DNA of 64,000 bases from Neocallimastix sp. 'constans' (lineage: Eukaryota), in contig JBODTK010000011.1 in assembly GCA_050613775.1 (NCBI GenBank), positions 1,302,001 to 1,366,000 of the forward strand. Direction: 5' to 3'. The notes beneath the pieces were generated by a model, which was not told the origin of the DNA, ran no database searches, and was given only the letters and a program-made list of their open reading frames with translations. Of this stretch, positions 1 through 64,000 are shown in pieces. Position 1 is the stretch's first letter. Each line of letters begins with the position of its first letter. The translations under genes and the position numbers were made by a program.

Positions 1-253
1 CAGGTTGCATTTCGATAAGTAGAGTATTGATATAAATAAATGAATAAATAAATAAATATTAATTCAAAATATATTTTTTTAAAATTGTTTTTATGCGATA
101 TTAATGATAATTAATTTTATTTATTGATTTATTTATTCATTTAATAATTTTCAATTTGGCGAAATGCAATTTGGCGAAATGCCACATTTTTTAATACGCC
201 ACATGCTTTCAAAAAAATTTGCGAAATGCAATTTGGCGAAATGCCCCACACCC
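1..253. mobile_element. Small MULE-family non-autonomous element or terminus (left end probably just before the window)
   Basis: Repeated TTTGGCGAAATGC subterminal motifs (156-245) ending in GCGAAATGCCCCACACCC, the same terminal style as the MULE TIRs at 4921-4945 and 56312-56330; inverse motif GCATTTCG near position 8. Confidence 0.55.
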
Positions 254-1106
254 AATATTATATACTAAATTAATTTAAAAATTAAATGGTTAGGTTAATT
301 TAGAGAATTTGAATCCAGTGCTTTATCAATTGTGCATTTCGCAATGGGGGAGTGTGCATTTCGAAAATTTTTATTACAAAAATTTGTATTTTGTTGTATG
401 GCTTAAATATTTTTAATTTTAAGCCACTTAATTTTATTAAAAATTTAATGAATAATTATTAATTAATTAAATAAATAAAATTACAATTTTCAAAAATTTT
501 CAAACACGTAATCTTACGTGGGGCGTATATCTAATTGTATCATAATTTTGTGGCTTTTTTCTACAATTTTTAAAAAGCCATATATTCACAATATGGCGTG
601 AATAATAAATGTGGTGATATTTTATGACGAAAATTTATAAGCCACCAAGAATTTGGCGAAATTTAACTGGACGAAATTCAACTTTTGGCGAAATACAACA
701 CTTCAATAAATAATAATTAGGTTAGGTATTTCTATTTAACATTGAAAAATAAAATAAAAATAAATAAACATTTTATTTTTTAAGCATCAAAAAATAAAAA
801 AAAAAAAAAATAAGAAATAAGAAAACTTCTTTTTTAAACATTAAAAAATAAAATAAAAATAAATAAAAATTTATTTTTTAAGCATTAAAAAATAAAAAAA
901 ATAAAATAAAACAAAAAAATAAAAAATAAAAATAAAAATAAATAAATAAAATAGTAAATAAAGAAATAATAAATAATTAATAATTAAATAATTATTTAAA
1001 TAATTATATAATTAATTAAAAAAAGGTTTATTATTTTAAATATTAAAAAAAAAAAAAAGTTTCAAAGCATTTATTAAAATATTTTATTGAAAAATTTTAA
1101 TTATTA

Positions 1107-2546
1107 ATGGAAGACAATATAGAAATTGAAATAAGTGAAACAAATCGAGGAAATGAACAAATTATTATTAATAAAAAACACAAATTTAATTTTTCATTTC
1201 AAAGGAAAGATAAATCAAAAATTTATAGATGCACTGAATATAAGACTTTAAATAAATGTAAATCTTTAATTATTTTAAATGATAAAAAGGAGGTTTTAAA
1301 ATATGAAAGTTTACATAACCATCTCGAAAAAGAAATTGATGTGTCTATATCAGTAGCAAAGCATAAAATTAAGGAAGAAATTAAGAAAAATTCAATTCCT
1401 ATGGATATAAAACCTAAACATATATTTAATGCCGTTTCTCAAGAAATGGGACTTATATGTCCCGAATATAGTACAATTAGATCCCAAATAATAAGAAATA
1501 TAAATAAACAATTTCCTCCAAACATAAAAGGTTTTGATGATATTCCCATTGAATCAGAATATTATAAAACTAAAAGAAATGAAAATTTTATGATATTTAA
1601 AAATACTGATCTAATAATCTTTCAATCACCATTCCAAGCATATTTATTTTCGAATTATCATAAAAATATATTTGCAGACGGTACATTTTATGCAGCACCG
1701 AAATTTAGTTATCAGTTATTTATAACAAGAACTTATGTTGGGGAATTTAATATGCTTTACAGTACTTCCATTTCTATATTAAAAAATAAAAAACAATCTA
1801 CATATGAAACATTATTTAAAGAAATAAAAAAAAATGCAAATAAATTTAGGAGTAATACATTAATTACTACAATTAATTTTCATTGTGATTTTGAACAAGG
1901 TATATCTAATGCCGCAAAAAAAGTTTTTCCCAATATAAATATTAAATATTGTGTTTGGCATTACAAAAGATCATTAGAAAAACAAAAAAATATATTATGT
2001 TATCATGAAGTGAAGAATAATAATGATGTATAAATTTATTATAAAGCTATTTCGAACTTACCGTTTATAAACCCTAACTATATATTTGATATTTATATTA
2101 TAATAAAAAGAATTTGTCAAAAAAAAAAAAAGTATAATAATTTTCTGCAATTTTTAGAATATTTTAATAAAAATTATTTACTTAAGTATAATGTTAATAA
2201 TTGGAATTATTATGAAAATATAGAGCATTTAACAAACAATGCATCAGAATCTTATAATAGCTACTTAAATAATATATTTCCAAATAAACCTTTATTTTAT
2301 AAATTAATATATATATTAAAAGAAGAAGAAAACTTATCTTATAATGATTATCAAAGGAGAACTAAAGGAAATTGGAAAAAAAAGCAAAAAATATTTAGTG
2401 CAACTGATGAAATTAAAATTTTAATTGAAAATTACAAAAGTAAGGAAATAAATTTATTTTATAATGGATGCAACAGAAATGAATTAATTAAATTATGGAA
2501 AGAATGTTTAATTGATTTAAACGATATAAATATTAATTTAAAATAA
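1107..2546 (+). pseudogene. MULE transposase (FLYWCH-like Zn finger + DDE) with one in-frame premature stop at 2031-2033
   Basis: YRC..C..HNH finger, FADGTF, CDFE and CVWH motifs. The frame continues past TAA as IYYKAISNLPF...WNYYENIEHLTNNASESYN (third catalytic Glu) to TAA at 2544-2546. Confidence 0.9.
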
Positions 2547-2771
2547 ATAATCTTAATTTAAAAAAATACTAGAAAAATAAAAATTTATTTATTTTAAATT
2601 TATATTTATAATCGTTTAAATAATAATTAAATAATCTTAATTTAAAAAAATGCTAGAAAAATACAAATTTATTTACCTATTGTGTTTATTTAATAATCTT
2701 AATAGAAATTATCTTTTAGTTATTTTTATTAAGTAATTTATAACTAAAACCGATTTATTTGATACTAGTTA

Positions 2772-3020
2772 AAATTTTATTAATATCAATATCAATATTA
2801 TATAATTATAAATTTTATTAATATCAATATCAATATTATATAATTATAAATTTTATTAATATCAATATCAATATTATATAATTATAAATTTTATTAATAT
2901 CAATATCAATATTATATAATTATAAATTTTATTAATATCAATATCAATATTATATAATTATAAATTTTATTAATATCAATATCAATATTATATAATTATA
3001 AATTTTATTAATATCAATAT
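2772..3020. repeat. 38-bp tandem minisatellite (~6.5 copies) inside the MULE
   Basis: AAATTTTATTAATATCAATATCAATATTATATAATTAT repeated head to tail. Confidence 0.9.
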
Positions 3021-3584
3021 ACTTTTCAAAATTAATTATGGTATTAAAAATATTAAATTCAATAAAAGATTTTTATTATTTTATTAAAATTATAATTGTT
3101 ATTATTATATTTTAATAATAATTGATTCATATTGATCAAACATTATAAATATTACTATGCAAATAATTAATTATTTTAATAGGATCAATTATTCAACTCT
3201 TATTGTTTTAATTTTTAATTCTTATATCATTTAAATTAATATATATATATATATAACGTTTATGAAAATATGAATTATAAATAATTAAAATTATTTACTT
3301 TTCATTTAAATTTTTTTATTTACTATAATAAAATATAATAATTAAAAGACAAACGTTATTATAACTAATTTTTTTTTTTTTTAGAAAAATAAATGAAAAA
3401 AATTAAAATATATAAGATTCCTATATATATAAAATAATTATTATATTTTATTTTATTATATATTTTTTTTATTTTATTTTATTTAATTTTATTTTATTTT
3501 ATTTTATTTTATTTTATTTTATTTTATTTCATTTCATTTTATTTTATTTTATATTTATATTTCAACTATTTATTTTATTTTATT

Positions 3585-4615
3585 TTATTCAATCTGTACT
3601 TATATTTATGTTTCTACTATTCATTTTATTTTATTTTATTTTATAATATTTTATTTTATTTTATTTTATTTTATTTTATTTTATTTTATTTTATTTTATT
3701 CAATCTGTACTTATATTTATGTTTCTACTATTCATTTTATTTTATTTTATTTTATTTTATTTTATTTTTATTTTATTTTATTTTATTCAATCTGTACTTA
3801 TATTTATGTTTCTACTATTCATTTTATTTTATTTTATTTTATTTTATTTTATTTTATTTTATTTTATTTTATTCAATCTGTACTTATATTTATGTTTCTA
3901 CTATTCATTTTATTTTATTTTATTTTATTTTATTTTATTTTATTCAATCTGTACTTATATTTATGTTTCTACTATTCATTTTATTTTATTTTATTTTATT
4001 TTATTTTATTTTATTCAATCTGTACTTATATTTATGTTTCTACTATTCATTTTATTTTATTTTATTTTATTTTATTTTATTTTATTCAATCTGTACTTAT
4101 ATTTATGTTTCTACTATTCATTTTATTTTATTTTATTTTATTTTATTTTATTCAATCTGTACTTATATTTATGTTTCTACTATTCATTTTATTTTATTTT
4201 ATTTTATTTTATTTTATTTTATTCAATCTGTACTTATATTTATGTTTCTACTATTCATTTTATTTTATTTTATTTTATTTTATTTTATTTTATTTTTATT
4301 TTATTTTATTTTATTCAATCTGTACTTATATTTATGTTTCTACTATTCATTTTATTTTATTTTATTTTATTTTATTTTATTTTATTCAATCTGTACTTAT
4401 ATTTATGTTTCTACTATTCATTTTATTTTATTTTATTTTATTTTATTTTATTTTATTTTTATTTTATTTTATTTTATTCAATCTGTACTTATATTTATGT
4501 TTCTACTATTCATTTTATTTTATTTTATTTTATTTTATTTTATTCAATCTGTACTTTCTTATTTAATATTCTACTTTTTATTTTATTTTATTATATTTTA
4601 TTTTATTCAATCTGC
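3585..4615. repeat. Compound minisatellite: TTCAATCTGTACTTATATTTATGTTTCTACTATTCA units separated by variable (TTTTA)n
   Basis: About 14 near-identical units; explains the spurious F/I/L/Y ORFs at 3719-4655. Confidence 0.92.
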
Positions 4616-5946
4616 ATTTTCTGTTGATAATATAAACAAGGTATTAATGTATTAATAATAATTAATAATATTTAAAATAAAATAAAAAAAATATAATAAT
4701 TATTTTATATATGTAGTAATTATTTATATATATATATTTTTATTTAATTTTCTAAAAAAAATTTTTTTAGTCATAATAAACGTTTGTCTTAATTATTTTT
4801 ATTATTATTTAAAAATTTATTTATTCATTTATAATTTATTCATTCATTTATTTATTTATCACATTATAATACGCCATGTTTTCCGAAATACAATACAACA
4901 AAATACAAATTTATGTAATAAAAATTTTCGAAATGACACACCCCCTTCGCAATGTGATAGTATTTTTGTATGTGGCTTGTTTTTGATAATTAAACAAATA
5001 ATAATTAAAAAAATGATAATTAAATAAATAATAAATATTCTTTTTTATATATATATAATTTATTAATATTCAATTATAAAAATAGTTTTTAATAATTCTT
5101 TTTTTTAATAAAATATATTATTATTTCTTTTGAGATAGTTATTTAATAATATTTAATTGAAAAAATATATTATTATTTCTTTTAAAATAATAATTATTTA
5201 TATATTTATTTAGAATATCTTAAAAAAGTATAGCTTTATTTAAAATATTTATACGCCTCATTGTGCAATGCATGATCCCCTAAAATTTTAATATTAAATG
5301 TATCAGATATATATATATATATATAAAATAAAAATAGTTAATGTAAATAGAAAATAGATCAATAATATAATTATAATTAATAAACAAATGAAATAATAAC
5401 AAAATAAAAAATAATCAAATAGAATGCTATTACCTTACTTATCTATCTTTCTATATCTTTTTTTATAGTTATTAATTAAAAAAAATAATATAAAAATATA
5501 AAAAGATATTTTATTACTCTTATAATGATGATTATTAATAATCATAGAATTAAGATAATATAATATTTTTTATCTTTTTTTTTTTTGGCAATATTTAATT
5601 TATTAATGGGAAAAAAAATAAATTTTTTTATTTTTATTTTTTATATTTTATAAATCTATAATTTATATTTGTTAATTTTTTTTGTAATATTATTTTTTTT
5701 TAATTAAGAATTCTTTCCTTATTAAGGAATACTCATCAATAATTTATGATCTTTAATTAGTTATTATTCAATTATTTATTTATTATTCAATTTATTTATT
5801 TATTATTCAATTTATTGATTTATTATTCAATTTATTGATTTATTATTCAATTTATTAATTTATTATTCAATTATTTATTTATTATTCAATTATTTATTAT
5901 TTAATATTATTATTTTCATTTCTATTATTTATTATTTGATATTTAA

Positions 5947-5983
<37 letters not shown>

Positions 5984-7322
5984 CATTAATTCTCTTATTT
6001 ATTACTCTATTATTCAATTATTTATTAATAAAATAAATGAATTATCTAAAATTAATTTATTCTTTAATATTATTTCTCATTTGGCTATTTTTTATCATTT
6101 GACACTTTCATTTATTATTTAAATATTGTTGGTAGCTATAAACTTTATTTTTTATTTATTTTTTTTTATATTTTATATATATTTCATGATTATATGTTAC
6201 ATTAGTTATATATTAAGTTATATACTATTTATAATATATTACTTATTATTTAAATATTATTATTTATCTATCTATTTATTTATTTATCTATCTATTTATA
6301 TAGTATTTTTTATTTATTTGTTACATTTATTTTTATTTATTTGTTACATTTATTTTTATTTAATATTTATTATTTAATGTTGTTATTTCATTTAAAAAAA
6401 TTCATATATAAAACATCATTATTATTTATTATTTATTATTTAATTATTCAATTATTTATTATTTTATTATTCAATTATTTAATAAAGTAATTAGTTAATT
6501 TAGTTAAATTTGTTAATTCATCGCTTAATCTATTAAGAAAATAAAATGTAATTTTAATTTAATAATTAATATTAAGTAAAAAAGAAATTTTATATTTTAA
6601 AAAAAATTTATATTTTATATTTTTTAAATATATCCATATATATATAGTTATTATTATTATTGCTATAAAAAAATAGTTGATAAACTTTATGTATATTTTG
6701 ATGTATTTGCATAACTCTTTCCATAATTAATAATAATAATAATAATAATAATCATAATCATAACTTATATTTATAATAATCATAATCATAACTTATATTT
6801 ATAATAATCATAATCATAATCATAATAATATTTATTTCTATTTATATAAATTCTTTTCATTTATTTCTATTTATTTCTATTTATTTATTTCAATTTACTA
6901 TTATTTTTTTTTTTTAACATTTTTTAACTCTAATTAATTTTTATACTTCCAAAATAAGAGACAAATTCATAGAGAAGCTTTCTTTAATTATTTTTTAGTA
7001 TTATGTGGGAAAACATAATTTTTTTTTTCATTATAACTCATTTATTTATTTGTATATCTGTTTATATTTTTTATATTTTATTTTTTATTTTTATTATTTA
7101 TTTCATTCTAAGCCTCTTTCACAACAAATACTCATTGACGATCAAGAATAATGAAAATTTGGAAATAAAATGGTTTTATATTTGATAGCTTTGTTATCAA
7201 TATTTATACATTTATTATTTTATTTACTATTAATTATTATTCATTATTAATTATTAATGTTTATTTTTATTTAATTTATTGATAATAACTAAATAAATAA
7301 ATAAATAATAAATAATAAATAA

Positions 7323-7358
<36 letters not shown>

Positions 7359-8323
7359 AGAAAAGTGGATTATTTATTTAAGCTTCATTTTAAAAATAAG
7401 AATATATTTATGTTAAGATATCATTAATATCATGATGATCATTGGATTTCTACTCATTAATTGTAGCCAAAAAAAAAAAAAAAAGAAAAATAAGGAAAGG
7501 AAAGAAAGAAAGAAAGAAAAGAAAAAAAAAACAGAACCTTATTTATTAGTTTTTTTTACATGTTATACATATTATGACATTGAATTAAAGCAAGTTGACA
7601 AAATTACAAAATTATTTTTGAATATTTATTAATTTTAATATTTAATATTCAATTATTTAATTATTTATTATTATTTATTATTTATTATTTATTATTCAAT
7701 TATTTATTATTTATTATTTATTATTTATTATTCAATTATTTATTATTTATTATTTATTATTTATTATTCAATTATTTATTATTTATTATTTATTATTTAT
7801 TATTTATTATTTATTATTCAATTATTTATTATTTATTATTTATTATTCAATTATTCAATTATTCAATGATTATGAAATAGACATAAACCAATAAATTTCT
7901 TAATTTAATTTGTTATGAAGTATTTAAAGTTTAGATTTTTAATTAAATAAATTGGTGTAACTTAAATTTTTATATTATTTATGGTTTTTCTGTTTCAGAT
8001 TATTTTTTTTTTTTTCGAGACAAAAATAAAAGTTTAAAAAAGAGGATCTACTGTAGTAAGAATGACTAAATAAAAAAAAAAAATAAATAAATAAATAATT
8101 AGCTAAATAAATAAATAAATAAATATATTAGTTTTTAATAATTTGTAACATAATTTTGTTAAAATATATTGAAAAGTGTCACTTTTTTTTATTATATTAT
8201 TTACTATTTTAAATATTAATGATAAAAATTAAGTCAAAAAAAAAATAACTTAATAGTTATTATTTGTTGTAAAGTATAGTGAAGTTAAAAAAAAAAAAAA
8301 AGAAATAAATTTAAATATAATCT

Positions 8324-8362
<39 letters not shown>

Positions 8363-8858
8363 TATTATTATTATTATTAGTTTATATATAACTTTATATT
8401 ATAATAAGTATTAAATAATTTATACAGATTTAATAATTAATGCATGTACTTTATTTAATAATTATTTTCAAGAATTAAACCTTTATTTATTCTCTATGCA
8501 TAATTTATAAAACTAATCGTTTATTCATTCACATTTAAAAATAGAGAATAAATTAAATAGTAGTATACACTAAAAATATAAACGAGAATTCAAATTTATA
8601 AAATAAAAATAAAATATAGCAATAATAATAAACAAGAAATAAAAATATGAAAATATAAAATATAATTAAAAAAAACTTTTTTTCTTGTTTTCTATTTATT
8701 TTTCAAAAAAGATGAGAAAATTGTATAAAAATAAACTTTTTTAATTATTATTTAATTAATAAAAAAAAGGTTTTTGTATCATTAATTGCCAATTAAGATT
8801 AGCCTATTCACTGCTTTTCTACAAAACTTATTACTTGAATAAATTATTATTACTATTG

Positions 8859-9567
8859 TAAATAATAAATAATAAATAATAAATAATAAATAATAAATAA
8901 TAAATAATAAATAATAAATAATAAATAATAAATAATAAATAATAAATAATAAATAATAAATAATAAATAATAAATAATAAATAATAAATAATAAATAATA
9001 AATAATAAATAATAAATAATAAATAATAAATAATAAATAATAAATAATAAATAATAAATAATAAATAATAAATAATAAATAATAAATAATAAATAATAAA
9101 TAATAAATAATAATAAATAATAAATAATTAATAATAAATAATAAATAATAAATAATTAAAAAGAGTATTTATTAATAAATAATAAATAATAAATAATAAA
9201 AAGAGTATTTATTAATAAATAATAAATAATAAATAAAAAAGAGTATTTATTAATAAATAATATAATAATTAATAAATAATAAATAATAAATAATAAATAA
9301 TAAATAATAATTAATAAATAATAAATAATAAATAATAAATAATAATTAATAAATAATAAATAATAAATAATAAATAATAAATAATAAATAATAAATAATA
9401 AATAATAAATAATAAGTAATAAATAATAAATAATAAATAATAAATAATAAATAATAAATAATAAATAATAAATAATAAATAATAAATAATAAATAATAAT
9501 TAATAAATAATAAATAATAAATAATAAATAATTGAATAATTGAATAATTGAATAATAAATAATAAAT
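8859..9567. repeat. (AATAAAT)n heptamer microsatellite array; related arrays at ~7650-7865 (opposite strand) and ~61100-61260
   Basis: Direct inspection. Confidence 0.95.
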
Positions 9568-11514
9568 CACTAAATTAGTTATTTTTTTTTCCTATTACAT
9601 TTCTTTAACATTTAATAACAGCATTAATTAATTTATCTAAATTAATCGTCTAAACCTTTTTGACTACTAAATGTGGTAGTTACACCTGAAGATATTACAT
9701 GCACAATAAATTTATATACATAATATATATGAATTATTCATAGATTATATATATAATATTAGTATAATATGTCCATCACATTTTGTTTAAATAGTATTTA
9801 TTATTATTGCTATTAATATTAAATTTTATATACATACATTTAATTTCTAATAAATAGCTTCTATTTTATACAATATATTATTACATATTAAGTATTTCCA
9901 TAATAATTATAATTTCAGATAAAAATGTAATTCAGAATATGTTACATAAACAGTATCCAATAAATTTTCTGTATTCGATTTATAATACGTTTTGTACTAC
10001 TCATCCCAATTCTATTTCATTCCATTTTGCATTTGCTTATCCATTCTATTGAAATGTCCCGTATATTAAGAGTGTAAGGGCTTCGTATATTAAATGGCTT
10101 GCTTTTATTGATAAACTTTAAGTTATAGTGAAAGCAAAGCAATATACAAAAAAAAAAAAAAAAAGCTTACTCAATCAAAATTCAGTTGTGATTAATAAGA
10201 GAGAGAGTTAAACTTTAAATCATATAAATTTTATAAGGGATGGAATAAATGGAATAAATTTTTTATAGTTAAAAAGCAAAAATAATAATAATAATAAATA
10301 ATAATAATAATAATAATAATAAATAATAATAACAATAATAAATAATAATAATAATAATAATAAATAATAATAATAATAATAGGTAAAGAAGAATAATTAA
10401 AAAAGAAAAATTATTTATTAATTATAATTATAATAATAATAATAAATTATTAAAAAAGAATAATTAATAAAAGAATAAATCGAATGATTATTCAAATATT
10501 TAATAAAGTAATTAATAATGATGATAATAATATTAACAAATAAAAATATATGTTATTAATTATAAAATATAAATATATAATATTAATAATAAATAATAAA
10601 TAATTAATTAATAATTAATTGAATAATAAATAATAAATAATTAATGAATAATAAAGAATAAATAATTAAAATTGAATAATAAATATTATTTATTATGTAA
10701 ACATTTTGATTTATTGTAAATTATTCCAAATTAAAAAAATATTTTTTTTTATATAATAAATTTAATTAAATAGTGAAAGGGAACCCATTTCATTATTATT
10801 TAATCATTAATTAAAAATAAAAATTTTAATATTTACTTTTTTAATCTATTCACTGAAAAAAAATTTTTTATGTATCATGTATCAAATGTTTATGTTGTCA
10901 AATGTTTTTAAATAGATAAATAAATAAACAAATAAATAAATAAATACATAGTAGATTATTAAATAAATAAATAAATAAATAATAAACAGATTATTATTTA
11001 AATAAATAGATAAATAAATAATAATAAATAAATAGATAGTATAATGAAAGAATGCTAAATAATTTACTTTCATATATTATTAATATAATTAATAGATGTA
11101 TCATTTTCGTTTTTATACAAATTATTTAATATTTATTTATTTATTTTCTATTTTTTTTTTTTGTTAATAAAAAAATATAATTATTATTTTTTAATTTTTT
11201 TTTTTTTGTATTTTTTTTAATTATCTTTTTTTTTTTTTCTCATTTTGTTGATGGATTAAAGTTTATTATTGCCACTTTATCAAACCTTAAATAATAATGT
11301 TTTAAATTTATTTATTTAATTTTTTTTAGGCCAAATAAAAAAATATTAAAAAAAAATTTTTTATTTATATATAAAGAAAAATTTTTCTCCTTTTTTTTTT
11401 TTTTTTTTTAAAATCACTACAATATAATTTAAATTTTTTTTTTTTATAAATAAAATATCTTATATAATAAAAAACTTTTTATTTAAAAATAAATAAAATA
11501 AAGAAAATTCAAAA

Positions 11515-12228
11515 ATGAAATTCGCTCAAATTGCTTTAGGTTTAGTCGCTGCTACTGCTGTTCTTGCTGATACTGTCTCTCTTTCCGGTGACTGTAAGAA
11601 GGCTTACGCTGACTACGAAGAATGTGGTAAAACTGAAGTTGATGGTTTTGAAAAGATTTACCAATCTGACAAGTGTCAAAACTACTACAAGGACCCAATT
11701 GCTACCCTTTCTAAGTGTGGTGAATTAGATGCTGAAACTAAGGACAAGTTAATCGCTGATGTTAAGTTCTCTCAAGCTTTCAATGTCTTACACACTGCTA
11801 AGACTGAAGATGGTAAGGCCTGTCCATTATACAGAAACAAGAATGTTGACAAGGTTAAGGACACTTGTGCCTCTAAGTCTTGTACTACTGCCTCTATTGA
11901 AGCTTACAAGCTTTACGTTGAAGGTAAGAAGTTAAACAAGAACAAGGAATCTACCATTGCTACCTACGAAGAAATCTTAAAGGGTTTACAAGAATGTGCT
12001 CCAGCTGGTGCCAATGATGCTGCTAACAACTCTACTTCTACTGTTGCTGGTAACAGTACTGATGCTAATGCTGCTAACGCTAACGGTAACGCTGCCGCTA
12101 ACAACGGTACTCAAGTTTCTGTTAACGGTACTAACGCCAATGCTAACGCTAACTCCCAAACTAGTGGTGCTTCTACCTTAAAGTACACTATGGCTTTAGT
12201 TATTGCTGCTGTTTACGCTTTATTCTAA
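11515..12228 (+). CDS. Secreted Cys-containing, probably GPI-anchored cell-surface protein (237 aa)
   Basis: Signal peptide MKFAQIALGLVAATAVLA, Cys-spaced helical domain, Asn/Ala/Ser/Thr-rich stalk, SGA followed by a hydrophobic C-terminal tail; codon usage (GCT, AAG, TAC, AAC) typical of a highly expressed host gene. Confidence 0.88.
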   Translation: MKFAQIALGLVAATAVLADTVSLSGDCKKAYADYEECGKTEVDGFEKIYQSDKCQNYYKDPIATLSKCGELDAETKDKLIADVKFSQAFNVLHTAKTEDGKACPLYRNKNVDKVKDTCASKSCTTASIEAYKLYVEGKKLNKNKESTIATYEEILKGLQECAPAGANDAANNSTSTVAGNSTDANAANANGNAAANNGTQVSVNGTNANANANSQTSGASTLKYTMALVIAAVYALF

Positions 12229-12970
12229 ATGAATTAAGTATATTTTTGCAAATTTCTAAAAAAAATTATGTTATAATTTTTTTTAATAATTTTTTGAATG
12301 ATAAAAAGTTTTGCTGTATGTATATATAATTTTTATATACGTCAGTTTTTACATCCAAAAAAAAGAAAGGAAAAGATATTTTTTTTAGGAAGATATAAGA
12401 TAAATATACTTTTTATTATTATTAAAGTATATTATAAAATAATTGGGATAAGAGTATATTTTTTTATGAATATATATTTTATCTTTATTTTTTTATTAAA
12501 AAATCTTTTAAAGCGATAAAACATAAAAGAATTATTTATAAAGAATATATAAAATTAAATTATAAAAAAAATAAAAAAACTAAAAAAAATTACGTAAAGT
12601 ACAATTCATAAAAAATAAGAGAATAAATAAATAAAATAAATAAAATAAATAAATAAAAATTAAAATAAATTTATTTAAGTTAAATTAAAAAAATTAAAAA
12701 AGAATTTATGAAAGAAAAGAAATTTTATAAATTCAAAAAAAAAATATAAATAAAAAAAGTAATTAAAACAAAAATTAAAACATATACTTAAAAAAAAAGG
12801 AGTGTATATAATTAAAAAAAAGTGTTTGTAATTAATATATATATATTTTTGTGTATAAAAATATCATTAAATTAGTTTGATCTTAATAAATATTAAAAAT
12901 ATTTTTATCTGTATTATCCATTAAATTATATTTTCATTTAATTTTTATTTTATTTTATTTTTAATTTATT

Positions 12971-12990
12971 CTGCCGTTAAAAAAAAAAAA
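12971..12990 (+). mobile_element. Ultra-short 5'-truncated LINE insertion (CTGCCGTT + A12) with 10-bp TSD
   Basis: CTGCCGTT(A)n is the exact 3' terminus of the LINEs at 18860-18891 and 23833-23866; flanked by TTAATTTATT at 12961-12970 and 12991-13000. Confidence 0.8.
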
Positions 12991-13549
12991 TTAATTTATT
13001 GTTGTGTTTTATTTTATTTTATTTTATTTTATTTTTTTTTTTTTATTTTATTTATAATACTAATACTATTTGAATATTTGCCTATTTGTTTATATATACC
13101 GTTTCAGACTCCGATGATCTCTATGTTTTATTCCTTAGGATGTCCCCGAGCAGGGGTGTACTCGATTTATGTATTTAAATCGCCTGCAAGGGGAATTAAC
13201 TTTACTCTTATAAAGTAGATCCACAGTACTGGTGCAAAATAGTAGTAAAGTTATATTTTGTGTTAATTAATAACATTATGCGCAATGGTAATGTTATTGG
13301 TAAAATTTTTCTGGTGAACACTCACTGCGGAATATAATGGTGCATTTTTGGAACATTGTTAAATAAGTTACACCCAAGAATTAGTAATACATTTTCATTG
13401 TATTTCTATTTTCATGTAGTATTACTATTCTCATGTAAGAATCTATTGTATTCAATTGTATTTCAACTTTATATTTCATGTATCACGTTGTAAGAGATTG
13501 ATTCACTCTAAATCTTGTAGTAATTTATTTAACTCTTTACTAATTTTGT

Positions 13550-16500
13550 ACCCCGAGCAGGGGTGTACTCGATTTATGTATTTAAATCGCCTGCAAGGGG
13601 AATTAACTTTACTCTTATAAAGTAGATCCACAGTACTGGTGCAAAATAGTAGTAAAGTTATATTTTGTGTTAATTAATAACATTATGCGCAATGGTAATG
13701 TTATTGGTAAAATTTTTCTGGTGAACACTCACTGCGGAATATAATGGTGCATTTTTGGAACATTGTTAAATAAGTTACACCCAAGAATTAGTAATACATT
13801 TTCATTGTATTTCTATTTTCATGTAGTATTACTATTCTCATGTAAGAATCTATTGTATTCAATTGTATTTCAACTTTATATTTCATGTATCACGTTGTAA
13901 GAGATTGATTCACTCTAAATCTTGTAGTAATTTATTTAACTCTTTACTAATTTTGTGCCATTTTATTTCATCAATTCAATCTTAGTCATTAAATACTTTA
14001 TGATATTCAATTTAAATAATATACTGAAAAAAGTGCTAAATCAAATTATTTTTCAATCATTCAACAAACTACTAATTATCGAAATTATTTACTCCAAAAA
14101 GATATAAAATTATTACAATCCTCATTATACTCAAGACTTTATAATAAAAATTGACTTTTTTTTATTTTTTTTTTTAGTTATTAATTTTTAGTTTTTATTA
14201 CTATTATGGAAATCCAATTTATAAGAAATAAGAATTTCATTCTAAGAGGTTCAAGGTGCCACGGTATACCAATGGAGAATACGAAACTACTCTTTATCCG
14301 CGGACTTCGATCTTGGCCAGAAATCAAAATGAGAAGACATTTAAAGAAAACTCTGAATGAATTAAATGATAAGGTTTTATCAGTTAAACGTATTGCTAAT
14401 TTTAATGATGCATTCTTTAAAATTAAAATAGTAGGTAATGAAGAAGAATTAACATCTATTACTGATTGTATTGTTAATAGTTTCAAACGTGCTTCAATTA
14501 ACGTTATTAATTGTAGCAAAAGGAATCATAAATACAGTTTTTCTTCACTCAAAAGGAAACATTTTGCCTTATCAGAAAAAGTGAATTCATCTTATAATAT
14601 CAACTTATTCACTACTTCAAATTCAAATGCAGATTCAAGTCAAAATTCAAATTCAAGTTCAAATACAGATTCATGTTCAAGTTCAAGTACAAGCTCAAGT
14701 TCAAGTTCAAGTACAAGTTTAAGTACAAGTTCAAGTACAGGTTCAAGTTCAAGTTCAAGTCCAAGTTCAAGTACAATTTCAAGTTCAAGTTCAAGTACAA
14801 GTTCAAGTACAAGTACAAGTTCAAGTTCAAGTACAAGTTCAAGTTCAATTTCAAATTTATGTTTAAATTCAGTTTCAAGCTCAGATTCAAATTCAAATTT
14901 CAGTTCAATCAATTATAATAATTCCAATAATATTAATAACACTCATATTAATAATAATACAGTTAAAGAATTTTCTCTATGTGTCAGTTGGAATACTAAT
15001 GGATGGAACTTTGATAAAAAAGACAGTGTTGAATTCTTTATTTCAATGTACAAACCACTTTTCTTATGCTTTCAGGAAACAGGAAATGGTTCAGGTTCTA
15101 GCAGTAAATATCCATGTCGAGTATCATTAAAAAACTACAAACATTTCTTCAAAAAAGCTAATAATGAAATTCCCGGTAAAAGAGGTCTTTATATTGGGTT
15201 TCATAATTCTTGTCAAGCCTCTCTTGAAAACAACACTTATGAGTATATTATTTCCTTGTATACGTATAATTTTTGGAATTTCACTAAATGTTCTATTGGT
15301 AATGTGTACGTACCTCATAGTGGCCATAGCCTTCATGCTAGAACTGCTAGAATTGAAATATTGTCTTGGTTAAATAGTCACTCTTCTCATCCTTCAATGT
15401 TGGTTGGTGATTTTAATTTACCTACTGAGAAATTAAGTAATTTGCTCTCTAAATTTAGTAATTGGAAAATTCTTCCCTTATGGGGCTCCCCAATTTCATG
15501 GAGTAGAGGTAATAGAGAATCTGCTATAGATCATGCGATTGTCAATGATCATATGTTAGATTTACTTTCATATGGTACTTTTATTGACTTTCCCCCCATT
15601 TCGGATCATAAACCTTTATTAATAAAAGGTAAAAGTTTTTCATCAGTTAATTCAGATAATTCTTTCTCTCTGCCTAAAAAGACAGTTAAATGGGATAGAT
15701 TAAAATGTATAAATGAAAAAGAATCAATTTTTGACAACAACTATTTTAGTGTATTAGAGGAAGTGATTCCAGATCCTAATATTAGTATTGATGATATTTC
15801 AAAGAAATTTATTTCAACTTCATTCAATATTGCTAAGGAACTTAATATCACGTCAATTTCAGAAGTTCGAAAATCTTTTTTTCATATGTCGCAGAAAATA
15901 TTTAATTTGCAAAAACTCAAAATGAAATTATATAAATCCATTAAAAGAAGAGGTTCTTATCATAATTTAGATGAATTTGAAGAATTAATTGATAAATATA
16001 ATAGAATGTGCAAAATTATTCATCATATGTGTAATATTTATAGGAAAACTGAATACCAACATTGGATTAATACAGGATGTGAATATATGAAATCTCATAA
16101 CCCTAAAAAAGCTTGGAAATGGCTTAAAACAACAGCAAAAGTAGATAAATTTAAAAATATGTCAAATTCTCCAGTAAAGGACAAAAATGGTAAACTAGCT
16201 ACTTCTACTAAAGAACAGTTAGAAGTATGGCACAATCACTATAAAAAACTTGCTTCAAGCCATTCTGATATCAATAGTGCATTAATCGAATGGTATAATA
16301 AATTTTCCAATGGAACAATTAGGTATACGAGACACAATGAATGGGATATAAATCAAGACATCAGTATAGAAGAAATTAGAGAAGCAATTTTGGCTACTCC
16401 AAATTTTAAAGCTTCAGGCCCGGATGGAATTCCTATTGAATTTTATAAAGCTTTAATTCCTCCGGATGACGAAAATTCAGTAAATAATTCTTCTTCTGGT

Positions 16501-18891
16501 TTAAATTGTTTACAGAAGATATACTCAAGAATTTGGAATGGAGAATTTCCTAGCTCTTGGAATGAAGCAAGTATTATATCTATTCCTAAAAAAGGAGATG
16601 ATCTATCTGATTGTGACAATTATCGAGGTATCTCTCTGATTAACAATGGTATTAAACTCATTTCGAAAATAGTCTCCAAAAGAATTTCAGAATATGGACT
16701 TAAAAATAATTTTATTAGGCCAGAGCAATTTGGATTTCGTACTAAAGAAGAATGTGTTAGTTTATTTATTTCAATTCGAGAAATTTGTCAAAGGCGTAAA
16801 AATGATAATAAAGAAACTTACCTAGCTTTTCTAGATTTAAAAAAGGCATATGATTCTGTTCCAATAGGTAATATTTTATATAAATTAGATGCTTTAGGTA
16901 TTAGAGGTAAATGTTATCAATTTATAAAAAATCTATATTTGACATCCAAAGCTAGTGTTAAAATTGATGATCAATATTCGGAATCTTTTAATATTATGAA
17001 AGGAGTTAGACAAGGTTGTCCACTATCACCAATTCTTTTCAATCTTTTTATTAATGACATTTTTAATGATGTTTCAGAACTTGGAATTCCTTTAGGCGAA
17101 TCTAGATGTTGTGGTGGACTCTTTGCAGATGATATTGTTCTATGCGCACCGTCAAGAACTAAGTTGAAAAAAATGCTTAAGAAGGTAAATGAATGGGCTA
17201 AATTTAATATGATGAATTTTGGAATTAATAAGTGTGCAACGATGGTGATTCGACCAGACACACCTCTTTTTCAAAATAAAAGAGATCCTACTTTTTATCT
17301 TGCTGGTCAACCAATTCCAATAACTAAATGTTATACCTATTTAGGTATACCATTTGATAAAAGCTTATCGTTGAAACCTATTATTAAATTACTTAACTCT
17401 AAAGTAACTAAAGCTCTCTTTTCTGTTAGTAAATTTCTTTCAAATTCCAAAATTCCTATTCCATTTAAGAAGATTATAATTAACTCTTATGTACTTAGTA
17501 AAGTCTCTTACTTTGCACCTTTACTTGGTTCAAATAAAACGAGAACAAATAATACTCAGAAATTAATTAATAAAGGATTAAGATGGATTGCAGGTATACA
17601 AAAAGCCAAATCATTTATTAATGTATATTCTATTTCAAAAGATTTACATATTCCTCCATTGTCAGCTAAGTGTGCTTTGTCTCAGGTCAAATGTTTTGAT
17701 AAATGGAAAAATTCAAATTGTATTATTTCCTTTTTAGTTAATAATATTCCAAAATCTAGAAAATATACATGGACAAAAGAAAGTAGAACTCTTAAACGTA
17801 AACTAGAGAAAAGAGGTAATAACGATAATAAAATCAAGGATTTTTATTGGAAAAGAGATATGAAAATCAATTCTATTAAAGCTGAGTTTTATGACAAAAA
17901 CAAATTCGAAGAAACATCAAAATTTATAAAACTTTGTTATGACTATCCTGATCTTTCATATGGTTTCTATTGGCTATTGAGAGGACGAAGCGGATATAGA
18001 TTAGATGCTAGAATTGCTAAAGCTGCAAAAATAGTGGACCAAATGTGTCCTAATTTTTGTCCCTGTTGTAAAAGTAATAAACAATGGATAAGTCATTGGT
18101 TAATTGATTGTCCCTTTTTCAATCATACTCGTAGTAAAGTTAATGATAAAATTTTATTTTTATATAATGCTTTTTACCGTGGCAACCTAACAAATGATAT
18201 TGTTAATAGTAATAATGATAATAGTAATAGTAATAATAGTAATAGTTATAATAGTAATAATAATATTAGTAATAGTATTTTTAGTAATGTTAGTAATAGT
18301 ATTGAAAATAATGTGTATATTGATTCTAGTGTGTGTGAAAAAGTGTTTAATTTCCTTCTTGGAGGTCGAAGTATTAATAACAGTACAAGGGAATGGAAGG
18401 ATCTATTTAAGTGCCAGATGAAATCAGGTGCTTATTCTGATACTCCGTTCTTAGTGGTTACTGCGGCACTTCTCCAATCGATTATACCTATTGCTATTGG
18501 CCAGCAATGGTCTTTGTTCAATAGGTTCAAATCGAATCGTACTACTACTACCAAGAGCGTCAATGCTGAAGAAACAGTAAGACAGGCCAGCAGGGCTAGC
18601 GCAACCAATGAAGATCATAATTTTGTATCTTAAAATTATGATTAACATTGCGAAGTCAAAGTTAATTATTATACTTCAGTATAATAATGCCCTTGTGAAG
18701 TCTTATAAATATTAATTAAATGAAACTAGAATATATTATACCATTATTTTATTTTTATTTTGTGTTTTATTTTTTGTTTATTTTTTTATCTTTTTTTTTT
18801 TATTATTTTATTACATGTATTTTATCAAATATTTAATTAATAAAGATGAAACAAGTTTGCTGCCGTTAAAAAAAAAAAAAAAAAAAAAAAA
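13550..18891 (+). mobile_element. Non-LTR retrotransposon copy A (near full length), inserted in the 5' UTR of copy B
   Basis: 5' UTR + intact ORF + 3' UTR + A24 tail; 12-bp TSD TACTAATTTTGT at 13538-13549 and 18892-18903. Confidence 0.9.
14206..18633 (+). CDS. LINE polyprotein: N-terminal domain, Ser-rich linker, APE endonuclease, reverse transcriptase, C-terminal Cys/His finger (1475 aa)
   Basis: APE motifs WNTNG, QET, GDFN, IDH, SDH; RT motifs GPDG, YRGISL, QFGF, LDLKKAYDSV, GVRQGCPLSP, FADD, YLG; CPCC...HWLIDC. Confidence 0.96.
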   Translation: MEIQFIRNKNFILRGSRCHGIPMENTKLLFIRGLRSWPEIKMRRHLKKTLNELNDKVLSVKRIANFNDAFFKIKIVGNEEELTSITDCIVNSFKRASINVINCSKRNHKYSFSSLKRKHFALSEKVNSSYNINLFTTSNSNADSSQNSNSSSNTDSCSSSSTSSSSSSSTSLSTSSSTGSSSSSSPSSSTISSSSSSTSSSTSTSSSSSTSSSSISNLCLNSVSSSDSNSNFSSINYNNSNNINNTHINNNTVKEFSLCVSWNTNGWNFDKKDSVEFFISMYKPLFLCFQETGNGSGSSSKYPCRVSLKNYKHFFKKANNEIPGKRGLYIGFHNSCQASLENNTYEYIISLYTYNFWNFTKCSIGNVYVPHSGHSLHARTARIEILSWLNSHSSHPSMLVGDFNLPTEKLSNLLSKFSNWKILPLWGSPISWSRGNRESAIDHAIVNDHMLDLLSYGTFIDFPPISDHKPLLIKGKSFSSVNSDNSFSLPKKTVKWDRLKCINEKESIFDNNYFSVLEEVIPDPNISIDDISKKFISTSFNIAKELNITSISEVRKSFFHMSQKIFNLQKLKMKLYKSIKRRGSYHNLDEFEELIDKYNRMCKIIHHMCNIYRKTEYQHWINTGCEYMKSHNPKKAWKWLKTTAKVDKFKNMSNSPVKDKNGKLATSTKEQLEVWHNHYKKLASSHSDINSALIEWYNKFSNGTIRYTRHNEWDINQDISIEEIREAILATPNFKASGPDGIPIEFYKALIPPDDENSVNNSSSGLNCLQKIYSRIWNGEFPSSWNEASIISIPKKGDDLSDCDNYRGISLINNGIKLISKIVSKRISEYGLKNNFIRPEQFGFRTKEECVSLFISIREICQRRKNDNKETYLAFLDLKKAYDSVPIGNILYKLDALGIRGKCYQFIKNLYLTSKASVKIDDQYSESFNIMKGVRQGCPLSPILFNLFINDIFNDVSELGIPLGESRCCGGLFADDIVLCAPSRTKLKKMLKKVNEWAKFNMMNFGINKCATMVIRPDTPLFQNKRDPTFYLAGQPIPITKCYTYLGIPFDKSLSLKPIIKLLNSKVTKALFSVSKFLSNSKIPIPFKKIIINSYVLSKVSYFAPLLGSNKTRTNNTQKLINKGLRWIAGIQKAKSFINVYSISKDLHIPPLSAKCALSQVKCFDKWKNSNCIISFLVNNIPKSRKYTWTKESRTLKRKLEKRGNNDNKIKDFYWKRDMKINSIKAEFYDKNKFEETSKFIKLCYDYPDLSYGFYWLLRGRSGYRLDARIAKAAKIVDQMCPNFCPCCKSNKQWISHWLIDCPFFNHTRSKVNDKILFLYNAFYRGNLTNDIVNSNNDNSNSNNSNSYNSNNNISNSIFSNVSNSIENNVYIDSSVCEKVFNFLLGGRSINNSTREWKDLFKCQMKSGAYSDTPFLVVTAALLQSIIPIAIGQQWSLFNRFKSNRTTTTKSVNAEETVRQASRASATNEDHNFVS

Positions 18892-19155
18892 TACTAATTT
18901 TGTGCCATTTTATTTCATCAATTCAATCTTAGTCATTAAATACTTTATGATATTCAATTTAAATAATATACTGAAAAAAGTGCTAAATCAAATTATTTTT
19001 CAATCATTCAACAAACTACTAATTATCGAAATTATTTACTCCAAAAAGATATAAAATTATTACAATTCTCATTATACTCAAGACTTTATAATAAAAATTG
19101 ACTTTTTTTTATTTTTTTTATTTTAGTTATTAATTTTTAGTTTTTTATTACTATT

Positions 19156-22100
19156 ATGGAAATCCAATTTATAAGAAATAAGAATTTCATTCTAAGAGGT
19201 TCAAGGTGCCACGGTATACCAATAGAGAATACGAAACTACTCTTTATCCGCGGACTTCGATCTTGGCCAGAAATCAAAATGAGAAGACATTTAAAGAAAA
19301 CTCTGAATGAATTAAATGATAAGGTTTTATCAGTTAAACGTATTGCTAATTTTAATGATGCATTCTTTAAAATTAAAATAGTAGGTAATGAAGAAGAATT
19401 AACATCTATTACTGATTGTATTGTTAATAGTTTCAAACGTGCTTCAATTAACGTTATTAATTGTAGCAAAAGGAATCATAAATACAGTTTTTCTTCACTC
19501 AAAAGGAAACATTTTGCCTTATCAGAAAAAGTGAATTCATCTTATAATATCAACTTATTCACTACTTCAAATTCAAATGCAGATTCAAGTCAAAATTCAA
19601 ATTCAAGTTCAAATACAGATTCATGTTCAAGTTCAAGTACAAGTTCAAGTACAAGCTCAAGTTCAAGTTCAAGTACAAGTTTAAGTACAAGTTCAAGTAC
19701 AGGTTCAAGTTCAAGTTCAAGTCCAAGTTCAAGTACAATTTCAAGTTCAAGTTCAAGTACAAGTTCAAGTACAAGTTCAAGTTCAAGTTCAAGTTCAAGT
19801 ACAAGTTCAAGTTCAATTTCAAATTTATGTTTAAATTCAGTTTCAAGCTCAGATTCAAATTCAAATTTCAGTTCAATCAATTATAATAATTCTAATAATA
19901 TTAATAACACTCATATTAATAATAATACAGTTAAAGTATTTTCTCTATGTGTCAGTTGGAATACTAATGGATGGAACTTTGATAAAAAAGACAGTGTTGA
20001 ATTCTTTATTTCAATGTACAAACCACTTTTCTTATGCTTTCAGGAAACAGGAAATGGTTCAGGTTCTAGCAGTAAATATCCATGTCGAGTATCATTAAAA
20101 AACTACAAACATTTCTTCAAAAAAGCTAATAATGAAATTCCCGGTAAAAGAGGTCTTTATATTGGGTTTCATAATTCTTGTCAAGCCTCTCTTGAAAACA
20201 ACACTTATGAGTATATTATTTCCTTGTATACTTATAATTTTTGGAATTTCACTAAATGTTCTATTGGTAATGTGTACGTACCTCATAGTGGCCATAGCCT
20301 TCATGCTAGAGCTGCTAGAATTGAAATATTGTCTTGGTTAAATAGTCACTCTTCTCATCCTTCAATGTTGGTTGGTGATTTTAATTTACCTACTGAGAAA
20401 TTAAGTAATTTGCTCTCTAAATTTAGTAATTGGAAAATTCTTCCCTTATGGGGCTCCCCAATTTCATGGAGTAGAGGTAATAGAGAATCTGCTATAGATC
20501 ATGCGATTGTCAATGATCATATGTTAGATTTACTTTCATATGGTACTTTTATTGACTTTCCCCCCATTTCGGATCATAAACCTTTATTAATAAAAGGTAA
20601 ATGTTTTTCATCAGTTAATTCAGATAATTCTTTCTCTCTGCCTAAAAAGACAGTTAAATGGGATAGATTAAAATGTATAAATGAAAAAGAATCAATTTTT
20701 GACAACAACTATTTTAGTGTATTAGAGGAAGTGATTCCAGATCCTAATATTAGTATTGATGATATTTCAAAGAAATTTATTTCAACTTCATTCTATATTG
20801 CTAAGGAACTTAATATCACGTCAATTTCAGAAGTTCGAAAATCTTTTTTTCATATGTCGCAGAAAATATTTAATTTGCAAAAACTCAAAATGAAATTATA
20901 TAAATCCATTAAAAGAAGAGGTTCTTATCATAATTTAGATGAATTTGAAGAATTAATTGAAAAATATAATAGAATGTGCAAAATTATTCATCATATGTGT
21001 AATATTTATAGGAAAACTGAATACCAACATTGGATCAATACAGGATGTGAATATATGAAATCTCATAACCCTAAAAAAGCTTGGAAATGGCTTAAAACAA
21101 CAGCAAAAGTAGATAAATTTAAAAATATGTCAAATTCTCCAGTAAAGGACAAAAATGGTAAACTAGCTACTTCTACTAAAGAACAGTTAGAAGTATGGCA
21201 CAATCACTATAAAAAACTTGCTTCAAGCCATTCTGATATCAATAGTGCATTAATCGAATGGTATAATAAATTTTCCAATGGAACAATTAGGTATACGAGA
21301 CACAATGAATGGGATATAAATCAAGACATCAGTATAGAAGAAATTAGAGAAGCAATTTTGGCTACTCCAAATTTTAAAGCTTCAGGCCCGGATGGAATTC
21401 CTATTGAATTTTATAAAGCTTTAATTCCTCCGGATGACGAAAATTCAGTAAATAATTCTTCTTCTGGTTTAAATTGTTTACAGAAGATATACTCAAGAAT
21501 TTGGAATGGAGAATTTCCTAGCTCATGGAATGAAGCAAGTATTATATCTATTCCTAAAAAAGGAGATGATCTATCTGATTGTGACAATTATCGAGGTATC
21601 TCTCTGATTAACAATGGTATTAAACTCATTTCGAAAATAGTCTCCAAAAGAATTTCAGAATATGGACTTAAAAATAATTTTATTAGGCCAGAGCAATTTG
21701 GATTTCGTACTAAAGAAGAATGTGTTAGTTTATTTATTTCAATTCGAGAAAGTTGTCAAAGGCGTAAAAATGATAATAAAGAAACTTACCTAGCTTTTCT
21801 AGATTTAAAAAAGGCATATGATTCTGTTCCAATAGGTAATATTTTATATAAATTAGATGCTTTAGGTATTAGAGGTAAATGTTATCAATTTATAAAAAAT
21901 CTATATTTGACATCCAAAGCTAGTGTTAAAATTGATGATCAATATTCGGAATCTTTTAATATTATGAAAGGAGTTAGACAAGGTTGTCCACTATCACCAA
22001 TTCTTTTCAATCTTTTTATTAATGACATTTTTAATGATGTTTCAGAACTTGGAATTCCTTTAGGCGAATCTAGATGTTGTGGTGGACTCTTTGCAGATGA

Positions 22101-23601
22101 TATTGTTCTATGCGCACCGTCAAGAACTAAGTTGAAAAAAATGCTTAAGAAGGTAAATGAATGGGCTAAATTTAATATGATGAATTTTGGAATTAATAAG
22201 TGTGCAACGATGGTGATTCGACCAGACACACCTCTTTTTCAAAATAAAAGAGATCCTACTTTTTATCTTGCTGGTCAACCAATTCCAATAACTAAATGTT
22301 ATACCTATTTAGGTATACCATTTGATAAAAGCTTATCGTTGAAACCTATTATTAAATTACTTAACTCTAAAGTAACTAAAGCTCTCTTTTCTGTTAGTAA
22401 ATTTCTTTCAAATTCCAAAATTCCTATTCCATTTAAGAAGATTATAATTAACTCTTATGTACTTAGTAAAGTCTCTTACTTTGCACCTTTACTTGGTTCG
22501 AATAAAACGAGAACAAATAATACTCAGAAATTAATTAATAAAGGATTAAGATGGATTGCAGGTATACAAAAAGCCAAATCATTTATTAATGTATATTCTA
22601 TTTCAAAAGATTTACATATTCCTCCATTGTCAGCTAAGTGTGCTTTGTCTCAGGTCAAATGTTTTGATAAATGGAAAAATTCAAATTGTATTATTTCCTA
22701 TTTAGTTAATAATATTCCAAAATCTAGAAAATATACATGGACAAAAGAAAGTAGAACTCTTAAACGTAAACTAGAGAAAAGAGGTAATAACGATAATAAA
22801 ATCAAGGATTTTTATTGGAAAAGAGATACAAAAATCAATTCTATTAAAGCTGAGTTTTATGACAAAAACAAATTCGAAGAAACATCAAAATTTATAAAAC
22901 TTTGTTATGACTATCCTGATCTTTCATATGGTTTCTATTGGCTATTGAGAGCACGAAGCGGATATAGATTAGATGCTAGAATTGCTAAAGCTGCAAAAAT
23001 AGTGGACCAAATGTGTCCTAATTTTTGTCCCTGTTGTAAAAGTAATAAACAATGGATAAGTCATTGGTTAATTGATTGTCCCTTTTTCAATCATACTCGT
23101 AGTAAAGTTAATGATAAAATTTTATTTTTATATAATGCTTTTTACCGTGGCAACCTAACAAATGATATTGTTAATAGTAATAATGATAATAGTAATAGTA
23201 ATAATAGTAATAGTTATAATAGTAATAATAATATTAGTAATAGTATTTTTAGTAATGTTAGTAATAGTATTGAAAATAATGTGTATATTGATTCTAGTGT
23301 GTGTGAAAAAGTGTTTAATTTCCTTCTTGGAGGTCGAAGTATTAATAACAGTACAAGGGAATGGGAGGATCTATTTAAGTGCCAGATGAAATCAGGTGCT
23401 TATTCTGATACTCCGTTCTTAGTGGTTACTGCGGCACTTCTCCAATCGATTATACCTATTGCTATTGGCCAGCAATGGTCTTTGTTCAATAGGTTCAAAT
23501 CGAATCGTACTACTACTACCAAGAGCGTCAATGCTGAAGAAACAGTAAGACAGGCCAGCAGGGCTAGCGCAACCAATGAAGATCATAATTTTGTATCTTA
23601 A
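19156..23601 (+). CDS. LINE polyprotein copy B (1481 aa), near-identical to copy A
   Basis: Same motifs; differs by roughly a dozen amino-acid substitutions and 6 extra residues in the Ser-rich linker. Confidence 0.96.
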   Translation: MEIQFIRNKNFILRGSRCHGIPIENTKLLFIRGLRSWPEIKMRRHLKKTLNELNDKVLSVKRIANFNDAFFKIKIVGNEEELTSITDCIVNSFKRASINVINCSKRNHKYSFSSLKRKHFALSEKVNSSYNINLFTTSNSNADSSQNSNSSSNTDSCSSSSTSSSTSSSSSSSTSLSTSSSTGSSSSSSPSSSTISSSSSSTSSSTSSSSSSSSSTSSSSISNLCLNSVSSSDSNSNFSSINYNNSNNINNTHINNNTVKVFSLCVSWNTNGWNFDKKDSVEFFISMYKPLFLCFQETGNGSGSSSKYPCRVSLKNYKHFFKKANNEIPGKRGLYIGFHNSCQASLENNTYEYIISLYTYNFWNFTKCSIGNVYVPHSGHSLHARAARIEILSWLNSHSSHPSMLVGDFNLPTEKLSNLLSKFSNWKILPLWGSPISWSRGNRESAIDHAIVNDHMLDLLSYGTFIDFPPISDHKPLLIKGKCFSSVNSDNSFSLPKKTVKWDRLKCINEKESIFDNNYFSVLEEVIPDPNISIDDISKKFISTSFYIAKELNITSISEVRKSFFHMSQKIFNLQKLKMKLYKSIKRRGSYHNLDEFEELIEKYNRMCKIIHHMCNIYRKTEYQHWINTGCEYMKSHNPKKAWKWLKTTAKVDKFKNMSNSPVKDKNGKLATSTKEQLEVWHNHYKKLASSHSDINSALIEWYNKFSNGTIRYTRHNEWDINQDISIEEIREAILATPNFKASGPDGIPIEFYKALIPPDDENSVNNSSSGLNCLQKIYSRIWNGEFPSSWNEASIISIPKKGDDLSDCDNYRGISLINNGIKLISKIVSKRISEYGLKNNFIRPEQFGFRTKEECVSLFISIRESCQRRKNDNKETYLAFLDLKKAYDSVPIGNILYKLDALGIRGKCYQFIKNLYLTSKASVKIDDQYSESFNIMKGVRQGCPLSPILFNLFINDIFNDVSELGIPLGESRCCGGLFADDIVLCAPSRTKLKKMLKKVNEWAKFNMMNFGINKCATMVIRPDTPLFQNKRDPTFYLAGQPIPITKCYTYLGIPFDKSLSLKPIIKLLNSKVTKALFSVSKFLSNSKIPIPFKKIIINSYVLSKVSYFAPLLGSNKTRTNNTQKLINKGLRWIAGIQKAKSFINVYSISKDLHIPPLSAKCALSQVKCFDKWKNSNCIISYLVNNIPKSRKYTWTKESRTLKRKLEKRGNNDNKIKDFYWKRDTKINSIKAEFYDKNKFEETSKFIKLCYDYPDLSYGFYWLLRARSGYRLDARIAKAAKIVDQMCPNFCPCCKSNKQWISHWLIDCPFFNHTRSKVNDKILFLYNAFYRGNLTNDIVNSNNDNSNSNNSNSYNSNNNISNSIFSNVSNSIENNVYIDSSVCEKVFNFLLGGRSINNSTREWEDLFKCQMKSGAYSDTPFLVVTAALLQSIIPIAIGQQWSLFNRFKSNRTTTTKSVNAEETVRQASRASATNEDHNFVS

Positions 23602-23866
23602 AATTATGATTAACATTGCGAAGTCAAAGTTAATTATTATACTTCAGTATAATAATGCCCTTGTGAAGTCTTACAAATATTAATTAAATGAAACTAGAAT
23701 ATATTATACCATTATTTTATTTTTATTTTGTGTTTTATTTTTTGTTTATTTTTTTATCTTTTTTTTTTTTTTTTATTATTTTATTACATGTATTTTATCA
23801 AATATTTAATTAATAAAGATGAAACAAGTTTGCTGCCGTTAAAAAAAAAAAAAAAAAAAAAAAAAA

Positions 23867-24353
23867 CTAAGTCACCTGTTCCAAAAATTGTGGGCTTGGC
23901 GGAATTCTTAACAAGTGCAATACCTATCATTAGTAGTTCGTTTGAGCTATTATTTGATAGGTATTGCAAAATACCAAACTTATCCAAGAGCGTCGACGTC
24001 GTACTGATAAGGCATAATGATAATACAGGATCGTCATCTATTTCTACGAAGGATGAATCTTGCCCTAGTAGTTCAATAAATGATGAATCCGGGGAGAGTT
24101 TAGTGGACACCACACTATCTATTTTAAAGATGTTACTTCTAGGTTTTATTTCTTTTTTATTTGTTAGGAAGGGAAAAATTCCCGCATAGTACAACTTGCC
24201 GAAATACATAGTATTTTCGAGCTTTTTTATTTTTTTATTTTTTAATTTTTTATTTTTAATTTCTAATGTACTTTTCACCTACATGTATTTTTTAAAATAA
24301 AATTTAATAAAGTTTTGGAAGTGTATTCTCTTCCCTGTCTAAAAAAAAAAAAA
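23867..24353 (+). mobile_element. 3' fragment of a divergent LINE (element C); its 5' tip probably lies at 13112-13133
   Basis: Encodes VGLAEFLTSAIPII...KSVDV, homologous to the C-termini of A/B and D; 3' UTR and A13 tail; candidate TSD CC(G/A)TTTCAGACTC at 13099-13111 and 24354-24366. Confidence 0.8.
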
Positions 24354-24366
24354 CCATTTCAGACTC

Positions 24367-24680
24367 ACGTTGTTAAAAGTTAGATTATCAACACTGAAAA
24401 TTCAAGTAGGACAGGCTAATATTTCTTTCAGATCGTCAATTCAAACCCTAATCCAAAAAGAAAGGAGGTTTCGTTGCCTAAGAACTTTTTTTTTTTTTTT
24501 TTTTTTTTGAATTTATTTATACACCTTATTTTTTGAATATTTTTTATTTCATTTTACTATTTTTAAACATTATTATGTTCTAATTGGACAAATAATATTT
24601 ATTTATTTTATTAATTCTGTGTTTTTCTTTTTATTTTCTTTTATTTTTTTTTTTTATTAAAATATTCATGTATTTAATAA
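24367..24680 (+). mobile_element. Degenerate LINE 3' end (element E), apparent host of element C
   Basis: TCAACACTGAAAAT, GTCAATTCAAACCCTAATCCAAAA and GAGGTTTCGTTGC match the reverse complement of the LINE relic at ~36965-37130. Confidence 0.65.
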
Positions 24681-24717
24681 ACAAACAAACAAACAAACAA
24701 ACAAACAAACAAACAAA

Positions 24718-24812
<95 letters not shown>

Positions 24813-24836
24813 ACAAACAAACAAATAAATAAATAA
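24676..24836. repeat. (AAAC)n(AAAT)n compound microsatellite
   Basis: Direct inspection. Confidence 0.95.
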
Positions 24837-24859
24837 AAATTAAAGTTTGCAATAATCAC

Positions 24860-26086
24860 GGCTATAAAAAGTTCAAAAAATTATTAATTGAGGACTTTAT
24901 TGGAGTTATAGATTTAAATCTCGCAATTCTTATGTTAGTCTCTATGATATTACTCGTGAATTGAGAATACCTCCTCTTTCAGCTGTGTGTGCTATATCTC
25001 AATTACGATGCTTTAGAAAATGGAAAAATTCTTCATGTATTATTAATCATCTCACTAATAATATTCCTACTAGGTCACATTACTCATGGACTAAAGAATC
25101 AAGGACTTTGGATAAGAAATTAAATGGTAAGAAAACAAGTGAAATAAAAAAGTTTTATTGGGAAAGAGATGTCTTCAAACCCTCAAAAGCTAAAAAAGCA
25201 ATTATTTACAAGGAGAATGACTTTGGATTTATTTCAGAAATCAGAAACTTAACATTTCAATATCCTAAGTATCAGTTGGAATTCTTTTGGATTTCTCGAA
25301 TTAGGTGTGGTTTTAAATTTGACATTAGTATTTCCATTAAAAGAAAAATCGTCTCAGAAGATTGCCCTAAATGTTGTCCTTGTTGCGGTGTTAGTGTACC
25401 TAGTTTTTATCTCTGGATCTTTGCCTGTAAAGAATTGGAAAATTACAGAAATAAATCTTTACCTTTTCTAGATGATCTCTTTTTGAAGTTTGCAATGATA
25501 ATTGAACAAAAATCCTTGAATGTTTCTTTAGATTCAGAAAAGGATTATGATAATAATATTTATTATTATATATTGAGTACTCTTCTTGGCGGGCGTTCAA
25601 AATATTCAAAAATTAAAGTTAGTGATGGGGAACAAAGACAATTAGTTGACAATATTTTTAAACAAAGTTCAACTTCGTCAACTGTTTCGTATTTTGTGGG
25701 GATTGCGGAGTTTCTAACAAATGTAATACCATTAATTAGATTGATGATGAAATGGTATTCCATTGAATCTATCGTTGCCGAGAGCGTCGACGTCGAAATG
25801 ATAAGGAATGGATTTTCACCTCCCGGTGAAATGACAGATACAGATTCGGATTGATAACACTAATACTGAAATTATTACTCACAATAATAGACGTGGTGTT
25901 ATTATCGAGGAATGGGAAAAGTTAGAGGCTATTGCTTCTAACGCACTTTTTATAATTTTATAATATATAATATTTTATTTCATGTATTTTATTATTTTTT
26001 TTTCTTTAAAATCATGTAATTTTATTTTTATTATTATTATAAATTAAATAAAGTTATTCTCTTAGTCTAAAAAAAAAAAAAAAAAA
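24860..26086 (+). mobile_element. 5'-truncated divergent LINE (element D), ORF remnant to 25854, 3' UTR and A18 tail
   Basis: RIPPLSAVCA..KWKNS.CII..WTKESRTL..CPKCCPCC..LLGGRS aligns with the post-RT region of A/B; one stop near 24888. Confidence 0.9.
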
Positions 26087-26292
26087 CCACAGTAAAAAAA
26101 ATAAAAAAAAAATTCATTTTATTAACAACTAAAGTATATAATCTTTATCCATTTAAATATTATAACTCGCCATTGATTCAATTTGTTATCAACGCATTTA
26201 TAATTGGTTTTTATAACTTCTTCTTGAAAACCTTGTTTATTAATTATCGTTCTACTTTGAAGGCATGCAATATTATAACCCTTTTTGGAATC

Positions 26293-27422
26293 TCATTTAG
26301 ATGATAACGTACTCAACAATAATTTATAATTATTATTTGTATAAATACTTTGTCCATCAATACTAATACTGCTTGAATTATAGTTGGATTCATAAATTTT
26401 ACGTATAATATCAGAACTAGGGTAATCTAAAATTATCACTTCATTATAAAGTGGCTTTTCTTTTTCCTCTTCAATGTAACTAATCAATTTATCATTTACA
26501 TAATCTGCCATTTCTTTTATAGAACTATCAAACAAATCCATAACATTAGCAATATTGTCCGTTCTTGCCATGTTCATAAAATTAATAGTAAGAACGTTTG
26601 TATTATTTGTATCAAAAAATTTAGTAGCCATAAGATTATTCTTATCATAATAATTATTATTATATACATTAACTCCAACGTTACCTTTCAAAGTATCATA
26701 TACTATTTCCCATTTATCATCTTCTTCTAAGTTATAATCATCTTGCACACGAATATTGGGATATTTATTTTGTATATGTGGTACACAAATATTACCATCA
26801 CTTTTTCCACCCTTATTACTATATTCATCACATTTCCCCATATTTAGAATTCCCACATATACACCTGTTGGTTTATCATTATCTTTTTTTACTTGTAAGA
26901 ATAACTATCGTACCATTTACCAAGAGTAGGGATTTCGTCACCTTTATAAAAAAAAGTTACTAATAGTTTTATTGGTATTTTTAAATTTATTAGTATTCAA
27001 AACTGTATTCTTTTCAATACTTTCAAAAAGTTCTTTTTCCTCCATGCGTTCAATTCTATTTTTAAATGCATAATAACTGTTTCTGATGGATGTTCAATTA
27101 AAAAAAATCAATAGTATCATTTATTACATCATCAAACTTAAGACGGTCTACAGCAGCACCTTCTTTCAAACAATAAATAGTAACTCCGAAAATATCACCA
27201 TGAGTAATGTATATTTCATGACTAATATTTCGATCAACATCAGAAAGTCTTATATCTAAATATCTGATTCCATTTAATAATTGTTCTTTAATATTTAATT
27301 GTTGAGTTTCAGCTAAAAAATTATAATCTTCTACATGGAATGTTCCAGTGTCATGAATACCAGGGATATTAATTTGATTAAGACGGTATTTTAAATCAAA
27401 ATTTAAATTTACATATTCCAAG
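26293..27422 (-). pseudogene. Bacterial-type phosphatidylinositol-specific phospholipase C (PI-PLC X domain), frameshifted
   Basis: INIPGIHDTGT, TQQLNIKEQLLNGIRYLDIR, THG; after a frameshift at a homopolymer near 27100 continues EHPSETVIMHLK, then IPTLG and VQDDY. Boundaries approximate; an upstream exon is likely. Confidence 0.75.
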
Positions 27423-27589
27423 GACCTTTAAAATTTATATTTAATTTCTTATTAAACATTTTATTATTTTTTTTAATTTTAGATTTGATAAATGACAAAT
27501 TATATATATATATATTTATTTAATTATTTATTATTTAATTATTTAATAATTTAATTATTTATTATTTAAATAATAATTTTATTTTATTG

Positions 27590-28200
27590 TATTTCATTTC
27601 ATTTTATTTTATTCAATCTGTACTTTATATTCATATTTCAATTTTTTATTTTATTTTATTTTATTTTATTTTATTCAATCTGTACTTTATATTCATATTT
27701 CAATTTTTTATTTTATTTTATTTTATTTTATTTTATTCAATCTGTACTTTATATTCATATTTCAATTTTTTATTTTATTTTATTTTATTTTATTCAATCT
27801 GTACTTTATATTCATATTTCAACTTTTTTATTTTATTTTATTATATTTTATATCTGTACTTTTCTTATTAAATATTCAACTATTAATTTTATTTTATTAT
27901 ATCTGTACTTTTCTTATTAAATATTCAACTATTTGTTTTATTTTATTAAATCTGTACTTTTCTTATTAAATATTCAACTATTTATTTTATTATATCAGTA
28001 CTTTTCTTATTAAATATTTAACTATTTACTTTATTATATTATATTATATTTTATTTTATTATATCTGTACTTTTCTTATTAAATATTTAACTATTTATTT
28101 TATTTTATTATATTTTATTTTATTTTATTATATCTGTACTTTTCTTATTTAATATTCTACTATTTATATAATTTTATTTATATTAATACTTGTACTTTTA
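27590..28200. repeat. Minisatellite with AATCTGTACTTT core, related to the one at 3585-4615
   Basis: TTATTCAATCTGTACTTTATATTCATATTTC and ATCTGTACTTTTCTTATTAAATATT units. Confidence 0.85.
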
Positions 28201-29218
28201 TTACCATTCACATATTTATTTTATTTTACTTTATTTTATTTTATTTTACTTTATTTTAAAATAAATTTTTATATAAAGTAATACTTTTATATAAATTAAT
28301 AAATTTTATTTGATTTTAATTTCGATAATAAATACAGTAAATACTAAAAGTCCATGGACTATTAGTAATAATATATAATAAATATAAAATCTATTTTATT
28401 CCATTTTATATATATTATAAAATTTATTGTAATAAAAAAGGCTTCTCCTATATTATATTTGTGTGTACAATACATAAATTTATTCAAAAAAAAAAAAAAA
28501 AAAAAAAAAAGAATAAAACACATAAAATTCAAAATATGTAAAAAAATAGTGGTTAAAGAGATATAGAAATTGATAAATAAAACAATAATATATAAATTAA
28601 TATTATATTCAAAAAGAACCTAATAACAATAATAAAAATAATTTAATGAGTAAAAGTAAATTAATAAAAAACATATAATTAATTAAATGATTTGATATTA
28701 TATTAATTTATTATTTTTATTTTTGGAATAAAAATATATTTTTTAATTATTAAATTAAGTTAAAATAAATTAATATTATGAATAATAATTTATAATATTT
28801 AAATGAAAAATACTTTAATATATGTAAACTTTTTCTTAGAACATAAACACTTCAATGCATATATATATATATATTTAATTAAAAAAATAAATAAATTAAA
28901 ACAATTTATATAGCAAAACAAAAATAAATATATATTTTTATTTTTATTTATTTATTTATTTATTTTTCTTTTAAAATATTTTTGTTTACTTACTTACAGG
29001 ATTAAGAAAACTATTTAAAATTTTAACATTTAAAAAAAATAAGAAATATTAATGGAAATAATAAATTATTTAATAAATATTATATTGAATTATATTTTCT
29101 ATAATTTCTTTTTTTATTATAAATGTTTAAGTATAATTATCATATTTTAATTATTATATTATATAAATTATATATATATAATTTTTACATATATATTTTA
29201 CTATAGGTCTATAGGTGC

Positions 29219-32200
29219 TTATAAATACATTAGCTCTGATAACTTTAACCATGTAATTAAAACATATTCTCTACCTTTAATTTTTGAATTAATATACTTG
29301 TTTAATTTTGTTCTATTTGAAATAATAGGAAACCAGTTTAATTGTTTTATATTATCTAAATCATATTCTGAAATAAAATTATTTTTTCTTCTAGATAATA
29401 CAGTAACATACCATGAATAATTTGTTCTGTAAAATAATAACTTATTATTAAATTCACAATAAAAAAGAGATTTTTCTACTAGTTTCAATTCATCGAGTTT
29501 TATCTTTGTTTGCTCTTCCTCTTTCTTTTTCTTTTTCTTTTTCTTTTTCTTTTCTTCCTCTTCTTCCTCTTTAATTTCTTTTTCATTTAATATTTTATGT
29601 TTTAATCTATCTATATCATCAGAAGATAATTTTAATTCTAACCCATAATCATTCATTATATCCATTTCAGGTTTAAGTAATAATTTTGCTGATTTTTTAG
29701 CTCTTTCCATTCCATAAATATTAATATTATTAAATAATGTTTCAATTGCAAATTTCACCTCACTAAATTTTGAAGCTTTATTAATAATCTCATTATCAGT
29801 AAATACTTTTGATTTATGAATTCCTACTACTTCATAATTTTTATTTAAAAGAGGTGAACCAGAAGATCCATTATTTGTCAATACTTCATGATAATAATTA
29901 AAACCACAAACATTTATTATATTTCCATGTGATAATGAATATTCCGCCTTAGCATATTGAAAAATCAAAATCGATTCATTTATTTTAGCATCTTTATTAC
30001 TAGGTTTAAGAAATATTGGATTAATTTCTTTAATAATTTTATAATTTATTTCAATGAAAGTAACATCAATTAATTCAGATGTAAATATAAAATCTTCATC
30101 ATTAATTTTAATCTCCGTGGCCTGTTTTTCATCATTAGCCAAATATATTATAAATGAATTTCCTGTTTTAAGATTATTTTCATTCAATACATGATTATTT
30201 GTCATTAAACCACGCATTGGGTATTTTTCAGATGGAATTGGAATTTCAATAAAGAATCCTGTACCAGTGAAAGTAGTTTTTATTTTGCAGATAGATCGAT
30301 TTATTTTATTATAATATTTATTATTTTCTGTTGTACTCCCTCTGTTTAACATATAATTTTCTCTTATATTGGTTGTAGTTGAAGTTTTATTTTTACTTTA
30401 CGAATTATTATATTTATTTATATAATTTTTTATTATAAATTTATATATAAATTTTTAAAAATAAAAAAAATTAAAAAAAAAAAAAAAATAGAAAATGAAA
30501 AGAAATAAATAAATTGTATAAAATGAAAAATATAATATTTTAATTTTTTAATTTTTCAAAAAATATATTTTATAATATTAGATTATACATATGTTTATTT
30601 TTAATACCTATATATATATATATATATACATATTTTTAAAATTAAAAATTAATTCATTAATTAAAATTACAAGTAAATGTTAATATATTAGTTTTAAGAA
30701 ATTTAATATCATATTAAAAATATAAAGTCGAACCTGTATGAATTATCATTTTCAGATAATTTACCTTGTATATTAATAAAGAATTCATTTTGAATTAATA
30801 TAATATTATATTATATTAATTGAAAAATTATATTATATTATTATCAATTAACAAATGAAATAATACCTAATAAGATATTAACTAATTTATTATTATCATT
30901 TAATTTATATGTAGTTGTTAGTGGTGTATCCTTATAAGAATTTATTTTATTTGATAACGTTTTATTTTTTTCCATTAGAGATTGTATAATTTCAATATGG
31001 CCTAAATAGCATCCAATATGTAAAGGTAAATTATTTTTATTATCTGATATATCAACTTTTGCATTTTGAGTAATAAGACAGTCTACTAGGCTTTTATTTT
31101 TAAAATAACATGCTACCATTAATGGACTTATGCCATAGATAGATTTTTTATCTATTTTAATTTTTTTACTTTTTAATAAACATTTTACTAATTCTATATT
31201 ATTTTTTTTACATGCAATTATTAATGGTGTATCACCATATCTATTTCTTTTATTTATTTTCATCCCTTTATTAATTAATTTTTTTACTTCATCAATATTT
31301 TCTTTTTTACATTCAAATGTCAATAAATTATCATCATTTATTTTTTTTCTTTTATTTCTTTCTTTTTTTATTTTGTTTTCTTCTATTTTTTCTTGTATAC
31401 TCAGTTCATTAAACTTTTTTGAAAGTTCACCATTTTCATTAAAAATTATTTCTATTATATTTTTATTTTTATAGTCGTATAATAATCTTATAAATTCAAT
31501 ATTAATTTTTGAAATGTCCTTTAAATTACTATTTCCATAATAATTTGAAGAAATTGCATTTTCGATATCTTGTTCATTAATTTTCAACTTATTATTGATT
31601 CTTTTAGTATAATCTATTAATAATTTAAACATTTCAAGATTATTATTATCGATTGCTCCAAAGATGGGGAAATATTCTTTTATATTTTTGCCCATGATAT
31701 TCAGAATTTTATTATTTTCATTAGCATAATCCATTAATAATATAATCATTTCAATATTATTATTTTTGATAGCTCTCAAAATTGGATATTCGTTAAAATT
31801 ATCCATTTCATTTAATTCCAAATTAATATTTTTTTCATTAGCATAATCTATTAATAATTTAACCATTTCAATATTATTTTTTGTAATAGCGATTAAAAGT
31901 GGAAAAGCTCCGTTAACGTCTTTTTCACTTATTTCCAAAAAAATATGTTTTTGATTGGCATAATATATTAATAAATTAATAAGTTCAATATTGTCTTGTT
32001 CGACCGTTTCTAAAAGTGGATAATTTCCATCATTGTTTTTCTCATTTATACTTAAAATAATATTTTTATTATTGGCATAATCTATTAATGATTTAATCAT
32101 TTCAATATTATTATTATAAGTTGCCCATAAAAGAGGATAATATCCATCATTGTTTTTCTCATTTATACTTAAAATAATATTTTTATTATTGGCATAATCT

Positions 32201-34835
32201 ATTAATGATTTAATCATTTCAATATTATTATTATAAGTTGCCCATAAAAGAGGATAATATCCATCATTGTTTTTCTCATTTATACTTAAAATAATATTTT
32301 TATTATTGGCGTAATCTATTAATAATTTAATCATATCAATATTATTATTATAAGTTGCCAACAAAAGAGGATAGTATCCATTATTGTTTTTTTTATTCAT
32401 CTCCAAAATCATTTCAATTTCATTGGCATAATCTATTAATAAATTGACTATTTCAATATTATTATTTCTATTATTAATGGCACCTAATAGTGGATAATCT
32501 CCACCATTATTTTTTTCATTAATATTCAAAATAATTTTATTATTTTTGGCATAATCTATTAATACTTTAGCCAATTCAATATTACTATTTGTATTATTAT
32601 TAGTAATAATTAAAAGCGAATACCATCCATCTTCATCTTTTTCATTAAAATCTAATACTATTTCGTTTTTAATGGCATCATTTAATATTTTTTTTAATTT
32701 TGCAACATTATTGTTTTTAATTGTATCATTAATTTCTATTATTTTTTCTTTTTTCATATTGTTTTCTTTTTTATTCATTTCATTAAGCATTTTTGAGAGT
32801 CTACTATTTTCACTAAATATTAATTCTATTATTGAATTTTTATTTCTGTATTTATTCAATAAACTTATAAATTCACTATTAATATCTAAAATATTTTCTA
32901 AACGGTTATTATTCCATTTTTTTGAAATTTCATTTTCAATATCTTTTTCATCTACTATTAATTTAATTTTTTCCTCCTTTTTTGCATAATTTATCAAAAT
33001 TTTAAATAATTCAATATTATTATTATTCAAAATTATAAGTAATGGGAAATTTTCATTATTATCTTTTTCATTTATTTCCAAAATAATTTCATTTTTAAAG
33101 GCATAATCCACCAATAGTTCTACTATTTTAATATTATTATTGTAAATGGCACATAGAAGTGGATAATTTCCATCGTTATTTTTTTCATTTAGGTTTAAAG
33201 CAATATTATTTTTGTTGCTATAATCCAGTAATAATTTAACTATTTCAATATTATTATTATATATAATATTTAAAAGTGGATATCTTCCATTATTATCTTT
33301 TTCATTCATTTCTAAAATAATTTTATTATTTTTAGCATATTCTATTAATAATTCAATTATTTCAAAATTTTTTTTATTATAAGTAGCATTTAAAAGTGGA
33401 TAATTTCCATCTCTATCTTTATCATTTATTTTCAAAATAATTTCATTTTTATTAGCATATTCTATTAGTAATTTGACCATTTCATTATTTATATTATTAT
33501 TAGTATTAGTAAAAAGATAATAACTTTTATTATTAATAGCAATTAAAAGTGGATATCTTCCATAATCATCTTTATCATTAATATTCAAAATAATTTGGTT
33601 TTCAATTGCATAATTCATTAATAATTTAACCATTTCAATGTTATTATTATTAAGTTCTTTATTATTAATAATCATCATATTATTATTACATTTATTATAA
33701 ATAGCATTTAAAAGTGGAAAATTTCCATGGTTATCAATTTCATTAATATTCAAAGTTATATTATGCTTACTAGCATAATTAATTAATAACTGAGCTAATT
33801 TAATATTATTTTTAGAAGTCGTTATTAACAATGGATAATTTTTATATCTATCTTTTTCAACTATTTCTAAAATTATGTTATTTTTATCCGCATAATCCAT
33901 TAATAATTTGACTATTTCAGTAGCGTCCTCATTATAAATTGCTTTTAAAAGTGGATATTCTCCACTATGATTTTTTTCATTCATATCCAAAATTATTTCA
34001 TTATTATTGGCATATTCCAATAATAATTTAACCATTTTAATATTTTTTGAAACAGATAATAACAGTGAATTTTCTCCATTATAATTTTTTTCATTAATTT
34101 TCAAGATAATATTATTATTATTGGCATATTCTATTAATAATTTAACTATTTTTATATTATTAATGGCATTTAAAAAGGGGTTACTATAACTATTATAACT
34201 AATATCCAAAACAAATTCATGACTATTGGCATAATCTATTAGTAGTTTAACCATTTCAAAATTATTATTATTAATAGCATTTATAAGTGGGTATTTTGTT
34301 TCTTTTTTTCCATTTACATTTAAAATAATATTATTTTTATCAGCATATTCTATAAATAATTTGACCATTTCAATATTATTATGGTCAGTGGCACATAAAA
34401 GTGGATATTCCTCATATTTATCTTTATCATCTACATTTAAAATAATATTATTTTTATTGGCATAATCTACTAATAATTTAACTATTTCAATATTTCCTGA
34501 ATTTAAAAGTGGATATTTTCCATCTTTATCTTTTTCATTTATGTTTAAAATAATATTATTTTTATTGGCATAATCTACTAATAAATTAATCATTTCAATA
34601 TTATTTCTATTAGTAGCATTTAAAAGTGGATATTTTCCATCTTTATCTTTTTCATTTATGTCTAAAATAATATTATTTTTATTGGCATAATCTACTAATA
34701 AATTAACCATTTCAATATTATTTATATAAGTAGCATTTAAAAGTGGATATTTTCCATTTTTATCTTTTTCATTTATGTTTAAAATAATATTATTTTTATT
34801 GGCATAATCTACTAATAAATTAACCATTTCAGTGC

Positions 34836-34868
<33 letters not shown>

Positions 34869-36483
34869 TGGTGGCAAACAAAAGTGGATAATTTCCGTAA
34901 TTATTTTTTTCGTTTATTTCCAAAATAATTTTATTTTTATTGGCATAATCTATTAATAATTTGACTATTTCAATATTATTATTTATAGTAATTAAAAATG
35001 GATAATTTCCATCTTTGTCTTTTTCATTTAGGTTTAAAATAATTTTACTTTTATTGGAATATTCCATTAGCAATCTAATTACTTCAATATTACTATTATT
35101 AATGGCACAGAGAAGTGGATACAATCCTTCTTTATTCTTATCATTTATTTTTAAAATTATATTATTTTTATTTGCATATTCTATTAATAATTTAATCATT
35201 TCAATATTATTATATCTATTAGTTGTTGAAATTAAAAATGGATAATTACCTTTTATATCTTTATCATTTATGTTTAAAATAATTTTATTTTTATTTGCAT
35301 ATTCTATTAATAATTTAATTATTTCAATATCATTAACATATGCAACTTTTAAAAGAGTATAATTCCCATCTTTATTTTTTTCATTTACCTTTAAAATAAT
35401 TTTTTTTTCATATGAATAATTCACTAATAATTTAACCATTTCGACATTACTATTATCAATGGCACAGAGAAGTGGATACAACCCTTTTTCATTTTTTTCA
35501 TTAATTTTCAAAATAATATTATTTTTATTGGCATAATCTATTAATAATTTCACCATTTCAACATTATTTTCTCTATCTTCAAAAGAATTTAAGTATGAAA
35601 TTTTTTTATTATCAATAGCCACTAAAAGAGGAAAATTTCCATGTTTTTCTTTTCCATTCATTTCCAAAATAATTTTATTTTTATTGGCATAATCCATTAA
35701 TAATTCAACCATTTTAATATTATTATTATAAATTACATTTAAAAGAGGATACTCTCCATCTTTATTTGTTTCATTTATTTCCAAAATTATATTATTTTTA
35801 TTGGCATATTCTATTAATAATTTAACCATTTCAATATTATTATTTTTATTAATAATTGCAATTAAAAATGGATAATTACCATCTCTATCTTTTTCATTTA
35901 TATTTAAAATAAATTTATTTTTATCGGCATACTCCATTAATAATTCAATTATTTCGATATTAATATATTTATTATTAGTGGCAATTAAAAGTGGAAATGC
36001 TCCATTTTCATTCTTATCATTAATATTCAAAATAAAATTATTTTTATTGGCATAATCTATTAACTTCTTTATTATTTCAGTATTATTATTTCTAATAGCA
36101 CGTAAAAGTGGACATCCAAATCTATTTTTTTCATTTAAATTTAAAATGATATTATTTTTGTTGGCATAATCTATTAACAATTGAACTATTTCAATATTAT
36201 TATATCCAATTCCACATAAAAGTGGATATGTCTCACTTTTATCTTTTTCATTTATGTCCAATTTAATATTATATTTATTGGCATAATCTATTAATAATTC
36301 AACCATTTCCTTATTATTATTATAAGTGGCATGTAAAAGTGAAGAACTTCCATATTTATCTTTTTCATTTATATTCAATATAATGTTTAGTTCTTCACTT
36401 TCGTTGAAAATTTTTTTTACTTTTTCAATATCATTATTTTTAAATGCATCAATAAATAAATTTTTACTATTAGATAATCCCAT
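29219..36483 (-). CDS. Ankyrin-repeat / trypsin-like serine protease fusion protein, paralogue 1; predicted exons 36483-30867, 30764-30734, 30395-29219 (2274 aa)
   Basis: MGLSNSK start; about 40 ankyrin repeats; GT-AG introns of 102 and 338 nt keep the frame; protease motifs GTGFF, TNNHV, IDVTF, GSSGSP, VVGIH. Domains are secure, the splicing is inferred. Confidence 0.85.
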
Positions 36484-36964
36484 AATGTTTAAATATTTTT
36501 TTTGAAGTAATATTTAATAACAACTTAATAAAAATATTCATATCTCAATCAAATAAAGAATTAATTTTATATAAGATTGAATTGCCCTAATTACATTGTT
36601 TCCATTTCAAATATATTTAGAAATGAACAAATGAAATTTTTTTTCTTTTATAATTATTTGATAATAAAATTTAAAATATTATATTAAAACTAATTTAAAA
36701 TTAAATTTATTTCTTATAATTCTTTTTACATTTTACAATAAAAAATTTTTTAAATAAATTTCCGAAATATATATATATATATATTATAGTAGCAATTATT
36801 GAGGACTTACTTATTTTTTTATTTATTTATTAAATATGTATATATTATTTTAAAATTAATAAAAAAAGTATTAATTGCCAAAATTGAATATAATAATTTT
36901 TAAACTAGTAATGTGGAATAAAAATAATATTCAAATTAAATTATTTAAATAAATTCAGAAAAAA

Positions 36965-37760
36965 GTCTATATGCAACGAACCTCACCTTCAAGATTATAA
37001 GATTTCTGTTAAAAGGAATTCTTATTTTGGATTAGGGTTTGAATTGACAATATAAAAAAAATTATGGTCTTTTCCTTCAGAGGCATTGACTCTACTGACC
37101 TTTCTTACTATATTTTCAGTGTTGACACTCCTGGTTAGTTTTGCGCTTATACCATTGGAAAAGCAATTCTTGTCGAATACAAACCCAAGGAATAATTTCT
37201 GTAAAGAGAGCAGAAGACACCACCAAGAATGGCGTTTTTGAATAATCACCAGAAATAATTTGGATCTTAAACAAAACATCTCATTCATTTTTTTTAATTT
37301 AAATCAATAATATCTGCATCTCTTCCACCAAGAAGGAAGTTATATAATCGGTAGCATGTCACATATATATTAACATTATTCAGAAATTACTCATATTAAT
37401 ATGAATAATATATATATAATATATTTATTCATATAAAAATTATTGAATATTTATCATGAGTAATTAATATAATAAAATTAGTAGAATTATGACTTTTTTC
37501 TTTATTTGAGAATATAATAAGTAAAGAGCGAAATAGGACCTCTGAGCTCTTCTTTTTTATTCATAGGTGGAAGTTGTTATTTACTAAATAGCCTTTACCG
37601 TTTCAAACCAATCTCTAATCAAGACTAATATGAGATATTTACCTTAATGATTTTATAACCGTGACTGGGTGTCTTATCAGTAATTTCCTTATCTTCTTTG
37701 GAAAAAGAAAATGATGTTCCATTCCAGATACATGTGAGATACATGTGTAACCATACAGTT
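36965..37760 (-). mobile_element. Degenerate LINE relic of the same superfamily (element F)
   Basis: Minus strand encodes LYNFLLGGRD, TPFLVVSSALFTEIIP and TRSVNTE, matching VFNFLLGGRS, TPFLVVTAALLQSIIP and TKSVNAE of A/B, with frameshifts. Upstream boundary uncertain. Confidence 0.8.
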
Positions 37761-38864
37761 AACTATATTTGATTCATAGATATGCCCTATCCTAATGTAA
37801 ACTCAGAATAATCATTAATATAAATTTAAAATCATTAAAATATCATATAGTTATACTTTGATCTTAATTCAGCTATAAATATGATCATCTATAATTGTAT
37901 CTAATATCACTTGTTTAAATGTTGTATTATTTTTAATTATTTTTTTATTTATATTTAAAATAATTTAATATTATTTTGTTAAATTATTTTATTACATAAT
38001 CTTTTTAATTATATTTAATCCAAATATATCCTATTTTTTTTGAATTATTAAAAGTATTAAAAAAGTTTTTATCTTTAAATATATTTTTAATAGACTTTTT
38101 TTATTATTAATGATATGATTAAGTTTAGTGATTTATCTCTAAAAATATATGATAATTAATATAATAAATGAAATATATCCATAATAATAAATTTAAAAAA
38201 GCGGTTGTGAAAAGAAAAAATTAAATAAAATAAATTTTAATTGATAATAGAGTATTACGTGATATTTATTAAATGAAAAATATAAAGAAAGAATAAAATT
38301 ATTCAATAAAAAAATAAAAAATAAAAAAAATAAAACAAAAACAAATAAGCAAAACAAAACAAAACAAAAAAAGACAAAATAAGACAAAACAAAAAAAAAA
38401 AAATAAATAATTTTTTATCTCTCATGTTTATAAAAAAGTCTTACGAAATGCTGTCTCCATAATTTTATAGTCTATCATAGACAAATATTTTAAATAATCA
38501 ATTTATAAATAACAAGATATCTTTTCCTAGAATAATTTTACATATTTAATATTCAAATTTTAATTTTTTTGTTTACTTATTATATACTTTATTAATATTT
38601 ATTGAAAATTAATCGTTATAATCAAAATAAACCATATTTTTTATTAATAGATGCATTTAAAAAAATTTGAGTCAAAAAATTTAGAATATAATATATAAAT
38701 TAAAGATTAATTATAAAATATTGTATTATTTCATTAATTAAAGTTTTATTCTTATTATGAAAATTTAAACTCTTAGTTGTAGTTATATCTTTTTCGTTCA
38801 ATTTGAATTATTACTAATAATAAATATATATATTTTTTAAACATTTATATTCCTATAGAAGGAC

Positions 38865-41800
38865 TTATAGATACATTAATTCTGACAACTTTAACCATGT
38901 AATTAAAACATATTCTCTACCTTTAATTTTTGAATAAATATAGTTGTCTAATTTTGTACTATTTGAAATAATAGGATGCCAATCTAACTGTTTTATGTTA
39001 TCTAAATTATATTCTGAAATAAAAATTTTTTTTCTCCTAGATAATAAAGTAATATACCATGAATAATTTGTTCTGTAAAATAATAATTTATTATTAAATT
39101 CACAATAAAAAAGAGATTTTTCTACTAGTTCCAATTCATTGAGTTTTTTCAATTTTTTATTTTCTTTTTTTATGTTGTCTTCAGAAGATAATTTTAATTG
39201 TAATCCATAGTTATTCATTGTTTCGATTTCTGTCCTTAATAATAATCTCGCTGATTTTTTAGCTCTTTCCATCCCATAAATACTAATATTATTAAATAAC
39301 GTTTTAATTGCATAACTAATCTCACTATATTTAATAGCTATATTATTATTTACATTATTGATATTTGTGCTTGATTTATGGATTCCTACTATTTCATTAT
39401 TTTTATTTAAAAGGGGTGAACCGCATGATTCTTCATTTATCAATACTTCATGATAATAATTAAAACTACAAATATTTTTTATATTTCCATGTAATAATGA
39501 ATATTCTTCATTAGAATACTGAAAAATCATAATTGATTCATTTATTTTAGCATCTTCATTACTAGGTTTAAGAAATATTGGATCAATTTCTTTAATAATT
39601 TTATAATTTATTTCAATAAAAGTAACATCAATTAATTCAGATGTAAATATAAAGTCTTCGTTGTTAATTTCGATCTCTGTGGCCTGCTCTTCATTATTAG
39701 CCAAACATATTATAAATGAATTTCCTGTTTTAAGATTATTTTCATTCAATACATGATTATTTGTCATTAAACCACGCAATGGGTAATTTTCAGATGGAAT
39801 TGGAATTTCAATAAAAAATCCTGTACCTATACAACCTATACTGGTATCAGTTGTTATTTTGCATATGGATTGACTTAATATTTTGTAAAATTCAATATAT
39901 TTAATTGGTTTTTGTTCATTTGAATTATTTGAATTACTATTTTCATAAATTATGGTGGAAGAGGAATTCTCATTTTTACTTCAATAATAATTTTATTTAT
40001 TTAATAAAATTATATAAACATAAAAAATTAATTTTTAAAAATGAAAGAAAGTAATAAAGATGAAATAAAATAATATATATATATATATATATAAATTATA
40101 ATTTAGTTATTATATAGTTTTAATAAAAATATAAACTAATATTATAAAATTATCTATTTTTAACATCTATTTATATTTTAAAAATAAAAATTAATTTGAA
40201 TTATGGATAAATGTTAAGTATATTAGATTTAAGAAATTAATTATTGCATTAATAATATATAATCGAACCTGTCTGAATTATCATCTTCAGATGAAATACC
40301 TTTTTAAAGCGTGTACATAAATAAATAGTTTTATTGTAAATTAATATACTTATTATATATTATATAAATTGAAAAATTTTTATTTATTATTATCAATTAA
40401 AAAATGAAATACTACCTTCCAAGATATTAATTATATTATAATTTATATTTATTTCTTTTGCAATTTTTAATGGCGTATCATTATAAGAATTTGCTACATT
40501 TATAAGAGTATTATTTTTTTTTACTAGATATTGAGTAATTTCAGTATCGTGTAAATAACATTCAATATATAAAGGTAATTTTTTTTTTTTATCTTGTACA
40601 TTAACTTTCGCATTATGAGTAATTAGATAATCTACCAATTTCTTATTTTTAAAATAATATGCAACCATTAATGGATTAATACCGTATGTCGATTCTTTAT
40701 TAATTTTAATATTTTCATGTTTTAATAAGCATTCGACTAATTCAAAATTATTCTTTTTACATGCAATAATTAAAGGCGTATCGCCATCTGAATTTCTTTT
40801 ATTTATAATTATTTTCTTCCCTTCATTAATTAATTCTTCTACTTTTTTAATATTTCCTTTTTTACATTCAAATGTCAATGGATTGTCATTGTTTTCATTA
40901 TTATAATTTTCTCTTTCTTCTCTTTTCTTTTTTATTTGTTCTTCTTCTATTTCTTCTTCTTTACGTAGTTCTTTAAACTTTTCTGAAAGTTTACCATTTT
41001 CACTATAAATTATTTCTATTATTTTTTTATTTTCATAATTATATAATAATTTTATAAATTTAGAATTAATTTTTGAAATGTCCTCTAATTTATTATTTCC
41101 ATAATAATTTGAAGAAATTGCATTTTCAATATCTTTTTCAAGAATCTTCAATTTATTATTGTTTTTTTTTGTATATTCTATTAATAATTTAAGCATTTCA
41201 TAATTATTATTATTCAATATTCCAAAAATTGGGAAATATCCATTTGTGTCTTTTTCATTTACATTCAGAATAATATTATTTTTATTTGCATAATCGATTA
41301 ATAATTTAAACATTTCAATATTATTCTTTGCAATTGCTTTTAAAAGTGGATAATCTCCTTTTTGATCTTTTTCATTTATTTTTAGTTTAAAGTTTTTCCC
41401 GTTAGCATAATTTATTAATAAATTAGCTATTTCAATATTATTTTTTGTAATAGCAACTAAAAGTGGAAAATTTCCATTTACATCTTTTTCATTTATTTTC
41501 AAAAAAATATTATGCTTTATGGAATAATCTATTAATAAATTAACAATGTCTGTATTATTTTTATTAGTAGCTTCTAATAGAGGATAAATTCCATTTTTAT
41601 TTTTTTCATTTATATTCAAAGTAACATTATTTTTATTGGCATAATCTATTAATAAATTAATTAGTTCAATATTATAATACATATCAATAGCAATCAAAAT
41701 TGGATAATATCCGTCATTGTTTTTTTCATTCATTTCTAAAATTATTTTATTTTTATTTGAAAATTCCATTAATACTTTTATTATTTCAATATTATTTTTA

Positions 41801-44800
41801 TTATAAGTGGCTTTTAAAAGTGTGTAATTTCCATTTTCATCTTTTTCGTTTATATTCAAAATAATATTATTTTTATTGGCATCCTCCAAAACTATTTTTA
41901 ATTTTTCAATATTATTATTTTCAATTGCATCATCAATTTCTTTTAGTTTTTTTTTCATATTTATTTCTTTTTCATTTATTTCATTTAACATTTTAGCAAA
42001 TTTATTATTTTCATTGAATTTTAACTCTATTACTGGATTTTTATTTCTGTATTTATTCAATAATCTTATAAATTCAACATTAATTTCAGATATATTTTTT
42101 AGATGGACGTCACACCTTTTTATTGAAATTATATTTTCAATATCTTTTTCATCAATTATTAATTTAATTTGTTTCTCCTTTGCGTAATTTATCAAAATTT
42201 TAAATAATTCAATATTATTATTATCTATAATTCTATATATTGGAAAATTTTCGTAGTTGTCTTTTTCATTTATTTCCAAAATAATATTATTTTTATTGGC
42301 ATAACTCATTAATAAATTAACCATATCAATATTATTTTTATAAACAGCATGTAAAAGTGGATAATTTCCATCTTTATTTTTTTCATTCAATTCTAAGATA
42401 ATCTTATTTTTATTGGAATAATTCATTAATAATTTAATCATTTCAATGTTATTATTATTATTATAATTATTATAAATGAGATTTAAAAGTGGATAATTTC
42501 CATCTTTATTTTTTTCATTTATATCTAAAATAATTTCATTTTTATTGGCATAATCCATTAATAATTTAATAATTTCAATACTACTATGGATATTATTAGT
42601 AGCACTTAAAAGTGGATACCATCCATTTTCATCTTTTTCATTAATATTCAAAATAATATTGTTTTTATTGGCATAATCCATTAAAGATTCAACCATATCA
42701 ATATTATTCATAGTGATGGATAATAAAAGTATATTATTTCCATTTTTTGTTTTTTCATTTATCTTCAAAGTAATATTATTTTTAATGGAATAATCCATTA
42801 ATAATTGAATCATATCAATATTATTATTATCAATGGAACCTAAAAGCGGATACAATCCATCTTCATTCTTATCATTCATTTCTAAAATAATGTTATTTTT
42901 ATTAGCATAATCAATTAATAATTCAAACATTTCAATATTATTATTATGGGTGGCATGAATAAGTGGATAATTTCTTTTATCATCTTTTTCATTAATTTTC
43001 AATTTAAAGTCTTTATCAATGGCATAATCTATTAATAATTTAATCATTTCAATATTATTATTATGAGTGGCTTCTAAAAGGGGATAATTTCTATTTTCAT
43101 TTTTTTCATTCATTTCTAAAATAATTTCATTACTATTGGCATATTCTATTAATAATTTAACTATTTTAATATTATTCGTATAAGTGGCTTCTAAAAGTGG
43201 ATAATTTCCACTTTTATTTTTTTCATTCATTTCCAAAATTATTTTATTTTCAGTGACATAGTCTATTAATAATTTAACCATTTCAGTATTATTTTTCATA
43301 ATAGCAATTAATATTGGAAAGAATCCATTAATATTTTTTTCATTTATTTTTAAAATAATATCATGTTTTTTTGAGTATTCAATGAGTAATTTAGCAATTT
43401 CCATATTATTATTTTCGATGGCTTTTAAGAGTGGATAATTTCCTTTTTCATTTTTTTCATTTATATTCAAAACAATATTATTATTATTTGCATAATTTAT
43501 TATTAAGTTAACAATTTCAAAATTATTAATATCAGAAGCACCTAAAAGTGGATAATTTCCATTTCCAATATTATCTATATTAGTATAAATAAAAAATCTT
43601 ATAGTCTCAATTTTTTCATTCAAATTTAAAATAATATTATTTTTATTGGCGTAATCTATTAATAATTTAACAATTTCAATATTATTATTTTTATTATATA
43701 TGGAACTTAAAAGTGGATAATTTCCACTTTTATTTTTTTCATTTATTTCTAAAATAATTTTATTGTTATTGGCATAATCCATTAATAATTTAACTATTTC
43801 AATATTACTATTTTTAGAAGCTTTTAAAAGTGGATAATTTCCTTCGATATCTTTTTCATTCATTTCCAATATAATATTATTGTTGTTTGCATAATCTATT
43901 AATAATTTAATCATTTCACTATTATGATTTTTAGAAGCTTCTAAAAGTATATAATGTCCATCTTTATCTTTTTCATTCATTTCCAATATAATATTATTGT
44001 TGTATGCATAATCTATTAATGATTTAACCACTTCAACATTATTATTCATGGTTGCTTTTAAAAGTGGATAATTTCCATATTTGTCCTTTTCATTTATTTT
44101 AAAAATAATATTATTGTTGTTTGCATAATCTATTAATAACTTAATCAATTCACTACTATGATATTTAGAAGCTTCTAAAAGTGGACAATTTCCATTTTTA
44201 TCTTTTTCATTCATTTCCAATATAATATTATTGTTGTTTGCATAATCTATTAATAACTTAATCATTTCACTACTATGATATTTAGAAGCTTCTAAAAGTG
44301 GACAATTTCCATTTTTATCTTTTTCATTCATTTCCAATATAATATTATTGTTGTTTGCATAATCTATTAATAATTTAATCATTTCACTATTATGATTTTT
44401 AGAAGCTTCTAAAAGTATATAATGTCCATCTTTATCTTTTTCATTCATTTCCAATATAATATTATTGTTGTATGCATAATCTATTAATGATTTAACCACT
44501 TCAACATTATTATTCATGGTTGCTTTTAAAAGTGGATAATTTCCATATTTGTCCTTTTCATTTATTTTAAAAATAATATTATTGTTGTTTGCATAATCTA
44601 TTAATAACTTAATCAATTCACTACTATGATATTTAGAAGCTTCTAAAAGTGGACAATTTCCATTTTTATCTTTTTCATTCATTTCCAGTATAATTTTATT
44701 GTTGTATGCATAATCTATTAATGATTTAACCACTTCAACATTATCATTCTTAGTAGCTTTTAAAAGTGGATAATTTCCATATTTATCTTTTTCATTAATT

Positions 44801-46437
44801 ATCAAAATAATGTTATTGGTACTGGCATAATCCATTAATAACTTAATCATTTCACTACTATGACTTTTAGAAGCTTCTAAAAGTGTATAATTTCCTTCTT
44901 TATTTTTTTCATTCATTTCTAAAATAATCTCATGTTTATTAGCATAATCTATTAATAATTTAAGCATATCAATATCATTATGGCTAAAGGCTGTGAGAAG
45001 TAGATTATTTCCAACATTATTTTTATTATTTATTTCTAAAATTATATTATTTTCATTGGCATAATCTATTAATGATTTAACTGTATTAATATTACTAAAA
45101 TTAAAGGCTGTGAGAAGTAGATTATTTCCATCATTATTTTTATTATTTATTTCTAAAATTATATTATTTTCATTGGCATAATCTATTAATGATTTAACCA
45201 CTTCAACGTTATTATTCATGGCGGCTTTTAAAAGTGGATAATTTCCATATTTGTCCTTTTCATTTATTTCAAAAATAATTCTATTGGTATTAGCATAATT
45301 CATTAATAATTTAACCATTTTACTATCCCTTGTATTAGAAACACTTAAAAGTGGATAATTTCCTTCATTATTTTTTTCAATTATTTCCAGTATTATTTTA
45401 TTTTTATTAGCATAATCAATTAATAATTCAAAAATTTCAATATTATTTTTAATAATGGTTTCTAAAAGTGGATAATTTCCTTTATCATCTTTTTCATTAA
45501 TTTTCAATTTAAAGTCTTTATCTTTGGCATAATCTATTAATAATTTAAACATTTCAATATTATTTTTATGAACTGCTTCTAAAAGGGGATAATTTCTATC
45601 TTCATTTTTTTCATTCATTTCTAAAATAATTTCATTACTATTGGCATATTCTATCAATAATTTAAACATTTCAATATTATTATTAATAATGGTTTCTAAA
45701 AGTGGATAATTTCCTTTTTTATTTTTTTCATTTATTTTCAAAATTATTTTATTTTCATTGACATAATCTATTAATAATTTAAATATTTCACTATTATTTT
45801 TATGAACTGCTTCTAAAAATGGGTAGCATCCCTCCCAATTTTTTTCATTTATTTCTAATATAATTTTATGTTTATTGGCATAATATATTAATAATTTAAT
45901 CATTTCAATATTTTTATTTTCAGTAGCATATAAAAGTGGATAATACCTATTTTCATTTCTCTCATTAATTTCCAAAATTATTTTTTTTTCATCGGCATAT
46001 TTCATTAATAATTTAGCCAATTCAGCATCATTGTAATCAAATGCAACTAAAAGTGGATAAAACCCACTTACATGTTTTTCATTTAGTTCCAAAATAATAT
46101 TATTTTCATTGGCATAATTCATTAATAAGTTAACCATTTCCAAATTATTTTCTCTATTATTAATGGCAAGAATAAGTGGATAATATCCATCTTTATTTGC
46201 ATCATTCAAATTTAAAATGATATTTTTTTCATTGGCATAATCTATTAATAATTTAACCATGTCAATATTATTATTATTAACGGCAATTAAAAGTGGATAA
46301 ATTCCAAATACATCTTTTTCGTTAATATTCAAAATAATATTCTTTTTATTGGCTTCATCAAAAAACTTTTTTACTTTTTCAATTTCATTATCTATAATTA
46401 AATCAATTAATTTATCTTTACTAAAAGATAACCCCAT
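38865..46437 (-). CDS. Ankyrin-repeat / trypsin-like protease fusion protein, paralogue 2 (nucleophile position Cys); predicted exons 46437-40416, 40299-40269, 39978-38865 (2388 aa)
   Basis: MGLSFSK start; ankyrin array; GT-AG introns of 116 and 290 nt at the same positions and phases as paralogue 1. The protease frame is open from 39980 without an ATG before GTGFF; motif ESCGSP. Confidence 0.85.
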
Positions 46438-47201
46438 AATATTTAAATTAATAACCTTTTAGTAAAAAAAAAAAATTATTTTCTTATTACTAAAATATTA
46501 AATTATATATATATATCATATATATAATTTAATAATAAAAATTTTAAAAAATTTTGAATTTAAAAGAAATGAAAAATTTTATACTAACTTTAATGTATAT
46601 AAAATATCCGAAATATAGAAATACTAATATATAATTTTAAATTTTATTTCATTTACTTTTTTTTTTAAAAAGTAAAAATTAATTAATAAAAGTAATAATG
46701 AATAATTTTTTAAATAAAGATAACACATGAAAAATATTATGTCATTTTTATAAGTAAAATTTTTATTACCAGTATGTTCTTTATATAATAGATTGACTGT
46801 ATTTATATAATGGTTATTTAGAACCATATAGCAAAAAAATAGTCCATTTGGTTCCAATCAGCGATCCACCTTTTGTTAAACTAATTGTTAAGCTCTTATT
46901 GTTAAATGAACATTTTATTATTTATAATTATTATATATAATTAAATATACATAATATTTTTGTTTATAAATCTCTTTTTTTTTTTTTTATCAATTATTTA
47001 TTTGAAATAATTATTATTACAACTGTGAATTTTAAATTAGTGAAGATATATATTAAAAAATTTCATTCTATAATAAACATATTATCTTAATATTTGCTAA
47101 TAAAGTGTACTATTTTAATAAAACCCAATTATCTAGTTGAGGTTTTTGTACATTCGAAAATATAAATTAAAAAATAATAAGGTTATAAAATATTAATTAT
47201 T

Positions 47202-48650
47202 GAGAGGAATCGTGAATTTCGCAATGTGGCGTTTTTGTATGTGGCTTGTTTTTTTAATGATTAAATAAATAATAATTAAATAAATAATTAAATGAATAAT
47301 AAATAATCTTTTTTTATATAATTTATTAATATTCAATTGTAAAAATAATTTTTTATAATTTTTTTTAATAGAATATATTATTATTTCTTTTAAGATAATG
47401 TAAATTTAAACCCTAATTTATATAAAAATATTAAAACTTTTAAACAATTATTTTTGTTAATTTAAAAAATCCAATTCACTGATTTTTTTTATTAAGAATT
47501 ATTTTAACTATTAATTAATTGTAATTCGAAAAATTTTATTAATCATTTTTATTTGGTCGTTTTTTCGTTAAATATTAATTATTTATTTTTTAATAAATAA
47601 TTTTAATATTTATATCTCTTACACACTTCAACCTTAATTCAACGAATTCATTTCTTTTTCTTTTTTCTTTTTTTTTTTTTTTTTTAATGGAATTTCCATA
47701 TTTTTGTAATATTTAATTAAGGCATTTATTTCATCAGTTCTTCTTAATTTTTTTTTAACTTTTTTTCCCAAACTCCACTTTTTCTCATTTGTAATCTTCA
47801 TAGAATAATGAATCTACTTTTTGTAAAGTTAATAAAAATTTATATATAAATCGTTTAAATAATTGTTGAATGATTCTGAGGCATTATTTGTTATATGCTC
47901 TATATTATCATAATAATTCCAATGTTCAATTTCAAAATCTTTTAAATAAGTTATTTCAAAATATTCTAAAAATTCCAAAAAATTGTCCTAATTAAGTTCA
48001 AGACATTCGCTTTTGATTTTATTATAAATATCATTTATATATTCAGAGTTTATAAAGGGAAAGTTTGAAATAAACTTATAATGAATGTATAAATCAATAT
48101 TATTTTCTACTTTTTACGACTTAATTTATTTTTTTTTTAATTTCTAATGTTCTTTTATAATGGTATGTACTATATTTGATATTTATATCAGGAAACACAT
48201 TTTTAGCAGCATTAGAAATACCTTTTTCAAAATTACAATGAAAATTTTTTGGAATTTTTTTGGAGTAATTATAATATTATTATTTTTTTTAGGCATTTTT
48301 CTTTATTTCTTCAAATAACACTTCATAAGTTCTTTGTTCTTTATTTTTTAATATTGAAAAGGATGTAGTGTAAAAATTATTTAATTCCTTAACATAAGTT
48401 CTAGTAATTAACACTTGATAACCACATTTTTTTTTTTTTTTATTTTTTTATTTTTTTTAATTTTTTATTTTTTTTATTTTTTTTATTTTTTTATTTTTTA
48501 TTATCAAATATATATATATTAATTATTATAAAATAAAATATTTATTTAATTGTTATTTAATTATTTATTTATATAAAAAATTTATATATAATACGCCATC
48601 TTAAAAAATAAGTGGCTTATAATTAAACACGTGCGGGTCCGAAACGCACT
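47202..48650 (-). mobile_element. Degenerate MULE with transposase remnant (~47700-48425)
   Basis: Minus strand reads FHCNFEKGISNAAKNVFPDINIKY and HWNYYDNIEHITNNASESFN, homologous to the transposase at 1107-2546, with stops and deletions; terminal motif ATTTCGCAATGTGGCG near 47215. Right end approximate. Confidence 0.85.
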
Positions 48651-49463
48651 TTTATGTACTATTATAGTATAATTATATTTTTTTTATTAATAATAATATT
48701 TTCTATCCAAGGAAATTAAACAAGTTAATCCGTTAAATAATTACCCGAAGGATCCTTTTTACTTGGATTATTTACATATAAAATTATAATTTAATAATAA
48801 ACTTAAATATAAACTAAAAATATATAAATAATATTAACTAAATATATTTAATTATAATATAATATAATATAATATAATATAATATAATATAATATAATAT
48901 AATATAATATAATTAAAACTATTTCATAAAATTATAATATATATAGAGGAATATTATATAATATTTAATATTATAGTTAGTAATATAATATATAATTGTG
49001 TAATATTAATAAGATAAAATTCTATTATATAAATATTATTACTATTTATTATCTTTTTTATTTATTATATCCTTTTCAATATTGATTTTACTTAATAATA
49101 CTTTTTAGGATTTCAAAATTATATATTCAAAAAAAAAAAAAAAAAAAGAAATTTATAATTTTAAATATATTATTATCATTATTTTTTTTTTAAATAATAA
49201 AAAAAAAAAAAAAATATTAACATTATAAGTAATATAAAAATAAGTATAATATAAATGTTGAGTTAAATAAATACATGAACAAATAATTATAAATCTTTTT
49301 ATTTAATTATTATTATTATTATTATTTTTGTGAATTAATTATTTAATTTATTTGAAAAAAAAAAAATAATAATAATAATATAATTTTTATACGTATTATA
49401 AATAATATTAAATTATCTTTGTTTCTATTAATTTTTACTTATTTAAATGTTTTTACTTTTTTA

Positions 49464-49499
<36 letters not shown>

Positions 49500-49535
49500 T
49501 TAAAATGTATTATCTTTATATATTATTAAAAAAAC

Positions 49536-50132
49536 TTAATTTAACCCTAATTCTAATAATTTTTCAGAAGGAAATTGTGGAAAAGGAATGACGGGATCTG
49601 GATGTGGATTGAATTCAGCAATTGTTTTTCCCATCCAAACCATATGATACCATCTATCAAATTTATATCCACAATTCTTAAATTCACCAATCTTCTTAAA
49701 TCCTATATGACTATGGAATTGAACACTATTATTTGTTAAATATTCATCTTCAATTTCGGGATAACCAATACAAGCATAAAGAGTAATAATATTTTGAGCT
49801 CTTGAAATATTTTCAATAATTTGATAAAACCTTTTTCCTAAACCATTATTTGTACAATTATGTTTAATATATATAGTTGTTTCTACACACCAATCGTATG
49901 CTTTTTTTCCTACAAAAGGACCTGTGTAGGCATAACCAATAATTTCGCCATCTTTTTCTGCAACAATATATGGATATTTTTTTAAAGTACGTTCCATACG
50001 TGAACGGAATTCATCAACTGTTGGAACAGTGTATTCAAAAGTGATAACAGTGTTTAATACATAATATTCATATATTTTTAAGATTGATTCAGCATCAGAT
50101 AATTCAGCTTTTCTTATTGTAATATTTGACAT
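49536..50132 (-). CDS. GNAT N-acetyltransferase, phosphinothricin/methionine-sulfoximine acetyltransferase (Pat/YncA)-like, 198 aa
   Basis: IRKA..SD..IY.YYV.NTVITFE, YPYIVAE.DGEIIGYAY, ETTIYI, GLGK, SVQFH..GF, CGYKFDRWYHMVWM. Confidence 0.92.
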   Translation of the reverse strand: MSNITIRKAELSDAESILKIYEYYVLNTVITFEYTVPTVDEFRSRMERTLKKYPYIVAEKDGEIIGYAYTGPFVGKKAYDWCVETTIYIKHNCTNNGLGKRFYQIIENISRAQNIITLYACIGYPEIEDEYLTNNSVQFHSHIGFKKIGEFKNCGYKFDRWYHMVWMGKTIAEFNPHPDPVIPFPQFPSEKLLELGLN

Positions 50133-50777
50133 TTTATTTTAAGAAATCTAATTTAATTATTAATTTGTATAAATATAAAATATTATTATTTTTTAATTAT
50201 TTTAATTATAAAAATAATTATAAAATCCTCTATATTTTTATTAATCTAATAAAATTCTATAATTTCTATTTCTTTTTTTTTTTATATAAAAAAAAAAGTT
50301 TTTATCAGTCTTCATTAAGCATTTTATCTATATTTATATCTAAAATAATAATAATAATATAATTATATAATGATTATAATAAATATTAAAATTACATTTA
50401 TCCTTTTTTTTTTTTTATTAAAATGATAATACTAATATAATATTTATTTATATTAATAATTTGTGATAATTAATAATTAATACATATAAATATTTTTTTT
50501 TTATTTTTTTTTTTTTTTTTTAATATATATTTAATTTTTTATGTAATACAAATACAATACAAATACAATTGAATTTATCTTTGTTAATTTACAATGGGAA
50601 AAATAATCAAAAAAAAAAAAAAAAAATTAATAATATTTAAGATAATCAAAGAAATCATAAATAAATAATTAAATAATTAAATAATTAAATAATTAAATAA
50701 ATGTAATTAAATATAAATAAATATAGTGTAAATTAATATAATTTAAATTAATGATTAGGCAATTACTAAATAATAGT

Positions 50778-51048
50778 GAATCTAGTGTATATAACAATGT
50801 GGCGTATTATCGTATTGTGGTTTGTTGTTTTAATAATTAAATAAATAACAATTAAATAAATAATAATTAAATAAATAATAGATACTATTTTTTTATATAT
50901 AATTTATTAATACTTATTTAATTTAAAAATATATTATTATTTATATATTTATTTATGATCGTATAGAATATCTTAAAATGTATGGATATATTTTATAATC
51001 ATTATATGTCACATTGCGAAAAACACGATTGGGAAATGTACGATCCCC
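50778..51048. mobile_element. MITE-like non-autonomous element (~270 bp)
   Basis: Starts GAATCTAGTG..CAATGTGGCG, ends CACATTGCG..CGATCCCC; direct repeat ATAATAGTG at 50770-50778 and 51049-51057. Confidence 0.65.
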
Positions 51049-51656
51049 ATAATAGTGAAGTAATATAAAATATAAAAGTAGAAATATAAATATAAAGTAC
51101 AGATTGATTAAAATAAAATAAATATTATAATAATACTAAAATGTCTTTTGTCTTTTGATATTCATAGTAACTTATAATTTCAACTTATAATCAAATATAT
51201 CCACTGTGTTATAAATAAATTTGAAATAAAAAAAAATATTAATGGAAATATATTATAACAAGTATATTTTAATGCAATAATACTTTTGATTAAAAATATA
51301 TATATATATTAATATTTATTGTATTACATAAACTTTTTTTTTTTTACATAAACTTTTTTTTTATTTAATTTAAATATTATCAGTTACTTAATGTTTATTT
51401 ACTAATTTGATTATTTTCATCTATTTGTATATTGTTTTAAAATTTATTCTATAATATTTATCTATTTATTTATTTATTGATAATTTAATAATTTATTTTT
51501 ATATATATACATTTATATTTCTTATTTATACTTTATTTTATTTTATTTTTTTCTTTATCATTATTATTATAACTATTATTATTATTATTAATTATTAATT
51601 GATTAATTAAAAAAAAAAAAAAAATTTAAAAGTTGAATTCTATGATAGTAACTTTA

Positions 51657-51694
<38 letters not shown>

Positions 51695-51744
51695 TATATA
51701 TATATATATATATGCATAAATAAATTATATTAAAAATTATAAAA

Positions 51745-52815
51745 TCATTCTTCAGCAATTTGATAATACTTCACTCTATCTCTGAATTTTATATTGGTTT
51801 CCTTGAATCCCCCAATTTCTAAATAGATTTTATTAACAACATTGGCATAAATTTCCCATTTTTCCTTACCAAGCATTTTATATTTTTCAAACATGAATGG
51901 TGTTGGTTTAATAATTGGTAATTCAGCGTAGGGTATTTTTATATTGTAAACACAAATTGTTCTTATAAAGAAAAGGAATCTATTCGTAGAACATGGGAAG
52001 TTTTTATTCGGTAAAACAATTAAAGGCTTTAACGGTAATAGAGATATGAAGGTTCCTTTTTTAAAAGTGGCTAGATATTTACCATTAGTTGTTGTTCCTT
52101 CAGGAAATACTAAGGTTCTAACATAACTTTTTTTATTATAGAAATCCTGTTGACGTTGAATAAGGGTATCTAATGCATTTTTTCTGCTTTTTTCACTTTC
52201 TCTGTTTACAAAGAAGGAACCTAGTTCTCTTAGAGCAGCTCCTACTGCAGGTGCTCTAACAAGTTCATATGTAATCAAATAGCTTACACCATATTCTTTC
52301 ATATAGGCTGCAATTTCCAGATAACCTAAATGATTACTTATATATAAAGAGAAATCTTTTTGGGAGAAATCATAATCTTCACCTAAGTATTTTTTATATA
52401 TTTTTTCGTATGGAATGACTTTTTTTTCAATAGAAATATTATTTATAAAGAAATAAATTCCAAGCCAAAAGTTCGTAGCATTCTCAATTTTTTTTCTTTG
52501 AAATTTATCGTGTTCATGATTTTTATATATTATTTTTAAGATTTTCAAATTTAGTTTAAGCATAAAATAAGAAAGTAAAACTAAGGGAAGTCTAATTGGT
52601 AATAATAAAGTCCCAATTCCAACAAATTCAAAATAATTAAGATTGTCAATTGGTACTAAGGGTGCAAATTTATATTGTATATCAAATTCATTTCCTGTTT
52701 CCTTTTCCTTATATATTTTATGTTTGTAATATTTCTTCAAAATATAATAAGCATAATTTAGACATACAAAAGCTATTAAATATATAATAGCAATAATTAT
52801 AAAACCATTTTTCAT
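51745..52815 (-). CDS. Lysophospholipid/glycerolipid acyltransferase (PlsC / LPCAT-like), 356 aa
   Basis: N-terminal TM segments, SNHLGYLE (block I), FVNR, VFPEGTTTNG, FKKGTF. Confidence 0.9.
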   Translation of the reverse strand: MKNGFIIIAIIYLIAFVCLNYAYYILKKYYKHKIYKEKETGNEFDIQYKFAPLVPIDNLNYFEFVGIGTLLLPIRLPLVLLSYFMLKLNLKILKIIYKNHEHDKFQRKKIENATNFWLGIYFFINNISIEKKVIPYEKIYKKYLGEDYDFSQKDFSLYISNHLGYLEIAAYMKEYGVSYLITYELVRAPAVGAALRELGSFFVNRESEKSRKNALDTLIQRQQDFYNKKSYVRTLVFPEGTTTNGKYLATFKKGTFISLLPLKPLIVLPNKNFPCSTNRFLFFIRTICVYNIKIPYAELPIIKPTPFMFEKYKMLGKEKWEIYANVVNKIYLEIGGFKETNIKFRDRVKYYQIAEE

Positions 52816-53488
52816 ATTTATGTTTATATATATATAAATACTTTTTTTATTTTTTTATTTTTTATTTTTTACTTTTATATTTTTATATTTTTATATTTTT
52901 ATATTTTTATATTTTTTATTTTTATATTTTTTATTTTTATATTTTTATATATTTTTATATTTTTATATTTTTTATTTTTATAATTTTTATTTTTATATTT
53001 TTTATTTTTATATTTTTTATTTTTATTTTTTATATTTAATGAAAAAAAAAAAAAAAAAAAAAAGAAAAAAGAAAAAAAAGAACAGAAAATTAAAAAAAGA
53101 ACAGAAAATTAAAAAAAAGAACAGAAAATTAAAAAAAGATCACAAAATTAAAAAAAAGATCACAAAATTAAAAAAAAAAAACACAAAATTAAAAAAAAAA
53201 AGAAAAGAAAATTAAAAAAAGATCACAAAATTAAAAAATAAGAAAAGAAAATAAAAAAAGATCACAAATCTAATTAAAATTTTATTTCTATATAAAAATT
53301 AATGATTAAAACTATTTTTATGTACATTTTTGTGTGACAAAGAACAAATTAAAAAATTATTATCAAAATTTTCTTTTCCCTAAAAAAAAAATATATTTGT
53401 TTTGATATTAATAATTTTAATAAAAATTATTATTTATTTATTAATTTGATGGAATTTTATATATTTAATTGATAGTATTTTATTAAAT

Positions 53489-53522
<34 letters not shown>

Positions 53523-54772
53523 TTCAGGTGTGTACCGCCCTATGCCCATTAATGATTTTAATAAATATTATTATTTATTTATTTGATAATATTTTATTAA
53601 ATGATGTAATTATTTATTTATTTATTTGATAATATTTTATTAAATGGTGCTAATTATTTATTTATATATTTATTTGATAGCATTTTATTAAATGGTGCTA
53701 ATTATTAAGTGTTTTATATTTATTTAATTATTTGTGGCTTTATTCTCAAAAAAAAATAGTTAGTTACATTTAATAATTTTAAATTTTTATTATTTTATTA
53801 ATAATAGCACTTGTGATATAAAACGAAAATAGAAACTTTAATTATTAATAAAATTTATTTATTAATAATTACATAAAAATAAATTAATAAATCATTTGAG
53901 ACTACGTGATATCAATTAAACGTGATTTATTATATATGATAAAAATAAAATTATGTAAAGACATAAAATTATACAAGAATATATATGTTGTTTTAATTAA
54001 TTATAATACATTCCAGAAATTAAATAAACAACAAAACAGCTATGAATTAATATAAATGATAGTGTTTTTAGCAAATTGCAAACCTAGCTAGTTTGATGAT
54101 ATTTGAGCATATATTTAGCATGTTTAATGATAAAGAGCATATGTTGTTCAACATAAAATTTATAACATAAATATTATGTTATGTTAAAATTGAAAATAAT
54201 TTATAAATTTCTTTTTATTATTTTTATATTATTTTATATTGATATTTATTTTATTATATTTTTAATTATTTAAATAATTGTTATTAATATTTTATTAATT
54301 ATAATAAATTTCTAATATTATTATTATTTTATGAATAATTCTTATTTTAATATTTTACTTTAATATATATTTTATTTTATACTTTTATATGAAATACTTT
54401 AAATACTTTATAATTATCATAAAAATTAATTAATAAAATAGTTTTTATGAATTTTAAATAAAAAAGCAAGAATAATTCTTTATAATTATTCTTTGTAATG
54501 TTCTATGCCAATTTACTTTATTATTTCTTTTATATTTTCAAGTTAATAATTTAATATATGAATTGAATAATTTATAAATTACTTTTAAATAATAAATAAA
54601 TAAAATTTTATTGCTAAAAGCTACATAAATAAAACTTCTCCCAACAAGATATTTGAACCTGGCATATTTTATCACTAGCTTTTGTTAGTATATTTTCGAA
54701 TCAGCCTGGCCAACCACTGGTTCTTAAGATATTATTAATTAGAATTTATTTATTTTAATAAATTTATAAATT

Positions 54773-55768
54773 GAGTGTGTGTCATTTCCCAAAAATTCAT
54801 TTCGGAAAAGTTTCATTTCGCAAAATTTTTTGTGTCATTTCGCAAAAGTTCATTTCGCAAAATTTTAATAAATAGATAAATAAATAATAAAATAAATAAA
54901 TAAATAATAAAAAAAAAAATAAAAAAAAAAAGAATTATAAAATATAAAATAAAAAATATAAAATAAAAAATAAAAAATAAAAAAAAAAAAAAAAAAATAA
55001 AAAATATAAAATATAAAATATAAAATATAAAATATAAAATATAAAATATAAAATATAAAATATAAAATATAAAATATAAAATATAAAAAAAAAATATAAA
55101 ATATAAAATATAAAATATAAAATATAAAAATATAAAATAAAAAAAAAAAATATAAAGTATAAAATATAAAAATATAAAATAAAAAAAAAAAATAAAAAGT
55201 ATAAAATATAAAAAAAATATAAAATATAAAATATAAAATATAAAATATAAAATATAAAATAAAAATAAAAAATAAAATATATATATATATATAAAATAAA
55301 AAATAAAAATAAAAAATATAAAATAAAAAATAAAAAAAAAATAAAAAAAATATAAAGTATAAAATATAAAAATATAAAATAAAAAAAAAAAAATATAAAA
55401 TATATATATATATATATATAATAAAAAATAAAAAATAAAAATAAAAAATATAAAATAAAAAATAAAAAAAAATAAAAAAAAAAATATAAAAAATAAAAAA
55501 TAAAAATAAAAAATATAAAATAAAAAATATAAAATAAAAAATAAAAAAAAATAAAAAAAATATAAAAAATACAAAATAAAAATATAAAATATAAAATATA
55601 AAATAAAAAATATAAAATATAAAATAAAAAATATAAAATATAAAATAAAAAATATAAAATATAAAAATATAAAATATAAAATATAAAATATAAAATAAAA
55701 AAATAAATACCACCTAAAATCATCCTAATTTTGTGCTACTTTTAACTCCCTTTTTTATGATGTCCTCA

Positions 55769-55814
<46 letters not shown>

Positions 55815-56330
55815 GAATTATTTATAAATATTTCTTTTATTAAAAAAATTTATTAGCAATTTAAGATTTTTAAAATACTGCGCAAGGACTTAAAAGGTGT
55901 AAAATGATCAATTAATTATTTAAATATTATTTTTTTTAATAATTATATTTTAAATTTAACAATTATATTTTAAATTATTATCCTTTACATCTTTTAAATT
56001 ATTAATACTTATTTTTTTTATATATATAAAATTCTTATATATATTTTAAAAAATTATAAAACGTTTAAAACATATGATAAAATATTTTATTTTTTTAAAG
56101 CGTTAATTCTAATGAATATTTATTATTATATAATGTATATTTAATATATATATGTCCATATATGTATGTATATTTTTTTTAAAAATTTAATTTTAAAATT
56201 TATTTATTTATTATAGTTTTATATATTTATTTTTATTTATTTAGTTTTTTATTTAAATTATATATATTATTTATTTATTTTATTATTAATTTATTTATTT
56301 ATTAAAAATTTTGCGAAATGCACCTCCCCC
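54773..56330. mobile_element. Non-autonomous MULE with perfect 9-bp TSD TTATAAATT, filled with A-rich microsatellite
   Basis: Left GAGTGTGTGTCATTTC with repeated CATTTCGCAAAA; right TTTTGCGAAATGCACCTCCCCC; TSD at 54764-54772 and 56331-56339. (TAAAATA)n-type fill explains the spurious ORFs at 54813-55723. Confidence 0.88.
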
Positions 56331-57138
56331 TTATAAATTAAATATTTAGTCACATGATTACTGTTTATAAATTAAATTCATACATTAATTTATTTTAAAT
56401 TTTTATTATTTAATATTAATTATATATTATATATTATTTCAGAAAGATAATTATTTTTTATCAATCAAAATTTATATTAGCTAATATTATATTAAATTCT
56501 TACAAAGTATAAAAAGAGTTGTTCAAAATCTAGTTTTATGTTTTTTGTAAGGCTATTGCATTACATTATGTGATAGTCTTTATAAATATATTATTAATAT
56601 TGAATAATTAAATAAAAATTATTTTATTATTATTATAAAAATTATCATTTCATAAAACTATTATTTCTTAAGGTATTAAAAAAAATTAAATAAGCATAAA
56701 TAATCTCTATTGAGTTATTGATTTTACTATATATAATATTATATCACTATCAATGTAATGACCTAGTAACATTCTAAATTTTATCAATTTATTAAGGCAA
56801 ATACGACTCCAAATTTGACTTCAAACTATTAATCACTCATTAATTAATTATTTGAAAAGAATAAAAATAAACATTGAAATATTTATTTTCATTAGGTAGA
56901 GTTTATTATAAGAATAAACACATCACATTATTGTAAAAAAAAAGAATTTTAAAATATGCTTTATTAAAGTATGTTTTTATCAACTATTAAATTATTTAAA
57001 ATTACAAATATGGTTATTATTTATTATTTATTATAAAATCTAAAAATAATAAATACTCTATTTCTAAAAGAGAAATCAATAATCTATATATATCAATCAT
57101 CGTATTAGATAAAATCAATAACCAAATGACAACTAATT

Positions 57139-57176
<38 letters not shown>

Positions 57177-59440
57177 ATTAAGAATAAAAAATAAATAAAA
57201 TATAAAATAATAAAATAATTAATTTTAATATTAATTAAGAATAAGAATATATTTAGATTCTTACATTGGTTTTAAGAACCTATAATTATTTCTAACAAAA
57301 TAATTATATCTTCTTAATTAAGTTATAATTAATATAGCTTTTATTAAATGCATATGACATTTATACATTAGAACATAATTAATAATTTATTTAATTATTT
57401 ATTAATAATTAATTTAGTTGAATAGTTTTTATGCATTTAGAAATAATAATAATTATTCATTTAATTATTAAATTTAGTTTTAGTTTTTTATTTAAATTAA
57501 ATTATGAACTAAAACGTTATTCTGTATTTTATCATGTATTCTGAATTTTATCATGTATTCTGTATTTTATCATATATTAAATATTTTATCAAGCACGTAT
57601 TTTACACTATTATATATTATTTCGTTTTTTTATGTAAAACTCTAGAATATAGAAACAAATAAATAGAATTATATTTTTTATGGTTGAGATAATTTTTATT
57701 ATTTTATTCTTTTTCGATCATAAAATTAAATTAAATAATCGATGAACTATGTGTTTTTTCCAATTACTTCTTGGAAGTCATCGGTTTTACATAATTAATA
57801 CGATGATAGATATAGATAGAATATCGATCGAAAACTTAATTAGATTTTTCATCTAATCTATTCCTAGATAAGAGATTTGTTAAGATGAGAAGCTCATTTA
57901 ATGTTTAACCTTATTTTCACTAAAAAGCATAAATATGCTTTTTGAGTTCTCTCTTTAATAAATCAAGAGTTATTATTATAACAACTATAATATAATAATA
58001 GTAACAATAATAAATTTAATAAAAAAATCTTTTATTTATTAATAATAAAAATTAGTTTTATACAGCAAATTTCATAATAAAAATTTCCTTTTTATGATTT
58101 TTGTGCTTTTTTTTTTTTTTTTTTTTTTTTTTTATTTATTATAATTTGTTATAATAAATTAACAAATTAAAAAGTTTAAAAAAGAACCATAGATAAGTAT
58201 GATTCTTTTCTAAAACGTTAATATTAGCGCTTAAAATTAATATTAATGATTAATAATTTAATTATAATCAGTTTTATAATTAAATTTTTACGATGATAAC
58301 ATGATATGTAGATTCTTTAGATTAAAGAAATTCTTAAATATTATTGGTCAGTAGTAAATTTAGAATAGTATATATAATTTTAGAATAATAATTATTAACC
58401 GGGGAATTCTTTTATTTATAAATTTATACTTATGATAAATTAATTCACATAATTAGCTATTTTTATATTTTAGTTCAGTATAGTAAAAGAGAGAGATTAT
58501 ATATTTTTGAGATAATTAATTATATGAAATAATTAATAAATAATAATAAACATAGATAATATTAAAAAGATATATTTATTACTTTATTTTGTATTATTGT
58601 ATGTGTTTTCTTCAATTTAATATTAGACTATTTTATTTTGTCATAATTCCCTGCCCATAAATAAATATTAATTTAGATACATAAATAAAATATCGTATCA
58701 AATTTTTGTTTATGGGTTCTTTTATTAATATTAATTTAGTTTTATTAATAATTCAACCCATAAACATGTTTATTAGTATAGTTTAATGTAATTTTATATT
58801 TAATTTACATTAATAATATGAAAGATTTCGGTGACTAATTATATTTTATTGAATGATTTTATTATATTTCAACTAGTTAATAAATTTTTTATTTTGATAA
58901 ATAAAAAATAATGTATTTTTATTGATGAATGATAATAAATAAATAAAATAAATAAACTAAATATTAAAGTGTAAATATTATTATTGTGTATATTATTCTA
59001 TATAATATTAGAATATATTATTTTGTCATAATTCCCTATTGTCATTGCCCATAAATAAATATTAATTTAGATACATAAATAAGTTAATATTATTTTAATG
59101 ATATATTTAAATAATTTTAGGTTTAGGTTAATTATTATTGTAATAATACTTTTATAATAATTAGAATAATAATAATTTTAAATAATATAATATTAAATAA
59201 TAATAACTAGGATAATTAATATAATGTTACAAAATCTTAAAGTTAATGTCTTATGATAATATATATAATAATTAATAATTTTAATATTGCATTTTAAATA
59301 GTATAAAAGGATAAAAATAACATTATTTTTAAGTGAAAGATTTTTTAATATTAGTGAAAGTACACTAATTAGTAATAAGTATCGATAAAAATTATAATTA
59401 AATAAAAATTAAATTAAATCTAAAATTTCATTACCTAAAA

Positions 59441-59561
59441 TAAAAAAAATAATTTAGACACACATTTTGAGTACCCATCTCCCATTATGACCATAACAGA
59501 TAAAAAAAATAATTTAGACACACATTTTGAGTATCCATCTCCCATTATGACCATAACAGAT
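59441..59561. repeat. 60-bp tandem duplication (one mismatch)
   Basis: TAAAAAAAATAATTTAGACACACATTTTGAGTA(C/T)CCATCTCCCATTATGACCATAACAGA twice. Confidence 0.9.
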
Positions 59562-60084
59562 ATAACTGTTAAGTGTGATTTTTGGAATACTAGTACAACA
59601 TCTTAACCAAACTTGTGGATATCATTAACAGGATGTCTTGTCAACTAATTTATTAATGATATCCATATTAAATAAGAATGAAGATGTACCCCTGTCGGAT
59701 TACCATATTTGTAAAGAAATCCTTCTTTACAAGTATGGTATTCCGCATTTCATGGATTTATTATTATTATTCATAATATTATTATTAACTTTAAATGCTA
59801 ATCTTCTAATTATTAGAATTCTTGATATTTATGTAACTTAGATCTAATCTCTATTTTACTTAAAGTTAAAGTAACCAAAGTTATTTTAATGCTATAATTA
59901 AATATCATTAATTCTTTATTATAATAATAGCAATAATAATTATAACTAAACTTTATTATATTTATAATATTAATAATAATAATAATTAAGATAATAGTTA
60001 ATGTAATATTAAAAAATATCACAGTTAATATTATATGATGGTAATAATTGTTAATTTTAATATTGTATAATAATAATAGTAATT

Positions 60085-60129
<45 letters not shown>

Positions 60130-60543
60130 TATATAGATATTTAATAATGAATAGATTCATTAATCATTTTACTAAAAATATTATAACATATATTTTATAA
60201 TTAAATTGGTAAAATTTATTAATAAATATTAAAATAAGTATAAATTGATAATAAAAAAGCAATAAATTAATTGAAAATAATAATAATTTTGAAGAAAATA
60301 GTGAAGAAGGTATTGAAGAAATATGAGAAAAAAAAAAATGAAAGAATTGATACAAAAGATAATTTTAAATATAAAATTGATATTCAAAATAAAAATAATA
60401 TTGATATTAAAAATGATAAATTATTAAGAAGCATTGATATCTAAATACAGAAGTGAATAATTAATTATATATATATATATGTAAAACTTTTCCATTAATA
60501 AAGTAATAAGAAGCTCATATGTTAAAAAATCCAAATATTTATT

Positions 60544-60578
<35 letters not shown>

Positions 60579-62403
60579 CAATAAATACTACAGACAATTA
60601 TAGAAATAAAAAAAATTTTTTTTTATATATTTACTAGTTATAATGATTTAAATTTTATTAACCAGATTTTTAATTTGAGTTTTAGCATATTATAATAATA
60701 CAAAAAATATCAATAAAATATAAAATACAATAATATTGTATATTATATTTTTTTGTTATTAAAACATTGAAAGTTCTTAATTAATATAATAAAAAATTTA
60801 TATTTCATTAATATAATTTAACAGATTTAACAAAATAAAAATATCAGTAATTAAGGTATTCAGAATACCATTACATTATTTATGAAATTAATATGTCATT
60901 GGTTTGTTTTTATCTCAAAATGTATTTTTTTTTGATTTAGCACTATTTAGATTTATGAGAGATGCAATATTTATAAATGTTTATTCATATAAAGATATTA
61001 ATATTAATTAATAATAGTAAACTTCAATTAATTTGCAGCATTTTTTTTTAAGTTTTAAAAAAAATACTTATATTATTTAAACTTTAACTAAAAATAATTA
61101 AATAATTAAATAATAAATAATAAATAATAAATAATAAATAATAAATAATTGAATAATAAATAATAATAAATAATAAATAATTGAATAATAAATAATAATA
61201 AATAATAAATAATTGAATAATAAATAATAATAAATAATAAATAATAATAATTATAATAATAATAGTTATGATAATAAATATAATATTCAAACAAATATTA
61301 ATAGTAATTTTGTAATATCCATAATATTATTAGTTATAATTTATAATTAATAGAAGTAAGGGAATAAGGAATAATTATAACCAAATCTATTTGATTAATT
61401 ATGTAATAATTAATTAGTGTTACAAATATATATATATTTTTTAATATGTTTCATTTCCTTTTTTTTTTTAAAAAAAATAATTGAATCAATAGTAACATAA
61501 TAAATAGATTATTTTAATATACCATCAGCCAATATAATTCATTTTTACTAATAGTAAATAATGATGACACCATAAAAATAAAAATAAAAAAAAAAAAGCA
61601 TAAAAAGTATAAAAATCATCGTTCAAATTAAAAAAAAAGCATAAAAAATGTTATAAAAATTATAATTTATAAAAAAAACTTTTAGAAAGAAAGAAAAAAC
61701 TTTTTTAAAAAAAAAAATTTAACTTTAAATAAAAAAAAATGTAACCAAAAAAAAAAAATCCATAATAATAATATATTATTTATTTATTATTTATTAATTA
61801 ATTAAAGTATCAATTATTAAAATATTTATAAAAAAAAAAGATAAAAAAAAAGTAATATTAATATTAAATCATCTAAAAATTTTTAAAGAATTAATAGAAT
61901 TTCTAAAAAAACAAAAAAACTATAATATATTTATTATTTTTTAATATCTATTCAAAAATAGGTTTATAAAATTTATTTAAATAAATAATAATTATCCCTT
62001 TATATTTATATAACAAATTTATTTAGATATATGTATATACATTAATATTTAAGATAAATTTATAATATAAAGTTCTAATATATTCTAATATATTATATTA
62101 TATATACTTTTATTATATCTTTCACAGTGGTTGCATATATTATAAATAATAAAAATATATAATTTACTTATATTTTAATATATTGAAATTATACAAATAA
62201 ATATATATTAAATAAAAAATATATATAATAATAAAAATCATTTAAAAGTTTTTTTTTTTTTAAAAAAAAAGTTTTTTAAATAAAATAATAAAAAGAAAGT
62301 GAGGTTGGAATTCAATCTGTTATTGTACTTGAATATTATATAATAAATAATAATTTCAAAAAAAAAAAAAAAAAAATTTATTTATATAATAGATAATTTT
62401 TTC

Positions 62404-62442
<39 letters not shown>

Positions 62443-62908
62443 GAAATAAATAAATCTTAATATATTCAATTATCATTTATAAATTTTTTTTTTTTTTTTA
62501 GTAATCATAAAGTATTTATTAGTAATTAATTATTATAAAATTAATTGATAATAAATATAGTACAATTGTTTTTTTACATATAAATATTAACAGTAAAAGA
62601 ATATAAATATGCACACAAATTTTAGTAATTGATTATTGCGTATTAAACAGATAATAAATAAATAAATAAAAATATAATATTTATTAAAATAAAATAATCA
62701 AAATTTTTTATATATTTATTTATTTTAATGTAAATATAAATTTCATATAACGAAAGCATCTTAAATAAATAAATAAATAAAGAATAAAAAATAAAGAAGC
62801 AAAACCAGTATAAATTTAAAAACTAATAATAAATAATATTATTAAATAATTGTAAAAAAAAAAAAAAAAAGAAGAAAAAAAAGAAAAAGACTTTTTTAAT
62901 AACCGTAT

Positions 62909-62939
<31 letters not shown>

Positions 62940-63184
62940 TTTTTTTTAACTAAACAAAAAGAAATTTCAATAAATAAATCAAATTTATAGAAAAGAAAGA
63001 AAAATTTATATACTTTTGTATTTTTTTTTATTATTCCCTTCTAATAAATAAAGACATTTAAATCAATACAATAACAATATATATAATTTGTTAAAAATAT
63101 AATAGTATTCTTATTATAAATAATATAAATTTAATAAAATCATTGTAACCACAGACATATAAATTCATGAGTAAATAAAAGAAA

Positions 63185-64000
63185 ATGAGTAACAGATATA
63201 GAGATAGAGATCAATACGAAAGAAGTCGTCCACAATACAATAAACTTCGTGATAACTCATATAGATCACAACATACTCATAATGACTATTATAGAAGTCC
63301 AACATCGTCATCTGCACGTGGAGGTGGTTATCGTAACCAGGATAAAGGATATTCAAGTAATTATAACCAACGTTCGAACTATAATAGTGACTCAAAATAT
63401 AATAATGGTTATTCCAGTAATTATAACAAAGATTATAATAATGGTTATTCCAGTAATTATGACAAAGATTATAATAATGGTTATTCCAGTAATTATGACA
63501 AAGATTATAATAATGGTTATTCCAGTAATTATGACAAAGATTATAATAATGGTTATTCCAGTAATTACAACAAAGATTATAAAAATGGTTATTCCAGTAA
63601 TTATGACAAAGATTATAATAATGGTTATTCCAGTAATTACAACAAAGATTATAATAATGGTTATGCCAGTAATTATGACAAAGATTATAATAATGGTTAT
63701 GCCAGTAATAATAACAAAGATTATAATAATGGTTATTCCAATAATTATAACAAAGATTATAACAAAGGTTATAACGATGATTATGGTAATTATGATGATG
63801 TTGTCGCTAGTTATGCCAATGGTAGTACACAGGGAATAGTAAATCCATCATTAGCTGGAACTAAACCATTAAGTGCTGGTCAAACACCAAAAAGTGAAAA
63901 AGTACGTAGTGTATTTTTAAATCCAAAAGTACGACAACAGTTAGAAGATAATTCAAAAAAATATACTCCATATTTCATATATTTTGTAACAGGTATTCAA
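63185..64000 (+). CDS. 5' part of a probable rhomboid-family membrane protein with a Tyr/Asn-rich repetitive N-terminus (runs off the window; not in the ORF track)
   Basis: Open frame from ATG 63185 (MSNRYRDRDQYERSRPQY...) to the window end, finishing VRQQLEDNSKKYTPYFIYFVTGIQ, which resembles the PYFTY.. motif at the first TM helix of iRhom-like rhomboids. The ORF is secure, the family call is tentative. Confidence 0.65.
   Translation, partial: MSNRYRDRDQYERSRPQYNKLRDNSYRSQHTHNDYYRSPTSSSARGGGYRNQDKGYSSNYNQRSNYNSDSKYNNGYSSNYNKDYNNGYSSNYDKDYNNGYSSNYDKDYNNGYSSNYDKDYNNGYSSNYNKDYKNGYSSNYDKDYNNGYSSNYNKDYNNGYASNYDKDYNNGYASNNNKDYNNGYSNNYNKDYNKGYNDDYGNYDDVVASYANGSTQGIVNPSLAGTKPLSAGQTPKSEKVRSVFLNPKVRQQLEDNSKKYTPYFIYFVTGIQ
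63398..63765 (+). repeat. 36-bp coding tandem repeat (~10 copies) encoding YNNGYSSNYDKD
   Basis: TATAATAATGGTTATTCCAGTAATTATGACAAAGAT units. Confidence 0.93.

What the first reader, a model, noticed from the sequence alone, without database searches (positions are those of the whole stretch)
29219..46437. Tandem pair of giant myristoylated ankyrin-repeat / trypsin-protease fusion genes: candidate sensor-effector system
Seen: two paralogous loci, each with an MGLSxSK start, about 40 ankyrin repeats, a trypsin-like domain (His in TNNHV, Asp in IDVTF, nucleophile motif) and a conserved unknown C-terminal domain, joined by predicted splicing. Established: MGxxxS is the N-myristoyltransferase consensus; fungal NLR/HET receptors use shuffled ANK/WD/TPR arrays as ligand sensors; protease-triggered cell death is known in fungi (HET-Q subtilisin/gasdermin) and trypsin-like proteases act as effectors in bacterial defence systems. 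Inference: membrane-tethered, cytosolic (no signal peptide), ligand-activated proteases forming a NOD-less immune-like or signalling receptor family. I do not recognise this architecture from described fungal genes.
Basis: partly seen in the sequence, partly recalled or inferred. Interest (0 to 1): 0.9.

Follow-up and report, generated by a model that had tools for sequence, protein, structure and literature searches.

The report
Ankyrin-array sensor proteases of gut fungi
Two neighbouring genes of an anaerobic gut fungus each join over 40 variable ankyrin-type repeats to a trypsin-fold protease and a small conserved tail domain that matched no known family or structure; they belong to an expanded gene family that likely works as ligand-gated proteases inside the cell, one of the two being predicted to be catalytically crippled.

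Summary
The window is Neocallimastix DNA with two paralogous minus-strand genes, G1 (2274 aa) and G2 (2388 aa). Each has an MGLSxSK start, about 40 units of a 39-residue ankyrin-type repeat, about 5 canonical ankyrin repeats, a linker, a chymotrypsin-fold protease and a C-terminal domain. The fusion needs two introns. A public contig too short to be genomic encodes G2's spliced product (742 of 743 residues), and a contig from a probable RNA run leaves G1 at the predicted donor. G1 has His-Asp-Ser plus Thr190/His213, the pocket of Glu/Gln-cutting proteases. At least 16 paralogues exist in N. californiae. The tail domain has no Pfam, PDB or fold match; it follows a trypsin-like domain in 74 of 75 informative relatives, some stand-alone and starting MGxxxS. 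Repeat variation sits on the ankyrin binding face (dN/dS 1.3, interval 0.99-1.77; framework 0.5). These are not NLRs: no nucleotide-binding domain, reversed order. Ligand gating is likely; an immune role is possible but untested. Myristoylation is not family-wide.

The parts
40416..46437 (-). G2 exon 1: MGLSFSK start, two blocks of 39-residue ankyrin-type repeats each closed by a spacer (about 42156 and 41145), then canonical ankyrin repeats from 40878
   Evidence: its 3' part is covered by P0158
40300..40415 (-). G2 intron 1, 116 nt, GT..AG, holds the stop of the unspliced ANK frame
   Evidence: skipped in P0158
40269..40299 (-). G2 mini-exon, 31 nt, acidic Ser/Asp/Glu linker
39979..40268 (-). 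G2 intron 2, 290 nt, GT..AG
38865..39978 (-). G2 exon 3: trypsin-fold domain (His 39755, Asp 39629, Cys 39425 in the nucleophile position; Gly193 to Glu, Thr190 to Ile) and C-terminal domain from 39311
30867..36483 (-). G1 exon 1: MGLSNSK start, two blocks of 39-residue ankyrin-type repeats with spacers (about 32955 and 31581), canonical ankyrin repeats from 31326
   Evidence: identical short contigs in runs X1, X2, X3, X5
30765..30866 (-). G1 intron 1, 102 nt, GT..AG, holds the stop of the unspliced ANK frame
   Evidence: X3 record 17 leaves the window at this donor
30734..30764 (-). G1 mini-exon, 31 nt (predicted; same junctions as NCBI model P0001)
   Evidence: homologous to the G2 mini-exon
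30396..30733 (-). G1 intron 2, 338 nt, GT..AG (predicted, not covered by reads here)
29219..30395 (-). G1 exon 3: trypsin-fold protease with His 30193, Asp 30067, Ser 29863 and Thr190/His213 pocket; C-terminal domain from 29749 with a poly-Glu/Lys helical insertion

Best explanation
G1 and G2 are spliced genes of an expanded gut-fungal family that fuses a variable ankyrin-type array to a trypsin-fold protease and a conserved tail domain, and they likely act as ligand-gated proteases inside the cell. Shown: the architecture, the G2 splice, the fold, the catalytic and pocket residues, the family size and where the repeats vary. Inferred steps: (1) the N-terminal glycine is myristoylated and holds the protein on an inner membrane; (2) the 39-residue arrays bind a protein ligand through their variable hairpin and inner-helix positions; (3) binding switches on the protease, by relieving inhibition from the canonical ankyrin block, linker or tail domain or by clustering protease domains, as ligand or dimerisation does in DegS and FAM111A; (4) G1 then cuts after Glu or Gln, possibly in its own linker, releasing the protease-tail unit or cutting a downstream target; (5) G2, with a damaged catalytic site, would act as a weak or dead partner, decoy or scaffold. 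Whether the ligand is foreign (immunity) or self (signalling) is open.
For: Splice: P0158 742/743; X3 contig leaves at the G1 donor; single-ORF ANK-protease-tail contigs L002, L014 and L015, the last with a poly-A end. Fold: model pLDDT 92.3, pTM 0.91; DegS Z 20.3, rmsd 2.8, 179 aligned; FAM111A Z 19.0, rmsd 3.4, 191 aligned; V8 Z 18.5, rmsd 3.2, 180 aligned. In 56 aligned family members His57 55, Asp102 55, Ser195 53, Thr190 55, His213 56; profile alignment puts these on V8's pocket residues; PMC5508998 (passages) calls His213 common to Glu- and Gln-specific proteases. Family: 16 N. californiae-named proteins, at most 88% identical in the protease core, and 12 with N. 'constans' accessions; also Piromyces E2 and Orpinomyces models. 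Repeats: highest entropy at positions 6, 7, 9, 14, 16, 17, 18 of the 39-mer; dN/dS 1.31 on 8 surface columns against 0.50 on the framework in 23 disjoint pairs; exact internal duplications of 372 nt (G2) and 168 nt (G1). Protease and tail are under purifying selection between G1 and G2 (dN/dS 0.56 and 0.34). 7 of 26 hand-picked stand-alone relatives start MGxxxS.
Against: No activity, ligand, substrate or induction data. The dN/dS interval on the surface columns includes 1 (0.99-1.77; 0.88-1.88 for the 16 closest pairs), so relaxed constraint fits too; the columns were chosen after seeing the repeats. G1's longest exact duplication (56 aa) is below the 100-residue high-conservation criterion. 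Only 42 of 76 aligned protease-tail sequences keep His-Asp-Ser, so proteolysis is often dispensable in the wider family. MGxxxS is absent from several ANK-fused homologues. The three NCBI models of G1 orthologues disagree on the ANK-protease junction (P0001, P0152, P0153). G1's linker is only weakly acidic (5 of 12 D/E/S against 8-10 in many homologues). Stand-alone protease-tail proteins exist without any array.
Confidence: 0.5

Rival explanations
1. The array is a substrate-recruiting scaffold for a constitutive or otherwise regulated protease in ordinary signalling, trafficking or protein turnover, with no gating by the array and no defence role.
For: The same 39-residue arrays are fused to HECT ligases, SH3, MATH and ubiquitin domains; some family members carry SH3 as well (P0006, P0007); relatives outside the fungal group fuse the protease-tail unit to kinases and B-box fingers; both genes are kept as an adjacent pair at 98-99.5% identity in three Neocallimastix genomes.
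Against: A fixed self-substrate does not call for about 40 units that vary mainly on the binding face and are still duplicating, nor for 16 or more paralogues.
Confidence: 0.3
2. The protease-tail unit is the functional part, and the long arrays are largely neutral growth by unequal crossing-over in a repeat-prone, AT-rich genome.
For: Array length varies from a few repeats to over 40 among paralogues; stand-alone forms exist; surface dN/dS is not significantly above 1; the window is rich in LINE and MULE elements.
Against: Both arrays are open frames of 5.6-6.0 kb at under 20% GC; framework dN/dS is 0.50 (0.41-0.61), so the repeat fold is selected.
Confidence: 0.15
3. The ankyrin and protease frames are separate genes, at least for G1, and the fusion is an annotation artefact.
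For: Each ANK frame has its own stop; G1's protease exon has an in-frame Met and is called alone on genomic contigs (P0154); no contig spanning both G1 introns was displayed.
Against: P0158 spans both G2 introns; G2's protease exon has no Met before the catalytic His; the X3 contig leaves at G1's donor; many homologues are single fused ORFs on short contigs.
Confidence: 0.05

Closest known systems
Fungal NLR-like receptors with ANK repeats (Dyrka et al., PMC4986451, passages)
   Same: Long ankyrin arrays with highly similar internal copies; variation on hairpin and inner-helix positions; enzyme effector fused to a repeat sensor; multi-gene family.
   Different: No NACHT or NB-ARC domain; repeats are N-terminal and the enzyme C-terminal; 39-residue units; trypsin-fold effector (the word trypsin does not occur in the main text of the effector survey PMC9815663, whose list has Peptidase_S8 and CHAT).
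HtrA/DegS and FAM111A chymotrypsin-fold proteases (PDB 2qf0, 8s9k; PMC10920703, abstract)
   Same: Same fold (Z 20.3 and 19.0); a predicted helix before the first strand; a C-terminal appendage where DegS has its PDZ sensor (DegS gating recalled); FAM111A is an intracellular protease switched on by dimerisation.
   Different: No PDZ match; the tail is an unrelated domain; pocket residues differ from FAM111A's chymotrypsin-like preference; oligomeric state untested.
Glutamyl endopeptidases of the V8/Esp/Spl type (PMC5508998, passages)
   Same: Best sequence matches in the PDB (E 1e-11) and top Foldseek rows; Thr190 and His213 kept in G1.
   Different: Those are secreted bacterial enzymes; these have no signal peptide and carry a repeat array and a tail domain. 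His213 alone does not fix Glu specificity according to the review.
HET-Q2/HET-Q1 protease-gasdermin system (PMC12881547, passages)
   Same: A fungal serine protease as a signalling trigger.
   Different: HET-Q2 is subtilisin-like; no gasdermin-like neighbour was seen among the 12 window ORFs scanned.
Bacterial trypsin-like effectors of conflict systems (PMC8195603, passages; retron XI RT-protease and PDC-S45 models)
   Same: Trypsin-like peptidase as effector; weak PADLOC matches to the protease part (E 2.9e-5 and 4.6e-7).
   Different: The matches cover only the generic protease domain; no effector-associated domain, NTPase or reverse transcriptase here.

Membership tests
Fungal NLR | Central NACHT or NB-ARC domain | tested here: not met
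   No such Pfam match in the four ORFs; no Walker A motif in either spliced model
Fungal NLR | N-terminal effector and C-terminal repeats | tested here: not met
   Order is repeats, then protease
Fungal NLR | ANK, TPR or WD repeat sensor with high internal conservation (85% over 100 aa) | tested here: met
   G2 has a 372-nt (124-aa) exact duplication; G1's longest is 168 nt and does not reach the length by itself; criterion from PMC4986451
Fungal NLR | Positive selection on the binding face | tested here: inconclusive
   dN/dS 1.31, interval 0.99-1.77, 23 disjoint repeat pairs, counting method
Fungal NLR | Repeat-number polymorphism between strains | not testable with these tools
   No genome held; public gene models skip most repeats
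Chymotrypsin-fold serine protease (clan PA) | Two-barrel fold | tested here: met
Chymotrypsin-fold serine protease (clan PA) | His-Asp-Ser triad and Gly193 in G1 | tested here: met
   His1951, Asp1993, Ser2061
Chymotrypsin-fold serine protease (clan PA) | His-Asp-Ser triad and Gly193 in G2 | tested here: not met
   Cys2203 in place of Ser, Glu at 193, Ile at 190; same motif in the N. californiae and N. lanati orthologues
Glutamyl endopeptidase (V8 type) | Thr/Ser190 and His213 in the S1 pocket | tested here: met
   G1 and 55 of 56 (Thr) and 56 of 56 (His) aligned members
Glutamyl endopeptidase (V8 type) | Secretion signal | tested here: not met
   No hydrophobic N-terminal segment by hydropathy; no dedicated predictor was run
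Glutamyl endopeptidase (V8 type) | Cleavage after Glu | not testable with these tools
   needs an assay
HtrA/Deg | C-terminal PDZ domain | tested here: inconclusive
   The tail has no Pfam match; its model gave no match above Z 3.3, which does not formally exclude a family
FAM111 | Dimerisation through the N-terminal helix | not tested
HET-Q protease-gasdermin pair | Subtilisin-type protease | tested here: not met
   Trypsin_2 and chymotrypsin fold
HET-Q protease-gasdermin pair | Linked gasdermin gene | tested here: inconclusive
   None among 12 of 44 window ORFs scanned; rest of the genome not available
N-myristoyltransferase substrate | Met-Gly start with Ser at position 6 (consensus recalled) | tested here: met
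   MGLSNSK and MGLSFSK; G1 has no open upstream acceptor within 120 nt, G2 has one
N-myristoyltransferase substrate | Myristate on Gly2 in the cell | not testable with these tools
   needs labelling or mass spectrometry

The most novel reading that the evidence does not exclude
Anaerobic gut fungi have built their own class of immune receptors without a nucleotide-binding switch: an old, often myristoylated protease-plus-unknown-domain module, shared with other microbial eukaryotes, was fused to fast-shuffling 39-residue ankyrin arrays, expanded to 16 or more genes, and paired with pseudoprotease partners such as G2, so that binding a foreign protein directly fires a Glu/Gln-cutting protease. 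The tail would be a new fold with its own ligand site (conserved FYRTNHxWYW motif).
Probability: 0.27. Interest if true: 0.85.

Novelty: new variant of a known kind. Interest (0 to 1): 0.6.

Why it matters
Ankyrin proteins are reported as expanded in anaerobic gut fungi with no known role (PMC8778642, passages). This finding attaches one large branch of that expansion to a definite enzyme with a predictable cut site, a built-in negative control (G2) and a conserved domain that no library here recognises. That makes it testable by ordinary expression and assay. If the gating is by foreign ligands, it would be a defence receptor class in an early-diverging fungal lineage that lives among dense bacterial and viral populations. 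Public gene models hide it: they are named 'ankyrin' and skip most of the repeats.

Tried and rejected
Whole-genome analysis: no genome held. Reads were laid only on 30690-34800 and only as assembled contigs, so G1's second intron, both starts and both 3' ends were not examined; the many long 'joints' in that output come from repeats and paralogues and were not used. Tail domain: no Pfam family (14 members, best E 0.011), no PDB sequence match, Foldseek best E 1.5, VIA-align best Z 3.3, rmsd 5.2, 80 aligned, no Atlas hit; the tail-only model has pLDDT 73.7, so these blanks do not prove a new fold. The Atlas search with stand-alone relative P0254 returned only generic trypsin-like clusters. A homodimer prediction of the protease-tail unit was not available, so oligomeric state is unknown. 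NCBIfam gave no match for the protease exons and only sub-threshold ankyrin matches for the array. Rejected: the PI-PLC-like extension in NCBI models of G1 (P0001, P0152, P0153) as part of the gene, because most family members end at the conserved LMYL-type terminus, the joined frame breaks shortly after and it needs a 1.8-kb intron; not tested with reads. Rejected: G2 as a 3C-like cysteine protease as the main reading, because Gly193 and Thr190 changed with it and Cys occurs in 1 of 56 sequences; residual activity is not excluded. No donor or direction of gene transfer is claimed: the tree is midpoint-rooted, most outside sequences are unnamed, and no clade test was run. Literature: searches found no paper describing this architecture; the library lacks most subscription journals, and supplements of PMC8778642 (peptidase family tables) were not opened and may list these proteins.
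Full report
Setting. The region is under 25% GC and mostly 15-22%. The G1 protease exon is 100% identical over its length to an NCBI protein of Neocallimastix sp. 'constans' named 'ankyrin' (P0001). No whole genome was available.

Anatomy. Four minus-strand frames are present as described. Each ankyrin frame ends in a stop. Two GT..AG introns around a 31-nt mini-exon give stop-free products of 2274 aa (G1, 36483-29219) and 2388 aa (G2, 46437-38865), with the same layout in both genes. Each product has an MGLSxSK start, two blocks of a 39-residue ankyrin-type unit each closed by a spacer of about 100 residues, about five canonical ankyrin repeats, a linker, a trypsin-like domain and a C-terminal domain. 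A broad motif count gives 38 and 41 long units; 22 and 33 are exactly 39 residues. There is no Walker A motif and no segment above 1.5 mean hydropathy over 19 residues.

Is the fusion real? For G2, yes. P0158 is a continuous 743-aa gene call on a 2447-nt JGI/IMG contig. It matches the last 743 residues of the spliced G2 model at 742 positions, across both junctions. The genomic span of that stretch is 2638 nt and contains a stop, so the contig is most simply a transcript; that it comes from RNA is my inference. It uses the donor of my model, not the one three bases later in NCBI's model P0157. For G1 the evidence is partial. In run X3, whose RNA status is a guess, a 417-nt contig matches 31043-30864 with no difference and then leaves. 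The predicted exon ends at 30867, and the intron and the mini-exon both begin GTA, so this is where a spliced molecule would diverge. Its continuation was not displayed. Identical short contigs of the G1 array occur in all 4 of 4 runs laid, one on record as RNA; contigs cannot show expression level. The NCBI models for G1 in three genomes disagree on the junction. In homologues, single-frame ankyrin-protease-tail contigs are common: L002, L014 and the poly-A-ended L015, and P0004, P0018, P0022, P0045.

The protease. The model of G1's protease and tail from a 56-sequence alignment has pLDDT 92.3 and pTM 0.91. Foldseek ranks Esp, V8 and Spl proteases first. VIA-align gives Deg2, DegS and Rv3671c at Z 20.3, FAM111A at 19.0 and V8 at 18.5, with most rows spanning only residues 1-213. 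G1 has His1951, Asp1993 and Ser2061. Thr190 is kept in 55 of 56 and His213 in 56 of 56 sequences, and the profile alignment places them on V8's equivalents. PMC5508998 (passages) names these as the shared pocket of Glu- and Gln-specific enzymes and warns that His213 does not itself determine Glu recognition. Cleavage after Glu or Gln is therefore a prediction. G2 has Cys at 195, Glu at 193 and is the only one of 56 with Ile at 190. The motif is kept in the N. californiae and N. lanati orthologues, which are 98-99% identical. From general knowledge of this fold (recalled), those changes point to a weak or dead enzyme.

The tail domain. It has no match in Pfam, PDB sequences, Foldseek, VIA-align or the Atlas. 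A profile search of 1.84 billion representatives found 127. Of the 75 with at least 170 residues before the tail, 74 have a trypsin-like domain there; 52 shorter ones were left out of that count. The triad is intact in 42 of 76 aligned sequences, while Arg, two Trp and several Leu of the tail are kept in 97-100%, so the tail is under its own constraint. Outside the fungal group the unit occurs alone at about 310-370 aa or behind kinase or B-box domains. Among 26 hand-picked stand-alone forms, 8 start MG and 7 MGxxxS; some may be truncated. Of ten such relatives looked up, seven were unnamed, one was an unnamed hypothetical protein, one lay in a Darwinula stevensoni assembly and one in an EukProt transcriptome, so the range is not established. 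In a FastTree tree of 99 sequences and 291 columns, all ankyrin-bearing sequences and all named gut-fungal proteins fall in one clade (support 0.99) together with three stand-alone forms; G1 and G2 are sisters (1.00). More distant trypsin domains without the tail sit on contigs with CCCCAAT repeats, which I recall as rumen-ciliate telomeres.

Family. Sixteen N. californiae-named proteins carry the tail, at most 88% identical in the protease core; 12 have N. 'constans' accessions (lower bounds from capped searches). Piromyces E2 and Orpinomyces models have the fusion too. G1 and G2 orthologues have neighbouring accession numbers on a shared contig in three Neocallimastix genomes. The same 39-residue arrays also occur with HECT, SH3, MATH and ubiquitin domains.

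Repeat evolution. Variation peaks at positions 6, 7 and 9 (hairpin) and 14, 16, 17 and 18 (inner helix), while the framework is nearly fixed. PMC4986451 (passages) reports the same surfaces under positive selection in Podospora NLR ankyrins. In 23 disjoint pairs from 46 distinct in-register units (9 of 55 dropped as out of register or duplicate), dN/dS is 1.31 (0.99-1.77) on eight surface columns and 0.50 (0.41-0.61) elsewhere. The columns were picked from ankyrin topology after I had seen the repeats. G2 has a 372-nt exact internal duplication and G1 one of 168 nt; the longest block shared between the genes is 40 nt. This fits a diversifying binding surface but does not prove selection.

Myristoylation. 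Both starts fit the recalled MGxxxS consensus. No upstream exon can join G1 in frame through an acceptor within 120 nt; G2 has an acceptor 18 nt upstream and one formally possible upstream coding exon. The motif in stand-alone relatives supports the idea for the module. Several ankyrin-fused homologues start otherwise, so it is not a family rule.

Mechanism and verdict. The likeliest reading (0.5) is a ligand-gated intracellular protease: array as sensor, protease as output, G2 as crippled partner. A constitutive scaffold-protease (0.3) and neutral array growth (0.15) remain. It works like a fungal NLR in its sensor and like DegS or FAM111A in its output, but fails the NLR membership test. An immune role is about 0.27. 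Eight literature searches found no description. PMC8778642 (passages) notes the ankyrin expansion in these fungi with unknown role. PMC12881547, PMC9815663 and PMC8195603 were read as passages and PMC10920703 as abstract; no supplements were opened. Earlier scan notes held nothing on this sequence and one analogous animal case, which I did not check.

Noticed in passing
window 14185-18633 and 19141-23601 (+): Two head-to-tail, 99% identical, intact single-ORF LINE-type elements (endonuclease, reverse transcriptase, zinc finger), suggesting a recent tandem duplication or insertion.
   Followed up: partly
window 24892-25854 (+) and about 37025-37400 (-): 3' fragments resembling the same LINE group by eye; the second lies between G1 and G2.
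   Followed up: no
window 27427 to about 26300 (-): PI-PLC-X-like gene (weak Pfam match, E 0.0014) with a frame break near 27100; NCBI models in three Neocallimastix genomes splice G1 into it and stop at the same place.
   Followed up: partly
window 1101-2546 (+) and about 47600-48400 (-): FLYWCH-MULE transposase with an internal stop, and what looks by eye like a decayed MULE remnant just upstream of G2.
   Followed up: no
window 49536-50138 (-) and 51745-52854 (-): A GNAT acetyltransferase (Acetyltransf_4, single ORF) and an acyltransferase gene.
   Followed up: no
window 13144-13959: A 409-bp near-exact tandem duplication just before the first LINE.
   Followed up: no
P0001, P0152, P0153, P0157, P0159, P0016: Public gene models of both genes omit most of the 39-residue repeats (930 and 681 aa against 2274 and 2388 aa), although the repeats are one open frame; giant repeat proteins of these fungi are probably under-annotated.
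   Followed up: partly
L017-L025: Contigs, several with CCCCAAT repeats, that fuse a related trypsin domain to leucine-rich-like repeats, ubiquitin-conjugating-like or other C-terminal parts, judged by eye: a promiscuous protease module in gut protists.
   Followed up: no
P0103, P0107, P0110, P0289, P0291: Unnamed proteins starting MG with a nearby Cys, holding two trypsin-like domains (the second degenerate) and the tail domain.
   Followed up: partly
L006:1188-1916: A bacterial-type sugar-transferase-like frame directly after a protease-tail ORF; possibly a chimeric contig.
   Followed up: no
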